From Oculina patagonica (lineage: Eukaryota): a stretch of DNA of 64,000 nt. Under the pieces are notes generated by a model. It saw only the letters and a program-made list of their open reading frames with translations, did not search any database and was not told where the DNA came from. Position 1 is the stretch's first letter. Every line of letters begins with the position of its first letter. The stretch is from NCBI RefSeq assembly GCF_052425735.1, contig NC_135758.1:23622001-23686000 (forward strand), in the 5' to 3' direction. Both the position numbers and the translations under genes were made by a program. Below, piece by piece: positions 1 to 64,000 of this stretch.

Positions 1-123
1 TCTTTACCGGCTGTTCATAAACTGCCAACCCAAGATCTATTGGTTGTTAAAACAAATGGTTATAATAAATACAATACAATTAGTGAGTCGAGTCGCGAAT
101 CAGCAATACACTGTATTGATACT

Positions 124-1424
124 CCCGGCATAGCAAATCGAGCCCAATCGAACTAAATTTCAATCGAACTCAATCGAACTCAATCGAACTCAGTCCATGG
201 ATTGAGTTCGATTGAGTTCGGCAATCGAACCAAATCGAACTCACCGAAAAGAAAAATATTCAATCGAACTCAATCGAACGTTCGATTTTCGAACTCTTGA
301 TTTTTGTAAAACCGGCGTTGAAAATCTATAACCAGATCTTGGAAGCTCGAGTTACTTCAGCCCGGAGTTTAGCACGTGGTCGCAGAAATGGCTTCAGATA
401 CTCTGTGGGTTGTAAGCTTCAAATGCGTAGTAGAAGGCTACCAGGAATGCCGCTTTGACGTCAAGGATGGCGAAGTTTTCGATGTTTTAAAGAAAATCGG
501 CGAGAAAGGCCGTGCATTCCGAATTGCAAACGAGCGCGGACAATTAGGTCACCTTCAACCCGATTCAACGTGAACTAGTTTCTTCCCTGTGGCCTGTAAA
601 TGCTTCGATAACTTGACAGAAGCTGTTTTTGTGAGATTCAAGAGAACCAGGAACAGATGCCAACGAAATAAACCGAGGTACCAGGGAATTCAATCCGCTC
701 TCTTTTTTGCCACAAAAGACAAGCAGTACAATCATAAGAGCGCGTAGCCTGCGTGGCCGTCGTTCAAAGGGGAAGGAGAAGAGGAGTTCGCGCTCTCTCC
801 TCGCACCTCGCGCTTCGCGCTCGAACTTCCGTTCTCCTTCCCCTTTGAACGCCGGCCACGTAGGCTAAAGAGCGCCGCGGGACAAGATAACCCTTGACAC
901 CCAGGCCAAGAAATCAATCTACACGAACATCTGATCATTTACTTTGATTTTGACCTGAGGAAAAAAAAATTACTGTTGCATTTACTATTTATCCTTTCTA
1001 TCACGACAGTAAGATGTTTTTAAAAAGGAAATGGTGCAATAATTATTGAACACGCAAGCGGGAATAACGATATTTTTGTTCTGTTTTGTTCTGTTCTCAT
1101 AACTGCGGACAGGGGTTTCTGTTATTGAATAACCTGTAAAAATGCGCAAGAAAAACCTGCTTTCGACGGGCTTGCTTTGTATGTATAGGTTTACCAGAGC
1201 CAATCGACCGCAATCCATTTAATTGTGTTCGAGTTAGGTCGGTTACCGAACTCAATCGAACACAATCTGATTGATTGGGTTCGATTGGGTTCGATTTGTT
1301 CGGAAATCGAACTCACTGAAAGTCTGGTGTTCGATTTCGTTCGATTGCCGAACTCAATCGAACTCAATCCATGGATTGAGTTCGATTGAGTTCGATTTTC
1401 GAACGTTCGATTAGCTATGCCGGG
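124..1424. mobile_element. Non-autonomous DNA transposon with CCCGGCATAGC TIRs and subterminal TCAATCGAAC repeats
   Basis: CCCGGCATAGC ... GCTATGCCGGG; 7-bp duplication TGATACT at 117-123 and 1425-1431. Confidence 0.85.
745..867. mobile_element. TAG...CTA MITE with 9-bp TSD, nested in the element above
   Basis: TAGCCTGCGTGGCC ... GGCCACGTAGGCTA; flanks AAGAGCGCG / AAGAGCGCC. Confidence 0.8.
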
Positions 1425-1492
1425 TGATACTACATCATGGCAAAAGAGAACATGAAGTTTTGAAAATACACGCAGAATTGCACTTCACTTAC

Positions 1493-4400
1493 CACTATCT
1501 CGTCAAAGCGACCGAACTCCAATGTCTTGAACCTGTTGATCAAGAAACCAATTGGTTAATCAGTCAAAATCTATAACCAACTTGATACATTATATAAACT
1601 CTTGAGCTACATGTGTGCAAGACTGTCGTTTGCTACCGTACAACAATTACAGTTAGGCGAAACAAAATATTCTGTAAAATGAGCCGAATTGTCCTGATAA
1701 CTAACACTGCTCTAACACTGCTGGTGATTTCAGCGCTTTGTACCTCCGACTCCCTTTTAACGAGTACGTTCACCGTTACGATTTCTTTGGATGAAAAATG
1801 GACTATGAATGAATCTGTGACGACATACCTGTCGATAGGGGGTCTGATGTACTCGCAGTAACTGCTCTCCTTTACTTCAGCCAGTTGTCTTACGCACGAT
1901 ACATACGCCAAACGAGACTGGATTTCCGCCATGTCAGGAATCTGAAAATGCATGTAAAAGGATTTTTTCAAGACCCTTTTTAGAAGACCCTCAGCGTGTT
2001 CTATTGGAAATCCGCGAATCTGATTGGTTCTCCTATTGTTTTCTTTTCGCTGTCAGAACAAGCGCGAGTTGCTCTAAAAAGGGAAAGTATTCTTTATTTT
2101 GTTTGGACTGCAATCCAGTAGAGTTTCTACCAAGACAATTAGACTAGCCGCCCTTGTTTTCTTTAAGCCATAGTCGACTTAGCTGCGCCTCACTGACTAT
2201 TGTTCATAGAAAACTCGGGCTCGATGAACAATTTTTATTCTAAAAAGAGAGCTGCTAGTCTTGAGTCTCTCCACAGAACAACATTACGGTGTAACTAACA
2301 ACTGTCCAAAACATGTATGTCTGATAAAACCACTTCTTACCTTGACGGTTTCAGCAAAAGGATTCCACTTGTTCCACAGTAGCCACCAGCCTGACAATTG
2401 GTCGCCATAGTTCGTGAGGTCGTCGGGATCCTCCGACCCTACATCGATTGCTATGATCGTCTGAGCGCCCATAGTCTTCATGACATCCGCTAAAAAACAC
2501 ATGCAGAATTTTCAAAACGGGAAATGATGTAGCTAAAACATTTCAATAAACACTGAAATTGCAGTCAGGAATATTCATAACTCAAATATTTGTCAAATAT
2601 AGTCAGTGAGAGACAAATATTTGAGTTATAAAACATTTCAATACGAAGGTAATTTTTAATTAACGTTCAGCGCTTGGCCGTTTCAGAGTCAAGGGTAAAA
2701 ACAAACTCTTCCAACTTGTCCAGTAAATGTATAGAAATATGAAATGTATAGAAAAATGTTAAAAGAATTTGCGTGTTGACACTTGTTGTATTGTTACCTA
2801 ATTGAACAAGAAAAATTATACCAGTTGAGTCATGACGGCCAATGAAAATACCCCCTCGATTTCACGAAAGGTTACGATACAAGATAACACTCACTCACCA
2901 GGTAAATTATTGACGTATCCACCGTCCAATAACAGATGTCCATCCTTGGGGTCACACAGTGGAGGCAGATAACCTGACAGGGACATACTAGCACGGACAT
3001 AACGCCATAAGCAACCTACAAAGGGAATCATGTGTTAGTTATGAGTAATATATGTGGGTCCTTTTTTCATCGACGATTTTTGCAGTCGCACAATTTTTTT
3101 TTTATTTTTAACCAATAATGTACAGGATTTTCCGGAATATCAGTGGTAAAAGGTGTTTAATTTTCAAAGATAATTTTTAAAGTAGTATTTTGACAGGTCT
3201 GCATACGCGCTTTGGGTAGCCCGTCTTAATCTTGATCAGTCGAAACCATCGTTGTTTATTTTCGGCTTTTTACTTCTCCATTGCTGTTTTTCTACGTCTG
3301 AAAGTAATCACAAAAATAACTTAAGTACACATCTTACCGTCGGTGTGCACTCTCATTCTTGATGACGTAATGTCAGTGGTGATGCAAAAGTAAGGCAACA
3401 AGAGATCCTGTACGAAAAAGAAAAACACCAATTGGTTTTTAATCATTAACGTGGCAGTAGAATCACTAGCCCGCGTCGCTGGCGGGATTCGCGACCGAGT
3501 TTTATGGACTAGCATCCAGACGAGAGGAAGTGCCAATACTTCTAGTCGCTTCATGTTACAGAAACCGTGAAGACTCACCCCCCACCCCGCCCCATTTTTA
3601 ATTGGTAGTTTTAGACTCGTGTATGGTGGCTCCCGAAAATGTACTACACGCAGTTTTAGTTTTTATACAAGCGCACTTACTAGAATGGTTACTAATTTTC
3701 AAGTCCTTAATCACGATTAACAATACTAGAATGCGGAAGTATAGTGTACCTCTATCTGTCGCTCTCCGAATGTACTTCTTATACTTGCGTTAAAGCCACT
3801 TCCTGCATAAGAGAGAAATAGTTCATTTTTTAATAAACTTTATTATTACAAAGGCAACAGAAAAATACCAAAGAAAAAGATAAATAATCGAAATAGTTCA
3901 TGTCTGAGCAATTTAAGTCACGTCTTAGTTTACAAGTTTACAGTCAAAGAAATGAGCTACAAAACCAATCTTACCAGAAAACATTGACGTGAATGGATAA
4001 GTCAGATCCAGGATCTTCTTAAAGATTGAATTCATGTCCTACAAATGGCAAAGAAACTTTTAGATCGGCTTGAAACAAGTTCTGCTTTCGGTAAATCCTC
4101 GTTGGATCACCCGAAGATTCTCCGATTGTTACCGCCAATCAAAATTAGCACGAGCATTCCGAAAAGTTGACGCGTCAGTCTGACGTCAGCAGCCATGTCG
4201 TGCTACCAAGCAACATCATTGGTGGTGCGGGCTCAAATAATTTTCAGGAACAGGAATTCGAACGACCCTGAGTGCTTTTAGAAATCCCATGCCAGTTTAA
4301 AAATACAACAAATATTTGCCAAACGGTGCTACTGCGAGGTAAAAAAACACATTCCTTTTAACCATTTGGGAGGCACTGTGGCCGAGTGGTTAGGGTGCCG

Positions 4401-7400
4401 GACTTGAAGTCCGAAGTTGCCGGGTTCAGGTCCCTCTCTAACCACCAGCTGGAGTTGTTTCTCAGATCCTAGTTCAACTCCTCGGTCGTGCTTGTAAGTA
4501 GCCAACTGGTCAGTCTGCTTCAGGCCAATTGGGATTTTAAAGCTCGTTATGTTTATTTGAAATATTGGTTTGAGTGGCATGCTTAGAAACTAGCTTGGTG
4601 TAGCTTAATGCATTGGCCACTATAAACAACATATATTCATTTTATCTGATTTACTTTTTTTTACCCATAAAAGACACGCCCGACTTAACAAAATCACTTC
4701 TTGTAGAGTGAAGAAATGATCCACGCAGTGAATTGTAATTAAAGAAAATTGCAAAGAAAGAAATTAGAAAAAAATTCTGGCTTCAAAGGGATTCGAACCC
4801 GTGACGTCCGCGATACCGGTGTGATGCTCTACCAACTGAGCTATTGAAGCCACACATTGGGGGCGAGGTGAGTTGCAATTCACTGCGAGGATCATTTCTT
4901 CACTTAACATCTCATCCGCAGTTCACATATATGAATTATTTCATATACTGTACGCCAAAATCATTTCCTGTAACAGCCCATTATTAGGTGCACTGACTCG
5001 TATGACAAGCTCTTACCAGCGACCACTCTCGGACCTTCTGACACATTTTGCTGACGTCACCAGACTCGGCGTATGCTGCGCCAACAAACGATCCCATGCT
5101 GGTGCCGCCAACCATGTCCACAGGAATACCTACAAACAAATCATTACCACACGTGTTCACGAACATCAAGTAACCAATATCTCATCTGTAAAATGAGACT
5201 CAAGTACTTTTTATGCCACTTCAAAGGCGGTTTTGTCATTCAAAGTTTGGTACTGTTCTGCTTCTTGACTGAAATGCGTCGCATAGCAGATAATTTGAAA
5301 AACGTCCAAAAAGAAAAAGTACGACAATTTAAACCCTTTGGAAAAAATGTCTATTATGATAATTCGTCCGCCACTTTCAGGACAACGGGTACTGTTGTGA
5401 CCTTAGTGATCAGAGCGTCTAAAGAAAATGTTGTGCTGTGTCAGCGGTCGAGTCTTCGTCGGAGCAAAAGGGCGCCGAAGAAGGGCTTACGCTCGAAACC
5501 GCATTAGCCTTTTACGAATTCGCTACGGCGGTTTATTTACCTGCAGAAGGTCAAAATCAACTTAGTATTGTAGTGACCTGTCGTCTATTTCATAAAGACC
5601 TAATGCTGTGCCAAGGTGAAAGTCCCGAATGAAGGCACCCAAGATACTTTGGTAATGTAATGGGTAAACGGTCTAATTTCTACGGAAAATTTAATTTATC
5701 CTTGCAAAACCCAAACCAACATACAAAATAACGATTAATAAACACTTTCTTTTAGTCAGGTAGAACTGAACTGCTATCTCTGTAGAAAGAACTGCTTCGT
5801 TTGACTAGAATGGCAAAAAGAAACTTCAACACACCTGCCTCTTCCAGTGCTTTGATGACTCCAACATGAGATAAGCCCCTAAAATATAACAAAACCATTG
5901 AGAATACTTTCCATGCAGAGTCCTCGAGAGGCAAAAAAATGTGTGTCATGGGATATTCGCGCAGTCAAAAGGAGACAAAAAAGTTATAAACATTCAAAAA
6001 AACCGGTTTTACCTGGCCCCACCTCCTCCTAGAATCAATCCAATAGACGTTCCCGTCAGTCTTCGGGCGAGACGTAAGAAGTCGGATTTCCTGAAAGAAT
6101 TAATGTTATTAAAAAAAAAACCTTATTCATTTCTACTAAATTACCGGAAAGTAAGAGGAACGGAGATGCGCGATTTATTGACGTGGTCGTTGGACGCAGT
6201 GTAGTAAATCACATATCACCATGCTATCTGAAAATAACTGGCTGATACCCCACAAGGGCAATGTCAACAAATGGTTTTGTTTAGTGGCCCAATATTGTTA
6301 AAAATTGCCTCTGTAGAAAAAGGGTCGAAAAAATGTCAAAGTGCGATACGGAATTTGCACTGGCTATAGCCTGACAGTGACATTGAAATGTTCTGTAGCT
6401 TATTTCCACTTTATATACTCTTTTTTGCAAACAAATCCCGCCAAAATGCCTCGCCGATCCCAACTTTAGCAGATTTGGTTATTGATAGGCGATGTAAGAG
6501 ATATTTACCCGAAATAACAAAAAAAAAAACAAAAAAAACAGGTAAGTAAATGTAATATCAATGGAGTCAGAGAATTCACTTACTTGTCTGGTTGAGGATA
6601 TGCTGCAGGGTTTTGTGCGTACTATAAAGAAATGGAACGAGAGTTAGTCTATTATACACAAACCCCCAAAAAATGAACTATTCATCCCAGGGTTGGAGGG
6701 AAGCTATATAGGTATGTGTCGCTGTGAAGGGTATGGTTTTCAAGCAGTTTTAGTCTGGGATAGGGTATAGAAATCAACGAGTTCGGTCTACAATAGGGTG
6801 TAATTTACCTGGAAACTGTTAAGTGGTAAAAAGGATCTAGTCTTGACTAACAACTGACACTTGGAATTGAAAAAAAAAGTGGAAATGCAGATATTACAAC
6901 AATTTTAGAAGGAACTGATTACGATAGAGATGGGGTTTTCTGGAGAAAAGCAAGTCTGCAGGGGTAGAGTAGGGAGGTTTTTCTAAAATAGGGTTACATC
7001 AAATACAGTGGAACCCCGATATAACGATATGCCAAGGGAGCAGTAAAATTATATCGTTATATCGAGGAATCGTTATATCGAAACTCCCGATAAAACGATA
7101 TGGCCGTAACATAACCGAAAATATCGTTATATCGGGGTAAACCTAAAAAGTACTTTTTAGTGCATGTTAAAGGAGGATAAGGAGGGTAAAGTTGATAAAG
7201 AGGCTTAGGACACAGTATCATTTTCGTATATCATCGTGCAAGTCTGTTTACAGAAACGTTAGAGATTACTCGATTACTGTAATGTTATTGCATTAAATTC
7301 GATGTTTTGTGACCGTGTACTAATAATATCGTTATATCGGGAAAGATTTTACATTCGGTCTGCTAAATTCGCATCGTTATATCGGGAATATCGTTATATC

Positions 7401-10400
7401 GAAGATTGTTATATCGGGGTTCCGTCCCATACATTTTACTGTAAAATTTGCCGGGACATAGAATATTTATCGTTATATCGGGAATATCGTTATATCGAAG
7501 ATCGTTATATCGGGGTTCCACTGTACATCGAACATGGTCAATAATGGGGTAAGGGTTCAGACTCCCAGCGACACAACCCCAACCAAAATTCTCAAAGTAC
7601 TCCCCTGAGTCTTAATCGATATTCCAATACATTTTGACTAAATGGGTACTCCTGACACTAATATTTCAATATTCCTACCTTTTCAGACAAAGAGCGTCGT
7701 CCAAAAATTTTCTTAGCGCATCGAACCTTTAGTTAAAATAAATAAAATAATAATAACAAGATTAAACAATCAGAGCCGGACTCAGATGATCCCTAACCAC
7801 CACCATTGGACGTCGTCTGTCCTCCTACAGATGATTTGCATGAAGTGATGTGATAGGTCCCGTGCCATTTACACTGATTGTGTTACGTGCAAAGACAAGT
7901 CATGTTCAACAATTTGTTTGTTTTCTTTACAGATCGTAATGTTGCAGTCGGGTTCTTAAGCAATCTGAGCAAAAGCACATCTCTCAATCAAGATCAGGCA
8001 TTGAATCGAAAATCGGCAGAGATTTCTAAGTAAGTTTACATATATCTGAAAATAAATAAAATCAAAAAAATGAAGTGATTTCTAGTATAAGTCGTTCCAA
8101 CCTTATTTTTAAAGCCCTTTCTCTTTATTTCTCGAGGGATGAACAGATAGTGCACTGATAAAACTGTCCAACTGCAGATGATTTGCATGAATTAATGTGC
8201 TACATCACGCGCAAGGGCCAGTGCGAGGCGTTTATAGACTTTATAAAATGAAATCTTACATGATGATGAGCACAGATCCAGCCCCGTGCGTTCAGCCAAT
8301 CCACAGTGTGTGAAATACGGAAGCCTTTGGCGGCGTCTTCACGGTGTAAGAGAATGAGCTCCTTCTGGGAGCGGACACCAATATTCTCAAGCTGCTTCTC
8401 CAACTGGAAAAAAGTCACCACTGAGTACACGATACCAGTATTATGAAGACTTAAACTTGTTTAAAAACGGATCGCTTGTTTACGGTATTGGTAGGGCTGG
8501 TAACAAGATCTGGCTAACAAAGGAGAGGATTTCGCAACGCACATTGTGCTTTGTTTTCTTGACTGGGTGATAAGGTTCAAAATGATAAAAAAATCTGACC
8601 TTCGGCTTCTATGCAATAAGAAATACAAGTAAAAATAGCCCCATCCCCTGCCCCCCCCCCCTCCCCCCAAAAAACAAAGAAGAAGAAGAAGAAAAAAAAG
8701 CGAAATACTACATTTTACCTGGCCAACTGCAGGACTGCCGTCTGCGACACCAACAATAACAATGCTGTCCGCCTGAAATGGAGAAAGAAGTTATAAATAA
8801 GAAAATTCAAAAATCGAATTCAAAGAAACTCAATATGTTCGACTTCCTAACACAATCGATCTAAATGCACAGGATTAACACTGCTTTCGAGTAAATGGTT
8901 GCAAGCTACCCGACGCTGATCTTCATTTAAGTGGCAAAGAACGATACGCTTGAATTTATTAACTTGGTTAAGCAGAGACGGGCAAAAAACACCTCATAAC
9001 CTTGCGGTAAACGTGGGAGGAATGGCGCTGAAGCCATCACATGTTTAGGCTGAACAAAACGTTTAAAACAATGACCTACTTAAGTATCTTGAACCAATCT
9101 TACTTCAACTGAACAAATGAAAAACAAATACACAAACTTTAAAGATGAATTCCAGTCCGTACTGCGCAATCTCGGCTGCAATGTTTATGTGAGCCCACCA
9201 CGAACGAATGTTTACAAGCAAAACTAAAAATTCCGCGACAAACTTACCTTTTTTTTTTTCATTATTAACGCCAGATATCCTTACAGAACAAATAATAACG
9301 AGTAGAGGAACCTTGACGCTATTTCAAACCGACGTTTCAGCTCATCGGAAGTTCTTGAACCAAACGAACTGTAATGGCGGACTAAAAAACTTGTATGCTG
9401 TCACCGAAGTGTAACGTTTCAACGAATTCAAAACAAAAACGAAAACAAACCCCGAGTCTGCGCAGTACGGACTGGAAATCAGCTTTAAGTGATTCATCGA
9501 ATATAGTTTCTTTAAATCTAAACTTAGTGTTAATATTCATACATGTCTAATACATCGTTTTGTCCAGGCAGACATAAAAGCATCAGCTTGATACAATACA
9601 ATACGATGAAGGTCTTCCTGTTGACCCAGCCAGCTGGACAGACGGTACTCGTTCATACTATAAACAGAAAACAGCAAAATTGATTACTTTAACAGAAACA
9701 GTCGTGAAAAGCCAGAATGTAAGAATATAACATAGTCAAGAGAAAAATACGATTATAAGCGATTATAATTATAAGCGTTTAACACACAGAACGACGCCAT
9801 CTTGGATATCAAAATGTTAAAATATCAACAAAACAAAAGATAACAACTGCACAGACATGAACAAATACCAAGCAACCTGGAAAAGGAAAAAAATTCCACA
9901 AAGGTACGTTAAGTGATTCTATACGATTCTTTAGAAGCCCTCGTCGCACGATATGCGGACATACGAAAACAAAGCAACAACAACTAGATACCTGTCCATT
10001 GCAGAGCTACCAAGCTTGCTTCGGACTAACGAGCTGGTCAGCAAAAGAGTGGGACCTGGGAACCAGAATGAAAAGGCACAATCAACAGTCGAGTGCGAAT
10101 ATGTTGGAAGATCAGCAATCTAAATCAGTTTGGGGAATACACAATTTTACATAAAAATGGCACGTTATGCACAGCGCACGCCACTCATTTGCAACACTGG
10201 ATTCCCGGATTATGTCACATATTTCTGCATAAAAACCAAGTTGGTTTCTACGCGGCCCATTTCTCCGCTACGAAAATGTAAAACTGTTTAATTCACACAA
10301 TCTTAACAAACTACCTGCAGTTTTAACTGCTTTTTTCTTAACGCTTAAAATTTATACCCTGTTAAAAAGAGCTGCTCGAACTTCTCTTTCCTTTTATCCT

Positions 10401-13400
10401 TTCTTAAACGCTTTGTGGACTAACATCCATACACGGGCAGTAGCAAGCCTCCACGTGAGTTGTAAATGCTTTAGAAACCGGAGAGAAGCAGGAAAACGCC
10501 AGAACTGATAAGTCATAAAACAGGCGTTTGCTTTTATGTGACTTGAAGTCAGACAGTAATCTATGCTACTCACCGATAGTGTGAAGTGCTAAGCTGAGTT
10601 CAAATGAGAAGTTAGAGATAGGCACATCTTCTGACGCGGGGATTATAGCCACTGTACCGAGATTAGAGCCTCCAAATATCTGATTATCAACCGGTCTGTG
10701 ATTTTCTGTGCAGTAAACATAGAATTACATGTAAGTTGAACAAGTCTTTATAGAAAGGAAAGCTAAGAAAACAAATCTTAACATCGCTTTCCTTAACAAT
10801 TGTACACATTGAAAACAACAAAAACAACAACAACAACAACAACGATCGAACTGACACAAAATAGATAGCAGTTTTCCGGAACAATTCTACATGCTGCTGC
10901 TGATGAAGCGGTTTCAGGAAATGTGCGTCACAAGCTATTTGAGTTTAAAGTATAAATGAAGGGAAGAAGACTTTATCTCTATACCGAGTAATGTTTCGCT
11001 TCTTGTGTGACTTCTCCTGTACTGTCCTAGAAGTCTTTCGCCAAGCAGATGGATCAGACGTGTAACAACCTGTTGAAAACGAAACAAAACAATCAAACTT
11101 TTAATCACAAAGCAAAAAACTTACTTAGGAAGCCTGAACTGTCTCCTCGTCAAACGATGCTTTAAAATATCGAAACAGCACAAAACTGACGTCTAAGAAC
11201 AAACAGAAATCCGGAACTGGTTTTACATGGTTCTAAGTTTTAAATGTAACAATTCTTTCACAATAAAAGTATTGTTAAATAAATTAAGAAATATTCATCC
11301 TGTTCTATAAAATAACACAATCACCACGTTATAGCCTCGACTATACCTGAGGAAAATGTCTCTTGATTGTGTTAAGCAGACCATCTGGAAGAACCGCCAG
11401 TTCGGTGTCCCTGCGTATGGTAAAAATGTTTTGCTTATAAACATGCTGAGTTTCAAATCTTGAACAGCAGCCATCCCTTCCCTAATCGTCTTTCAAAGAA
11501 ATAACAGCGTTCTACGTTATACTTTCTTCAAAATTTCTTTTAACGTGTCCTGACCATTCACAGCAGAGATCTTAACTTCTGGGCCAATCACGTGAGAGTT
11601 TGCTTACGTAACTTGTCCTGCGCTGACACAGGGTATATCATTTTCATTTTGTTGTTTTGCTATCAAGTTTGATTGGCTTATTACACTGAAAGCGGCGTCA
11701 GTCTTTCGCTCTGTGACTGCGTAAGACTTAGTAAATTAAAAAGAACGCTCTACAGTGTAAATATAGCAATAACAAACAAACCGAATGGCGTGAACAGTTG
11801 TCGCTCTCGGGGCTTGAGTTAGAACTTCCACCTGAAAAGATGAAACGTCAGGCGGTCAGCATAAAGAAATATCAACAACAAAGTCTGCAATGACAGAATT
11901 AGTTAAACTTTTAAATTAGAATGTAACCCTATGTCATTAAATAATCTGCATCGATAATCACAAAAAGAAAAACAAAAAACCAGAGGTTTGACATTAGTCT
12001 GCATGCTTTTATATGACTCGAATTAAGTGAAACGTTTTGGATGGGATTACCCGACAACTGTAAACAGTCAAACGTTAACTGACAATAGGCGCGTGGTCCA
12101 AGTTGTAGCGGATGCCTTAAGCTTAGATACTTCAAAAACCATTCGCCAAAGTGCTTAATTCTATACCAAGCAATAGACGTACCCCAGCTTTAACTCTACA
12201 GGACAAACAGAACTCTTTTCGCTTCACCAAAAATCTAATCTCGTTTCAAAAGCTTTCGCTCCTGCTAACACCAAATTTACGAGAATGCGCCCTGGGCAAG
12301 AGATTTCATGATATCCAACAAATCATTCACGTGCCTTAATATTACAACACTCACCACTCCCACCAGTTCCCCGCGGCCAGCCTCGCGGTCGAGTTCCTTC
12401 TTGCCATTGCTGAGTGTAACAACTGAACGAAGGCGGCCATTTAGCACAATGTAAATACAGTTGGACTGTTCGCCTTGTCTGAAATGCAACACGAGACTTG
12501 TGTTGACAGCTATCTTTGGAGTTCACAAATCATTCGTCACTTTAGAAACAAGAAACCTGGGGCGAGTTTCCGCTCGCAGTCGCTTGTGGGATCGTTACTG
12601 AGGACAAAACAAAATATGACAAGCTATATTATCCTCCTCAGAAATGGTCTCACAAGCGACTGCGACTTGAGATTCGCCCCAGATTTCTTCTCCTTTCTAA
12701 AGTGGCGAATAGGCTTTCGCGTAGGCTCAAATTCACATGATCACTTCTAAAGCTATTAGACTTTGAAGTGTGTGCCGGAAATTGAAGGACGCGGTTTCAA
12801 AGGAAGTTTGGTTTTCATTTTACCTGTAAACCGCTCTGCCGGCTTCCACGTGCATCCAATCGAGGGCATAGTCGATTTGTCTCAGAAAAGGAGAGAGATG
12901 ACTTATCAGAGAATGGGCCACGTTCAGTATTACTCTGGGCTTATGACGAATAACACTGGAACGAAAGAAAGCAACCAATTAATCAAATAAAGTGATCCAA
13001 CAGTCGGTCGGTCTCTTCTTTCTACAATTTTTATTTGCATTTCATCTGTAAGATGTGGAACAGTCTAGGAAGGTGCTTCCCGCCAAATGGCGATGTTTCG
13101 CTGAAAAATAGACCTTTTTACGTGACATATTTGTATCGTAAAAACCAGAATGAACATTTAACTTGTGAACTTAAAATATCAGGCCAAGAATGTTGTTAAT
13201 TCAAATTTCGCGGATGTAGCTGCGATAGAAAGCGTGAAAATTTGACAGGTTTTTACAGACAAATGGATGGAAAACTATGTGAGTACACACTTTCTATCAT
13301 AGATACATCCCTTACAACTGATCAATAAAACCTTTACCTGATATCAAAGTTTACAATTCATTAATCTGTAGTAATTATTTGACAGCGAATTCCGGTTTTA

Positions 13401-16400
13401 TACCAAACAAACAATGTGTTCCACGCCATGTTTGGCCCTTTGGCGACAAGGCGGAAGAAGGCCTTCAAAGGGTCTAATGATTACATGACTCGTTAATCTT
13501 TACAGCGACTACCAGAAATGCAAAGATCGCCAGACCGGTTAAAATTCGTAATGATTTCAACTTTGAGGTCCTCGACCTTAATGTACCCTTGTGGGGCTTT
13601 TAATGCTCGTTTTAGTTTCTTTAAGTTGTATTGGGAAACTCAGCCGGAGGACAGCTGTGGCCTGTTTTTAGACGTTCGACACGACAGCTGTGGAGAGCCT
13701 GCATAAACAGCAATTTATTTAACATGCAGGTTGACTAAGTGATTTGAATAGTTCCCCTTCTTCCATGATGTATTGTTTGTTTTTAGATGTTTGATTAAAA
13801 GAGATTTTCATTTTGTCAGTTTTTGAATCTGAGCGGCGTTCAAGGTAGTGAAAAGGATCGACCTGCACTTTTACCGTTTGAGGAAGTTTAAGTCGTCGCG
13901 TGCCAATCAACGGAAACTAAAAGCGCTAATGGCATACAGGAGTGCCCAAGCTGTCTCACTCCCGTGATCCTTTGGGGCACTCGCATTGGCAGGCGACACC
14001 AGACATCGAAACACTCATCACTTGGTAGATAATGGATTAACAGTCAACAACGATGCTAGATCAAACTTAAAACATGGCAAATAACTGCAGTGGAGAGTTG
14101 ACGTTTCCTGAATCAGTTATTCTGGCTTTGCTGTACAGCATCATCGCCCTACCAGCCATCGTTGGAAATGCTGTTTTTCTTTGGGTTATTTACAAATCTC
14201 GCACTGTCAGAACGTTTTCTAACCTGCTATTGAGCTCGCTAGCATTGGCTGATCTTCTAGTAGGGCTGATTATCGATCCAATGTGGGTCGTACGGTGTGT
14301 TTTGAAACCTCTCCCGTACAGCCACCCGTTTAAAATAGCCATTGACGCGCTATGGATTCAAACGTGTGTGACAACGACTTTTAGCTTGTGCGTGGTGAGC
14401 TTGGATAGATACATCGCAATACGTTTTGCTTTGCTATACAACCAGATAGTTACAGGAAAAAGGTGTTACACCGCGGGGGCATTAGTATGGATTGCATCCT
14501 TTTCGTTTGGATTCTCGCGGATTATGGTTACAAACCCCGCCAACCTGCCTAAACTCTGGATGTGTGTGACGGTTTTAACAATTCTTTTCCCGATGATACT
14601 CATCAGTTTCTGCTACTCTCGCATCTCGGTGGTCGCGAGGGAACAATGCAAAACAATTGCAAGGCAAAACGTTCACGTGAAGCTAGTAAGCGAAGGACTT
14701 CGAAACCGAAAAGCCGCTAAGACGGTGGGTTTCGTTGTAGTGCTGTTTTTAATCTCATGGTTCCCTAGCTTAACGACATCGTTTATCCATTTGACAACCA
14801 GCGACAATTGCAGAAATATGCGTTTGGTTTGGCTTTGGGTCGAGCTAATAGCGTTCTTATCATCTGGAATCAATCCGTGGTTATATTCACTACGAAACAG
14901 AGATTTCAGACAGGAAGTGAATCGCGTTTTTCGAATCAGATGCTTCGTAACCCAGCGAATATCTCTTAATCTAAGGCTGAAAACAAATACAAATGAAAAG
15001 CAGCCACAAAGCATATAAAAATTTACATTTTGTATACTTTATCCAATACGTTAACTCCTTAATGTTCAGTGCACAGACATAACAATAAACAATTTTAGAG
15101 CAACAAATATATATATATATAAAAAAAAAAGTTGGAAGAAAGTAATATAAATTAGTGCGTTGTTTTTCGCTTTTCAAGTTTCCTTTAGTTTAATTTTAAA
15201 ATAAAAATTAATTAGAAACGTCAATGGCGATTGATATGCCATACTTCAGTGCGCCAAAATTACCATCTAAATTAAGAGGTTTCTATTGCCTTAATAAAAC
15301 CATATCTTTTTTTTTGTTATTCAAATGAATGAGTAGTTTTCAGTGGAATTGCTAAAAGCATTCTCTAATACTGCTAAAATAAGAACTTGTTGAAGGCGTT
15401 TTCGGTCGTTCGTTGGCAAATTTCCATGACAAGTAAAGCTCTTAGTATCAGCGCTCGAAATCGGGAAACAAAGAAAGCATTTCTTAACCTTAGAAAATTA
15501 GTTTGTAGCACTTAGTAGAGGCAGTTATTCCACAAAGTGATTTTGCCGTGAAGTACAACATCTGGCAGCAGCATAATTACCCTCCGAGGTGCGTGCACTT
15601 CCTGTTATTCGAATTCAAGCTATCAGTTCATTTGTCGTACATATTGTAAATTTAAAGTGCTCTCTGAAATAAAATAAAATCCCTTGGAAAAGCATACGTT
15701 TTATTTCACCCCCGCTTAAAGGGACACTGTCACGGGGATTTTAATGCCTTTCAGTAAAAAATACTAAATTTGGCGAATAGCCTTCTCGTACACGAAATGC
15801 ACCTAGTACATCAAGATGAAGATATGAAGAAAATTGTTGTTGAAGGAAGAAGGGAGCCATGATAATTTTTAGGTGTTTTTTCAGTCCACAAGGACAAAAC
15901 TTGAAAAAATCAGCCTGATTTTTTCAAGTTGAAATCTAAAGTTCCTGATGGCATCACATAAATACATCTTGTTTATCGCTTTAGTACACTTGCAGGGTGA
16001 TTTTTAACAAAATTGGACCACTATTCGTAGTTTCCATATGTTTTTAGGCTCTTGAGTTTTTGAAGTGAAACTGGTGACAGTGTCCGTTTAAAAGTGAGAA
16101 AAAGCTGCGTTTTACGTTTGACAAAACACTCTCTCGTCTTGCTGCCACATAATTATACTTGAACTCACTCAAGTTAAACTCCAAAGCACCGCAGATGTAC
16201 ACGTCTTAGATTTAAGTGAGCTAAGAATTAAAAACTTCTCTTGTATAGGTTTACAGTACGTCCCCTTTCATCGCCACTTCAAACAGAACAAATATTTGTC
16301 AGAACATTCTCTTTATAGATATGGATTCAAGCTATCGTAGTTAATTTGACGTACAGGTTTTTAAATTAAGGTTAACTCTGAAGCAAAAAAAAAACTTATC

Positions 16401-19400
16401 TTTTCATTCCCACTTTAATTCAATTCGATTTATAGCTGCGTTCTACGTTTGACAAAACATTTTCTCATCTTGCCGCCACATAATTACACTCGAACACACT
16501 CAAGTTAAACTCAAAAAGCACCGGTGAAATAAAAACTTCTCTCATTTAGGTATACGTCCCCTTTCAGCCGCCACTTCAAACAGTTCAAATAATTGTGTTA
16601 TAAGTTTGCCAGAACATTTTCTTTAAGTGTTGACTAACAACAGTGCAACAGACGAACCCGATTAAGAATTCATCCCTGATTCAAAGCCACCGGAACAAAA
16701 AAATCATTAACCTTGACTACGGACAAAACAAAAATTAATTGGGAACGACAGTTATCTTGCCTGCATTGGATTAGCATTCAAGAAATTACATTAGCCGTCT
16801 TTACCTTTGAAGAATAAGTCCAAGGCGAATAAATTATTTATCATTTGAAGCAATTTTTGTCTTCCTTTTCATTGGAGGATAGCCCAACACCTGATCTGCA
16901 AATAACTGCCTACAAATAATGGTCTGCTTATGCGCAGTAGCGTCTGACAGTGACTTTGCTGCAAATAATAAACTGCGTTTGCGTAATTATGTCCACTTCT
17001 GTGAAAAATGGCAGTTTGTTTTTCCAGAGTTGACGGTAAGGGGTCGGAAAGCGATCTACAATAGCGAAGCGCGCGATATTTAAAAATAGAATGCAAATGA
17101 TTATATCCTTTACGAGGCTCAGAAACATCAGCGTGTTCTGAGTATTAAATAGAGTAAAATAAAATCGTCTCATAAGAGTGTTAAAGGAACACCGGCTGTG
17201 TTCGAAAGTGTTTAAGGAAAATCGTCCGCCATTTTGGTTTGTTTGTCAGAGTCTTGTCTCAGTCATGACGTCACTCACGCACTCGCTATTCTTACTACAC
17301 CAAAACCAAACTCTGTGATCGAATGATAAAACAATTGTTGAACTCGGTTTTCGCAAAATATCGTGATATTGCAGTGACTCGCAGGTCAATTATTTGCCTC
17401 AGCGTTCGGCTTCGGCAAATAATTGATCTTCTCGCCACTGACAAATCAAGATATTATGCTTAACCTCATGCAATAATTGTTAATTATTTTGTCTGGTTGT
17501 GCGTGCTGTATTTATTTTTACGAATTCAGTAGGGGGAATAACTGCCGGTTTTGGCAAATCTTCGTTGAAGCACTCGAAGAATTTCCGAATTATTTCATCC
17601 AATCAAAAACTAACGCGAGCGCTCACGAGTACTTCGAAACCAATCGCCCGTACAAATACGTCATGTTGCTTTGCATCTTCTGGGATTAAAGGCGCGGGCT
17701 CACTCACTTCCGGGGAGATGTTGTTCCCCCGACTGAGTTTTTCGTCTGATTTGAATAAATTGTTTGTTAAATGCGGCTATTAATAGATAAAGACAGCCAC
17801 AGTAACCCGTATGCACTCTACCCGATCGAGTGTTGTTTGTTACCTACTTGTAAAAGTTGGCTTTGCTGATGATGACCACGTGACATTGTTTGGTTGCCTT
17901 GACGTTGAAGAAAGAAGGTTCTCCAGTAACAACCGCCAACACGCCGACAAACTCACCAGGGAGGGCTGTGTACAGGTGGTACTGTGAAACAAACATAAAC
18001 ACGGCCGAGTTGTTATCAGTTTAATTTTTAAGTAATAAAAATAAATATTAGAAAAAGAATCAGCGAGGAAGGACTAGAAAAGACATGGAAACCATACGAG
18101 ATATCTTATTACATGAAATTTTGGCGACACTTTAATTTAGCGAATTAAGCGCTTTTTCAAAAAATCGCTAAATTTAAATGTCGCTTTATACGGATTTTCA
18201 TGAAATTTTGGAAAATTGAGTGACTTATGTTCCAAAATTTACTAAAAATCGCTAAATCAAAGTGTCGCTAAATACGGATTACGTGTCGCCAAAATTTCAT
18301 GTTATAAGGTAGTTTAAAAATTTGGGATCAATTTAGGTGTCTGGGAAACTGCTCACCTACCCCTCCCCAAACCTAACATTAACCCTTACTTATCGCTTTG
18401 GGCAAAATGTTAGGTTTGGGGAGGGGTAGGTGAGCAGTTTCCCAGAAACCTAAATTGATCCAAAATTTGAATAGATGGATTTTCACTAAATCAGGGAAAA
18501 AGGGTTGTGTGGGAGACAGGTTGCACCTCTGTAAGAATTAGACACACATATGTGAGCAGATTTGGAGCATTGGTTCTATTGTGGAGTGGTTTCTTGATTA
18601 GAAGAGGGTTTTTTGTGGGAAAAGGGATTGTATCGGACATCAATGTTCTTCTGTAATGATTTATCCACAAGGGCAGATTCACTGTAGATGTAAAGGTTAC
18701 AAGGAGCAACTTTTCGTTTGTGTAATGGTCTCATAATCAACAAGTGTTATGTAATGGTGTATTATAAGGAAAGATTTTCTGTAGAAGATAAGCTTATAAG
18801 GGCATCAGTACTCTTTTGTGTAATAACGCGAGGTGGCATTCTTGTGGGGAAAAGGGATGGTATGGGTCATTCGTTCTCTTGCGTGAAAGTCTCTTGAAAC
18901 TATTTCATTGGACTAAATTTTGAGGTTTTCCTACGTTAAAAAAGAACGTGAAAAAGTACCTCTTGGTCATCGCTGAGACTTTTCTGTGTAACTTCCAGAG
19001 AGCTGTTCACAACAAAATACAAACTACAGTCCTGTCAATAAGAAAGCAGTGAAAATTTGTTAGTTTGTACAGCCGATTATCAATCGATATATAATCTCAG
19101 ACATTAAAATTGTATACGAAGATATAGAATCCTTAAGAGTCGTTTTCCTTACCACATCCCCTTGCTTGATAAGAACAGTTCCTGAAGGAATGCTTGCTAT
19201 GGAAAGAATACCTTCTAGCAACGAAGAATCCTGAAAATGAACAATACGAAATTCAATTACAGGAATTTGAACTTGCAGCAATTTTCGATTGAGTGTCAAA
19301 AGTTTGTTTTGGTTTTCCTTTTAGAGATTATAGGAATCTACCTAGACCAAGCCACTTATCTCCGAGTTATTTTCCTGTTGCTGTTAATTCAAGTTTATAT

Positions 19401-22400
19401 TTCTTTGGCTTGTTTAGCTTACGTCATTTCATACATGCACATAACACAACTTTTGCTGTTGTATTTCTCAAGTAATCTATACGCTGGTGTAAACCTTGCC
19501 CCATTCCTTAATAACGTTGTTTTTGATGCATAACAGGCATAAGTACTAGTACTGATCACTAAAATGTCGAAAATGAATAAATGAGGTATTGATCGCTTTT
19601 AAGAGCCACTGAGTTGATGTAATAACACCCATATTGAATCACACCAAATGAAAAACGATCGATCGATGAAAATCGATGATAATCGATGATAGGCGATGAA
19701 AATCGATGACAGTCAATGAAAATCGATGAAATTAAAAGTCACAAAGTTTTCCGTCATCGATTGGTCATCGATTTCCAATATCAATCGATTAATTGGCATC
19801 GATTATTATCGATTATCATCGATTATCGGTTTCATCGATTGGTCAGGCCGGGTAGTATCCACAAGGCATAACATAGTCACATTTCGTACCGGTAAATCAA
19901 GACTTTTGGCAATCTCGCTTGCCGCCGTCTTCATCATCATGTCCTCTTCTTCAGGGTCCATGGTTAGAAACTGTTTTGACAGGTCATCAGTCACAGGGGT
20001 ACACGGGAAGTCAAAGCGTCCCTCCCCCAGGGAAGTAGGGCTGCCTTCCGTGTCACTACCCTCCAGGTCAAATGTAGCCATACGGCCGGGGGAGTCTGGA
20101 AGGGAAGCCACACGTGCCCGGCCCAGTGCTGCGTCAAAATCAGATAGATCTGCAAGCAAGATAAACCGGTTTAAGGACCAGTTTAAAGGACCAGTTATTT
20201 TTCTTTTTCATTCGTTGTTAACTGAGAGCAAGACTTTGACCTGCATCTACTAGCGAAATAAAACATTTTTTATTCTTCACCGTAAAGGTAGATTTCTTTC
20301 CAATTCTAGGGATTGAAGAAGCCAATTAGCTCGATACATGAATGCTGCCCTCCCAAGATAGGATGTTTATCCATCAAAAGCTACAGCCATAACCTTAAGG
20401 TTACTACTAATTTTAGCGATTCTTTCAGAGCAAGATTTAGCGACTATTTAATTTAGCGATTTTCCGAAAATTTTGAGAAGTTAGTGATATCGTGCAAACC
20501 AGTTTTTAATGAACAAATAGCTAAAATGGAAATAAATGTTCAGTAAAAGAACAAACGCACTTGAAATTGAACGAACATTTGTATTGCCAGAAAGAACAAA
20601 GTTACCGGCATCTATTTTTAAAAGAATTTTTCAAGTGGATTATTGCTTATTGTGTTTCCCTTTAGGGTGGGAGGTCGAGGGTAGCCGCTAATTTTGTTAG
20701 GTTGTCCTAGCTAGGAATTCANNNNNNNNNNNNNNNNNNNNNNNNNNNNNNNNNNNNNNNNNNNNNNNNNNNNNNNNNNNNNNNNNNNNNNNNNNNNNNN
20801 NNNNNNNNNNNNNNNNNNNNNNNNNNNNNNNNNNNNNNNNNNNNNNNNNNNNNNNNNNNNNNNNNNNNTACCTCTAGAAGGAGAAAGACACGGTGAGAGT
20901 ATATGCAACAGCAACTGTAAAAAGACAATTTGGAGTATTCACCTGATAGGCTTTCTGGGTCGCCCCCAGTCCCCCACATGGTTTCAAGGGTCGCTGCTGA
21001 CTTGCAGCGTCCAATTTGTTTATCCACTTTTCGCTCGTGCTCAGGCTCCGTGAAACTGACGCTCCGATGTAAAGGTACCTTCTTTACCGGAATAGGTTTA
21101 CTGCTCTCCTTACCCAAGATTCCACGTGGCTCTCCTGCAGTCGCAAATAACACAAAAACATGTATGAATTTTCCTTATTGACTATTATACTCTTCTTTTG
21201 ATGTTAATACTGTTGCAATACGAAAACAGTTATTTTTAAGCGTGCCTTTTTAAATTGATAAGGTTATTGTAGTTTTAATACTTAAAAAACAATCTTTTAG
21301 CTTTTTTACTTCTTTTCGATGAATATTAGGCTTTTTTTAGCTTCTTTGAATTTGATTGTAGATTTTAATTTTTTAACCTGTAAATAGCGCCTTTGGACCT
21401 TTGGGAAAGGGAGCTTTATTAATTGCTTGACAAAGTGAATGTATGAAGGACATATATGTGAACTGCGGGTAAAATTAATGATGAAATGAATGAAATGATC
21501 CTCGCGGTGTGTAAGCAATTGGAGCAATTGCATTTTTTCACTTCATTTTTTTTCACTTCATTTTCAATACCACCCTCGGAGACCCAGGGGCAGTTAGTGG
21601 GGGCGACGGGCAGCTTATCGGGACAACGGGATTTTCGCCCGAAAATCCCGTTGTCCCGATAAGCTGCCCGTCGCCCCCACTAACTGCCCCTGGGTCTCCG
21701 AGGATGTTTCAATACATGTCTGCAAGATAATTTAGTGATACTGTAAGGCGAAATAACATGTTGATGTCGTTACCTTTATTCTCCCCTTTTTCCTTGGGTA
21801 TGCCAATAGCTGAATCAGGCGTTGTAGTTTTACTGCTGTCAGCACTGTTCGTACCAGAGTCGACCACCAAAGGACTCTTCTTTGCCGTCTTCTGATTCTC
21901 TGTACCTGCAGAGGCTTCTGTCTTTTTGCCTTTTATTGGGCTTGAGGTTATGCCATAGATTGATGGCCGTCGGCGAGAACCTGGGCTCTAAATACGTACA
22001 CAGAAAAATTTGATTTTACTATTCTTTTTCTGACAACGAATAAGTCAAAATGTCGGAAGAAATCCTTGGTTACGTTGGGTTGCTGTACTGGGCTCTGCGA
22101 TTGGTTAAAAAACGTGCGCCACCGAATCAACCTATCAGATGCAAACTAAACCCAATCGCGACTTTCCCGCGTTTTCCCGCGCTCGGCGCCGGTTACGTAT
22201 TTTGCTTTGTGCTCTCATTGGCTCATTGTGTTGAATGCGTTTATCGTGATTGGTCATTGCAATTTCTTTGGTTTTGACAACCGCTCTAAAGTCTAATACG
22301 CTAACGTAGTTCACAGTAGCAGTGGACTGTTATGCTGCTATTCAGTAACAATTTTATAGTTATGTACACTTACACTCGCAATAAGCTCATAACTGAGTCC

Positions 22401-25400
22401 CAAGAAATTGTGAAGCGCCATAAATGTAACTTGCTGAAGACGAAGCATTATAATCTGCAAAATAAAATAAATTTATCCGGTGAGATCAGTGTCGAGATGG
22501 TCAGCACTCAGGTAAAATATTGCTCCAATGTTCTTATTGCACATCGACAACAAACAACTATTATATAATTGTCCTTCCATGTATCTTTCAGTACTAACAC
22601 TTCCCAAAATTTATTTAAGTTTAAACATATTGTTCTGGCAGCCGCAAATGTGACAAAGTCTCAAGCAAACTAAACAAAATTGTTTCGTAAAAAACAACTT
22701 CACACATTTTTTTCTCTGTCAAATAATATGTTAACCTGGGGTTATTTTTTAAACACAGTACAACAAGGTTTCCCATGAGACAAACCTGAACAACTCTGAC
22801 TAAAGAATCCGGGTGTTGTTCAAATACTGTCTGGAAGGCTTTTCCTGGCAACCTGCAACATAGAGTGCGTGTAAAAATCCTTAGACATTGAAATCTTCAA
22901 AACACGGCAAGTAAGTTAGTTGTGCATAACGTTGCTGGGTGCCAAGGTGTGATAAGGTACTAGTCGAGGTTAAGAAAAAAAATAGAATGTTATACATGTA
23001 CTTTGATGGATATGCGATTGCCAAATGGTCGATGCGCTGGACTCCAGATCGAGCGGTTCAGATTAAGCCCTAGTCGAAGTTATGTGTTGTGTTCTTCAGC
23101 AAGACACTTTACTCTTACAGTGTCTCTCTGCGATGGACTAGCGTCCCATCCGGGGTGGGGGGGGGGGGGGGGGGGGGGGGGGGGGTAGAAATACACCTAT
23201 TCGCTTCATGCTATGGAAACGGAGAAGCTCCGGCCTGATGGGTAACTAGGTTCTATTGCACACTTAATCTTTTTTACTTAACTTATTCGTGTACTTGCCT
23301 GAGGACGTGTGTATCCACAACTGCTCGACAGCATATTTGGGGCAGAGCCATTGGGTGACCCTAAGCATAACATGAACATAAGGACAAAAAAACTAAGTCA
23401 TAAAAATTACCGAAAGAATTCGTAAGTTACAAAAAGGGAAGGTAGCCTCCGGTCCTAAGCAGACGCTCCTTGCGCTCGCCACGCTCGTGGGGAGGTAAAT
23501 TGCGTGACAAGCCAAAAGAAAGTCTGCGTAGGAAGTTAGAACATTTACATAGTGAAAGCTATTTGCCAGGCTGGTAATAACCCCTTTTTTCCTTCTCAGA
23601 CAGGTGGGCACGCGGGACGCGCGGCCGCACGCTTCACACGCGAGTTTCTGTGCTCCTTCCAATAATCTCCTTTTGGAAACTAGTTATACAGTTGAATCCC
23701 GGTAACTCGAACCTTCAAGGGAAATTGAAATTATCGGGGGTTCGAGTTATTAAGGGCAAAAGTAGTAAGAAAATAACCTGGAGGTGAATCGAAAAAGGTT
23801 CGAGTTAACTAGCGGGAGGTTTGAGTTATCGGGATTCAACTGTAAAAGCACGGAGTAATTTAAGTTAAAAAGAATAACAAGGTAAAATATTACTCCGCTA
23901 CAGTTCTGCTTTCCTTGTGCCTGCAATTAACAAACAGCGTGGAAAACTTACCGTGAGAAGGTCCAGTATGGTGAGCACGCTATAAATACTTTCTCCTGTT
24001 GGCACCTCTTTCATACACACCTCACTACCATCCTGTTTACACACAAATGCAATGCAAACAAACATTTAACATCCACAAGAAAAAAATGCAGTTTGAGATT
24101 CAGTGTAACCCTAACAAAATGAACACGTACATATATGTTTATGCACCTCGATATGATAAGCAGTGACTTTATCGGGTAGCAAAAAATTCTGCGGTACATT
24201 TTTATAATTGACACTGAGATTCTCTCTCAAAAGGAGTGCATGCACACCTTTGTCTTAAAGCATTGTCGCTTTTGGGGACAATTTTTATGCGCTTCCGTTA
24301 AAGTTGCGTTTATAACGAAGATCAGAACATACTACAGTGTAACCCTAAGTGCAAGAGATTTAGTTTTTTGTTGTTGTTGTTGTTGTTTTTTTTTTGCACG
24401 CGCGCGGTTCTGGCCGATCCCGAGGCTTCCCGCCACGCGCTGGAAACCCTCTGGTAGCCAGGGTAGAATACACTGAATGACGAATGAAATGTTTAGTACA
24501 GAGCTTGTCATATAGAGCAGTTTTTACTTGAGTGTCGAAAGTATTACCACGCTTAGTGAATGGTTTAAAAAAGTCCCGCTTAGTGAAGAGTTTAAAAAAC
24601 TCCCGCCATGTTCCCAACCAATCAGAAGTAAAACCAAAACCACCAACTCGCTCGCGCACGTTTTTCCCCGCCTTTGTGCCGGCTACATGTATTTGCTTCA
24701 AGTTTTGAATGGTTCATTGGATTGTCTGTGTCCTTTGTGATTGGTCAGAGTGACTTCTTTGGTCTTGGTTTAATGACACTCATCGAAAATTGCTCTATTG
24801 AGACTCAGCACAGTTGTAAAACTGAGAACATCAAACGAAAAAAGACACTGCACTCAGCACGATTGTTTTGCTACGACATTTACAGTTAAAAACATGTTTT
24901 CGTAGCAGGTCTGTGCACCGTAACTTGCCAATGTTATCATTACATGCATCTAAGAGTGGTTTTCACTTAATTGTCGAAAGCTATTCGCATTTGCGTTGGT
25001 TTTGCATTTTTGAGGTCAGTGGTTAGTTTTAGAAAACTCGCACCAATTCCTGTCGATCCAATCAGGAGTAAAACCAAACCCAATCGTAACTCGATCACAC
25101 ACGTTTCCCAGCATTTCGTCCAGCTACATGTATTTCCTTCGAGTTTTGATTGGTTCAATGGATTGTCTGTGTGTTTGGGATTCGCCAATTATTACACAAT
25201 TTTGGCCAATAATATGGCCAAGTTTAAGGGCATGTTCGTTTGGGAATATTCTGTAATAAGAAAATATTCCGCAGAATAGCCGGAATGTAAATCCAAGTGA
25301 TCCCAAACGAACGCGCCCTAAGTTGGTAAAAACAAACGTATACTGAACGCTCACCTTTTCAACTACAGATACGCAGAGCTTTCCACTCTGGACCACATAG

Positions 25401-28400
25401 ATGCTGTCATCAATCTGAATTTTTTAAAAATATATAATATAATCATATCTGAATTTAAATTATTTCAAAAAGAATTTTCTGAAAAGTGCAGTGAGTGACT
25501 GGCCAAGAGCATGTATTATTTAGTGCGTGCGTAGTCTGGGTTTTAGTCTGGCCACTGTGTCCTTGTGTCCTGTTCCTGGCAAGCAAGATATTTTATTTTC
25601 AAGGTACCTCTCTTGACCCACGAGTTTTGTTTCCAATACATCATTTGAAACGAAGAAAAACAATTTTAAAACAACATTTATTTTTTATTTATTTTATTTT
25701 AAAACAACATGTAAAAACCAGTTTATACCACAGCATAATTATACATTTAAAAAAAATGGGTACTGGTAATTTTTTTTTTTTTTTTTTTTTTTTTGGGGGG
25801 GGGGGGCGGGGAGGGGGGGGATGAGCAAGGTAGTAAACATTCACTAAGGCCTGGCTAGTGAAATTGTAAACCCTGCAGTTACATGTAATCTACAATCCTT
25901 CAACCCACATACATGTGTACATGTCATATCAACAACTAATCACATAATTATACTCTTTATACTTGTAAGACTTACCTGGCCTGGTCTAAACAGAAGAGCA
26001 TTTGCTGGAACAAACTTAGTCTGGATGTATTTGCAAAGCTCAAAGAAAAGAGGCTTCTCAAAATGGCCAAAGACCCTGCAGGACAAAAGGAAAAAGAAAG
26101 ATCTTCTCACAAGACTGCACACTTTCTATAATTAAAGGAAAATAATGGAATTTAATGGAAATAACCAATTAGGTGATGTGTGTGTCTTTAAAGAGAAGAG
26201 AATTCATGCTCTGAGATTGGCACTGAAAAGGACCACGAGAATAGCACTCACCTCACACTCTTCAGCATATACACAACCTCAGGCGGAAGACGAGGCTCAT
26301 TGACATCAACCTAATATAAATAGTAGTATTATTCCTGTTGGGTTAGTGGATTTCATCCATCACTTGCCTCATGAGCAAGTAGCATAATAATTATTGGACT
26401 TTTTTATTGGTAGATTAAGTAAGACCTTTGAGAAAGTTCTTTGCAGGCCACAGAAGCACACAATGGGTCAAAAATGCCCAAAGCAGAAAATCCATTTTCT
26501 TTGCACCCTTATGTGAAGAATGAAAGACTGATAATGCACACAAAAGACATAACGATTTACTACAAACTGAATTCTCCTAATGCCAAATACAGACATCTTA
26601 CCTCAGCCAAGTCAGCTTCAAGGAATGCAGCTGGCGGCTGTTTGAGTTCCCTTCCTGGTTCATTGTCATCAAATCTTAAAAGCCTTGAAAATAGGAAAGA
26701 GAGACTTTATTAGTAACCTGCAAGCAAGATAGTGCCCTACACATGCACTATAATTTACACCTTGCTCTTATCCACTCTTATGTCACATAAATATCAAGAG
26801 TTGGGCATAGCATGTTCGTGTTAAGTTGATAGTAGCCTACACATAGATAACTATAATAGCATTAACACATGATGTCACGGTGGCCATTTTGGTATTCCAA
26901 AACAAAGTAACGGCGGCCATGTTGGTATACCAAGCCAATCCTGTGGGATTTGAAGTCTTTTAATTTATTGGCTGCGGTCACATCTAGGCTACTAACTAAA
27001 GTTAAGGTGATTCCCTAGTATTGCACTGCGCATCCTTTCTGTGCAGAATTTTATGCGTAATTAGCGTGCACACATAAACAAAATGGCGGCTTTTTTTCTA
27101 TGCGGCTTGGCTCACAAGAGAGATAAATCATTGTTTTCTCGTAAATGAATATGGTGACCTATCATTTTTTGCTCTTAGTTTGAGAGTATCGATCAAATTC
27201 TTTCTGTAAAATGAATACAGATCAATTTTTATGGCAGAATAATACATAATCAACGAAAACGTGTACTTTCCCAGTACTCGCAAAGGAATTATTAAGGAAT
27301 TTATGTGGTATATACAAGGTCTTCCTGCTCCTAAACGAATATGGTGAACCCCCTTGTTTTATTTCAAAATTTAACTTCCCTGAAGGTAAACAACAAACCA
27401 GCAAAGTTTGGTTGAAAATCTATGAGCAGTTTTATTTTCCAGGAATTACCTTAAGACGGGGATAACTATAGTTAGCTATTTCAGTAATGTGATCGCTTCT
27501 CTGTTCACTCTAACTATAGTTAGAAAGTTTATGCCTTGGTGATCCAAAACAATACAGACTAATGTGACAATTCTTTTTGCATGTGCAAGATGAACATATA
27601 TGCAAAATGAAGTGAGGGGAAAAGAAAAACAACATGTGAAGAAATTACATATAACCAATGTTAGCAAAAACAAAGCTTGAATTCTTCGGCGTCTAGCATC
27701 CATAAAAAAGTTTTATGTCATTCCATGTTTTTCTACGATGCTGAGATGCCGTACAAAAAGGAAAAAAATGAGGAACAACTAGACACAGCTTTTGCGGGTT
27801 AACTTTTTTTACATTTAAAGGATAAACAACAAGAGCTGTCATGAACTTATTTCAATTTTAAGTTATCCAAAGAGGGCTAATCAGAACTAACTGTAGTTAA
27901 CTTCAATGGTGTGACCCCAAAGTCGAACGAAAGCACTATAACTAGTAACAGTTGGGTATGGCATGCAAATGTGGATAAGCAAGACATGCAAATGTATTCT
28001 TGACATTGCTAAGATGATTTCACTGGTTTTGATTGGTTCATTAAAATTATACATTTTATAACAAATGGGGAGGTAAAAAAATGAACAAGGAAACAAACTT
28101 TTACACTGTATGTAGCCGCTGAACTGTTGACATGTCAAACAGAAGAAAAAACTCTACCTGAATAGCATTTTCAGGGTCAAAAGAAACATTATTTCGTGCA
28201 TGTAAGTATATACATGTACCAAGTTTAAGGCATGCTGACTATCTGGCCATTTACAGTACCACTCAAAAGTAAGTTACAACCCTCTCAGGATACTCTTGTC
28301 GCTTGAGACGAGAATCTCGTCTTGCAAGAGGGTGGTAACTTACAAAAATGTACTTTTGAGAGGTACTGTACATATATATGGCTATACAGCATGCCGCAGT

Positions 28401-31400
28401 GCATGCCAACAGCTTGTATACGATGTCTGTCGAAATTACCTCAACAACTATCAGTGATAAAAGACTTTTTAAATGGTGCGTGGTCTTAAATAAGTGTGCT
28501 GGGGCTGAAAGGGTGTAAGACAAATATTAACTTTTTTACCCCCACAAAGGTCACTGAGTTAATTTATATCACATACATTTATATTTACTTAATTTGTGAA
28601 TTCCCCAAAAAAAGAATCAGGACAAACATTTATAAATAGATTATCAAAAAAAAAAGACAAATGAAAAATTTAACAAAATAATAGAAAGTAAATTTGTTGT
28701 AAGTAAATTATTTTTTTCAATTTAAATAATTATTCTAAATGTTCACCATCACCACACATTAATTTTTTTCTAATAAAGGATTTTACATTTAAATTAGCAG
28801 CTCTTGCTTAAGGCATAGAAGCTCATATGTACAGCTAGGGTTTATTTATGCCTACTCCATAGAAAACCACTGTGCTAAGACTCAAAAAGCGACTTCAATC
28901 ACAGTTGCTAACTACAAAGTATTAATTGCTCACCTAAATGGCCAAGTAACACAGTTTCCAAAAACATTAAAATCCAAGCAAGTACTGAAGAAGTCCCACG
29001 TAAAATCCGGAATTGATTCCATAGACTTACAGATGCAAAGCCTTCTGTCTATTTTACATGGCTAAATATTTCAACATGCAGTCCAACTGCTCATATAAAT
29101 TAACAGCACGATGACACTAAACTGCAGCGGCAAAGATATTTTTAAGTTCAAATTTTAAAATTGACAAGTATTAAAGTTCAAAATAATGAAGAAGATTGTT
29201 TTAAGAAGATTGCAGGCCAATTTTTTCTGCATGTAAAGAAATCTGAGAAGCTTTGCACTTTACAGGTATTTGCAGACAGCTGGTGGATGGAGCGTTAATA
29301 ATTAATTGCATCAACCTTCTATGTTTTGCACATAGAGGCAAGGTTGTTATACAGTTTAGCAGGTGACGCATTGTGTATAACTGGTTCAACAGTGTCAATA
29401 TTTTTTATGGCTTATTTTTATAAAAACCCCACCCTACAGGCTATTAATTTTCTGAATCTGACTGTACAAGAAGCAATTCGCCTTAAACAAAATGTGTGCT
29501 TTTGGAATGACTTTCTATATTTTGCCAAGCTTTGAAACTTGAAAAAAAAATAACAAAACAAAATAAAAACAAAAGTGAGAAAATTTTAAGTGACATACAA
29601 TATATATTGACCATTTTAACTTGAAACCCGAGATGTTGTGAAAGTTGCAAAACCGCAAAACTTTGATATGCCGCACAAACAAACAAGACGCAGCAGCAGC
29701 CTGAAGATGCAGGGAGCTTTTGATTTGAAGTGAAGTTTGGAAAAAGAAAAATGTTCAATGGAGATGACGGTTTACAAATTGAAAGAGCAAAGCTGTTCGC
29801 TTTTTTTCAAGCGAGAGAGCTTGTTTGCAGGAACGAGTCTACAGTGGATTCCAGGTAATTTTTCCTCGACCTCAAATCAAAAGCGCTTGACGTTTGCACA
29901 CTGTCAGGCATCGAAACATTGTTCTAGTAACTCATTGAATATAACTTAAGTTTTAAATAAAACGTAAAACTGTATGAAAGCGGGTTTTGATTTTCTTTAA
30001 GTGTTGTTTAATAGTAAACTCGGTATCGAATGTTCTTAGTTTTTCGTTCGGCTTAGCTTTTATGACACAATATAAATTAGTGAATCGTTCAGAATTATAA
30101 GAACGCCGAATTATTTTTTCATGATCCTTGCAAACGGGTTGGCTACTCGCTCGGAATAATTCATGAGCCTTGCAAACGGGTCGGCTACTCGTTCGGAATA
30201 ATTCATGAGCCGTTCGAGTCGTTTAACCTCCCGTTCGGAATACTTAATAACCCGTTTGAACTTTCAGTGGAACTCGTTTCAAACGACTTCAAGACTCGTT
30301 TACAACCCTTTCGATAGTCGTTTATTTCACCCGTTTACTAGAAAGCCGCTAGTGTACGTTTTCTCGTGAAAGGTCACAATTGTTAATAAAATTAAATTAG
30401 TAAGTTTACTAGTTAATTGTTTAAACCTGCCATGCAGTTAGTTTAAACTCAGAGTCAAAGTCTAATTTACACAGCCCAGTCAAATAGTATTTGCTGTTGA
30501 AGTTGCAAGACTTTAAAGCCCTGTTAGAATGTGTACATGGATGAAGTAAGTGCCAATTGAGAATAAACTGTAAAATTTAATTCATGATATATTCATTATA
30601 TAAAAACTAACTTGGTCAAAAGTTGTTTGCTAAAAAATTTAAAATCTTCAATCTTCAGTTCCTACAGTGTACACTGTTATTACTTGTAAGCTTAATGAAC
30701 AAACAAACAAACAAGCTGTTATATTTATCATGAAAGGGCCTAACCAACAAATAAAAGTAAAGGATTCTGTGATGCACTTGTAAGTACATAAAGAACTACA
30801 AATAGAAAACAGCATTACAGGCATCATACATGTAAATTTTAAATTACAAAATAATTCAGTTCTCACTCAATTAAGGATGAACAAGGATGAATATTTCATG
30901 TTACTTCATGTTTATAATTCCCAAACACTAATGAGCAACTGACTTGAGTCTTCATGGCTGTTACATGTAAAGATCAATGAGGATTTTCGAAAAATAATGA
31001 CTTTAACAATAGACAACAAAATTTTACCTGAAATTTTTTAGCTGTTAGGAAAATCCAATGTGGTTTTTAAATTTGGGATTGCAAGAACCCAGTCTCCCAC
31101 ACTTTAACATTTCCCCTATGAGGAAGTTTGCTATTTTGCTTATGGGTGTCACATCCCACCCACTCAATTGTCATGCAAATGTGACATGTCACACTCCTAA
31201 AGCTGGACTTGATGATGAGCACAAGGGAAATCTTTAGGAGTCTAAGCGAGTAGCATCACAGAATGTGAATTCATATTTAGCAGTCAACAGGTCTTCGTGA
31301 ATTTTAATCACATATTTTCATGGGCCGCACCATCTCAAATTTTTTGCAGTTATGCCATTTCAGAGCCTCAATTTCTATCATGTTCAAGGCTAAGAATGTC

Positions 31401-34367
31401 TCGGGCTCCAAGAAGAGATTCATAGTAATCTTATTGTCTCACAAAGTCTCAGATTTCATCACAACACTGTTTATATAGAGGATATTACATGGTTGCGCGG
31501 AGATATGAAATTTATCTTCGAGTGTTCAAATCGATATCCAGACTAAGAGCCTCAATTTCTATCATGTTCAAGGCTAAGAATGTCTCGGGCTCCAAGAAGA
31601 GATTCATAGTAATCTCATTGTCTCACAAAGTCTCAGATTTCATCACGACACTGTTTATATAGAGGATATAACATGGTTGCGCATAGATATGAAATTTATC
31701 TTCGAGTGTTCAAATCGATATCCCACTCGTTCGCTGCGCTCACTCGTGAGATATCGATTGAAACACTCGAAGATAAATTTCTTATCTCCAAGCAACCATC
31801 TAATATTCTGTTTATTATATAAACCTACTAATTACGATGTTTTTGACGATTTTCCGAAGATAGCCGACCATTTTCCGAAGATTTCCGAAAAATTGCAAAA
31901 TGTTGTCCGAAGTTCGTACGAATGTTTCCGAACATTTTCCGAACTTTTCCGAAAATTTCCGAAGATTGCCGAGGAAGATCCGAAGATGTTTCGACTTAAA
32001 ATCGATTTACCTTGGCTCTATTCAGCATTGAAACAGGGCAAACTTGTCAGAAAATGTTTCGAAATCGATATCTTCACATGTGAAAGATATGATATCTTTC
32101 ACATGTGAAGATATGATTTTTCTCAGGAAGAGAAATCCTGGTTATTCACTCTAGTTTATATAATAAAATTATTTATTCTACAGTTAGAGAACATGTATAT
32201 TGCATCATGTGACATGCTTAGACTTAACAATCTGTAAAAAAAATAAACTATGAGTATAGCTTGACTTACTCTTTTCCAAAATTAAACATGACTTTCTGTC
32301 TTTTTCTGATACTTCTTCTATATCCCTCATCCTGTGGCTGAGACAACTGTTTCACCTGCAAAAATAATAGCATTTAATCAACCTGTTAAATTACACATGT
32401 TGGATGAAATTGTGTATTAAAGCATTTCTTTTAAATTTAATGAGTATCAGACCGGGTATTGTCCCATTGAATGATCCAAGACTGAGCATAAAGGGCAGCT
32501 GTGTGCTTGTCATACTCCTTGAATGATCTTGCAGCTCCTTATACAGTACATGTACATGTACGCTGGAATTGATTAAGATCTGGAGTCCATGGCAGTAGAC
32601 AGGGCACAATGGTCAGACATGCTTACACTATTGGTGTCATAACACCCTGTTGTTTTGATGATGATGATGCTGATGATCAGATGATGCTGATGATGATGAT
32701 GATAATGATGAATTATATATGTACATGTATATAACTCGACATGGCATGAGAAGCAAGTTTCCTATTTCCTTTATAAAAAGTAATTTTCAAATTGCTGGCC
32801 CTCAAACCATGATGTGCACATATGCCGTGACGTGCATCATGAGTCAGTAATCCATGCATATGATATACAGTAATCTGCACACTTTATTGAGCTATAAAGA
32901 ACTTTAACTAACCTATCGTAGAATGTCCAATTCCTTGAACATTTTAAACTCTGATAAACAATACATGTACCTGTATCTTTTTCTATGAGAAAGATACCTG
33001 TGAGAATCTCAGCTCCATTATGTTTTTATAATATATTGTTTTTTTAAGCTGTAAACAAATAGTAATTTGTGTGCCAATGTGTAAAAATATTACTTATAAG
33101 ATGAGACCCTCCCTGCTGTTTCAACATTAGTTTTTGGTCCCTGTCAGAAATTGGCAACAACAATGTCACCTGTTGCAGATTATTTTAAGATTTGTCACAG
33201 GTTTTTAGACCAAGTTAGTCAAAGAAATTTTACTCAGGCAAGGAAATTGATTGGCAATTTTGTATGCCAAGGAGCTGTCTTCAGAATAGCCAAAAATGAA
33301 ACCTGAGTGATGCATGTGTAATTATATTTTCAACCATTTGTTCTGTTTTCAATTGGCTTATGGACACCATTATATCAATCTTGGTTCTGGTTACAAATTG
33401 TACCTGTTTCTCCAAGCTGACTAGATCACCTTGTTTAGATATAGGCACCCTTAATACTTCAACCCGCTTTGTTTTAACCCTTTTTCACTCACCACAAGAG
33501 TAAGAAGGGAACTAGAAAATGAAACCCTTCACTGAAATAGAAATTTCGGTAATCGTCGTTCTAGTTTTGGTGAGACTATACATCCTGAGGGACAAATGTT
33601 CAATAATATCATTCTTCTCATTTACCCCTGCAAGCAACCACGATAGACTAACCATGCAAAAATATAGTGTGCAAACGATTATTGGAACCCTTGATGAAGA
33701 TGTATACACATCCAGGCATTCCCCAGGGATACAGATTAGCTTTACTGTTAAATATTAAAAGACAACTTTCATGTACTGAAACCGGATTTCGGGTGCATGA
33801 GCATCGGAGCGAAGCAAGAAAAATATACAAACAGCACAAAGCTTACGGACGTATAGATCAATTAATTGAACAGCAATATAACTAATCACGAGCCTTAATG
33901 ACGATTTTTAAATCACTCTATATGTTAATGATATAAGATATCGTCGTCCTAACCTTTCGCATCAATTTTTTCCCGTAAAAGATCATCTTGTCGCGCTTGC
34001 GAAACCTTGGCTTTGGGAAAACTGGAGCCTCATTTGGAACCTCAACTACAATGACATGCAGAAAGTATATAATAGGCAAGTTCAATATGAAACAAAGCTG
34101 CAAATAATCGGCTGAAAGCAGAAATCGCATGCAAACGTACCTTTTCTTCGGAACTTCTTGATGAAATAAATGGACAGAATGACGGTAGTTATGAACACAG
34201 TTCCGATGACTAAATTAACCTAAAATGGGCAGTAAAAATACAATCAATGTATTGCTTGGTAATTATGGTATCCCCTTCACCTGATAACTTACCGACACCT
34301 CCGAAAAGAGTTGGATTTCACGAAATTTTTCAACGATATAGTTGGCAGCCATCTTTGCTGCATCCAT
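1493..34367 (-). CDS. PNPLA7: Neuropathy target esterase / swiss cheese (PNPLA6/PNPLA7 co-ortholog), ~37 coding exons read; 3' end probably lies left of the window
   Basis: Spliced exon chain read by eye. N-terminus: 34293-34367 ([10 protein letters not shown]..), 34141-34219 (TM anchor [22 protein letters not shown]), ~33954-34044 ([18 protein letters not shown]), ~32271-32356, ~26601-26686 (FLEAD), ~26253-26311 ([13 protein letters not shown]), ~25977-26075 ([15 protein letters not shown]). cNMP-binding exons near 25356-25415, 23953-24033, 23299-23361, 22787-22852, 22373-22455 ([20 protein letters not shown]), 19153-19231, 18960-19031, 17848-17982, 12824-12957 ([11 protein letters not shown]), 12355-12479 ([11 protein letters not shown]), 11781-11831, 11348-11411, 10985-11070, then 9544-9658 ([13 protein letters not shown]). 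Patatin domain: 6013-6091 (GGGGAR), 5017-5129 (GTSMG), 2900-3016 ([11 protein letters not shown]), 2341-2488, 1830-1942 (YIRPPIDR), 1493-1532 ([12 protein letters not shown]). These are hallmark NTE motifs. Confidence 0.96.
2900..3016 (-). CDS. PNPLA7: NTE exon carrying the catalytic Asp (DGG motif)
   Basis: [37 protein letters not shown]. Confidence 0.93.
4367..4625 (+). mobile_element. tRNA-derived SINE-like repeat
   Basis: A-box TGGCCGAGTGG and B-box-like GGTTCAGGTCC followed by a non-tRNA body. Confidence 0.6.
4707..4950 (-). repeat. Dispersed repeat with an internal tRNA-like segment
   Basis: Minus strand reads TAGCTCAGTTGGTAGAGCA...GGGTTCGAATCCC, embedded between imperfect inverted arms (GTGAAG..ATGATCC / GGATCATTTCTTCAC). 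Confidence 0.55.
5017..5129 (-). CDS. PNPLA7: NTE exon carrying the patatin nucleophile elbow GTSMG
   Basis: [20 protein letters not shown], flanked by AG/GT. Confidence 0.93.
7006..7523. mobile_element. Tc1/mariner-type MITE
   Basis: TA|CAGTGGAACCCCGATATAACGAT ... ATCGTTATATCGGGGTTCCACTG|TA; internal ATCGTTATATCG repeats. Confidence 0.88.
7875..8160 (+). repeat. Dispersed duplicate of 40951-41236, containing a full exon of the plus-strand gene
   Basis: Near-identical ~286 bp segment; the exon copy at 7933-8029 keeps AG and GTAAGT. Confidence 0.9.
9143..9484. mobile_element. TTAA-flanked MITE (Kolobok-like termini)
   Basis: TTAA|AGATGAATTCCAGTCCGTACTGCGCA ... TGCGCAGTACGGACTGGAAATCAGCT|TTAA. 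Confidence 0.75.
12355..12479 (-). CDS. PNPLA7: NTE exon, third cyclic-nucleotide-binding domain
   Basis: [41 protein letters not shown]. Confidence 0.9.
14074..15018 (+). CDS. Intronless rhodopsin-class (class A) GPCR, biogenic-amine/adenosine receptor-like, nested antisense in an NTE intron
   Basis: 314 aa, seven hydrophobic segments, GN in TM1, LALADLLVG in TM2, DRY, SWFP in TM6, NPWLY in TM7; N-terminal NCS sequon. Confidence 0.93.
   Translation: MANNCSGELTFPESVILALLYSIIALPAIVGNAVFLWVIYKSRTVRTFSNLLLSSLALADLLVGLIIDPMWVVRCVLKPLPYSHPFKIAIDALWIQTCVTTTFSLCVVSLDRYIAIRFALLYNQIVTGKRCYTAGALVWIASFSFGFSRIMVTNPANLPKLWMCVTVLTILFPMILISFCYSRISVVAREQCKTIARQNVHVKLVSEGLRNRKAAKTVGFVVVLFLISWFPSLTTSFIHLTTSDNCRNMRLVWLWVELIAFLSSGINPWLYSLRNRDFRQEVNRVFRIRCFVTQRISLNLRLKTNTNEKQPQSI
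15720..16087. mobile_element. TTAA-flanked MITE (Kolobok-like)
   Basis: TTAA|AGGGACACTGTCAC ... GTGACAGTGTCCGT|TTAA. Confidence 0.75.
18325..18461. mobile_element. 137-bp GG...CC MITE with 8-bp TSD
   Basis: GGATCAATTTAGG ... CCTAAATTGATCC; AAAATTTG duplicated on both sides. Confidence 0.88.
20722..20868. other. Assembly gap
   Basis: Run of N. Confidence 0.99.
21571..21706. mobile_element. Near-perfect palindromic MITE with 9-bp TSD
   Basis: CACCCTCGGAGACCCAGGGGCAG... folds back around a GCCC loop; TTTCAATAC at 21562-70 and 21707-15. Confidence 0.9.
23005..23265 (+). mobile_element. Degenerate SINE-like repeat (related copy at ~37385-37590)
   Basis: Shared body GGACTAGC(G/A)TCCCA...CGCTTCATGC(T/C)ATGGAAAC in both copies, with a tRNA-like head. 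Confidence 0.5.
23689..23842. mobile_element. Tc1/mariner-type MITE
   Basis: TA|CAGTTGAATCCCGGTAACTC ... GAGTTATCGGGATTCAACTG|TA. Confidence 0.8.
27006..27450. mobile_element. TTAA-flanked non-autonomous element (Kolobok-like)
   Basis: TTAA|GGTGATTCC ... GGAATTACC|TTAA. Confidence 0.65.
31362..31722 (+). repeat. Tandem duplication of ~180 bp
   Basis: 31362-31539 and 31546-31722 are near-identical (AGAGCCTCAATTTCTATCATG...TCGATATCC). Confidence 0.9.
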
Positions 34368-34982
34368 CTTGTGTTTACTGCGTTGAAGTTAGCCGCTGGC
34401 TTAAGACGTTCGCGGGCTTGCTTGCCAGTGCCACGTTGAATTTGCGCGGGATTGGGCACCAAATTAAAATTGAAAATTCTGCTAAAAATACTCGTAAAGT
34501 ACCACAAGGATTGTGTTTATTTGAACAGGTCACACACTTGCGTTTCATCTGCAGTCTTGTTAGTTTGGTTAAATATAATTAGACACAACAAATTTTGCAG
34601 GACAAGGACTGCCGCAAAACGACTGATGTCCTTCTGCGCTAAAGAATAATTTAAAACCGTTGTTATAGAAATCGTGTTCGAACGAAAAAAAATGAGGAAA
34701 CACGGACGAAATTTAGATTATTCCATGTTGTATTTATTTTATATAAATTTAGTTATATAGAGCCGTTATTCTTGGGAAAATTGTTTATATTTGCATAGCT
34801 TAAGAGAAAAGTACGTAATTTCTTTGTTAAAAATCGAAGCTATGACGCTTAATTAATTATGACGCGATAATGAAATTGCATGTTGATTAATCTGCGCAGA
34901 TCGCTTGAATAATCCCGGCTTTTTCTGTCGACATGTAAAAGGAAAGAAAGGAAATCAATTTAGGAGTCTTTTGGCCTCTAAA
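34368..34982. promoter_or_regulatory. Probable bidirectional promoter region
   Basis: Only ~615 bp separate the divergent start codons at 34367 (-) and 34983 (+). Confidence 0.55.
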
Positions 34983-37900
34983 ATGGCAACAGCGTTAGAA
35001 GTATATCGTAGACGCTGCGTAGCCCAGGAACGAAAAAAGATCCACGAGTCTTCAGAATACATTTACCCTATGCGCGAAAAAAACAACAGCAAGCCTGCTC
35101 CAAGAAAAACGTCGTACTCAGTAGATTTTGCTAAAAAGGAAGGAAAGCCGGCAAAGCCGAGGCCCTGTTCTGTTACAAGACGGAATCGACCACACCCATC
35201 CCAGGTAAATAGCTTGACTATATTTCGGAAGACAAGACTTTCACACTTGAAATCTTAATTTTTAATATTAATTTTACCAGAAATTCTTCTATTTTGTCCT
35301 TCTCTTTGACCAGAATAACAAGCAGAAAATACATTCAGCAAGTCATGTCGTTAAATGACAAAATTATTTATATGTTTATTTTCTTTTTTTTTTCTTAGAA
35401 TTTCCTAAATTGGAGGATTCCTTCGAAACCGATGCCGGGCCAGAAAAGTAACGAAACTATAAATGCTCTTTTGAATTTATCAGATTTAGAAACAAAAGCA
35501 CGATTCTATGACGACTACGTTGGAAAATTTAGTAAGTATGCGCCAGCTCCCTGCATACAGGAAATTGTTTTTAATGATTACCAGGGATTTCGTTACTTTT
35601 AAGGGACTCGCGCTTTATAAAAGACAACTGTCTAAATGCTCGTGCAAAATGGCGCAATTAAAGGAGCAACATCACGATATTTTAGGTCATTTTTCTGATT
35701 ACTTTAAAATTAAAGGAAACCTCAAAGTAATAATTTTCGGATCAATTTAGGTTTCTGGGAAACTGCTAACCTACCCCTCCCCAAACCTAACATTTTGCCC
35801 AAAGCGATAAGTAAGGGTTAATGTTAGGTTTGGGGAGGGGTAGGTGAGCAGTTTCCCAGAAACCTAAATTGATCCTAATTTTCTAACGAAGAAAAGCAAC
35901 AAAGGAGTAATAAAAACGCGAAAATAAACAAGAATGGTTTTGACTGACGAAGATTGAGACGGATTACGAATGATAAACTTTGAAAAACTTGCCCAATTTT
36001 TTCAAGTTGCGTTGTCCTTGACGTAGCTCCTTTAACTGTAAACTGAGCGATGTACCCGCAAAATGACAAATTTATTGAAAAAACGCATCACGTTTGTTCT
36101 TCAGTTTGCTCGCGGTTAGTTCCACTCCGGTTTGCTTGCGGTTAGTTCCACTTCGGTTTGTTTGCGGTTATCTTTTATTTGTTAGTAAGGGCAGCTCCTT
36201 TTTTAAAAATTGATAGCTGTATTGCTTGCGTAGTACTGCTTTTGGCTACGCCATTTTGCGCGAGCATTTAGACAGTTGTTTTCCCTATATAGCGCGAGTA
36301 ACGAAAAAGGTAACGAAACAGGGCCATTAAGCGCGGGGATGATAGTGCATGATAGTTTATTGGTCAGCAGTTTAGCCAAAGACGGGCTCAATCCAAGATT
36401 TATGGCTGCCGTAAAGGAAATTCTATCGTTCGGTGAAGAAGAAAACCGAAATTTAGATTAATATTTGGACTATAGTGAAGCTGAAAACGAGAAAGTGAGT
36501 GGGAAGAAGAAGAGTAAAAGCAACGTCAAAAGCACAGAAAATATCACTGCCAGAAGCAAGAGATGGCGTGAAAGTATCGAAAACAAGGAAAAAACATGAA
36601 AACATTTCTGCACCGAGTGATAGTGGAGTTGAGAACGAGAAAAGCAAAGAATGAAATGCGCAAGCACATTGCGTGATTTCGACAAACTATCGTCAACTAT
36701 CATGGAGCGTTTGATCGTAAACATGATAGTCAATGTGATAGTGAATGATAGTTGGAAGCAGCGAACTACCATCAACTATCATGACCGTTTGATCCAGGCT
36801 TACCAGTTTAAAATGCAAGCGCGAGACAAGGTGATGTGACGTTCTAAAAATAGCATTTAAAAATATGTGAAAATAACTTACATTGTCCATACAATTTCCT
36901 TTCGATACCAGGATTGTCAAACAAAATGCTAGCTTCTCATAAAAAAAATTCGTTTTCATTACTCGCGCTCAGCAAGTACGTTCTCTGTTCTTGTGATGTC
37001 ACGCGCTAGCCCATGACACTATCCCTACTCAGGTCTTCAAATTACATACTTTAAAATACGTATTTCATAATTTATGTCATCCTGACAGCTTTTGGAAGTG
37101 GCATGGAGAACTGGGAAGAAATTTGCCACAATGTTAGAAGAGCGTCACCGTATTCAGCATTCCACACCAAGATATTTTTAAAAGTCAAAAGGCCCGGCCA
37201 AACGATCGCAAAATTTTTAATGAACATTAAAATGCGCGCGCCCTAAAATGATTCACAGTGACACGTGCATGTTGACCGGGCGGTTTTTCCAGACCGGCGC
37301 ATATCAACCCTTGCATTTTTATCACGTCAACTTGCGGTGATGATTCCAAAAAAAAAACGCGCGTGTTGGGGGTACTGTTAGGAAAATATATGGTTGATGC
37401 GTTTGACTCTGGATCCAGCTGCCCTGGTAGGAGTGCCTCTCTTCATCCTCTCTCCTAGCTCACTCAGTAAAGAAACCTAACAAAATTCTGGGAGCTTACC
37501 TGCGGTGGACTAGCATCCCAGAACTTTTGGCCGCTTCATGCCATGGAAACCGGGATATGCTTCTGAATTGTGGGCCAGTGACATGCTATGTAGGGTAAAA
37601 ATAGTTGCTTTTCCCGAGAAGAACAAGCGCAATACATATACCTTCAGTGTTACCATGTACCTGCATTAAATGAATTCATTGACAAGTTCTTTCGGACGCT
37701 TTCTTTTCTAACAATTCACCCAGTGGCAACGTTATTATTCTTTTTTTTTTTTTTCACAGATTCGAAGAAATGCAACCATTTTCAGAATATCGGCAATCCT
37801 GCGCCTCGTTATACAACAAGTAAGAAAAGTGACCATCCATTAAACATAGGAACCTTTTCACCTGATTACAAATGATTACTGTTTAGGTTCTACTAAATCC

Positions 37901-40900
37901 TGGGTGATTTTCTTAATCGGAAGCTGCTGCTGGTGCTGGTTGTTGAATAGAGAAAGAGAAATTAAAGAGAATTTTATTGGAGAAAGGGGAATTGTATCAG
38001 ATCACAAACACATTCACGAACAGATTAAGAAACTATTTGGTGTTTTTGTTTGGGTTGATAACTCAACATACAGTTAACCCTTTAACCGGCAGATTTCTGT
38101 GACTTTCTAAAGGTTTTTTCTGGGCTTAGACATTCTGTAGAACTTCGTGATTGCATATAAGAAGTTCAAGTAAAAATGTGTGCTGTTTCGAAACACCGAG
38201 GGCTCAAATTTTTATTGTGACGTCAGTAGTCGGCAGTTGCTTCTTTCGTAGGCGAGCTGTTGGGCTTGGATTTGGCTCGTTTTGTGTTTATAAGTGATTT
38301 TTCGAGTCATTTTTCACTGCAGAAGCCCCCAGGCTGGCATCATTAAGCTAGAATGGTGGGTAGAGGCCAGCATCTGAAAGAAACCAGAGGTGAGAGATGA
38401 TTTTGTCTTGATTGGAACGCCAGAAATATTCGAATGGAAAGATGGCGGTTCATGGGTAAAGTTGTCTCTCTGGCCGTTCTGTGGGTGGATTCCAAGACCT
38501 GCCAAGGCATTTTGGACGAGTTCTGACTTCCAAAGAATGCAATCGGTGCAACATTTTGCCGGCAGGATTGGGTGGCTCGACACTTCTAAAAAATATATGG
38601 AATAAAGGTAGGAAGCCTTTCATGCCGTCGCCATGACTGTTTTTCCCAAGCATCCCTTTCGGTCAGCAACGAGGAAATTACAGGTTTGCAAGCATAGCTC
38701 TAATCGAATAGTAATTGCTGAGTCTGCTGAATGATTGATGGGAAATTTCCTTGGTGAACGAAAGGGAATAGGGTTGAAGTTTGCTGCAAATGTATATTTT
38801 TGAAGTCAGAATTATTTTTTCATTAAAAAAAATGGAGGCAAAGATGTGTGTTTTTTGTTGTTGTCCTGTTACGTAGAAAACGGGCATTTTCAGATTTGCT
38901 GCTGAACAAACAACCATATGCAACATAAATCAAGAGTTGTAGTCAGTTAGTTGGCTTTTAAAGCTATGACAATTATCACTTTGCCATAAAAAGCAGTCAT
39001 TACTATCATGTGCCCAGATATGTAAAAGCTAGAGTTTTTTCAATCACTGCTGGTGATTTTCGTACACATATGTACGATTGCCGGTTAAAGGGTTAATCAA
39101 AATACCTTTTTTTCTAATTTAGGAGGAAAGAGGGGGGAGGGGGGGGGGGGTTTAACGGTAAACGTAACTTACCTTTTCGACCTAGTGTTTAATATTTTCA
39201 GCCACTTGTATTTCAATTTTACTTATATCATGACATCAAGCTTTAATCGACAAATGAAAGTTTTTCTATGTGGTTTCATTCCGTAGGACCCAGGTATCTA
39301 AAACGAGCTGAATTTGAAGGCAATACCAACGAGGAAGAGACCCCTGGTTCTCTACCCATAGTAAGTGGAGTTAATTTTTATTGCATGAGTAAAACCAGTT
39401 GCCAATTCTTATCTGTCACGAATTTTTTTTTGTACCAGTGGGACCCAGTGGGAAATTTTGTAATCTTGCACCCAGATCTCCCACTGCCAGTCGGTCGTGG
39501 GATCTGGGTTCAACATAAGGAATCAAGAGTAATTCTGGTTGTTGTATCGTCTCCCTTATTGAATTTCTCTTGATCAGATTATTTACGATGTAAACTAATA
39601 ACAAGATTTCTTTTCAGTGCATCATACCACCGTTATGCATGTCAAAAGACGCAGGCCAGAGGTACGATACCTTAGTTGCCAGAAACTCCTCAAGAGGTAG
39701 GTACTGATGAAACTGGTAAAAGAGGGTCTGGATGGGGGAGGGGGGGGGGTGAGCATATGTCAGTTGTCAGTTAACCCATCCAAATCCTCCTAAAAAGGTG
39801 CTCAATCTTAGATAACAGAAATCTGTAACACTTATTTTTTCCTTATCGAGAAGCTCAAAACGTCCCAGCTTCACGTTCATTTGCACTGGAAATATTTTTC
39901 AATTAATTGTTTATTACAGTTTTTTTTACAATTACCCGGTAAGCATTTGTACTCCTTTCACGGATGCCTCCATGAAGAAAATTCACTAGGTTTATTTTCC
40001 GTCTTTTCTACAACTTGTCGTTCAATTAAGAATATACGTCTATATATTTCCAACAATTTAAGTGCAAGTTCGACGTTTTTCTGTGTTCCTCAGAGAGGGT
40101 GATAATTGAAAGTTGTTTAGACGCTGGAGACCGCGGATATTTAGGAAAGGTAAGACAACGATAAATAGTCACGATTACAAATAACCATAATACTGAATTT
40201 AAATGTTTTTGGAATAAAAATCAAAATCGGGAATTTGCAGAGGCATATCCACAGAGTGTTTCTTTATACAATGTTTCCAGATCAAGCGAGTGCTCTCACT
40301 ACTGCGCAATTTACAGTTATTATTGCGTACACGATAGTACCTTCCACAAACCTATTTTAACTAATATATTTTGCTTTGGTTTTAACGCTTTTTTGTCGTT
40401 TTCCTTCTTTTTTAGAGCTTGGAAAACGCAATTCAAGCTGAAGCAATTCCCGCCATTCACCGGTGGCTTAAATCTCAGAGTGAATCAGGTAACTCTCATC
40501 ATGTGGTTCTTTCTTGGGGTTTCTTTACACACTCACACACTTCGAATTCCTCTACATGCAGTAATTACTTTTTTTAAACCAACACTAATCTAAAAAGAAT
40601 TCAAACAAAACAATCAACATAACCGAGCTCGAAGCAAAAACACATGTTCGATACTACACTGCGCGGGTAAACGCGTGCACGACAAGTCACATGATTGCAA
40701 CAGGTTTGCTCCCAGTTAAATACAACTGAACGTTTACCCTTTGCACTGATTGAAAAGAAGATATTGAACGGGCTTTGATCATGGCGAAAGCAAAGACGTA
40801 ATTGCTTTTGACAGTCCGACCAAAACAGGGAGCCTATCGCTGACCTGTAGCAACGGTGGCTCTGGTACTCTGGGATGAATGAAGGCAAAGTCGCGCGTGC

Positions 40901-41765
40901 TCCTTCATGGCAATTTCTGATGATTTGGAACACTCCCTCTGGATTTAACTTGATTGCGTTACGTGCAAAGACAAGTCATGTTCAACAATTTGTTTGTTTT
41001 CTTTGCAGATCGTAATATTGCACTCGGGTTCTTAAGCAATCTGAGCAAAAGCACATCTCTCAATCAGGATCAGGCATTAAATCGAAAATCGGCAGATATT
41101 TCCAAGTAAGTTTACATTTATGTAAAGATAAATTAAATCCAAATAATGAAGTGATTTCTAGTATAAGTCGTTCCAACCTTATTTTTAGAGCCCTTTCTTT
41201 TTATTTCTCGAGGTATGAACAGATAGTGCACTGATAGCCTGCGTTGCAGACGAACACGTCCGGCTGCAACGCAGGCTAGAGCACTGGTAGACTGTCCACA
41301 GCCCTCTATTTTTTCGTGTTTTTTCGATCGATGAGCGCGCGGTGAGAACGGCGAGAAAACTGGACGCCAGCGCAAAACGGAAGATGCTTTTTTGCGTTGA
41401 AAAATCGAGAGGCTGTGGACAGTCTAGAGCACTGGGAATGAGGTTGCTTGAAATCCTAGTAAACAAATTGAACCACAAGAAACCACTGAGACTTTGATTG
41501 CCTCTTTTCCAGGGCTGCCCGCGATGTTATCGTCGATCAAGTTCGCCAGATGATGCCAAAAGACGTCCGTACCAGAGAGCGACGCCGGCCAGCTAAATAC
41601 TCACCACCGAGGGGCAGAAAGCTTCGGTTGCCACCAAAGCCTCCCCCGCGAGCCTTCGTCATGAATAAGGGGGCACTGTTCATGCAGCCACACCGCTGTC
41701 TGCCGGGGCATTTTGAAATCCACCCTGAGTTCCAAATAAGTGCCAAAAGAATAACCGTTTCATGA
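34983..41765 (+). CDS. Uncharacterised multi-exon protein-coding gene, head-to-head with NTE
   Basis: Phase-consistent exon chain: 34983-35204 (..RRNRPHPSQ), 35399-35535 (NFLNWRIP..), 36293-~36432, 37760-37819, 39287-39360, 39618-39696, 40094-40149, 40416-40488 (SLENAIQAEAIPAIHRWLK), 41009-41105, 41513-41765 (..GHFEIHPEF..). All have AG/GT boundaries; the 3' end of exon 3 is uncertain. Confidence 0.72.
35662..36031. mobile_element. TTAA-flanked Kolobok-like MITE hosting a nested MITE
   Basis: TTAA|AGGAGCAACATCA ... TGACGTAGCTCCT|TTAA. Confidence 0.7.
35739..35875. mobile_element. Second copy of the 137-bp GG...CC MITE, opposite orientation, 8-bp TSD
   Basis: TAATTTTC duplicated at 35731-38 and 35876-83. 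Confidence 0.88.
38078..39092. mobile_element. Non-autonomous piggyBac-like element
   Basis: TTAA|CCCTTTAACCGGCA ... TGCCGGTTAAAGGG|TTAA. Confidence 0.85.
41235..41278. mobile_element. 44-bp TAG...CTA palindromic mini-element
   Basis: TAGCCTGCGTTGCAG ... CTGCAACGCAGGCTA; flanks GTGCACTGA / GAGCACTGG. Confidence 0.7.
41288..41426. mobile_element. TAG...CTA MITE with perfect 9-bp TSD
   Basis: TAGACTGTCCACAGCC ... GGCTGTGGACAGTCTA; GAGCACTGG at 41279-87 and 41427-35. Confidence 0.85.
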
Positions 41766-42978
41766 CTTTTCTTCGCAACACTAGTACCTTAGAGGAATTT
41801 ACATACGCTCAGATATTTTTAAAGCATTTGGGATTCTACTCACAAATGTTGGCACGGGATTTGCTGAAAGAATTTCACTATGTCATTATTTGTTTTTAAT
41901 TGTAATAAATATCATACATGTATGGAAATCACAGATCCACAACTATGCATTGTGAATGTACGTATGTGCATTGGATTTTATTAAACATATCTCTCGTGTT
42001 GTTCTTAGTCTTTTCTTAGATCGTGTTCCACGACATAGCTTGCTGCTAAGTGTGGGAAATAGTGATTAAGGAAATTTAAAGGCGGTTTTCCGGCATTGGG
42101 CATAAGAGCAAGTATAAGCACAAGCGTAAGCATTAGAACATGTAAAAGCATCGAACACATTATTCATTCTTATGCTGTTCGCATTAGGAATCACCGCGAC
42201 ATAAACGTTGGCGTATAAACACAAGAAAAAAGAACAATTTTGTTTTCTTGTTTTTATGCTTATGCCCTTGCGATTACTAGAAAGGACAGCGTAAGACGAA
42301 TGAATGTGTTTCTCTAAGTCATTCGGTGACGTCACGAAATTTCGCGCTAAATCGATAAGCGGGAAGGGAACGCCTGGGTACTAGGCTGTGTTTCTCTTAT
42401 GCGCTCATGCTTGTGCCTTTGCCCAGAGAAATCCAACCTTTACTCGGCCATTAAACTGAGCCGCTTCTTGAAACAAAAGTTAAGGTCGAACCTCTCAACA
42501 ACGGGCACTCTGGAGTAAGATAAACTGGCCGTTGCATTGTAGAGAAGTTTCCATATGAGTAGAGTACATGGATCAATGTACAGCCGGACGAAAGATCCTA
42601 GAGATGTGGCCATAATTACTAGAGGTCCAGTAACAGCCTCCTCTCTGTAGCAGCCGCCTTTCCACAATAGCAGGGAGTTTTCACACCAACCCTACCCACC
42701 TCCTTATAAATGGCCAGTTAATTTCGCCTTAGAGTGGCCTTTGTAGAGAGGTTCCACTGTATTTATTTTTCACATGGTTGCTTACAGTCGAATCTTCACT
42801 AACGGTCACTTCTCTACAAAGGTCAGCATTTTTCCTCCCAACTGTGCCCTTTCCCTGCATTTCACAGCTCCAGGGTGGCTGCCGTAGAGGGGTTCAACTA
42901 TATGCTGGTGACAATTTTGGAACTATGGGAGGGGCCCGATCCCTCTCCTCTCCCCGTCCCCTAATGTTCTGTGCCATC

Positions 42979-43424
42979 TCTTTATTTATTTATTTATATT
43001 ATTTAAGGATTCGTACAAGTACAGGTGCTTAACAATAGCCGGGACATAAGTCCCCTACTTGGTTAAAATACCCACACCCAGCCCCCTAAAAAATATCCCG
43101 AAAAACCCCTTCCCTGACCCGACTAAACTACAAATCAAATAAATCTAAATAACACAAATACAATCTGAAATATACTAATCAACTTAACAAGTACAGACAG
43201 AGAAAATATTAACACGGCGACACTTATGGAGCGAGAAAGGGTCTACATTTAGTCTAGCCCTCCTAGCCTTTTCGAGCGCCTATTTTGAAAACCTAACCTG
43301 CCATGAGGTACTCCTTTCTTATTAAAACACGCCAAAATCCCGGTGAGAAAGCCCCCCTTTCTAATCATATCCCCCAGCTTTCTGTTTCTTTGACATGGGA
43401 ATACTTTGATAATTTCTTATGAAT
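42979..43424 (-). mobile_element. 3' remnant of a LINE-like retroelement
   Basis: (TAAA)n-type tail at ~42980-43005 on the minus strand, G/T-rich 3' UTR-like sequence, degenerate reading frame that appears to continue at 53491-53655. Confidence 0.4.
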
Positions 43425-46400
43425 CTAGAAGGAAGACGAGTACGGCTTCCAATAAAACAAAGATTTTCTTAAAAGAACATAAATCTTCGTCGAGATTTCA
43501 ACAGAAAAATGAACAACGTACAATAAAAAGCTGAAAATGAAAGAAATAAAAACAGCTACCCCGAAGTCTTGTTGGTATAACTTTTCGCTTTCTAAGATTT
43601 CCGTACGTAAAAGTTCACGGTCATCTTTTCTTTTTCCTTCAGTAAAAAAAGACAACATTTACGTTTTTGTTCGCGGTTTCCGTTAGGTCGTCAGGGGAGG
43701 GGACGCTATTCCTTTAGACTGCTTAAACTTCTTACTAAAAAGGAAAGTTGGTTCTTTTATTCAAAAGAAAAACAAAAAAAATCATACACTGTACTTGAAC
43801 TCTTTTTCTCTAAAACGCTGTTGTCTCAAATGGAAAACTAGTGTTTCAATTACAGAAACCAATGAAATGCTGCAGCGAAAAACACGTGCGATGAATTAAA
43901 CCAATCAGAAGGCGGTATTTGGCCGACCGCGTTGAATGCAAAAAAGAGGCGCGAAGTTTTAATTTATTCTTCTTCTGCACAAAGTTGTGACCAAAATGAA
44001 AAATTTTAGCCGACTAAAATTTTTCAGGATTATACGCCAGAACTTTGTGTTTGCCTTCTTATACATAACCAGGCAAATTAAAACATTACAGAAGAGCTCC
44101 AACAAAGGAATAAAGCTTGGAAATAACGCGGTAAGTGCGAGAACTAGTACGCTGTTCATTTTGAATTTTAACAATTTGCGAGAATCGAGTTCATGCTTGC
44201 TCCTATCTTGTGAGCTTAATAACTGAATAAATAATTGCCTAACTTGTCTAACTACTTTGTGAATTTCATCAGTTTTCTTTTTTTTTTGTTCACAGAAATA
44301 AACCACAGCTACGGAGGACATTATTTATCTTTAAGGCGAACCGAGCAATTGATTCTGTCCGGTGAAAGCTTTAATCAAAAATTCGACATGGCGAACTTTG
44401 TTCGATTTGGACTAGAAGCTCATGACAGGTTTGTGTTTGAATATTAAAATGTTTGCATTTCAAATAATACTCTTCATGCTTGTGTAGGTTACAAAACAGT
44501 TAGCTGTCGAAATAACGTTCAATAATGAAAACTTCGAGTACTGTGGGCCTAAATAAGTCGGCCGCTTTATATGCGAACGGATAAACATGGCGGAAATTGC
44601 GAGTTTATAGAAATTCTAAGTCAAGTGTTTGTTTTATAACTAGGAGTTGCTGATAGCAAGTAAAGTGCTGCGAAGTAAGTTATAAGAATAATTATAGTAG
44701 TAGGAACGAACGGAAGGTCATAGCAATGTTTCGGATGTTCACATTTCCAGATGTGAAAGATTTTTCTCTGTTTTCTCAGTGAGTTAAATGCTGGTAATTC
44801 GCTTAGTTTATATAATAATTAGTGAAATTGAGGAAAGGAAGCAATGTAACATAACATAGCACGTGCGATTGCAAAGCCATCAGAAACACCAATTCAGTTA
44901 TGACGTCAAAAAGCTCAAAGCTCGTTCCATTCCAGCGCGCGGTCATTATGGAAACGTTTTCGTGGAGCCTTCGCAAATAATCTTCGTAGTGTTTTTGCTG
45001 TACATATTTCCCGCTTAAGGGTCAGAAAGTAAAAATTTTTCCTTAAATTAAATTGGTAATGAATAATTATGAAAGCGATTATAAGAAGGCCTCGGAAATT
45101 CGTTATTCATCAGAGCTGGCGCATAAGGGATGAAAAGACCGTTTCTCCGGCACTTTACTTGACCATCTTGCTCAAGAGAGATTTCTTGGGAAGCATTTAC
45201 AAAGTGCTGCACAGAAGCGCAAGCGGCAACGCTTTAAAATTTAACTTCTTGCTCTTTAGCGAAAAGGACATCGCAAATTAACGACAAACGCAGCTTCGAC
45301 AGAGCGCAAAAACGGCTGATTGGTCAGAGAAAAATGACGCCAGTGAGGTTATTTTCCTTTACTGCGACTGCGCGTAAGATTTTCCAGTTGAGAATTTTAC
45401 ATCATGGCGGATCGAGCGAAGCGCCGCGTGTAAGGGAAACCATGGATAGTAAACAAAAACCTAAGTGAACTGTGGTCCAGAAAAAACCCCTACAGCAATT
45501 GTTTCACAACGACGAAATTTCAAGCAGATTTGCCACCAAGGAAAACTGCAATTACTGTTTTATTTCTGTTATTTTTGACCGTTGTGTATTCTGTTGATGT
45601 GGAGAGTTAGGCCGCCTTGTGACCTGCAGACTTTACTACAACCGTTATGTTTACACGGAAAACTTGGTTGATTCACTGGTGGAATCTCTGACTGTGTTGT
45701 TTCCTCTCCAGCTGGCTTTTGACCGACGTTAGCGAATTTTGGAAACAGCTGTCGCGGACGGTCTTGCTTTAGGGAGCGAACACGTGTTTTAAATTCTGAT
45801 TGCAACTGGTGCACTTTGTTTTGGTGAGATTCATTGCCTCCCTCATCGCAACTGTCCTCAAGGTTTGTTGATATATCATCGTTTCCATCGTCGTCATCGT
45901 CGTTACCATCGTCGCTGTCATCGCTATCCAGTGGATCGCCCGCAAGATACCTATTAACGGATTAAGAAATCAAACCAAATTTAGGCTCCATGCGTGCAGG
46001 GAAAAGTACAGTAGCTTGTGCTTATATTTTGACCGTACTCTCTTACCTGTTCAATGTTGTGGATAGCTCTCGTATTCGTTCTTGTAGCAGAGGATGGCAG
46101 ATAGGGCACAGTCGTTCTCTGAGGCATGATATATGGAATGAGTGACCACAATTCAGCCTTTTGTAATCAGCTGAATTGGCCGTGCATTCGGTGAGATCAC
46201 AACAAACCATCTGGTCGGGCTCAGAACCTAGAAAAGAGAACCCCATCGGCAGCGATCGCTGGTCCATGGTTGCATCCAATGCTGGGAAGTAATATGGCTG
46301 GAAAATGAAGGTAAGCTAAGATGTAAGTGTAGGATTGACCCGAGCTTCTCTTGCATATAAAAGAATACAAGCACCACTATAATATCCTCAGCTACATGAA

Positions 46401-49400
46401 TCTTATCTCGGCTTTTTTTGCAAATGATTGATTTCTGAAAGACAGGCTCCACAGTTGTTTTGTTATATTTATAATTTTAATATTTATTTAACGTTTTCAG
46501 TTATCCTTTGTTTATAATTTGGTAGTGCGTGTAAAAAGAATAACGTGTACATGTACTTCAATCGTATCATTTTTTTAAGTCCATCCCTGAATTGAGGTGA
46601 ATTTCTCTTGCAGTTCCCTTGTCTGAATGAACTTTATTCAAGGTAGCAAGGCATTTGATAAAAAAAATGCATAGCACCTGAAATTTGCGGTTTCCACGTG
46701 GGATCTTTGCTGTCTGTCCAAGTGTATTCCACACTTCTGTGAACAGTTCAAAAAGGAACTCTGCTGCCTTGAGTGTTGTCTCTGTGAGGTTTGCACTGCC
46801 ATGCCCTCTCAGATATTGTGGCAGAAACCATTCCATAAAATCTACGTCAAAGCCTCTTCCACTGAGTGCATGTGCTATTGTGCGGATCAGTTGTGGAACT
46901 GCCCAGATAGGTACGTTACTGTATAAAGGTAACCAGAAGTGTGTGTTTTGTGAGTTGTTACACTATAAATAATTATTGGTAAAATATAAGGATCTAACTC
47001 TTTTGTAATTTTTATTATGTAAGTTTTTGACAAGGACAAAATTATTAAACATGTTATTGTACCGCAAATCTATAGAAGCAATAATAATTAACATCACTGT
47101 TACGCTGATAATTATTCGTTATTTGCTGAGTCAAGTGGCATGAATGCTGTGAAGCCATTATTTCATAAGTGTAAGTACAAACTCTGTTATCTTGCAAGTT
47201 TTGTTATTGCGTGTCACAGAATCATAAATTTAGCTATAAAATTTTTTACTGTTAAAATAAGAAAACAGCCAAAGTATTTCTGAGATGTCTTTTAATTGAA
47301 TCGTGTGGAGAAGAAATCAAACAGACGTGAGATTGCTAAACTGTAAGCAGTAACAGTAATGAGTTTGTAGTTTTTTGTTTTGCTCATGTGTCCGTGCTCT
47401 CCAATGGAATTGCATTGATCATAACACAAGAAACATTTCCAAAATAATTATGAATATAGTTGAAAATTTTCCTACCGCCGCAAGATGGAGTGAAGTATTT
47501 CAATTTTTTTCTCTGTGAAAACTTGTAGGAATTCTTGGATTGTTTCACCAAGGTCTGTGTTTTGGGACACATGGAACAGGAGATCACTTAGTTGGCATAA
47601 GGTTGCCTTATCATAGTTTCTGCGGCGGAAGATAATGAAGATCATAGATGCCCTTAGCATTGACTGTAACCAGCTGTCAAAATTTCCACCACGAAAGAAC
47701 ACAGTGTAGAAGTAGAAGTTGAAGCAGCTGATCTCATCAAGTAAGTTGATCAACATCAGGTACTGTGCATCTTTCCATTCACCAAATAGATCCAGAACAA
47801 CATCTCTCACTATAAGCCAGCCTCCAAAGGCAGCTGAAGACACCAGAGAAATTTTTTCAGACTTAGGCTTCTGGGGGAACTTCTTGTTTCTAAAAATTTT
47901 AAAATATGCAATTTTAATCAATTCTTGCGAGTACTTGTAGGTTCTATATCTATTTCATAGATGTCAGTTTATTGGCTTCCTTCGCTCGTGTAGTTACATG
48001 TAAGAAAGACACAAACTGGTATTTGTTAAATTATAAATTAACCAACCTTCCAAATAAAGCTTTATATAACTTCTCAAAGAAAGGCCAGAACACTTGAACA
48101 GTGGATTCCTTTGTGTTAAGGGAGATAGTTGTTTGTTCTCACTATTGTGTTTTTAGTGTAGCAATTATTTATTTTTGCATGTACTTAGCTACCTCTGCAA
48201 CAAGTTTTTTATTGAACTTCCAGGTTGGGTAGTCACCAGTTACAACCAGTTGGAATTCAGCCATGTATTCATCAAGTTCAGGGCACATCATGAGTGTGTG
48301 TTCCAAGGCTGCTGCATAATCATTTTTGCTGTGGAGAGGCCTTTCAAACTCATCAACCAGCCATGATGTTTTCAGCGTCTCCATTTCATGTCTCTCTGCA
48401 TCCCAATACACCCTTTCAAAATCACAAGCACATTGGTTTAAGCACATACAGCTGTACATGTAGGTAGTTATGTTGGAAGTTCTGTTATTTTTTCAGTTAT
48501 GCTTTGTTTGGATTTTTTTGCATAATGTACTACTGTATATAGAAAACTCCAAGTAAAATCAGCTGAGTTCTAAATTTAGTATGGAAATTCAATATCGTTA
48601 TTTTTACACCAGCATTTACGCATACATACATATATTAGCCTGGGACGGATGAAAAATTCATGTAAGTTTTCTGAAAAACTGCAATCTGAGTGCAGTTGTG
48701 CTTGTGGCAAGAATTAGACAGCAGTGAGCTGCTTTGTATGAATAAAATAATTTATATCACTGTAATACCTGAGATTCTGAAAGCTATCCTGGATATTTGA
48801 AAAATTGACCTGTGTATATTCTGCAGGTAACAGAGACAGGAAGCTGGAGGAAAAATATTTTGTTAACTCTACACGAAAATATCCTAGCAGATGCTGGATG
48901 TCGATTCCTCCACGACACTGTCGAATCGATCCATCCTTCATCGCCACTCTCACAGACTGGTGGTTTCTGTTAATGTCGTGGTTCTGGGGAACAGCATTGA
49001 TGTCAGTGTGGATATCTGCTAGAACTGTGCACATGTGCCAGGATGTACTGGTTATGGAGTTTGTCGGCCTTCTCGGTGCATGTATAAAGTGGATGTCATC
49101 CTCAATGAGAAGTATGAATTTCTTTTCCTTTCAAAACAAAACATTTTTATTATATATAATATGATTAAATCCTAACCACCCTGGAAAATAAATGAGCACA
49201 GTGACCTGAAACACTAGTTCCCCATTCAGATTACTGGGGTTCCCAATATTTTAATCTCACTGGTCTTATATTTACTAAAATGCCCGTCCATTTTACACAA
49301 AAACTAGTGCGGTTGCCCCCATTTTTTATTCCATTTTTCTAATGCTCATAACATAATTGTAACCTGGACCAAGTTTCAGAAAATTTTTAGTTCTCCTTCT

Positions 49401-52400
49401 ATTTCAGTGGAAACACCTTAAACAATACATTAGGTTTTGAAGAACGAAAATTGCACAGTCAACAAAGTTGAAAGTTCTTAGTCGGAAAGTGTAGTTTTGT
49501 CATAATGCTGATATCCGATTTCGAATTTTCCAACAACTGTTTGCAGTCAGATGAAGTAATCATTGTCGTGAACCATGTTTAACAAAACAACACAATACAT
49601 GTACATGTAGTGGCTCAGTAATTATTGTATTAGCTGTTGTAGAATTTGGAGGTACAATAGGAAAGAGTTTTATTGAATTGTGAACTTCATAGACTCAATT
49701 TATCAAGCACAGCTACCTTTGTTGCAAGTTTTATTTCTTTTCTCACTTCTTCTTGATTCATTTTGGCAAGTGCTTTCTCATGGTTCGTAATGGAATGTGG
49801 ATGGCAACTGTAACCAAGGACCATGCCAGACATCATTGAGGAGTAGCTAGCTCCACTTAGTTTTAGTTGTAGACCATTGGCTTTCTGCATGGGACAGTTT
49901 TTCTGACAATCAAACATTATCAGAAATATACAAGTTATTGTGTGAGCATTATAATTGCTAAGTGTAATGCTTTTTTTCCTGATGCAGTGGAATAAATTTT
50001 AAGAGTAGTGGATATAACCAGCTCCACCCTTTCTTGTTTGATATTTTTTTAATTCTAACAAGAGAGAGAAAAGTTCTTAATTATAATGTTATTTTTTTTA
50101 TTTTTATTGTATATGTACCCCAATATTTTTTCCTTTTTATTGGAAATGGTTGAATGCCTTTATTTTATCTGCTTTGTTTGAAGGTAGAAAGGTCTACTAC
50201 CTGATTTCTAAAGAAACTGAGGTTGTGTAGCAAGGCAACTACACGGATTCTCTGAAGATGACTTCTCTTGCTTGATGGTGTTTCCTTTTCATTATTGAAT
50301 ATGGCACAAAAGATGTCCTCAAACAGGCCAGGAGCATGGGTATCACAAAACTGTTCCATCTCATCTGGATTGTATAAATGTTTCCCACCATTGCTATAAT
50401 GATTGACCAAAGACTTGTGGAATTGTTGCACAAGAGTGCTGAATGTTGTGTCTCCTTTAAGCAGTGAGAAATATTTGTTAGAAAACAAAAAGGATGAAAA
50501 CATGTTTCTCAGCTATCATACACTTACAACATGAATGGTTTTGCCCTTGGAAGTTGAAGTAACTTCAGATTATTATGACCACTTCCCTAATGACAAATTC
50601 AGACCTTTGGGAGGGTTGCATGTCTACTTACTGTACTGTGCCTGAAATTAAAATTTTAAAAGGATTTAATGTAAAATAAAACACAGCTTCTTTAAAAATT
50701 AATCAAAATTTTAGGATATTTAATGACAAATTTAGAGGCTGTAAGTTCTTCTCCACTTGGTTCTTATGTACAGTGACTTTTTAATGAAGTGAAATCTATA
50801 ATTTTGCCCAAACCTTTTGTAGGCATACTGGTTTTACCTTGAATTTTCTTGTGAAGCCTGATGTTCTCTTCTTTCAATTCGTCATTTATTTCCCTGATAT
50901 TCTTTTCTTTTTGCATTAATTGTGTGTTTTGTCGAGCAAGTTCTGTTGGAAAATAAATCACCATGGGTTTTATGTAACACACTCTACATGTTTCACGTTA
51001 TGTTTGATTTAAGGGCTGAGCAAAAACAATAGTTTCAAGGTGAATTCAACATAAAATGCTTATGTAAACCCAAGGTGCAGTTGAGATAAACTTTTGAATT
51101 TTTCCAAACTTTCTCTTGTTTTTGCACCAGGCTATATAGATATATGACTCAGTTGATTTTCAGTCTTAATTTAACCAAATATCCAAGTTGATAATAAACT
51201 GTTTATATCATAGGATTGTGTGTTTTAAGTGATCCCATCTGTCAGATCATGAGGGTTTTGCTTGGGTGACTAGAAATAGATTAATATTATGTTGGGATAA
51301 AATAATATGTTAGCCCATTTAATGCAGCTGAAAACATGCTGTATGGCTATACGTCGGTTCCAATTTTAAAATTATTCCTGTCTTCTATTGTACCCTCGTG
51401 AATATAGCATTTTTCCATAGTCGAGTTTGGTATTTTATTAAAACCTTGTTGAAGTAAATTTGTGTGTTGTTTTGTTTTATTATTGACATTGGTAAAAAAT
51501 AATAATAAAAAATATTGACATTGGTTCATGTACACATGCAGTGTTGGACAGTACATACAGCTACTTATATATTTTATTTTTGCTGTTTATCTCATTAAAG
51601 AAGTATATTTTAGCAGTCTAATTTTTAATAGAACCTCATAATTATAAAGGGCATACTATTAGTATGTAAACAATGAGGCAACCATAATGACCTAGGGAAA
51701 GGGACTGTAAATGGAGGTTATTTGTATGGTCATTATCAATTTATTGTAATTTACAGTATTTCACAGACAACTTCAATGTCTAGGAAAGCCAATGAAATGC
51801 TTGGTCACACATACCTTCAATTTTGTTCAACAACATTGTGTTCTTATCTTCTACTTTCCTTTGGCCTTCTTCCAATTTTTTTTTTTTGCCTCTCGAGGTC
51901 TTCAATTTTCTTAACCAGCTCTCCCTGATCAGGGTTATAACTCGTCGACTCAGACTTTGGGCGCTGGTCGAATAAAAAATATTAAAAAACAAAACTATGG
52001 GCGTGACTGGTGATATGCCAATCCTCAGTCAACTATCAACAGTTCTGTGAAATCAATTGACGTAATTAAATACCTTTTTAGGTGGAGTGTATCCCTCGCT
52101 GTTGCAAATTCTTTCATCTCGATCGGCCAGCAATAAATGTTTCTCACAAATAAATGTACCGATGTGGGAATGGTGTTGAAAACTATCAAACACCGCAAAT
52201 AGTCGCCGAGGACAGGAAACAAAACTACCGCTGCATTCATTGTCAGAATGCAGTGGAAAGCAACATTTCAATTTGTTTTCATTAATTTTTTCGTCGAAGT
52301 GCTTTTTACAAAGCGTCACATTCTGTAAAAAACCACAGGCCCGTGCTTGAATGTCTGTAAACAGGGACACATTACCCCAACAGTCGACCCCAGCCGGCTT

Positions 52401-53488
52401 CTTACGCAATTCTCGGGGAGCTTTAACACAGTGCATAGTGCTGCATATTCATAAAAAAATAAAATAAAAATAAAAAATCCCCGACACTATTGCACATTGG
52501 CAACAACGATAATTGACCTTGACAGGACGATTTGTAGCCGCGGTTTGGGCGGGAAAATATGGCGTGTGCAAGTCTTGGCAAACCACACAGAAAGACAAGA
52601 TAATGGAAGTATTACGACGACTTCAGTAAAATGAACAAAATCTTTAATTCAATAATACTCCTTAGAAATTACAAAACTTTCAACGACTAAAATCTACGTA
52701 CACAACAAGATAAGTCCTAAATGATCAACTGCGTAATATTCCTACGATCCGAGGAGTTAGAAAACAATCGCGTAAAAACAAAACAATTCACGATTTCGTA
52801 CTCACTGAACTGCAATCTCGGCGGGCAAGAAACCTTTTCTCTCTTTCTACAACAATCGCCACATCACAGCAGAAGTCCTCCTTTAAACAGCGTTTATAAA
52901 AATTCATATAAACGAAAAAAAAGTCATTTTTGATATGTTTTAGAGAAATTAGTCCTCTCAAACATTTGCCTTTCCTGAGCTTACTGAGTAAGCGGTGACC
53001 TTAATAAACGCCAAACACTTGTCCCAACAAAAACAAGAAGCGTAACTTTCGCCTCAAAAGTGAGTCACAAATGGCAGCCTTTTTATGCCAGAACTTTTTC
53101 GTCGATGTCTTCACAAATAGCCTAGATGCGTCCTCCATGAACAACAGCTGTTTGTGATGCGACTGCAAATAGTGATGGACGGAGAACAGCGGCGCTTTGA
53201 ACGCTCAATGACGTGTTCTTTTTTGATTCGCTGTCCGCCATTTTGAAAATCGAATGGCGGGAGTCATGGCGCGGGCAGCATTTGACGCACACTGCGCATG
53301 TCCAGCCGTTTTTGCGCTCTGTCCGCAGCTTCCACATTTTACATGCCGCTGATCATACGTACTGCATGTACTCAAAATCATCGCCAGTGAAAAAGTCGAA
53401 AATCGAGTGTGTCGCATATATAAAGCGCCCAGGCCCCACGCGGACAGTCACAAATAGTGGTGCTGCTACGCTAAGGCTTCGCAGCAAT
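43425..53488 (-). mobile_element. ~10 kb putative DNA transposon carrying an Academ/DUF6589-like DDE gene; no TIRs seen
   Basis: Starts with CTAG at 43425 and ends just after the hairpin TGCTGC-N14-GCAGCA (53461-53486). Possible 3-bp AAT duplication (43422-24 / 53489-91). The flanks look like one interrupted LINE-like remnant. Contains the spliced gene below. Confidence 0.6.
45569..52436 (-). pseudogene. Multi-exon DDE-transposase-like gene (Academ/DUF6589-like) with N-terminal Cys/His domain, coiled coil, RING-like finger, acidic tract and C-terminal C2H2 finger; probably defective
   Basis: Exons: ~52074-52436 (Cys/His-rich), ~51815-51965 and ~50820-50943 (coiled coil), ~50200-50458 (..LHNLSFFRNQ), ~49715-49885, ~48770-49127 (LIEDDIHFIHAPRRP..HMCT), ~48192-48412 (LVDEFERPLHSKNDY..VVTGDYPTW), ~48045-48127 (ISLNTKES..FWPFFEKLY), ~47475-47890 (FRGGNF..FRRRNYDKA..EKKIEILHSILRR), ~46680-46915, ~46047-46290 (CD..C..CGHSFHISC..CPIC), ~45569-45950 (D-rich tract; CKHNGC..LTLHINRIH). 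There is an in-frame TGA and no intact acceptor before ISLN. Confidence 0.72.
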
Positions 53489-53964
53489 AATTGTTGTATA
53501 TGACTTTTAAAATAATGTTCTGTATCCCAAAATGTATATTCGAATTTAAAAGCTTGAAGGCTACAGTAATCCTGGGCAGGATGTCTTTATATAAGCTTAC
53601 CATCAATGCAAACGCGGCCGGCCGGCTCCATACAATTCCTGTAATCGCATGCCACACTGTTAAATATTTCTCCACTTTGGAGAGCGTTTTTGAAAAGCTC
53701 CGTTTTCGGTGACCGAAAACGCCGTCTCAGTGCGGACAGTTGGCCTATGCGGAGAAAAAGATGCGTTTTCAAATTTACCCGGGTCAGTGTGGACAGGGAC
53801 TAAGTGTACTTTATTTATATTATAAAAAAGATAAATTTACTTACAGTTGGTACAAAATAGATTGCATTCCATACAATGTTTTAAAAATCCAACTTAGTAT
53901 TATTATGAATGTCACTCTACGTGTGTCTTCATAGGCTGATTTTATTACAGATACTCCCATTATA

Positions 53965-54120
53965 CTGTATCACATCACATTACATTACATTACATTAAAT
54001 TACACTTCACTGCAAAAAATAATGAATGAATGAATGAATAATAAATAAATAAATAAATAAATAGATAGATAGATAGATAGTAGTAGTGTGTAGTAGTGGG
54101 ATAAATAAATAAATAAATTA
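53965..54120. repeat. Compound microsatellite (ACATT)n/(GAAT)n/(AAAT)n/(AGAT)n/(TAG)n
   Basis: Directly visible. Confidence 0.85.
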
Positions 54121-54569
54121 TACATAAACATATGTATAAAACCTTAAATACGAGGATGTCACACAGAGTACCCTTATTTTTTATGTTTATGACTAACGTA
54201 GTCCCGGGAGCCCCCGGGCGTAGTCCGTGAGGCGTATTCCAGCCCCACAAGGGATGAATAGGGTTTGTAGAAAGGGTCTGTTCTGGGCGTACTTATGATA
54301 GTCTACCATTTTTAAACATGTTGCTAATCACTTACAAAAGAGGCATGTGGACGCTATAATGAGTTTTGCGTGTATGATACAGCTGATAATACCTAACTGG
54401 CTCCGATAATAACATTCTAAACATCTGTCACCGTGGGTATATCTTGGTGTCACGGAAAATATTGCAAGTTATCTATGATGCTGTGGTTTTGGTATTGTTT
54501 ATTGTTTTTGGAATCCTTTATTTTACGTTATTCGGGGTTCGACCTATAAAACCAAAAACTCTACGTTAG

Positions 54570-55472
54570 TTAGTTTTCCTCGGTTTGTTTGCATAACATA
54601 TGCCTTGCTGTCTTTACAACTGCCGTTCGAAGTTCGCGAAGGCGCCAGCAATACAAAAATGGATTGATGGACGAGTTCATAAATGCTATAGTATCGGTTA
54701 AAATCCACATATTTGTCCAATGATTGGGAGAAATAAATAAGACTGACATGGCAATAAACAGCGGTGTATAACACAGAACCATAACGATATAATATATAAA
54801 GGTGTTTTTTGCACTTTTAGTCGATCGCTGCATGTTCTGATTATTTTCAATATTAAAACTTTCCACAGCCTGTTGTTGAACGTGAATCTGTAACTGGTGC
54901 AGCCGTACTATCCCATAGATTCTGAGGTAACAACCAGTGGAAACTAACAGACAAATAACAATAATTATAGCTGCAGAAAAATAGTAAGCGTACATTTTCC
55001 ACAAAGACAGCAATGATAACAGGAAACTAATGAACCAAAGAACTGCTGATGTATATATTGCTCGGCATGGAGTAATTAAATTCGGATATCGCATATGATA
55101 ATGAAGAGCCAGGAACCGATCCACACTTATGGCTGTCATTATAAGGAGCGACAGGCCAGTTCCAGATGAGGCGGCCATTATGGATAGTGTTCGGTACACT
55201 GGAACATTTTCTGTTAACTTAGAAACAATATAAAGCGGTTGTACGACGAACCCAACTATAAGGTCTGAAACAGCCAGACTGCATAGCAAAACTATGGACG
55301 GCGATCGAAGCGTAGGAGTTCTCAATATGGCGGCTAGCACCAGAGTGTTGCCAATAATGGATATCAGCATTAATGGAGCATTGAGTACGCAGTTAATAAT
55401 GACAAAAGTTTCTGGACGAGAATTATTGCCTCTGATGCCAGCTGAATAATCAGCTTCTGATTCGTTTGGCAT
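54570..55472 (-). CDS. Intronless class-A GPCR (melanocortin/adenosine-receptor-like cnidarian type)
   Basis: 300 aa, 7TM; GN, LAVSDLIVG, DRF, CYTP, NSSINPFLY. Confidence 0.93.
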   Translation of the reverse strand: MPNESEADYSAGIRGNNSRPETFVIINCVLNAPLMLISIIGNTLVLAAILRTPTLRSPSIVLLCSLAVSDLIVGFVVQPLYIVSKLTENVPVYRTLSIMAASSGTGLSLLIMTAISVDRFLALHYHMRYPNLITPCRAIYTSAVLWFISFLLSLLSLWKMYAYYFSAAIIIVICLLVSTGCYLRIYGIVRLHQLQIHVQQQAVESFNIENNQNMQRSTKSAKNTFIYYIVMVLCYTPLFIAMSVLFISPNHWTNMWILTDTIAFMNSSINPFLYCWRLRELRTAVVKTARHMLCKQTEEN

Positions 55473-58400
55473 CCTCGCAGACCCTTCTATTACTCGGTTT
55501 TGTCAAGTGTTTGGTCCAATAGTTCGACAAATTTTATTGATTCTTTACGTCAGTGTGATAACTCAAATAATTTAAAATTCTCGTTAAAGTGAAATAAATC
55601 TGCTGTGAATGAAATGATTGTTATCGGTGGCACAAAGAGACCCAAGTTAGAAAGACATGCACATGCTTCCAGAACTTGCGATCGTCTATTAACGCACTGG
55701 CAATGTGGACTTCTTTAGTCGAATGTGTGTATGTTGATATACAGGAATTGATATCCAAAAGGGTAAACAGACCATGAATCTTTCTTTATTTTAAGAATCT
55801 GTTGCTCACGTTGGTTTTGAAATTGCCAACAGAATGTTGTGTCAACGTTTGGTCCAAAAGCTCGACAAAGACTATTCATAAACCCCCCCAAAATGAAAGG
55901 TTCATATTTGAATGAAAAAAAAAACTCTAGCCTACTGTGCAAAAAGTAATTGTTGACTTGTGGCACAAAGAGGCCTAAAAAAAAATGCGAACTATATGTT
56001 GACAGAACAGCATGGTCGGTGCACGATGACAGGCATGGGATCTATTGATTAAAAATGTTATTAACGGACAAAACAAAAGAACTAATAAATATAAGTTGCT
56101 TATGCCCTTGAACATGTCGTGAGATGGTAATATGCTAGCCAGCTGCAAGGGAACCCTTGCTTTTAATAATGAAAGCTACTTAGTGCAGCATAGGCTGTCT
56201 AAAACGTTTTACACATTTGGCGAGAGATGACGTTCAAATCCCCCTCCCCCCCCCCCCCCGCCCCCCACCCCCACACACACACACACAAAATGTTAGACCG
56301 ATTTGAAACGTTTTCTAAAAGTTTCTAAAAAATTTAAATATTCCATCAGTTAATTTTTAATCAGCTTATTTTCACGTCTGGTAAGCAGTCAGCATTTCTT
56401 TAAAAAATGCGATCTTAAAAACAATAAGTCATTTGGCAATGCAAGTGAAATAAACAGTACGAAAATAAAAAAAAAAAACACCAGCTCTTTTATATATATA
56501 AAAAAAACATAAAAGTAAAACAAAAGAAAGCAATCTTCGCGCAAAATGTGGTATTGAACTTTGCTTATTAAGCAGGAAAATACAGGAAAGCTTCAATTAA
56601 GCTTTACGAACAGTGCATTCATCCCAATTGATGCAACAAGTTAAAAGCGAGGAAAAAATTGCTAATATGCTGACTAGTGATCCCCCCGCCCCCGCTAAAA
56701 ATATGACAAAGTTATTACCAGAAATGGGGAAAACACCGGTTCAAATTTCAGTGTGAATGTCGCGTCAGGAATGTATTAAAGCTTGTTTACCTTATGATCC
56801 CACCATCCTTTTATATCTTACAAAATTTTGGAAAAGATGCCTGGCTGGACTGAACTTAAGAATTTGACTTGATCCAAAAAACGGTAGGAATATTTCACTG
56901 ACTGTATTGATATTTAAAAGACATTTAATAACTCTTGTGGCAAAATTAAAAAAAAAAAAACGTAAAGAGTAAAAAAATAAAAAAATTATTGACTTAAAAA
57001 CAACAACTTAAATGTTTTAACCTTTCCATCAGTAAGTTATCAAAAAAAAAAACTGTCCCAGAGCGTAAAGGGGCTCTTTACAAGTAAATCATAAAGCAAA
57101 GTTTGTTTTCCTCTTGTCCCATTGTTCGAAGTCTTTGAAGACCTCGTCGACGACATTCTGATGTATCTGAAGTCGCTGTGTCGATTTCCGGAAAGAGAAG
57201 GCAATTTCTGTAGAACCCGCCTACAGACAAGACCAAAAACCAGCACATCAAAAGATATTACCGGGCGCAGAGGCAACAGCTCATAACGGTGGCTTTCCTT
57301 GAATAGCGAGGGCGACACAGCGATTTCTAAATCCCACGAATCGTCTAACGATGGTAAGATGCCTTGTAACTTGTCAAAGAAAATCGCAGGAAGCCCGCGA
57401 CTTGTAAACATTTATTATAAATTCGCAAAGTGTAATTATTCCTCGTCCCTAAACAAGAGAAAAAATATCATAGATAGAAACATATGAAGTTTTTTGGTGG
57501 TGGTGGTTGTGAGGGCGTTGGGGCTGAGGGTTGGGGTGGGGGGGGGGGGGGGGGGGGGTTGAAAGTGATTAAGACACCATTTCGCGCTAAATGTGGTAAA
57601 TGTTTATGACAACCTATGCTCCATTTTGTAGCTTTCATTGCGGGCCCAAGAGAGGCCCGCAACCCTAATCTTGACAGTGACAGCGGATTGCGTTTTACGC
57701 GTGCGCGCCACGTTAATAATAGGCGAACAGAAACCGGAAGTTGAAAATTTTGTTCTTCCACTAAGAACGATCGGAACGCGAAAAATGTGTCAATCGCGAT
57801 AGTTTGTCGTAACACCGGAAGAGAAAAATCTCTTCTCCAAGAACGATAAGAATGCGAAAAATGAGTCAATCTCTCAACAGTTTGTCACATAAGATCTACG
57901 CTTCTGTCACATGGAAGATTGCAAACATTACAATTTGTAGACGTTGTTTTATAGGTGCTGCTTTTGAGAAAATTTGCTGTGATTATATCACAGATAAAAC
58001 AGCAGCAAAGCGAATGATTCCAGCAACGGTTATTCTCGAGGAATTCGTTATAACACTGACAACATAGCGAGTTTATCAACCGAGGAAAATCACATCTCAA
58101 TTCACACCACGTGCTCGACTACACTTCACAATCAACTGTCAATCAAAAAACAACTCTGACTGGTTCGCGGCCGGTTCGTAGCAATTATTAAAGCGTGACG
58201 CGTTGCTCGGAATAATTGTCTTTAATTTTGTCCAGTGATTTTTCATTAATCGCGCCACGTTAACAAAAGGCAAGCACAACATAGCGAGTTTACCGACTGA
58301 GAAAAAACACATCTCAGTTCACAACGAGTGCTCGATTACACTTCACAAAACTGTGTAATCAACAACATAGATTGGTTCGCTGCAATAGGAAATGAACATT

Positions 58401-59586
58401 CCTTGCGTGACGCGTTACTCGGAATACCATTGTCTTTTGTCCATTTTAGCATTTATTTATCGACACTGCCATCTAACATTACGCACTCTCGTACCAGTCA
58501 GTGCCTTTCAGTTCTAAGTGCGTCAAGGCCCGCACTTTCTAACCTGTGGTTACCACTAGTTATTTATTGTAAGGGTTTCCTTGCAGTTGGCTAGCATATT
58601 ACCATCTCAAGACATGTTCAACGGCTTTAGGCAGTTGAACATGTTATAGCTATCTTCTTGTACCGTTAATAACACTTTTTTTTTATCAATAGATCCGTAG
58701 GATTCAAACATCTGTCACCGTACACAGCTAATACTCACTTTCTGCACGGTAGGCTTGAGCCATTTCACTTGAATATGGAATTTAAATTTTTCAATTTGAT
58801 GAATAGAGCTTTTGGACTAAACACTGAAACAGCACGTTGTTGTAATTTCAAATCGGGAGAGAGCCTATTCACATAGTCCTGTTTGTACCACACGCCAGCA
58901 GTTGAATACGAAATGTAATTTATTGTTTGGCACAAATTGTGCGCGCGGTGTGTATAAACGCTGTGGATCTAATAATTCATGCCTACAACTGGCTTGTTTT
59001 GGATGCAGCGTGATTTAAAAGTCGCGTACTGCTGAAGTGTCACATTAAAGGCCAATCCTATGCTGTGTTTAGTGTAGCTAGTATTATCAATAGAAAGGCT
59101 CATCAGCACAGCTGGCTAGAATGTTACCATCTTTAGACTATTCGCTGTTTCCAGACAAAAGATGCATGCTGCTATAGTCCTTTGTTTTGCGTGCACAATT
59201 GCTACTTTCTGAATCCGAGGATAACACATGTTACAGGAAATACTTCCCTCAATGGCATGTACACCGTGTTGGATGTCATGAATGTCAACATAATTTTGAT
59301 TTAAGAAGTCCGTATTGCCAGTGCGTTTTAACGTCTATTAAAATAGACGATCGCCAGTTCTGGAAACATTTAATACGTCCTTCTAGCTAAGGCTTCCTTG
59401 TGCCAGAGTGAACAATCATTTCATTCACAGCAGGTTTACTTCATTTTAACTTCACTTTCAACTATTGGAGACGTAGTATTGACATGAAGAATAATATTTG
59501 TCGAGCTGCTTGAGTCTTACTTGACCAAACACTTGTCAAAACCGTGCTAGCTGTGATTTCAGAACGTAATAGAGAAGACTGCAAGG

Positions 59587-60495
59587 ATGGCAAACGAATC
59601 AGAAACTGATTATTTAGCTGGCAGTAGAAGTAATAATTCTAGTCTAGAAACTGTCATCATCATAAACTGCGTACTCAATGCTCCATCAATGCTCATATCC
59701 ATCATTGGCAACATTCTGGTGCTAGCCGCCATATTGAAAACTCCTTCGCTTCGATTGCCGTCCACAGTTTTGCTCTGCAGTCTGGCTTTTTCAGACCTTA
59801 TTGTTGGGTTTGTCGTACAACCGCTTTATATTGTCTCTAAACTAACAGGAAATATCCCAGTGTACAGGGCACTGTCCATAATGGCCTTTTCTGGAACTGG
59901 TCTGTCGCTCCTTATAATGACAGCCATAAGTGTGGACCGGTTCCTGGCTCTTCATTATCATATGCGATATCCGAATTTAATGACTCCACGTCGAGCAATA
60001 TATACATCAGCAGTTCTTTGGTTCATAAGCTTTCTGTTATCACTGCTGTCTTTTTGGAAAATGAATGCTTATTATTTTTCTGCAGCAATAGTTATTGTTA
60101 TTTGTTTGTTAGTTTCCACTGGTTGTTACGTCAGAATCTATGGGATAGTACGACTGCACCAGTTACAGATCCACGTTCAGCAACAGGCTGTGGAAACTTT
60201 TAATATTGAAAACAATCAAAACATGCAGCGATCGACTAAAAGTGCAAAAAACACTTTCATATACTATGTCGTTATGCTTCTGTGTTATACACCACTGTTT
60301 ATTGCCATGTCAGTTTTATTTATTTCCCCTAATCATTGGACAAACATGTGGATCTTAACCGATACTATAGCATTTATGAACTCGTCCATCAATCCGTTTT
60401 TGTATTGCTGGCGCCTTCGCGAACTTCGAACGGCAGTTCTAAACACATCAAGGCAAATGTTCTGCAAACAAACCGAGGAAAACTCACTAACGTAA
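59587..60495 (+). CDS. Intronless class-A GPCR, close paralog of 54570-55472
   Basis: 302 aa, same motifs, long identical stretches with the minus-strand copy. Confidence 0.93.
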   Translation: MANESETDYLAGSRSNNSSLETVIIINCVLNAPSMLISIIGNILVLAAILKTPSLRLPSTVLLCSLAFSDLIVGFVVQPLYIVSKLTGNIPVYRALSIMAFSGTGLSLLIMTAISVDRFLALHYHMRYPNLMTPRRAIYTSAVLWFISFLLSLLSFWKMNAYYFSAAIVIVICLLVSTGCYVRIYGIVRLHQLQIHVQQQAVETFNIENNQNMQRSTKSAKNTFIYYVVMLLCYTPLFIAMSVLFISPNHWTNMWILTDTIAFMNSSINPFLYCWRLRELRTAVLNTSRQMFCKQTEENSLT

Positions 60496-60571
60496 AGATT
60501 TCAGTTTTATAGGTCGATCCCCTTGAGCTGAACTAACAAATCGCATTCACCAAAGTTCCTTTAATTCTTCT

Positions 60572-60723
60572 GGGCCCAGTTGTTTAAAGGGTGGATCTGT
60601 TATGTTATCTACCGGATAAATGGCTATTCAGTGTATAACTGTCATACAAAACCCACTTCGCTATCTACCGGATAGTGATTTATCCGATGGATAGCGTTAT
60701 CCACCCTTTGAACAACTGGGGCC
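60572..60723. mobile_element. Short GG...CC MITE
   Basis: GGGCCCAGTTGTTTAAAGGGTGGAT ... ATCCACCCTTTGAACAACTGGGGCC. Confidence 0.7.
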
Positions 60724-62589
60724 TGCTTTTATTTCAAACCGGGTTAATCAGGTGAAAGTCAAGTTTACTGTCAAGTTATCCATTCGTTAAATGCGTCACA
60801 AAATGTGTAAACATAAACCACAAGGCGCGATTGATTACAAAAGTCAATAAATGTATTCAGAGTGGAACTAGTCTTGTCTTTTAAGATTGTGATAATGACT
60901 GCGTTCAGCTATCGTGGGTATTGGCTATGTTTCAAAAAGGGTGTGAATGAAAATATCCACTGCTACCCCGGATGGTGCTTTATTTCAATGAATCTAGCAA
61001 AAACAAAACTAAAATTTATATGTTTTCATGGAGTACGTTGTTTGTCTCTTTCAAATCCGAATTGTCTTGTTAATAAGATCGTACGTGGGGGGGGGGGGGG
61101 GGGAGGGGGAGTTAGGCCCTACCACATTAATTATTCTTATACCTTTTAACATCGCGATCAAATAAACTCAATATTTGCTTCAAGGGCACGTGCATCACGA
61201 GTTGCAACCATGGGCTTCCATAAGGTCGTTAAATGCATTTCGAATAGACCTCGTTTAAACTTTGACCGTATAAAATATTATGTGCAATATTTCCCATGTT
61301 CCACTTATTGCTTTTAAATTTTGTTTGAGCGCTTCAACATCCGCTAAATACGCGCATGCGCGAACAAAGAGAAGGGGACGAGGGCTCGTTCTCATTTCCA
61401 GGTCTCTTGAGAGGCGAGACATCATTTCATAAACATTTAAGAGAAGAAAATAAAACTTTGTAGCTGAATATAAAGGGATAGTAACAAAAACTTGCCATGA
61501 TGTATATCTGTCTATCATGATGGAAAAATGGTGCTGACGGTAAATTAAGATTATAGTTTGAGAGAAAACTATTACAAAACCGTCTAGTTGAATGAAAAAT
61601 TATACACTGAAGAGGTCAAACAAATTAAGTTGCTTTAGGCGAAATTACGTGAAATTCGACTTTTGCCGAATGCACTGTGCTGCATTAGTAGTTTGTATTC
61701 TGAAAAAGGGTGTCGTCTCAGTTGGCTAACACAGCTAACAAACTACTGTCTTAAGACAGTTTGATTTTCAAAAAGAGCACATGCCTTTCTAATGTTTTTT
61801 TTTATGCGTGCCACCTTTTGTTTCCGTAAAAAATACAGTTCCTCGAATTTAAAACGTTGCTATATCATGTTGTACAACGTACATTCGGCTGAAAAATTAT
61901 TGTCAAAAAAGTCTTCCTTTCTCACACTCAGCTTATAAATGAAAGACCAATTGACAATCGGAATTTTTAGAAGTATATGTCGCTTGCTACTTAAAGCAAT
62001 AAATCAACAACTATTTAAGCAACTCCACCTGATGCAGATCAATAAATTTTCAAGCCATAACGAGCAGTATGTATGAACTATTGGACTATCAGCACGGTGT
62101 CACTTTGTTCCGTATGTCCCAGCTTCGAAGGTCAGCAAAAAAGTTCAGTCTTGAGAACATACAACATTTTAATTTCCGAGGAAAAAAACATGTACACTTT
62201 TCAACATGGCCGACATCTAGCAACCTCGTGGTCGTGAACGACAGGTCTTACTGTGCATGCGTGCAAAACTCCTTCTAGGAGGGGGACCCTAGGGGATTGC
62301 TAATTTACAACAAAGCTTTTTGTGGAACACACTATTTAAAAGGAAGAGAGGGTACGTGAAGATAGTGAAACTATTGAACTGCTTCCATGGGCTATTTTTG
62401 AAGTTCCTTTCGTTGTACGGCGGTATTCTTGAAATCGGAAAATGGATGACAATTCTTCCTATCGTAATCCAAAACTTATTTATGGATGCAACACGTGACG
62501 TGATTAAAATGGTTTCCAAGGCTTGTTACAATGAGAAACTTAACACATGTGCAAAAAATGTTCGATGTGATATAAACCGATGAAACAGG

Positions 62590-62940
62590 TACATCAACAA
62601 CTAATAAAATTCGACATTTGAAGTCGACGACAAATTATGACGACATTTGACAATGGCGTCATCGTTATATTTGATAATAAAAAGTTATAACAGATGTCCC
62701 ACTTAGAAAAACAAAAACAGATAAATGAAAAACATAATTGTTTCTAGTGAAATAATAGCAATCACCAGAGTGTGGGTTTACAGAGACATGCAGATATATG
62801 CATTAACTAATAAAATTCGAAATTTATGACGTCGACGACCAATTATGACGACATTTGACAATGGTAATTGCCGATGTCCGACTTAGAAATAACAAAAAAA
62901 AGATAAATAAAAAAAACATAATTATTTCGAGTGAAAAATT
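62590..62940 (+). repeat. Degenerate direct repeat, two copies
   Basis: AACTAATAAAATTCGA..GTCGACGAC..AATTATGACGACATTTGACAATGG..ACTTAGAAA at ~62598 and ~62805. Confidence 0.65.
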
Positions 62941-64000
62941 TAACGACCATTTAAAGTGTCATGTCGCCACTATGACAACTTTTTTTAACACATCGTGATG
63001 ATGTCACGCTAGAAATCATGACGACATTAAATAGCAACGTCACGATGACACCAAAACATCGTTCAATTTTTAGTATTGGTAGCACAAAGAAAAAAAAACA
63101 AAAACAAAAAACAACATTTAATGTTAAAGAGTACTTGAAAACAAAATCGATTGAAGTGATTTTAATGAGGCACATTAATGAACTCCATAGAGATTAAGGT
63201 CTTTAGTTTATATACACCCACGTGTGTTTTTGGTTGAGTCACAAACACAAGAGCAAGTTTGAAAAAACTCAAAAAGTTATATTGGGCCTAACCAGCAGGT
63301 GAGGGCTTACACGGCTAAGAAGTTGACCCAAACTCACACAACAGTATTTGTATCGGGTAATTTACACAGAAAGCGGCAGTCATCTAGTTCTTTTTATAAA
63401 AAAAAGTCGATGAAATTACTGTACCATGAAGCCCGAACCGTGTTTGCAGAGCCACGTGCAAAGCACGCAAGCAATGTAATCAATGTCGAGTACTTTTCGG
63501 TGACGTCACAACTCACGATAGAGTCCGGACTCCTCTGAAAACGCCTGGGGTTTAAAGGGTGGAAATTTAAAATACATTTACCGCTTAAACAGGTGCCCAC
63601 TACAGTTACACTGAGTTATATTGCACCATTAAAGACTATCGGGTGAATATTGAAACGAATTAATAAATGGTTTAGTGTTGTATGTAGATATATGTAGCTA
63701 AAATTCCGTGTTATATATTAGCATAATATTGTTGGCGAAAGCGGGAAAACAGCCATTATAACCCCTCTGATACGGGACTCTCTGAGTTTTCTGAATTTAT
63801 TCATCGAGTTCGGCATTTTGTGGGAAATTAGGGCGATTACGAGCTATTTGAAATAAAAACTTATTTTTTTAGAATTCTTGTACAAGTTCAGTTGCCAAAT
63901 CGTTGATCAACGTCACATAAATGGCGTTCGTGCGTAACAGGGAGTACTACTTTGAAAACTTGGTGAACCTTAGAAATAAATGATCCACGAAATTGTCAAA

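Follow-up and report, generated by a model that had tools for sequence, protein, structure and literature searches.

An 8.0-kb coral element with terminal inverted repeats, a 9-bp target duplication and a gene for a predicted DUF6589-related DDE transposase

Within the window (the whole 64,000-nucleotide stretch of Oculina patagonica DNA that was analysed), positions 45298-53323 very probably represent one member of a family of classical cut-and-paste transposons (class II, DDE) that occurs in scleractinian corals. The window copy is bounded by perfect terminal inverted repeats (TIRs) of 21 bp, and the same 9-mer lies outside each arm (Table 1); similarity to copies L001-L004 starts and stops precisely at these two boundaries. 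By our own estimate, chance alone would produce only ~1.6e-5 perfect 21-nt inverted pairs in 12 kb. The target-site duplication (TSD) is exactly 9 bp, because the bases beyond the 9-mer differ at either side. A sequence-only reading of the surrounding 10 kb (43425-53488) had reported no inverted repeats; the perfect pair lies inside that interval, and the true length of the element is 8.0 kb rather than 10 kb.

In the mechanism that we propose, the element's own 12-exon gene would give rise to a transposase of ~1020 aa. The Cys-rich N-terminal domain of this protein would recognise terminal inverted repeats of 21-30 bp, and the coiled coil that follows would probably serve in multimerisation. 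The RNase-H-like core, with the residues D (IDD), D (GDWP/GDYP), GP[LF]HxxLN, and E (VExxHS) and a large helical insertion domain, would cut the ends and join them to the target with a 9-bp stagger, a chemistry modelled on that of the hAT, P, and Transib enzymes; repair of the stagger would then leave the 9-bp duplication. The RING-like and C2H2 fingers at the C-terminus form a putative accessory module. Upstream of the gene, the 5' subterminal block is probably the promoter, judging by its position and motif only. (Two further ideas, that the 21-nt repeat was a duplicated promoter and that a host gene on the plus strand had its first exon at 45405, were dropped after TSDs had been found in other copies.)

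Table 1. Features of the element, in window coordinates
Feature	Positions	Strand	Remarks
Whole transposon	45298..53323	-	8026 bp; gene on minus strand; TIR- and TSD-bounded
Left TSD copy	45289..45297	.	9 bp, CGCAGCTTC; abuts TIR; same as 53324-53332
Right TSD copy	53324..53332	.	9 bp, CGCAGCTTC; in read contigs of 3 runs the left flank runs straight in
5' terminal inverted repeat	53303..53323	-	inward GACAGAGCGCAAAAACGGCTG; 21/21 complementary to 45298-45318
3' terminal inverted repeat	45298..45318	+	pairs with 53303-53323
5' subterminal block	53180..53302	-	GACATGCGCA ... TTCGATTTTCAAAATGGCGGAC ... AACACGTCA; conserved in window copy, L001, L002, L004
Exon 1	52074..52436	-	start codon; Cys-rich N-terminal domain, two C...C..LCxxH-like modules
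Exon 2	51815..51963	-	coiled coil; A12 run at 51876-51887 shifts frame in window copy
Exon 3	50838..50942	-	coiled coil
Exon 4	50201..50454	-	
Exon 5	49717..49902	-	
High-copy repeat nested in intron 5	49144..49541	.	contig depth 30-500x rest of element
Exon 6	48769..49127	-	first catalytic Asp, LLIEDDIHFIH
Exon 7	48193..48412	-	second catalytic Asp, TGDYPTW
282-bp deletion junction	48123..48125	-	private to window sequence
Exon 8 remnant	48047..48122	-	
Exon 9	47476..47889	-	helical insertion domain; catalytic Glu, EKKIEILHS
Exon 10	46678..46918	-	
Exon 11	46047..46297	-	RING-like finger
Exon 12	45569..45950	-	acidic tract, C2H2 finger, stop codon

The encoded protein and its core

All 12 exons of the minus-strand spliced gene have AG/GT boundaries and consistent phases. 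The motifs quoted in the sequence-only reading are indeed present on this strand, with LIEDD at 49095-49109, TGDYPT at ~48228-48245, and both FRGGNF..FRRRNYDK and EKKIEILHS within exon 9. Exon 1 aligns to the N-termini of the coral copies, and also to those of relatives from sponge and amphioxus. Its Cys-rich domain, presumed to be the DNA-binding part, has no Pfam match, and a THAP- or BED-like nature is unproven because the model of the domain (pLDDT 67.5) gave no meaningful fold match. At the other end of the protein, exon 11 matches Pfam RING models under their cut-offs (E 0.0035), while RING models are matched by 7 of the 38 relatives and relatives in AlphaFold DB carry RING-type names; the zf-C2H2 match of exon 12 (E 0.0028) is also under its cut-off. 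No intron joints were found in one 'RNA?' run, in which intron sequence is present. With no spliced transcript seen, expression and the exon model therefore rest on homology and splice-site logic.

Fold matches to RNase-H-like transposases, the structural model, and an acidic triad that is conserved among relatives (D340/341, D501, E690) support the reading of the gene product as a predicted DDE enzyme with an RNase-H-like fold and a helical insertion domain, as had been proposed from the letters. In alignment A2, conservation is 25/25 sequences for D340, 24/25 for D341, 31/34 for D501, and 38/38 for both E690 and H693; G530, H533, L536, and N537 are kept in all 34 sequences that cover them. 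The AlphaFold model places the first-Asp motif on strand beta-1 and D501 at the end of a beta-strand (pLDDT 80.9 for the 943-aa sponge relative). Between copies, dN/dS is 0.08-0.14 at a dS of 0.7-1.3, and identity is 75-88% in the exons and ~55% in the introns.

Relatives (319 were found using exon 9) include uncharacterised proteins of cnidarians and of Glomeromycota/Mucoromycota; the sequence-only reading had pointed to cnidarians and Glomeromycota. For amphioxus, Lingula, and Ptychodera the annotation is that of an ordinary uncharacterised protein, and a sponge has complete transcripts. When the A2 profile was run against a 5.8-billion-protein database, only two sponge proteins were returned; coiled-coil words probably swamped the candidate list. 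Pfam searches that took the exon pieces one at a time found no match to the core, a language-model search from one exon gave noise only, and a sequence search of solved structures gave coiled-coil matches only.

The core is distantly related to Pfam DUF6589 (PF20231), and the earlier label 'DUF6589-like' agrees with three kinds of comparison. The Pfam model finds one of the 38 relatives, with a best score of 17.7 bits (E 0.0016; gathering threshold 27 bits), and none of the window's exon pieces; its alignment covers the region of the second Asp and the GP[LF]H motif. In a Foldseek search of AlphaFold DB, DUF6589 proteins appear at E ~1e-9 to 1e-10. Among Atlas clusters, one that carries PF20231 is matched at TM 0.60/0.79. 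By language-model features, DUF6589 makes up 72 of the 100 nearest named clusters. A single relative scores, and under the gathering threshold: the family is a sister group of DUF6589 and not a member as Pfam defines it. It is improbable that the element belongs instead to the Mutator/MULE (Rehavkus-like) superfamily, whose duplications are typically 9 bp: the TSD taken alone would fit, but none of the 38 relatives matches Pfam MULE (PF10551), SWIM, or DBD_Tnp_Mut, hAT and P structures score above ISCth4 in fold comparisons, and the language-model and fold neighbours are DUF6589, with MULE clusters reaching only TM 0.3.

Copies of the family and the uninterrupted site

Four more full copies carry the same TIRs and their own duplications, so that a perfect 9-bp TSD is seen in five full copies: the window copy, L001 (CTTCACAAT), L002 (CCTCAGACC), L004 (GCTTCCTAT), and L034 (CTATATAGG). 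The same terminus is found at 9 aligned ends from 5 copies. The L004 protein is only ~54% identical, yet it has the same TIR, and a 1.5-kb internally deleted derivative (L051) has unchanged ends. In metagenomes, 49 contigs contain 55 TIR ends; 47 distinct sequences flank these ends on the outside, without a target consensus. The flanks do not match in 4 of the 6 short-read metagenome contigs that have two ends; these four are read as assembly chimeras because one flank has different partners in different contigs, and they may alternatively come from recombination between copies.

An uninterrupted site, containing a single CGCAGCTTC, is present in read contigs of three runs (X3, X8, and X14), and in the same runs loose ends at 53324 continue into the window's left flank. 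The uninterrupted site and that flank are a 4-nt indel apart, and the site may be a paralogous one instead of the allelic empty site. An exact search of JGI metagenomes for the empty-site junction gave no match. The ends are perfect, several samples contain near-identical and mostly intact copies, and there is a short deletion derivative; together these observations suggest that the family has moved recently in reef-building corals, which is relevant to coral genome annotation and to insertion-polymorphism markers.

That the gene is a domesticated, transposase-derived host gene and not part of a mobile element is highly improbable. Its low dN/dS would suit such a gene, as would the ordinary-protein annotations and the complete sponge transcripts of its relatives. 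Against this, the gene lies between perfect TIRs with a TSD, its many copies occupy different sites (the 47 distinct flanks), an uninterrupted site and a 1.5-kb deletion derivative exist, and individual copies bear stops, frameshifts, deletions, and nested insertions.

The window copy itself has two lesions. From intron 7 the 282-bp deletion takes 219 nt, and exon 8 loses its first 21 codons, which include the invariant GP[LF]HxxLN motif; a contig that is 99.75% identical (L005) carries the missing 282 nt, and all four runs break at the deletion junction. Exon 2 reads in a single frame in L001-L004, and L006 (99.85% identical) has A11 and is in frame. Both lesions are absent from near-identical contigs of other samples, and either of them may be an error of the assembly and not a real allele. 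Because its ends are intact, the window copy could be mobilised by the transposase of intact copies.

The proposed rolling-circle ends

The sequence-only reading had taken 43425-53488 as one element, belonging either to a new TIR-less group with asymmetric ends or to Helitron/Helentron rolling-circle elements, with a captured DDE gene. Helitrons and Helentrons either encode a helicase fused to a Rep (HUH) endonuclease or are non-autonomous copies with the same ends; these ends are marked by a hairpin on the 3' side and by a short terminus that is conserved between copies, and Helitrons make no target-site duplication. The strings behind the proposal are there, TATTGCTGC-N14-GCAGCA (a 6-bp-stem hairpin) at 53463-53489 and CTAGAAG at 43425-43431, but they are not element ends, since both lie outside the element. 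Comparable hairpins (perfect 6-bp stems, loops of 3-20 nt) start once per 103 nt in the window; for CTAG the frequency is once per 582 nt. Copies cease to resemble one another at the TIRs, which lie 165 nt and 1.9 kb inward of the proposed ends, and the flanks of the window element match no other copy. The right-hand hairpin lies in a separate, unrelated high-copy repeat, at 20-40x single-copy depth. No copy has a Rep or helicase gene, ORF, or Pfam match, and the DDE gene is the only long ORF in the window or in L001/L004. Because the interval contains conventional TIRs and a 9-bp TSD that are common to other copies, an unrelated right-hand repeat, and no Rep/helicase, it represents neither a group with asymmetric ends nor a gene-capturing Helentron, and we give the rolling-circle or TIR-less reading practically no weight. 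A misleading annotation is thereby corrected: the locus holds no DDE element of a TIR-less or Helitron-like kind.

Place among known transposons

The cut-and-paste family can be set beside several known systems. According to the account in PMC10045372, the AcademH lineage of the Academ superfamily (Kojima 2020) has target duplications of 9-10 bp; there and in PMC10799480, AcademH elements are described as large, low-copy DDE transposons of animals and of Basidiomycota, Ascomycota, and Mucoromycota that are defined by an encoded helicase. The 9-bp duplication of the coral family falls within this range, both are large DDE transposons, and the taxon spread of AcademH is the same as that of the DUF6589 and RING-type neighbours of the coral family. 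In contrast, the lineages being compared by description, the helicase is absent from all copies and from the 38 relatives here, and the coral family, unlike AcademH, has C-terminal RING-like and C2H2 fingers. AcademX, which is Academ with an XPG nuclease, is described as making 3-4 bp duplications (PMC10045372), whereas the coral family has no XPG match and a TSD of 9 bp; its transposase would possibly belong to the same superfamily, if DUF6589 corresponds to the Academ core. The taxon overlap with Academ (bivalves, rust fungi, and Mucoromycota) is circumstantial.

Both hAT elements (Hermes) and the Drosophila P element make 8-bp duplications. The TSD here is 9 bp, the C-terminal dimerisation domain of hAT (PF05699) is unmatched in the 38 relatives, the coral family has no match to the THAP or GTP-binding domain of the P element, and the sequence identity of the coral transposase to the Hermes and P element transposases is ~10%. 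The fingers of RAG1 are N-terminal, and Transib makes 5-bp duplications. The RAG1 finger modules may resemble the RING and C2H2 tail of the coral protein, but the latter is C-terminal.

We tentatively raise the possibility, which we consider rather doubtful, that the family belongs to a distinct, unnamed eukaryotic cut-and-paste lineage beside Academ, at the level of a superfamily or a deep subfamily. Such a lineage would combine a DUF6589-related core with a 9-bp TSD, no helicase or XPG, C-terminal RING and C2H2 fingers (followed in some members by a herpes-type deubiquitinase-like tail), and recent movement in reef corals, and it would be spread over corals, sponges, brachiopods, hemichordates, amphioxus, and glomeromycete fungi. 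If this is true, it would provide a function for DUF6589-type proteins and a pointer to ubiquitin-linked control of transposition. The full anatomy (ends, TSD, uninterrupted site, a gene of 12 exons, and predicted catalytic residues) is documented here for a family that public databases label only 'uncharacterized protein' or 'domain of unknown function', and a DDE transposase that ends in RING-like and C2H2 fingers is a lead on how such enzymes may recruit ubiquitin chemistry.

Limits of the element and its target-site duplication

The transposase gene in the window lies within a transposon that has conventional ends. A repeat search of the window, whose DNA is found almost word-for-word in public coral runs, revealed a perfect 21-nt inverted repeat, contradicting the sequence-only reading that no inverted repeats were present. 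The same 9-mer is positioned directly outside each arm (see table), and since the bases beyond both 9-mers differ, the duplication in this copy is exactly 9 bp. When the window is compared with other copies, which were retrieved via proteins homologous to exon 6, nucleotide similarity begins and ends exactly at the 21-nt repeat, not at the previously proposed limits of 43425 and 53488. Every complete copy (L001, L002, L004 and L034) has its own perfect 9-bp target-site duplication (TSD). An exact-match search for the terminal inverted repeat (TIR) among JGI metagenome contigs found it in 49 of them, at 55 ends having 47 different outside flanks, among which a target consensus is absent. The sole inconsistency with a 9-bp TSD comes from four other two-ended short-read metagenome contigs whose flanks do not match; because one flank is joined to different partners in different contigs (L044, L052 and L053), these are read as assembly chimeras across the repeated element. 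The JGI search also yielded L051, a 1.5-kb internally deleted copy that retains both ends and is located in a GAC microsatellite; it is evidence for short non-autonomous derivatives of the family.

Contigs of four public runs were also mapped onto positions 47950-53900. In three of the four, a contig extends rightward from 53324 and is preceded by TTTAGCGAAAAGGACATCGCAAACGACAAA, which is the left flank of the window copy (45255-45288) except for a 4-nt indel. These junction contigs are an uninterrupted target with a single CGCAGCTTC, which may be either the empty allele of this insertion or a close paralogue of the site. The flanks at 43000-45297 and 53324-54500 match no other locus retrieved.

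The true element is thus an 8026-bp TIR transposon with a 9-bp duplication, occupying 45298-53323. The Helitron-like reading is refuted by the internal TIRs, by the 9-bp TSDs of the copies, and by the position of the claimed ends: the two short end strings are indeed present in the sequence, but they lie outside the element. Read depth within the element is flat and single-copy-like (~58, 25 and 67), and it rises 20- to 400-fold from ~53400 in the four runs, which places the supposed terminal hairpin (53463-53489) in an unrelated, very high-copy repeat with many rearranged joints just to the right of the transposon. Perfect hairpins with 6-bp stems are in any case common, occurring once per 103 nt across the window.

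Features of the window, other copies of the element, and conserved transposase residues (P0079 numbering, alignment A2)
Feature	Sequence	Position	Detail
TIR arms	window	45298-45318, 53303-53323	GACAGAGCGCAAAAACGGCTG
TSD	window	45289-45297, 53324-53332	CGCAGCTTC
A12 run, exon 2	window	51876-51887	shifts frame
282-nt absence	window	48123-48125	intron 7/exon 8
Nested repeat, intron 5	window	49144-49541	30-500x depth of remaining element
High-copy repeat	window	53400-53900	contains claimed hairpin
Inverted 960-bp arms	window	54534-55493, 59566-60522	90% identical, ~4 kb between
295-bp direct duplication	window	7867-8160, 40943-41236	93% identical, 33 kb apart
Short dispersed and tandem repeats	window	18314-18468, 35728-35886, 31362-31723	
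Copy	L001	6061-13356	TSD CTTCACAAT
Copy	L002	4458-19913	TSD CCTCAGACC; enlarged by nested insertions
Nested pogo/Tc5-type gene	L002	14540-15949	BrkDBD, HTH_Tnp_Tc5, DDE_1
Copy	L004	6287-13654	TSD GCTTCCTAT; TIR GACAGGTCTCAAAAAC; protein only ~54% identical
Copy	L034	720-8655	TSD CTATATAGG; from JGI metagenome scan
Deleted derivative	L051	632-2125	
IDDxxxxH	P0079	D340	kept in 25/25
IDDxxxxH	P0079	D341	kept in 24/25
GDWP/GDYP	P0079	D501	kept in 31/34
GP[LF]HxxLN	P0079	G530, H533, L536, N537	kept in 34/34
VExxHSxxR	P0079	E690, H693	kept in 38/38

The transposase gene and the state of the window copy

On the minus strand, a chain of stop-free segments at ~45.5-52.4 kb makes one gene of 12 exons, derived via homologues and splice-site logic, all of which have AG/GT boundaries and consistent phases. 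The motifs quoted previously are present: exon 6 encodes LLIEDD, exon 7 encodes TGDYPT, and exon 9 encodes the other three (FRGGNF, FRRRNYDK, EKKIEILHS). Exon 9 alone, used as the query against 1.8 billion representative proteins, retrieved 319 relatives; the full-length ones (750-1300 aa; sponge Oscarella, amphioxus, Lingula, Ptychodera) are all annotated as 'uncharacterized'. Residue conservation was taken from an alignment of 38 relatives (see table). AlphaFold models a 943-aa sponge relative with confidence (pLDDT 80.9, pTM 0.74), predicting a core of the beta-alpha type, a long insertion made up of helices only (531-686), and the conserved Glu on the next helix. At the C-terminus there is a RING-like finger, followed by a weak C2H2 finger. 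Pfam matches to the RING-like finger in the window are below threshold; RING models are matched by 7 of the 38 relatives, and relatives in the AlphaFold database are named RING-type. The N-terminal 120 residues contain two Cys/His modules that are conserved from corals to amphioxus and have no recognisable family or fold by Pfam and fold search. In P0149, an intronless relative (1074 aa, ENA contig), residues 991-1050, placed after the RING region, weakly match Herpes_teg_N, the herpesvirus tegument deubiquitinase domain (E 0.0005).

Exon identity between copies is 75-88%, against ~55% for introns, and dN/dS is 0.08-0.14 at dS 0.7-1.3, indicating that the coding sequence was under purifying selection as the family diversified, as expected of an autonomous transposon lineage. 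Individual copies are damaged (stops in L003, a frameshift in L001), and L002 owes its 15.4-kb length to a nested pogo/Tc5-type transposase gene.

Two lesions set the window copy apart from other copies. In exon 2, where L001-L004 keep a single frame, the A12 run causes a frameshift; the public contig L006, 99.85% identical, carries A11 instead and is in frame. The second lesion is the absence of 282 nt present in a 99.75%-identical contig (L005), comprising 219 nt of intron 7 and the start of exon 8 (21 codons), which encodes the invariant GP[LF]H motif; contigs of all four public runs are interrupted here. When both stretches are repaired to match L006 and L005, the gene has a reading frame of 3063 nt (1020 aa). 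Either a real haplotype or assembly errors may account for the lesions; in both cases no complete enzyme is encoded by the window sequence as given, and the ends of the element are intact.

Relation to DUF6589 and Academ

The DDE/DUF6589 part of the sequence-only reading stands, on the basis of the conserved acidic positions, the HMM, the fold and language-model links. The Pfam DUF6589 HMM gives a sub-threshold match over the part of the core that holds the second Asp and the GP[LF]H motif. Foldseek searches of the AlphaFold database find 'DUF6589 domain-containing' proteins at E ~1e-9 to 1e-10; far stronger matches, down to 2e-38, are unnamed and RING-type entries. Of the 100 named clusters closest in language-model features, 72 are DUF6589 (score 0.95), and the Atlas fold matches include a cluster with PF20231. 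These lines tie the transposase core to DUF6589. The nearest Atlas clusters are from Mucoromycota, Mollusca and Cnidaria, bearing out the cnidarian and Glomeromycota relatives named in the sequence-only reading.

Within the Academ superfamily, target duplications are 9-10 bp long in AcademH, a lineage that encodes a helicase, and 3-4 bp long in AcademX, whose additional enzyme is an XPG nuclease (PMC10045372). Academ elements are abundant in bivalves and rust fungi and present in Mucoromycota, a spread that matches that of the DUF6589 neighbours. The 9-bp TSD of the coral transposon falls within the AcademH range, but neither the AcademH helicase nor the AcademX nuclease is found in any copy examined or in any of the 38 relatives. 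Consequently, by comparison with the published descriptions of Academ, the coral transposon is probably Academ-like in its mode of action and is not filed as an Academ member. It is a DUF6589-related DDE transposon whose transposase carries RING and C2H2 fingers: at the least a helicase-less, RING-bearing variant beside AcademH, and possibly a separate transposon lineage.

Other repeats in the window

The inverted 960-bp arms probably mark another transposon, one with long TIRs. A TSD scan turned up the 8-mer TTCGCGAA here, but it is a palindrome within the arms and so not a duplication. Among the short repeats are copies of 155 bp that share 85-96% identity and a tandem pair of 178 bp whose units are 97% identical.
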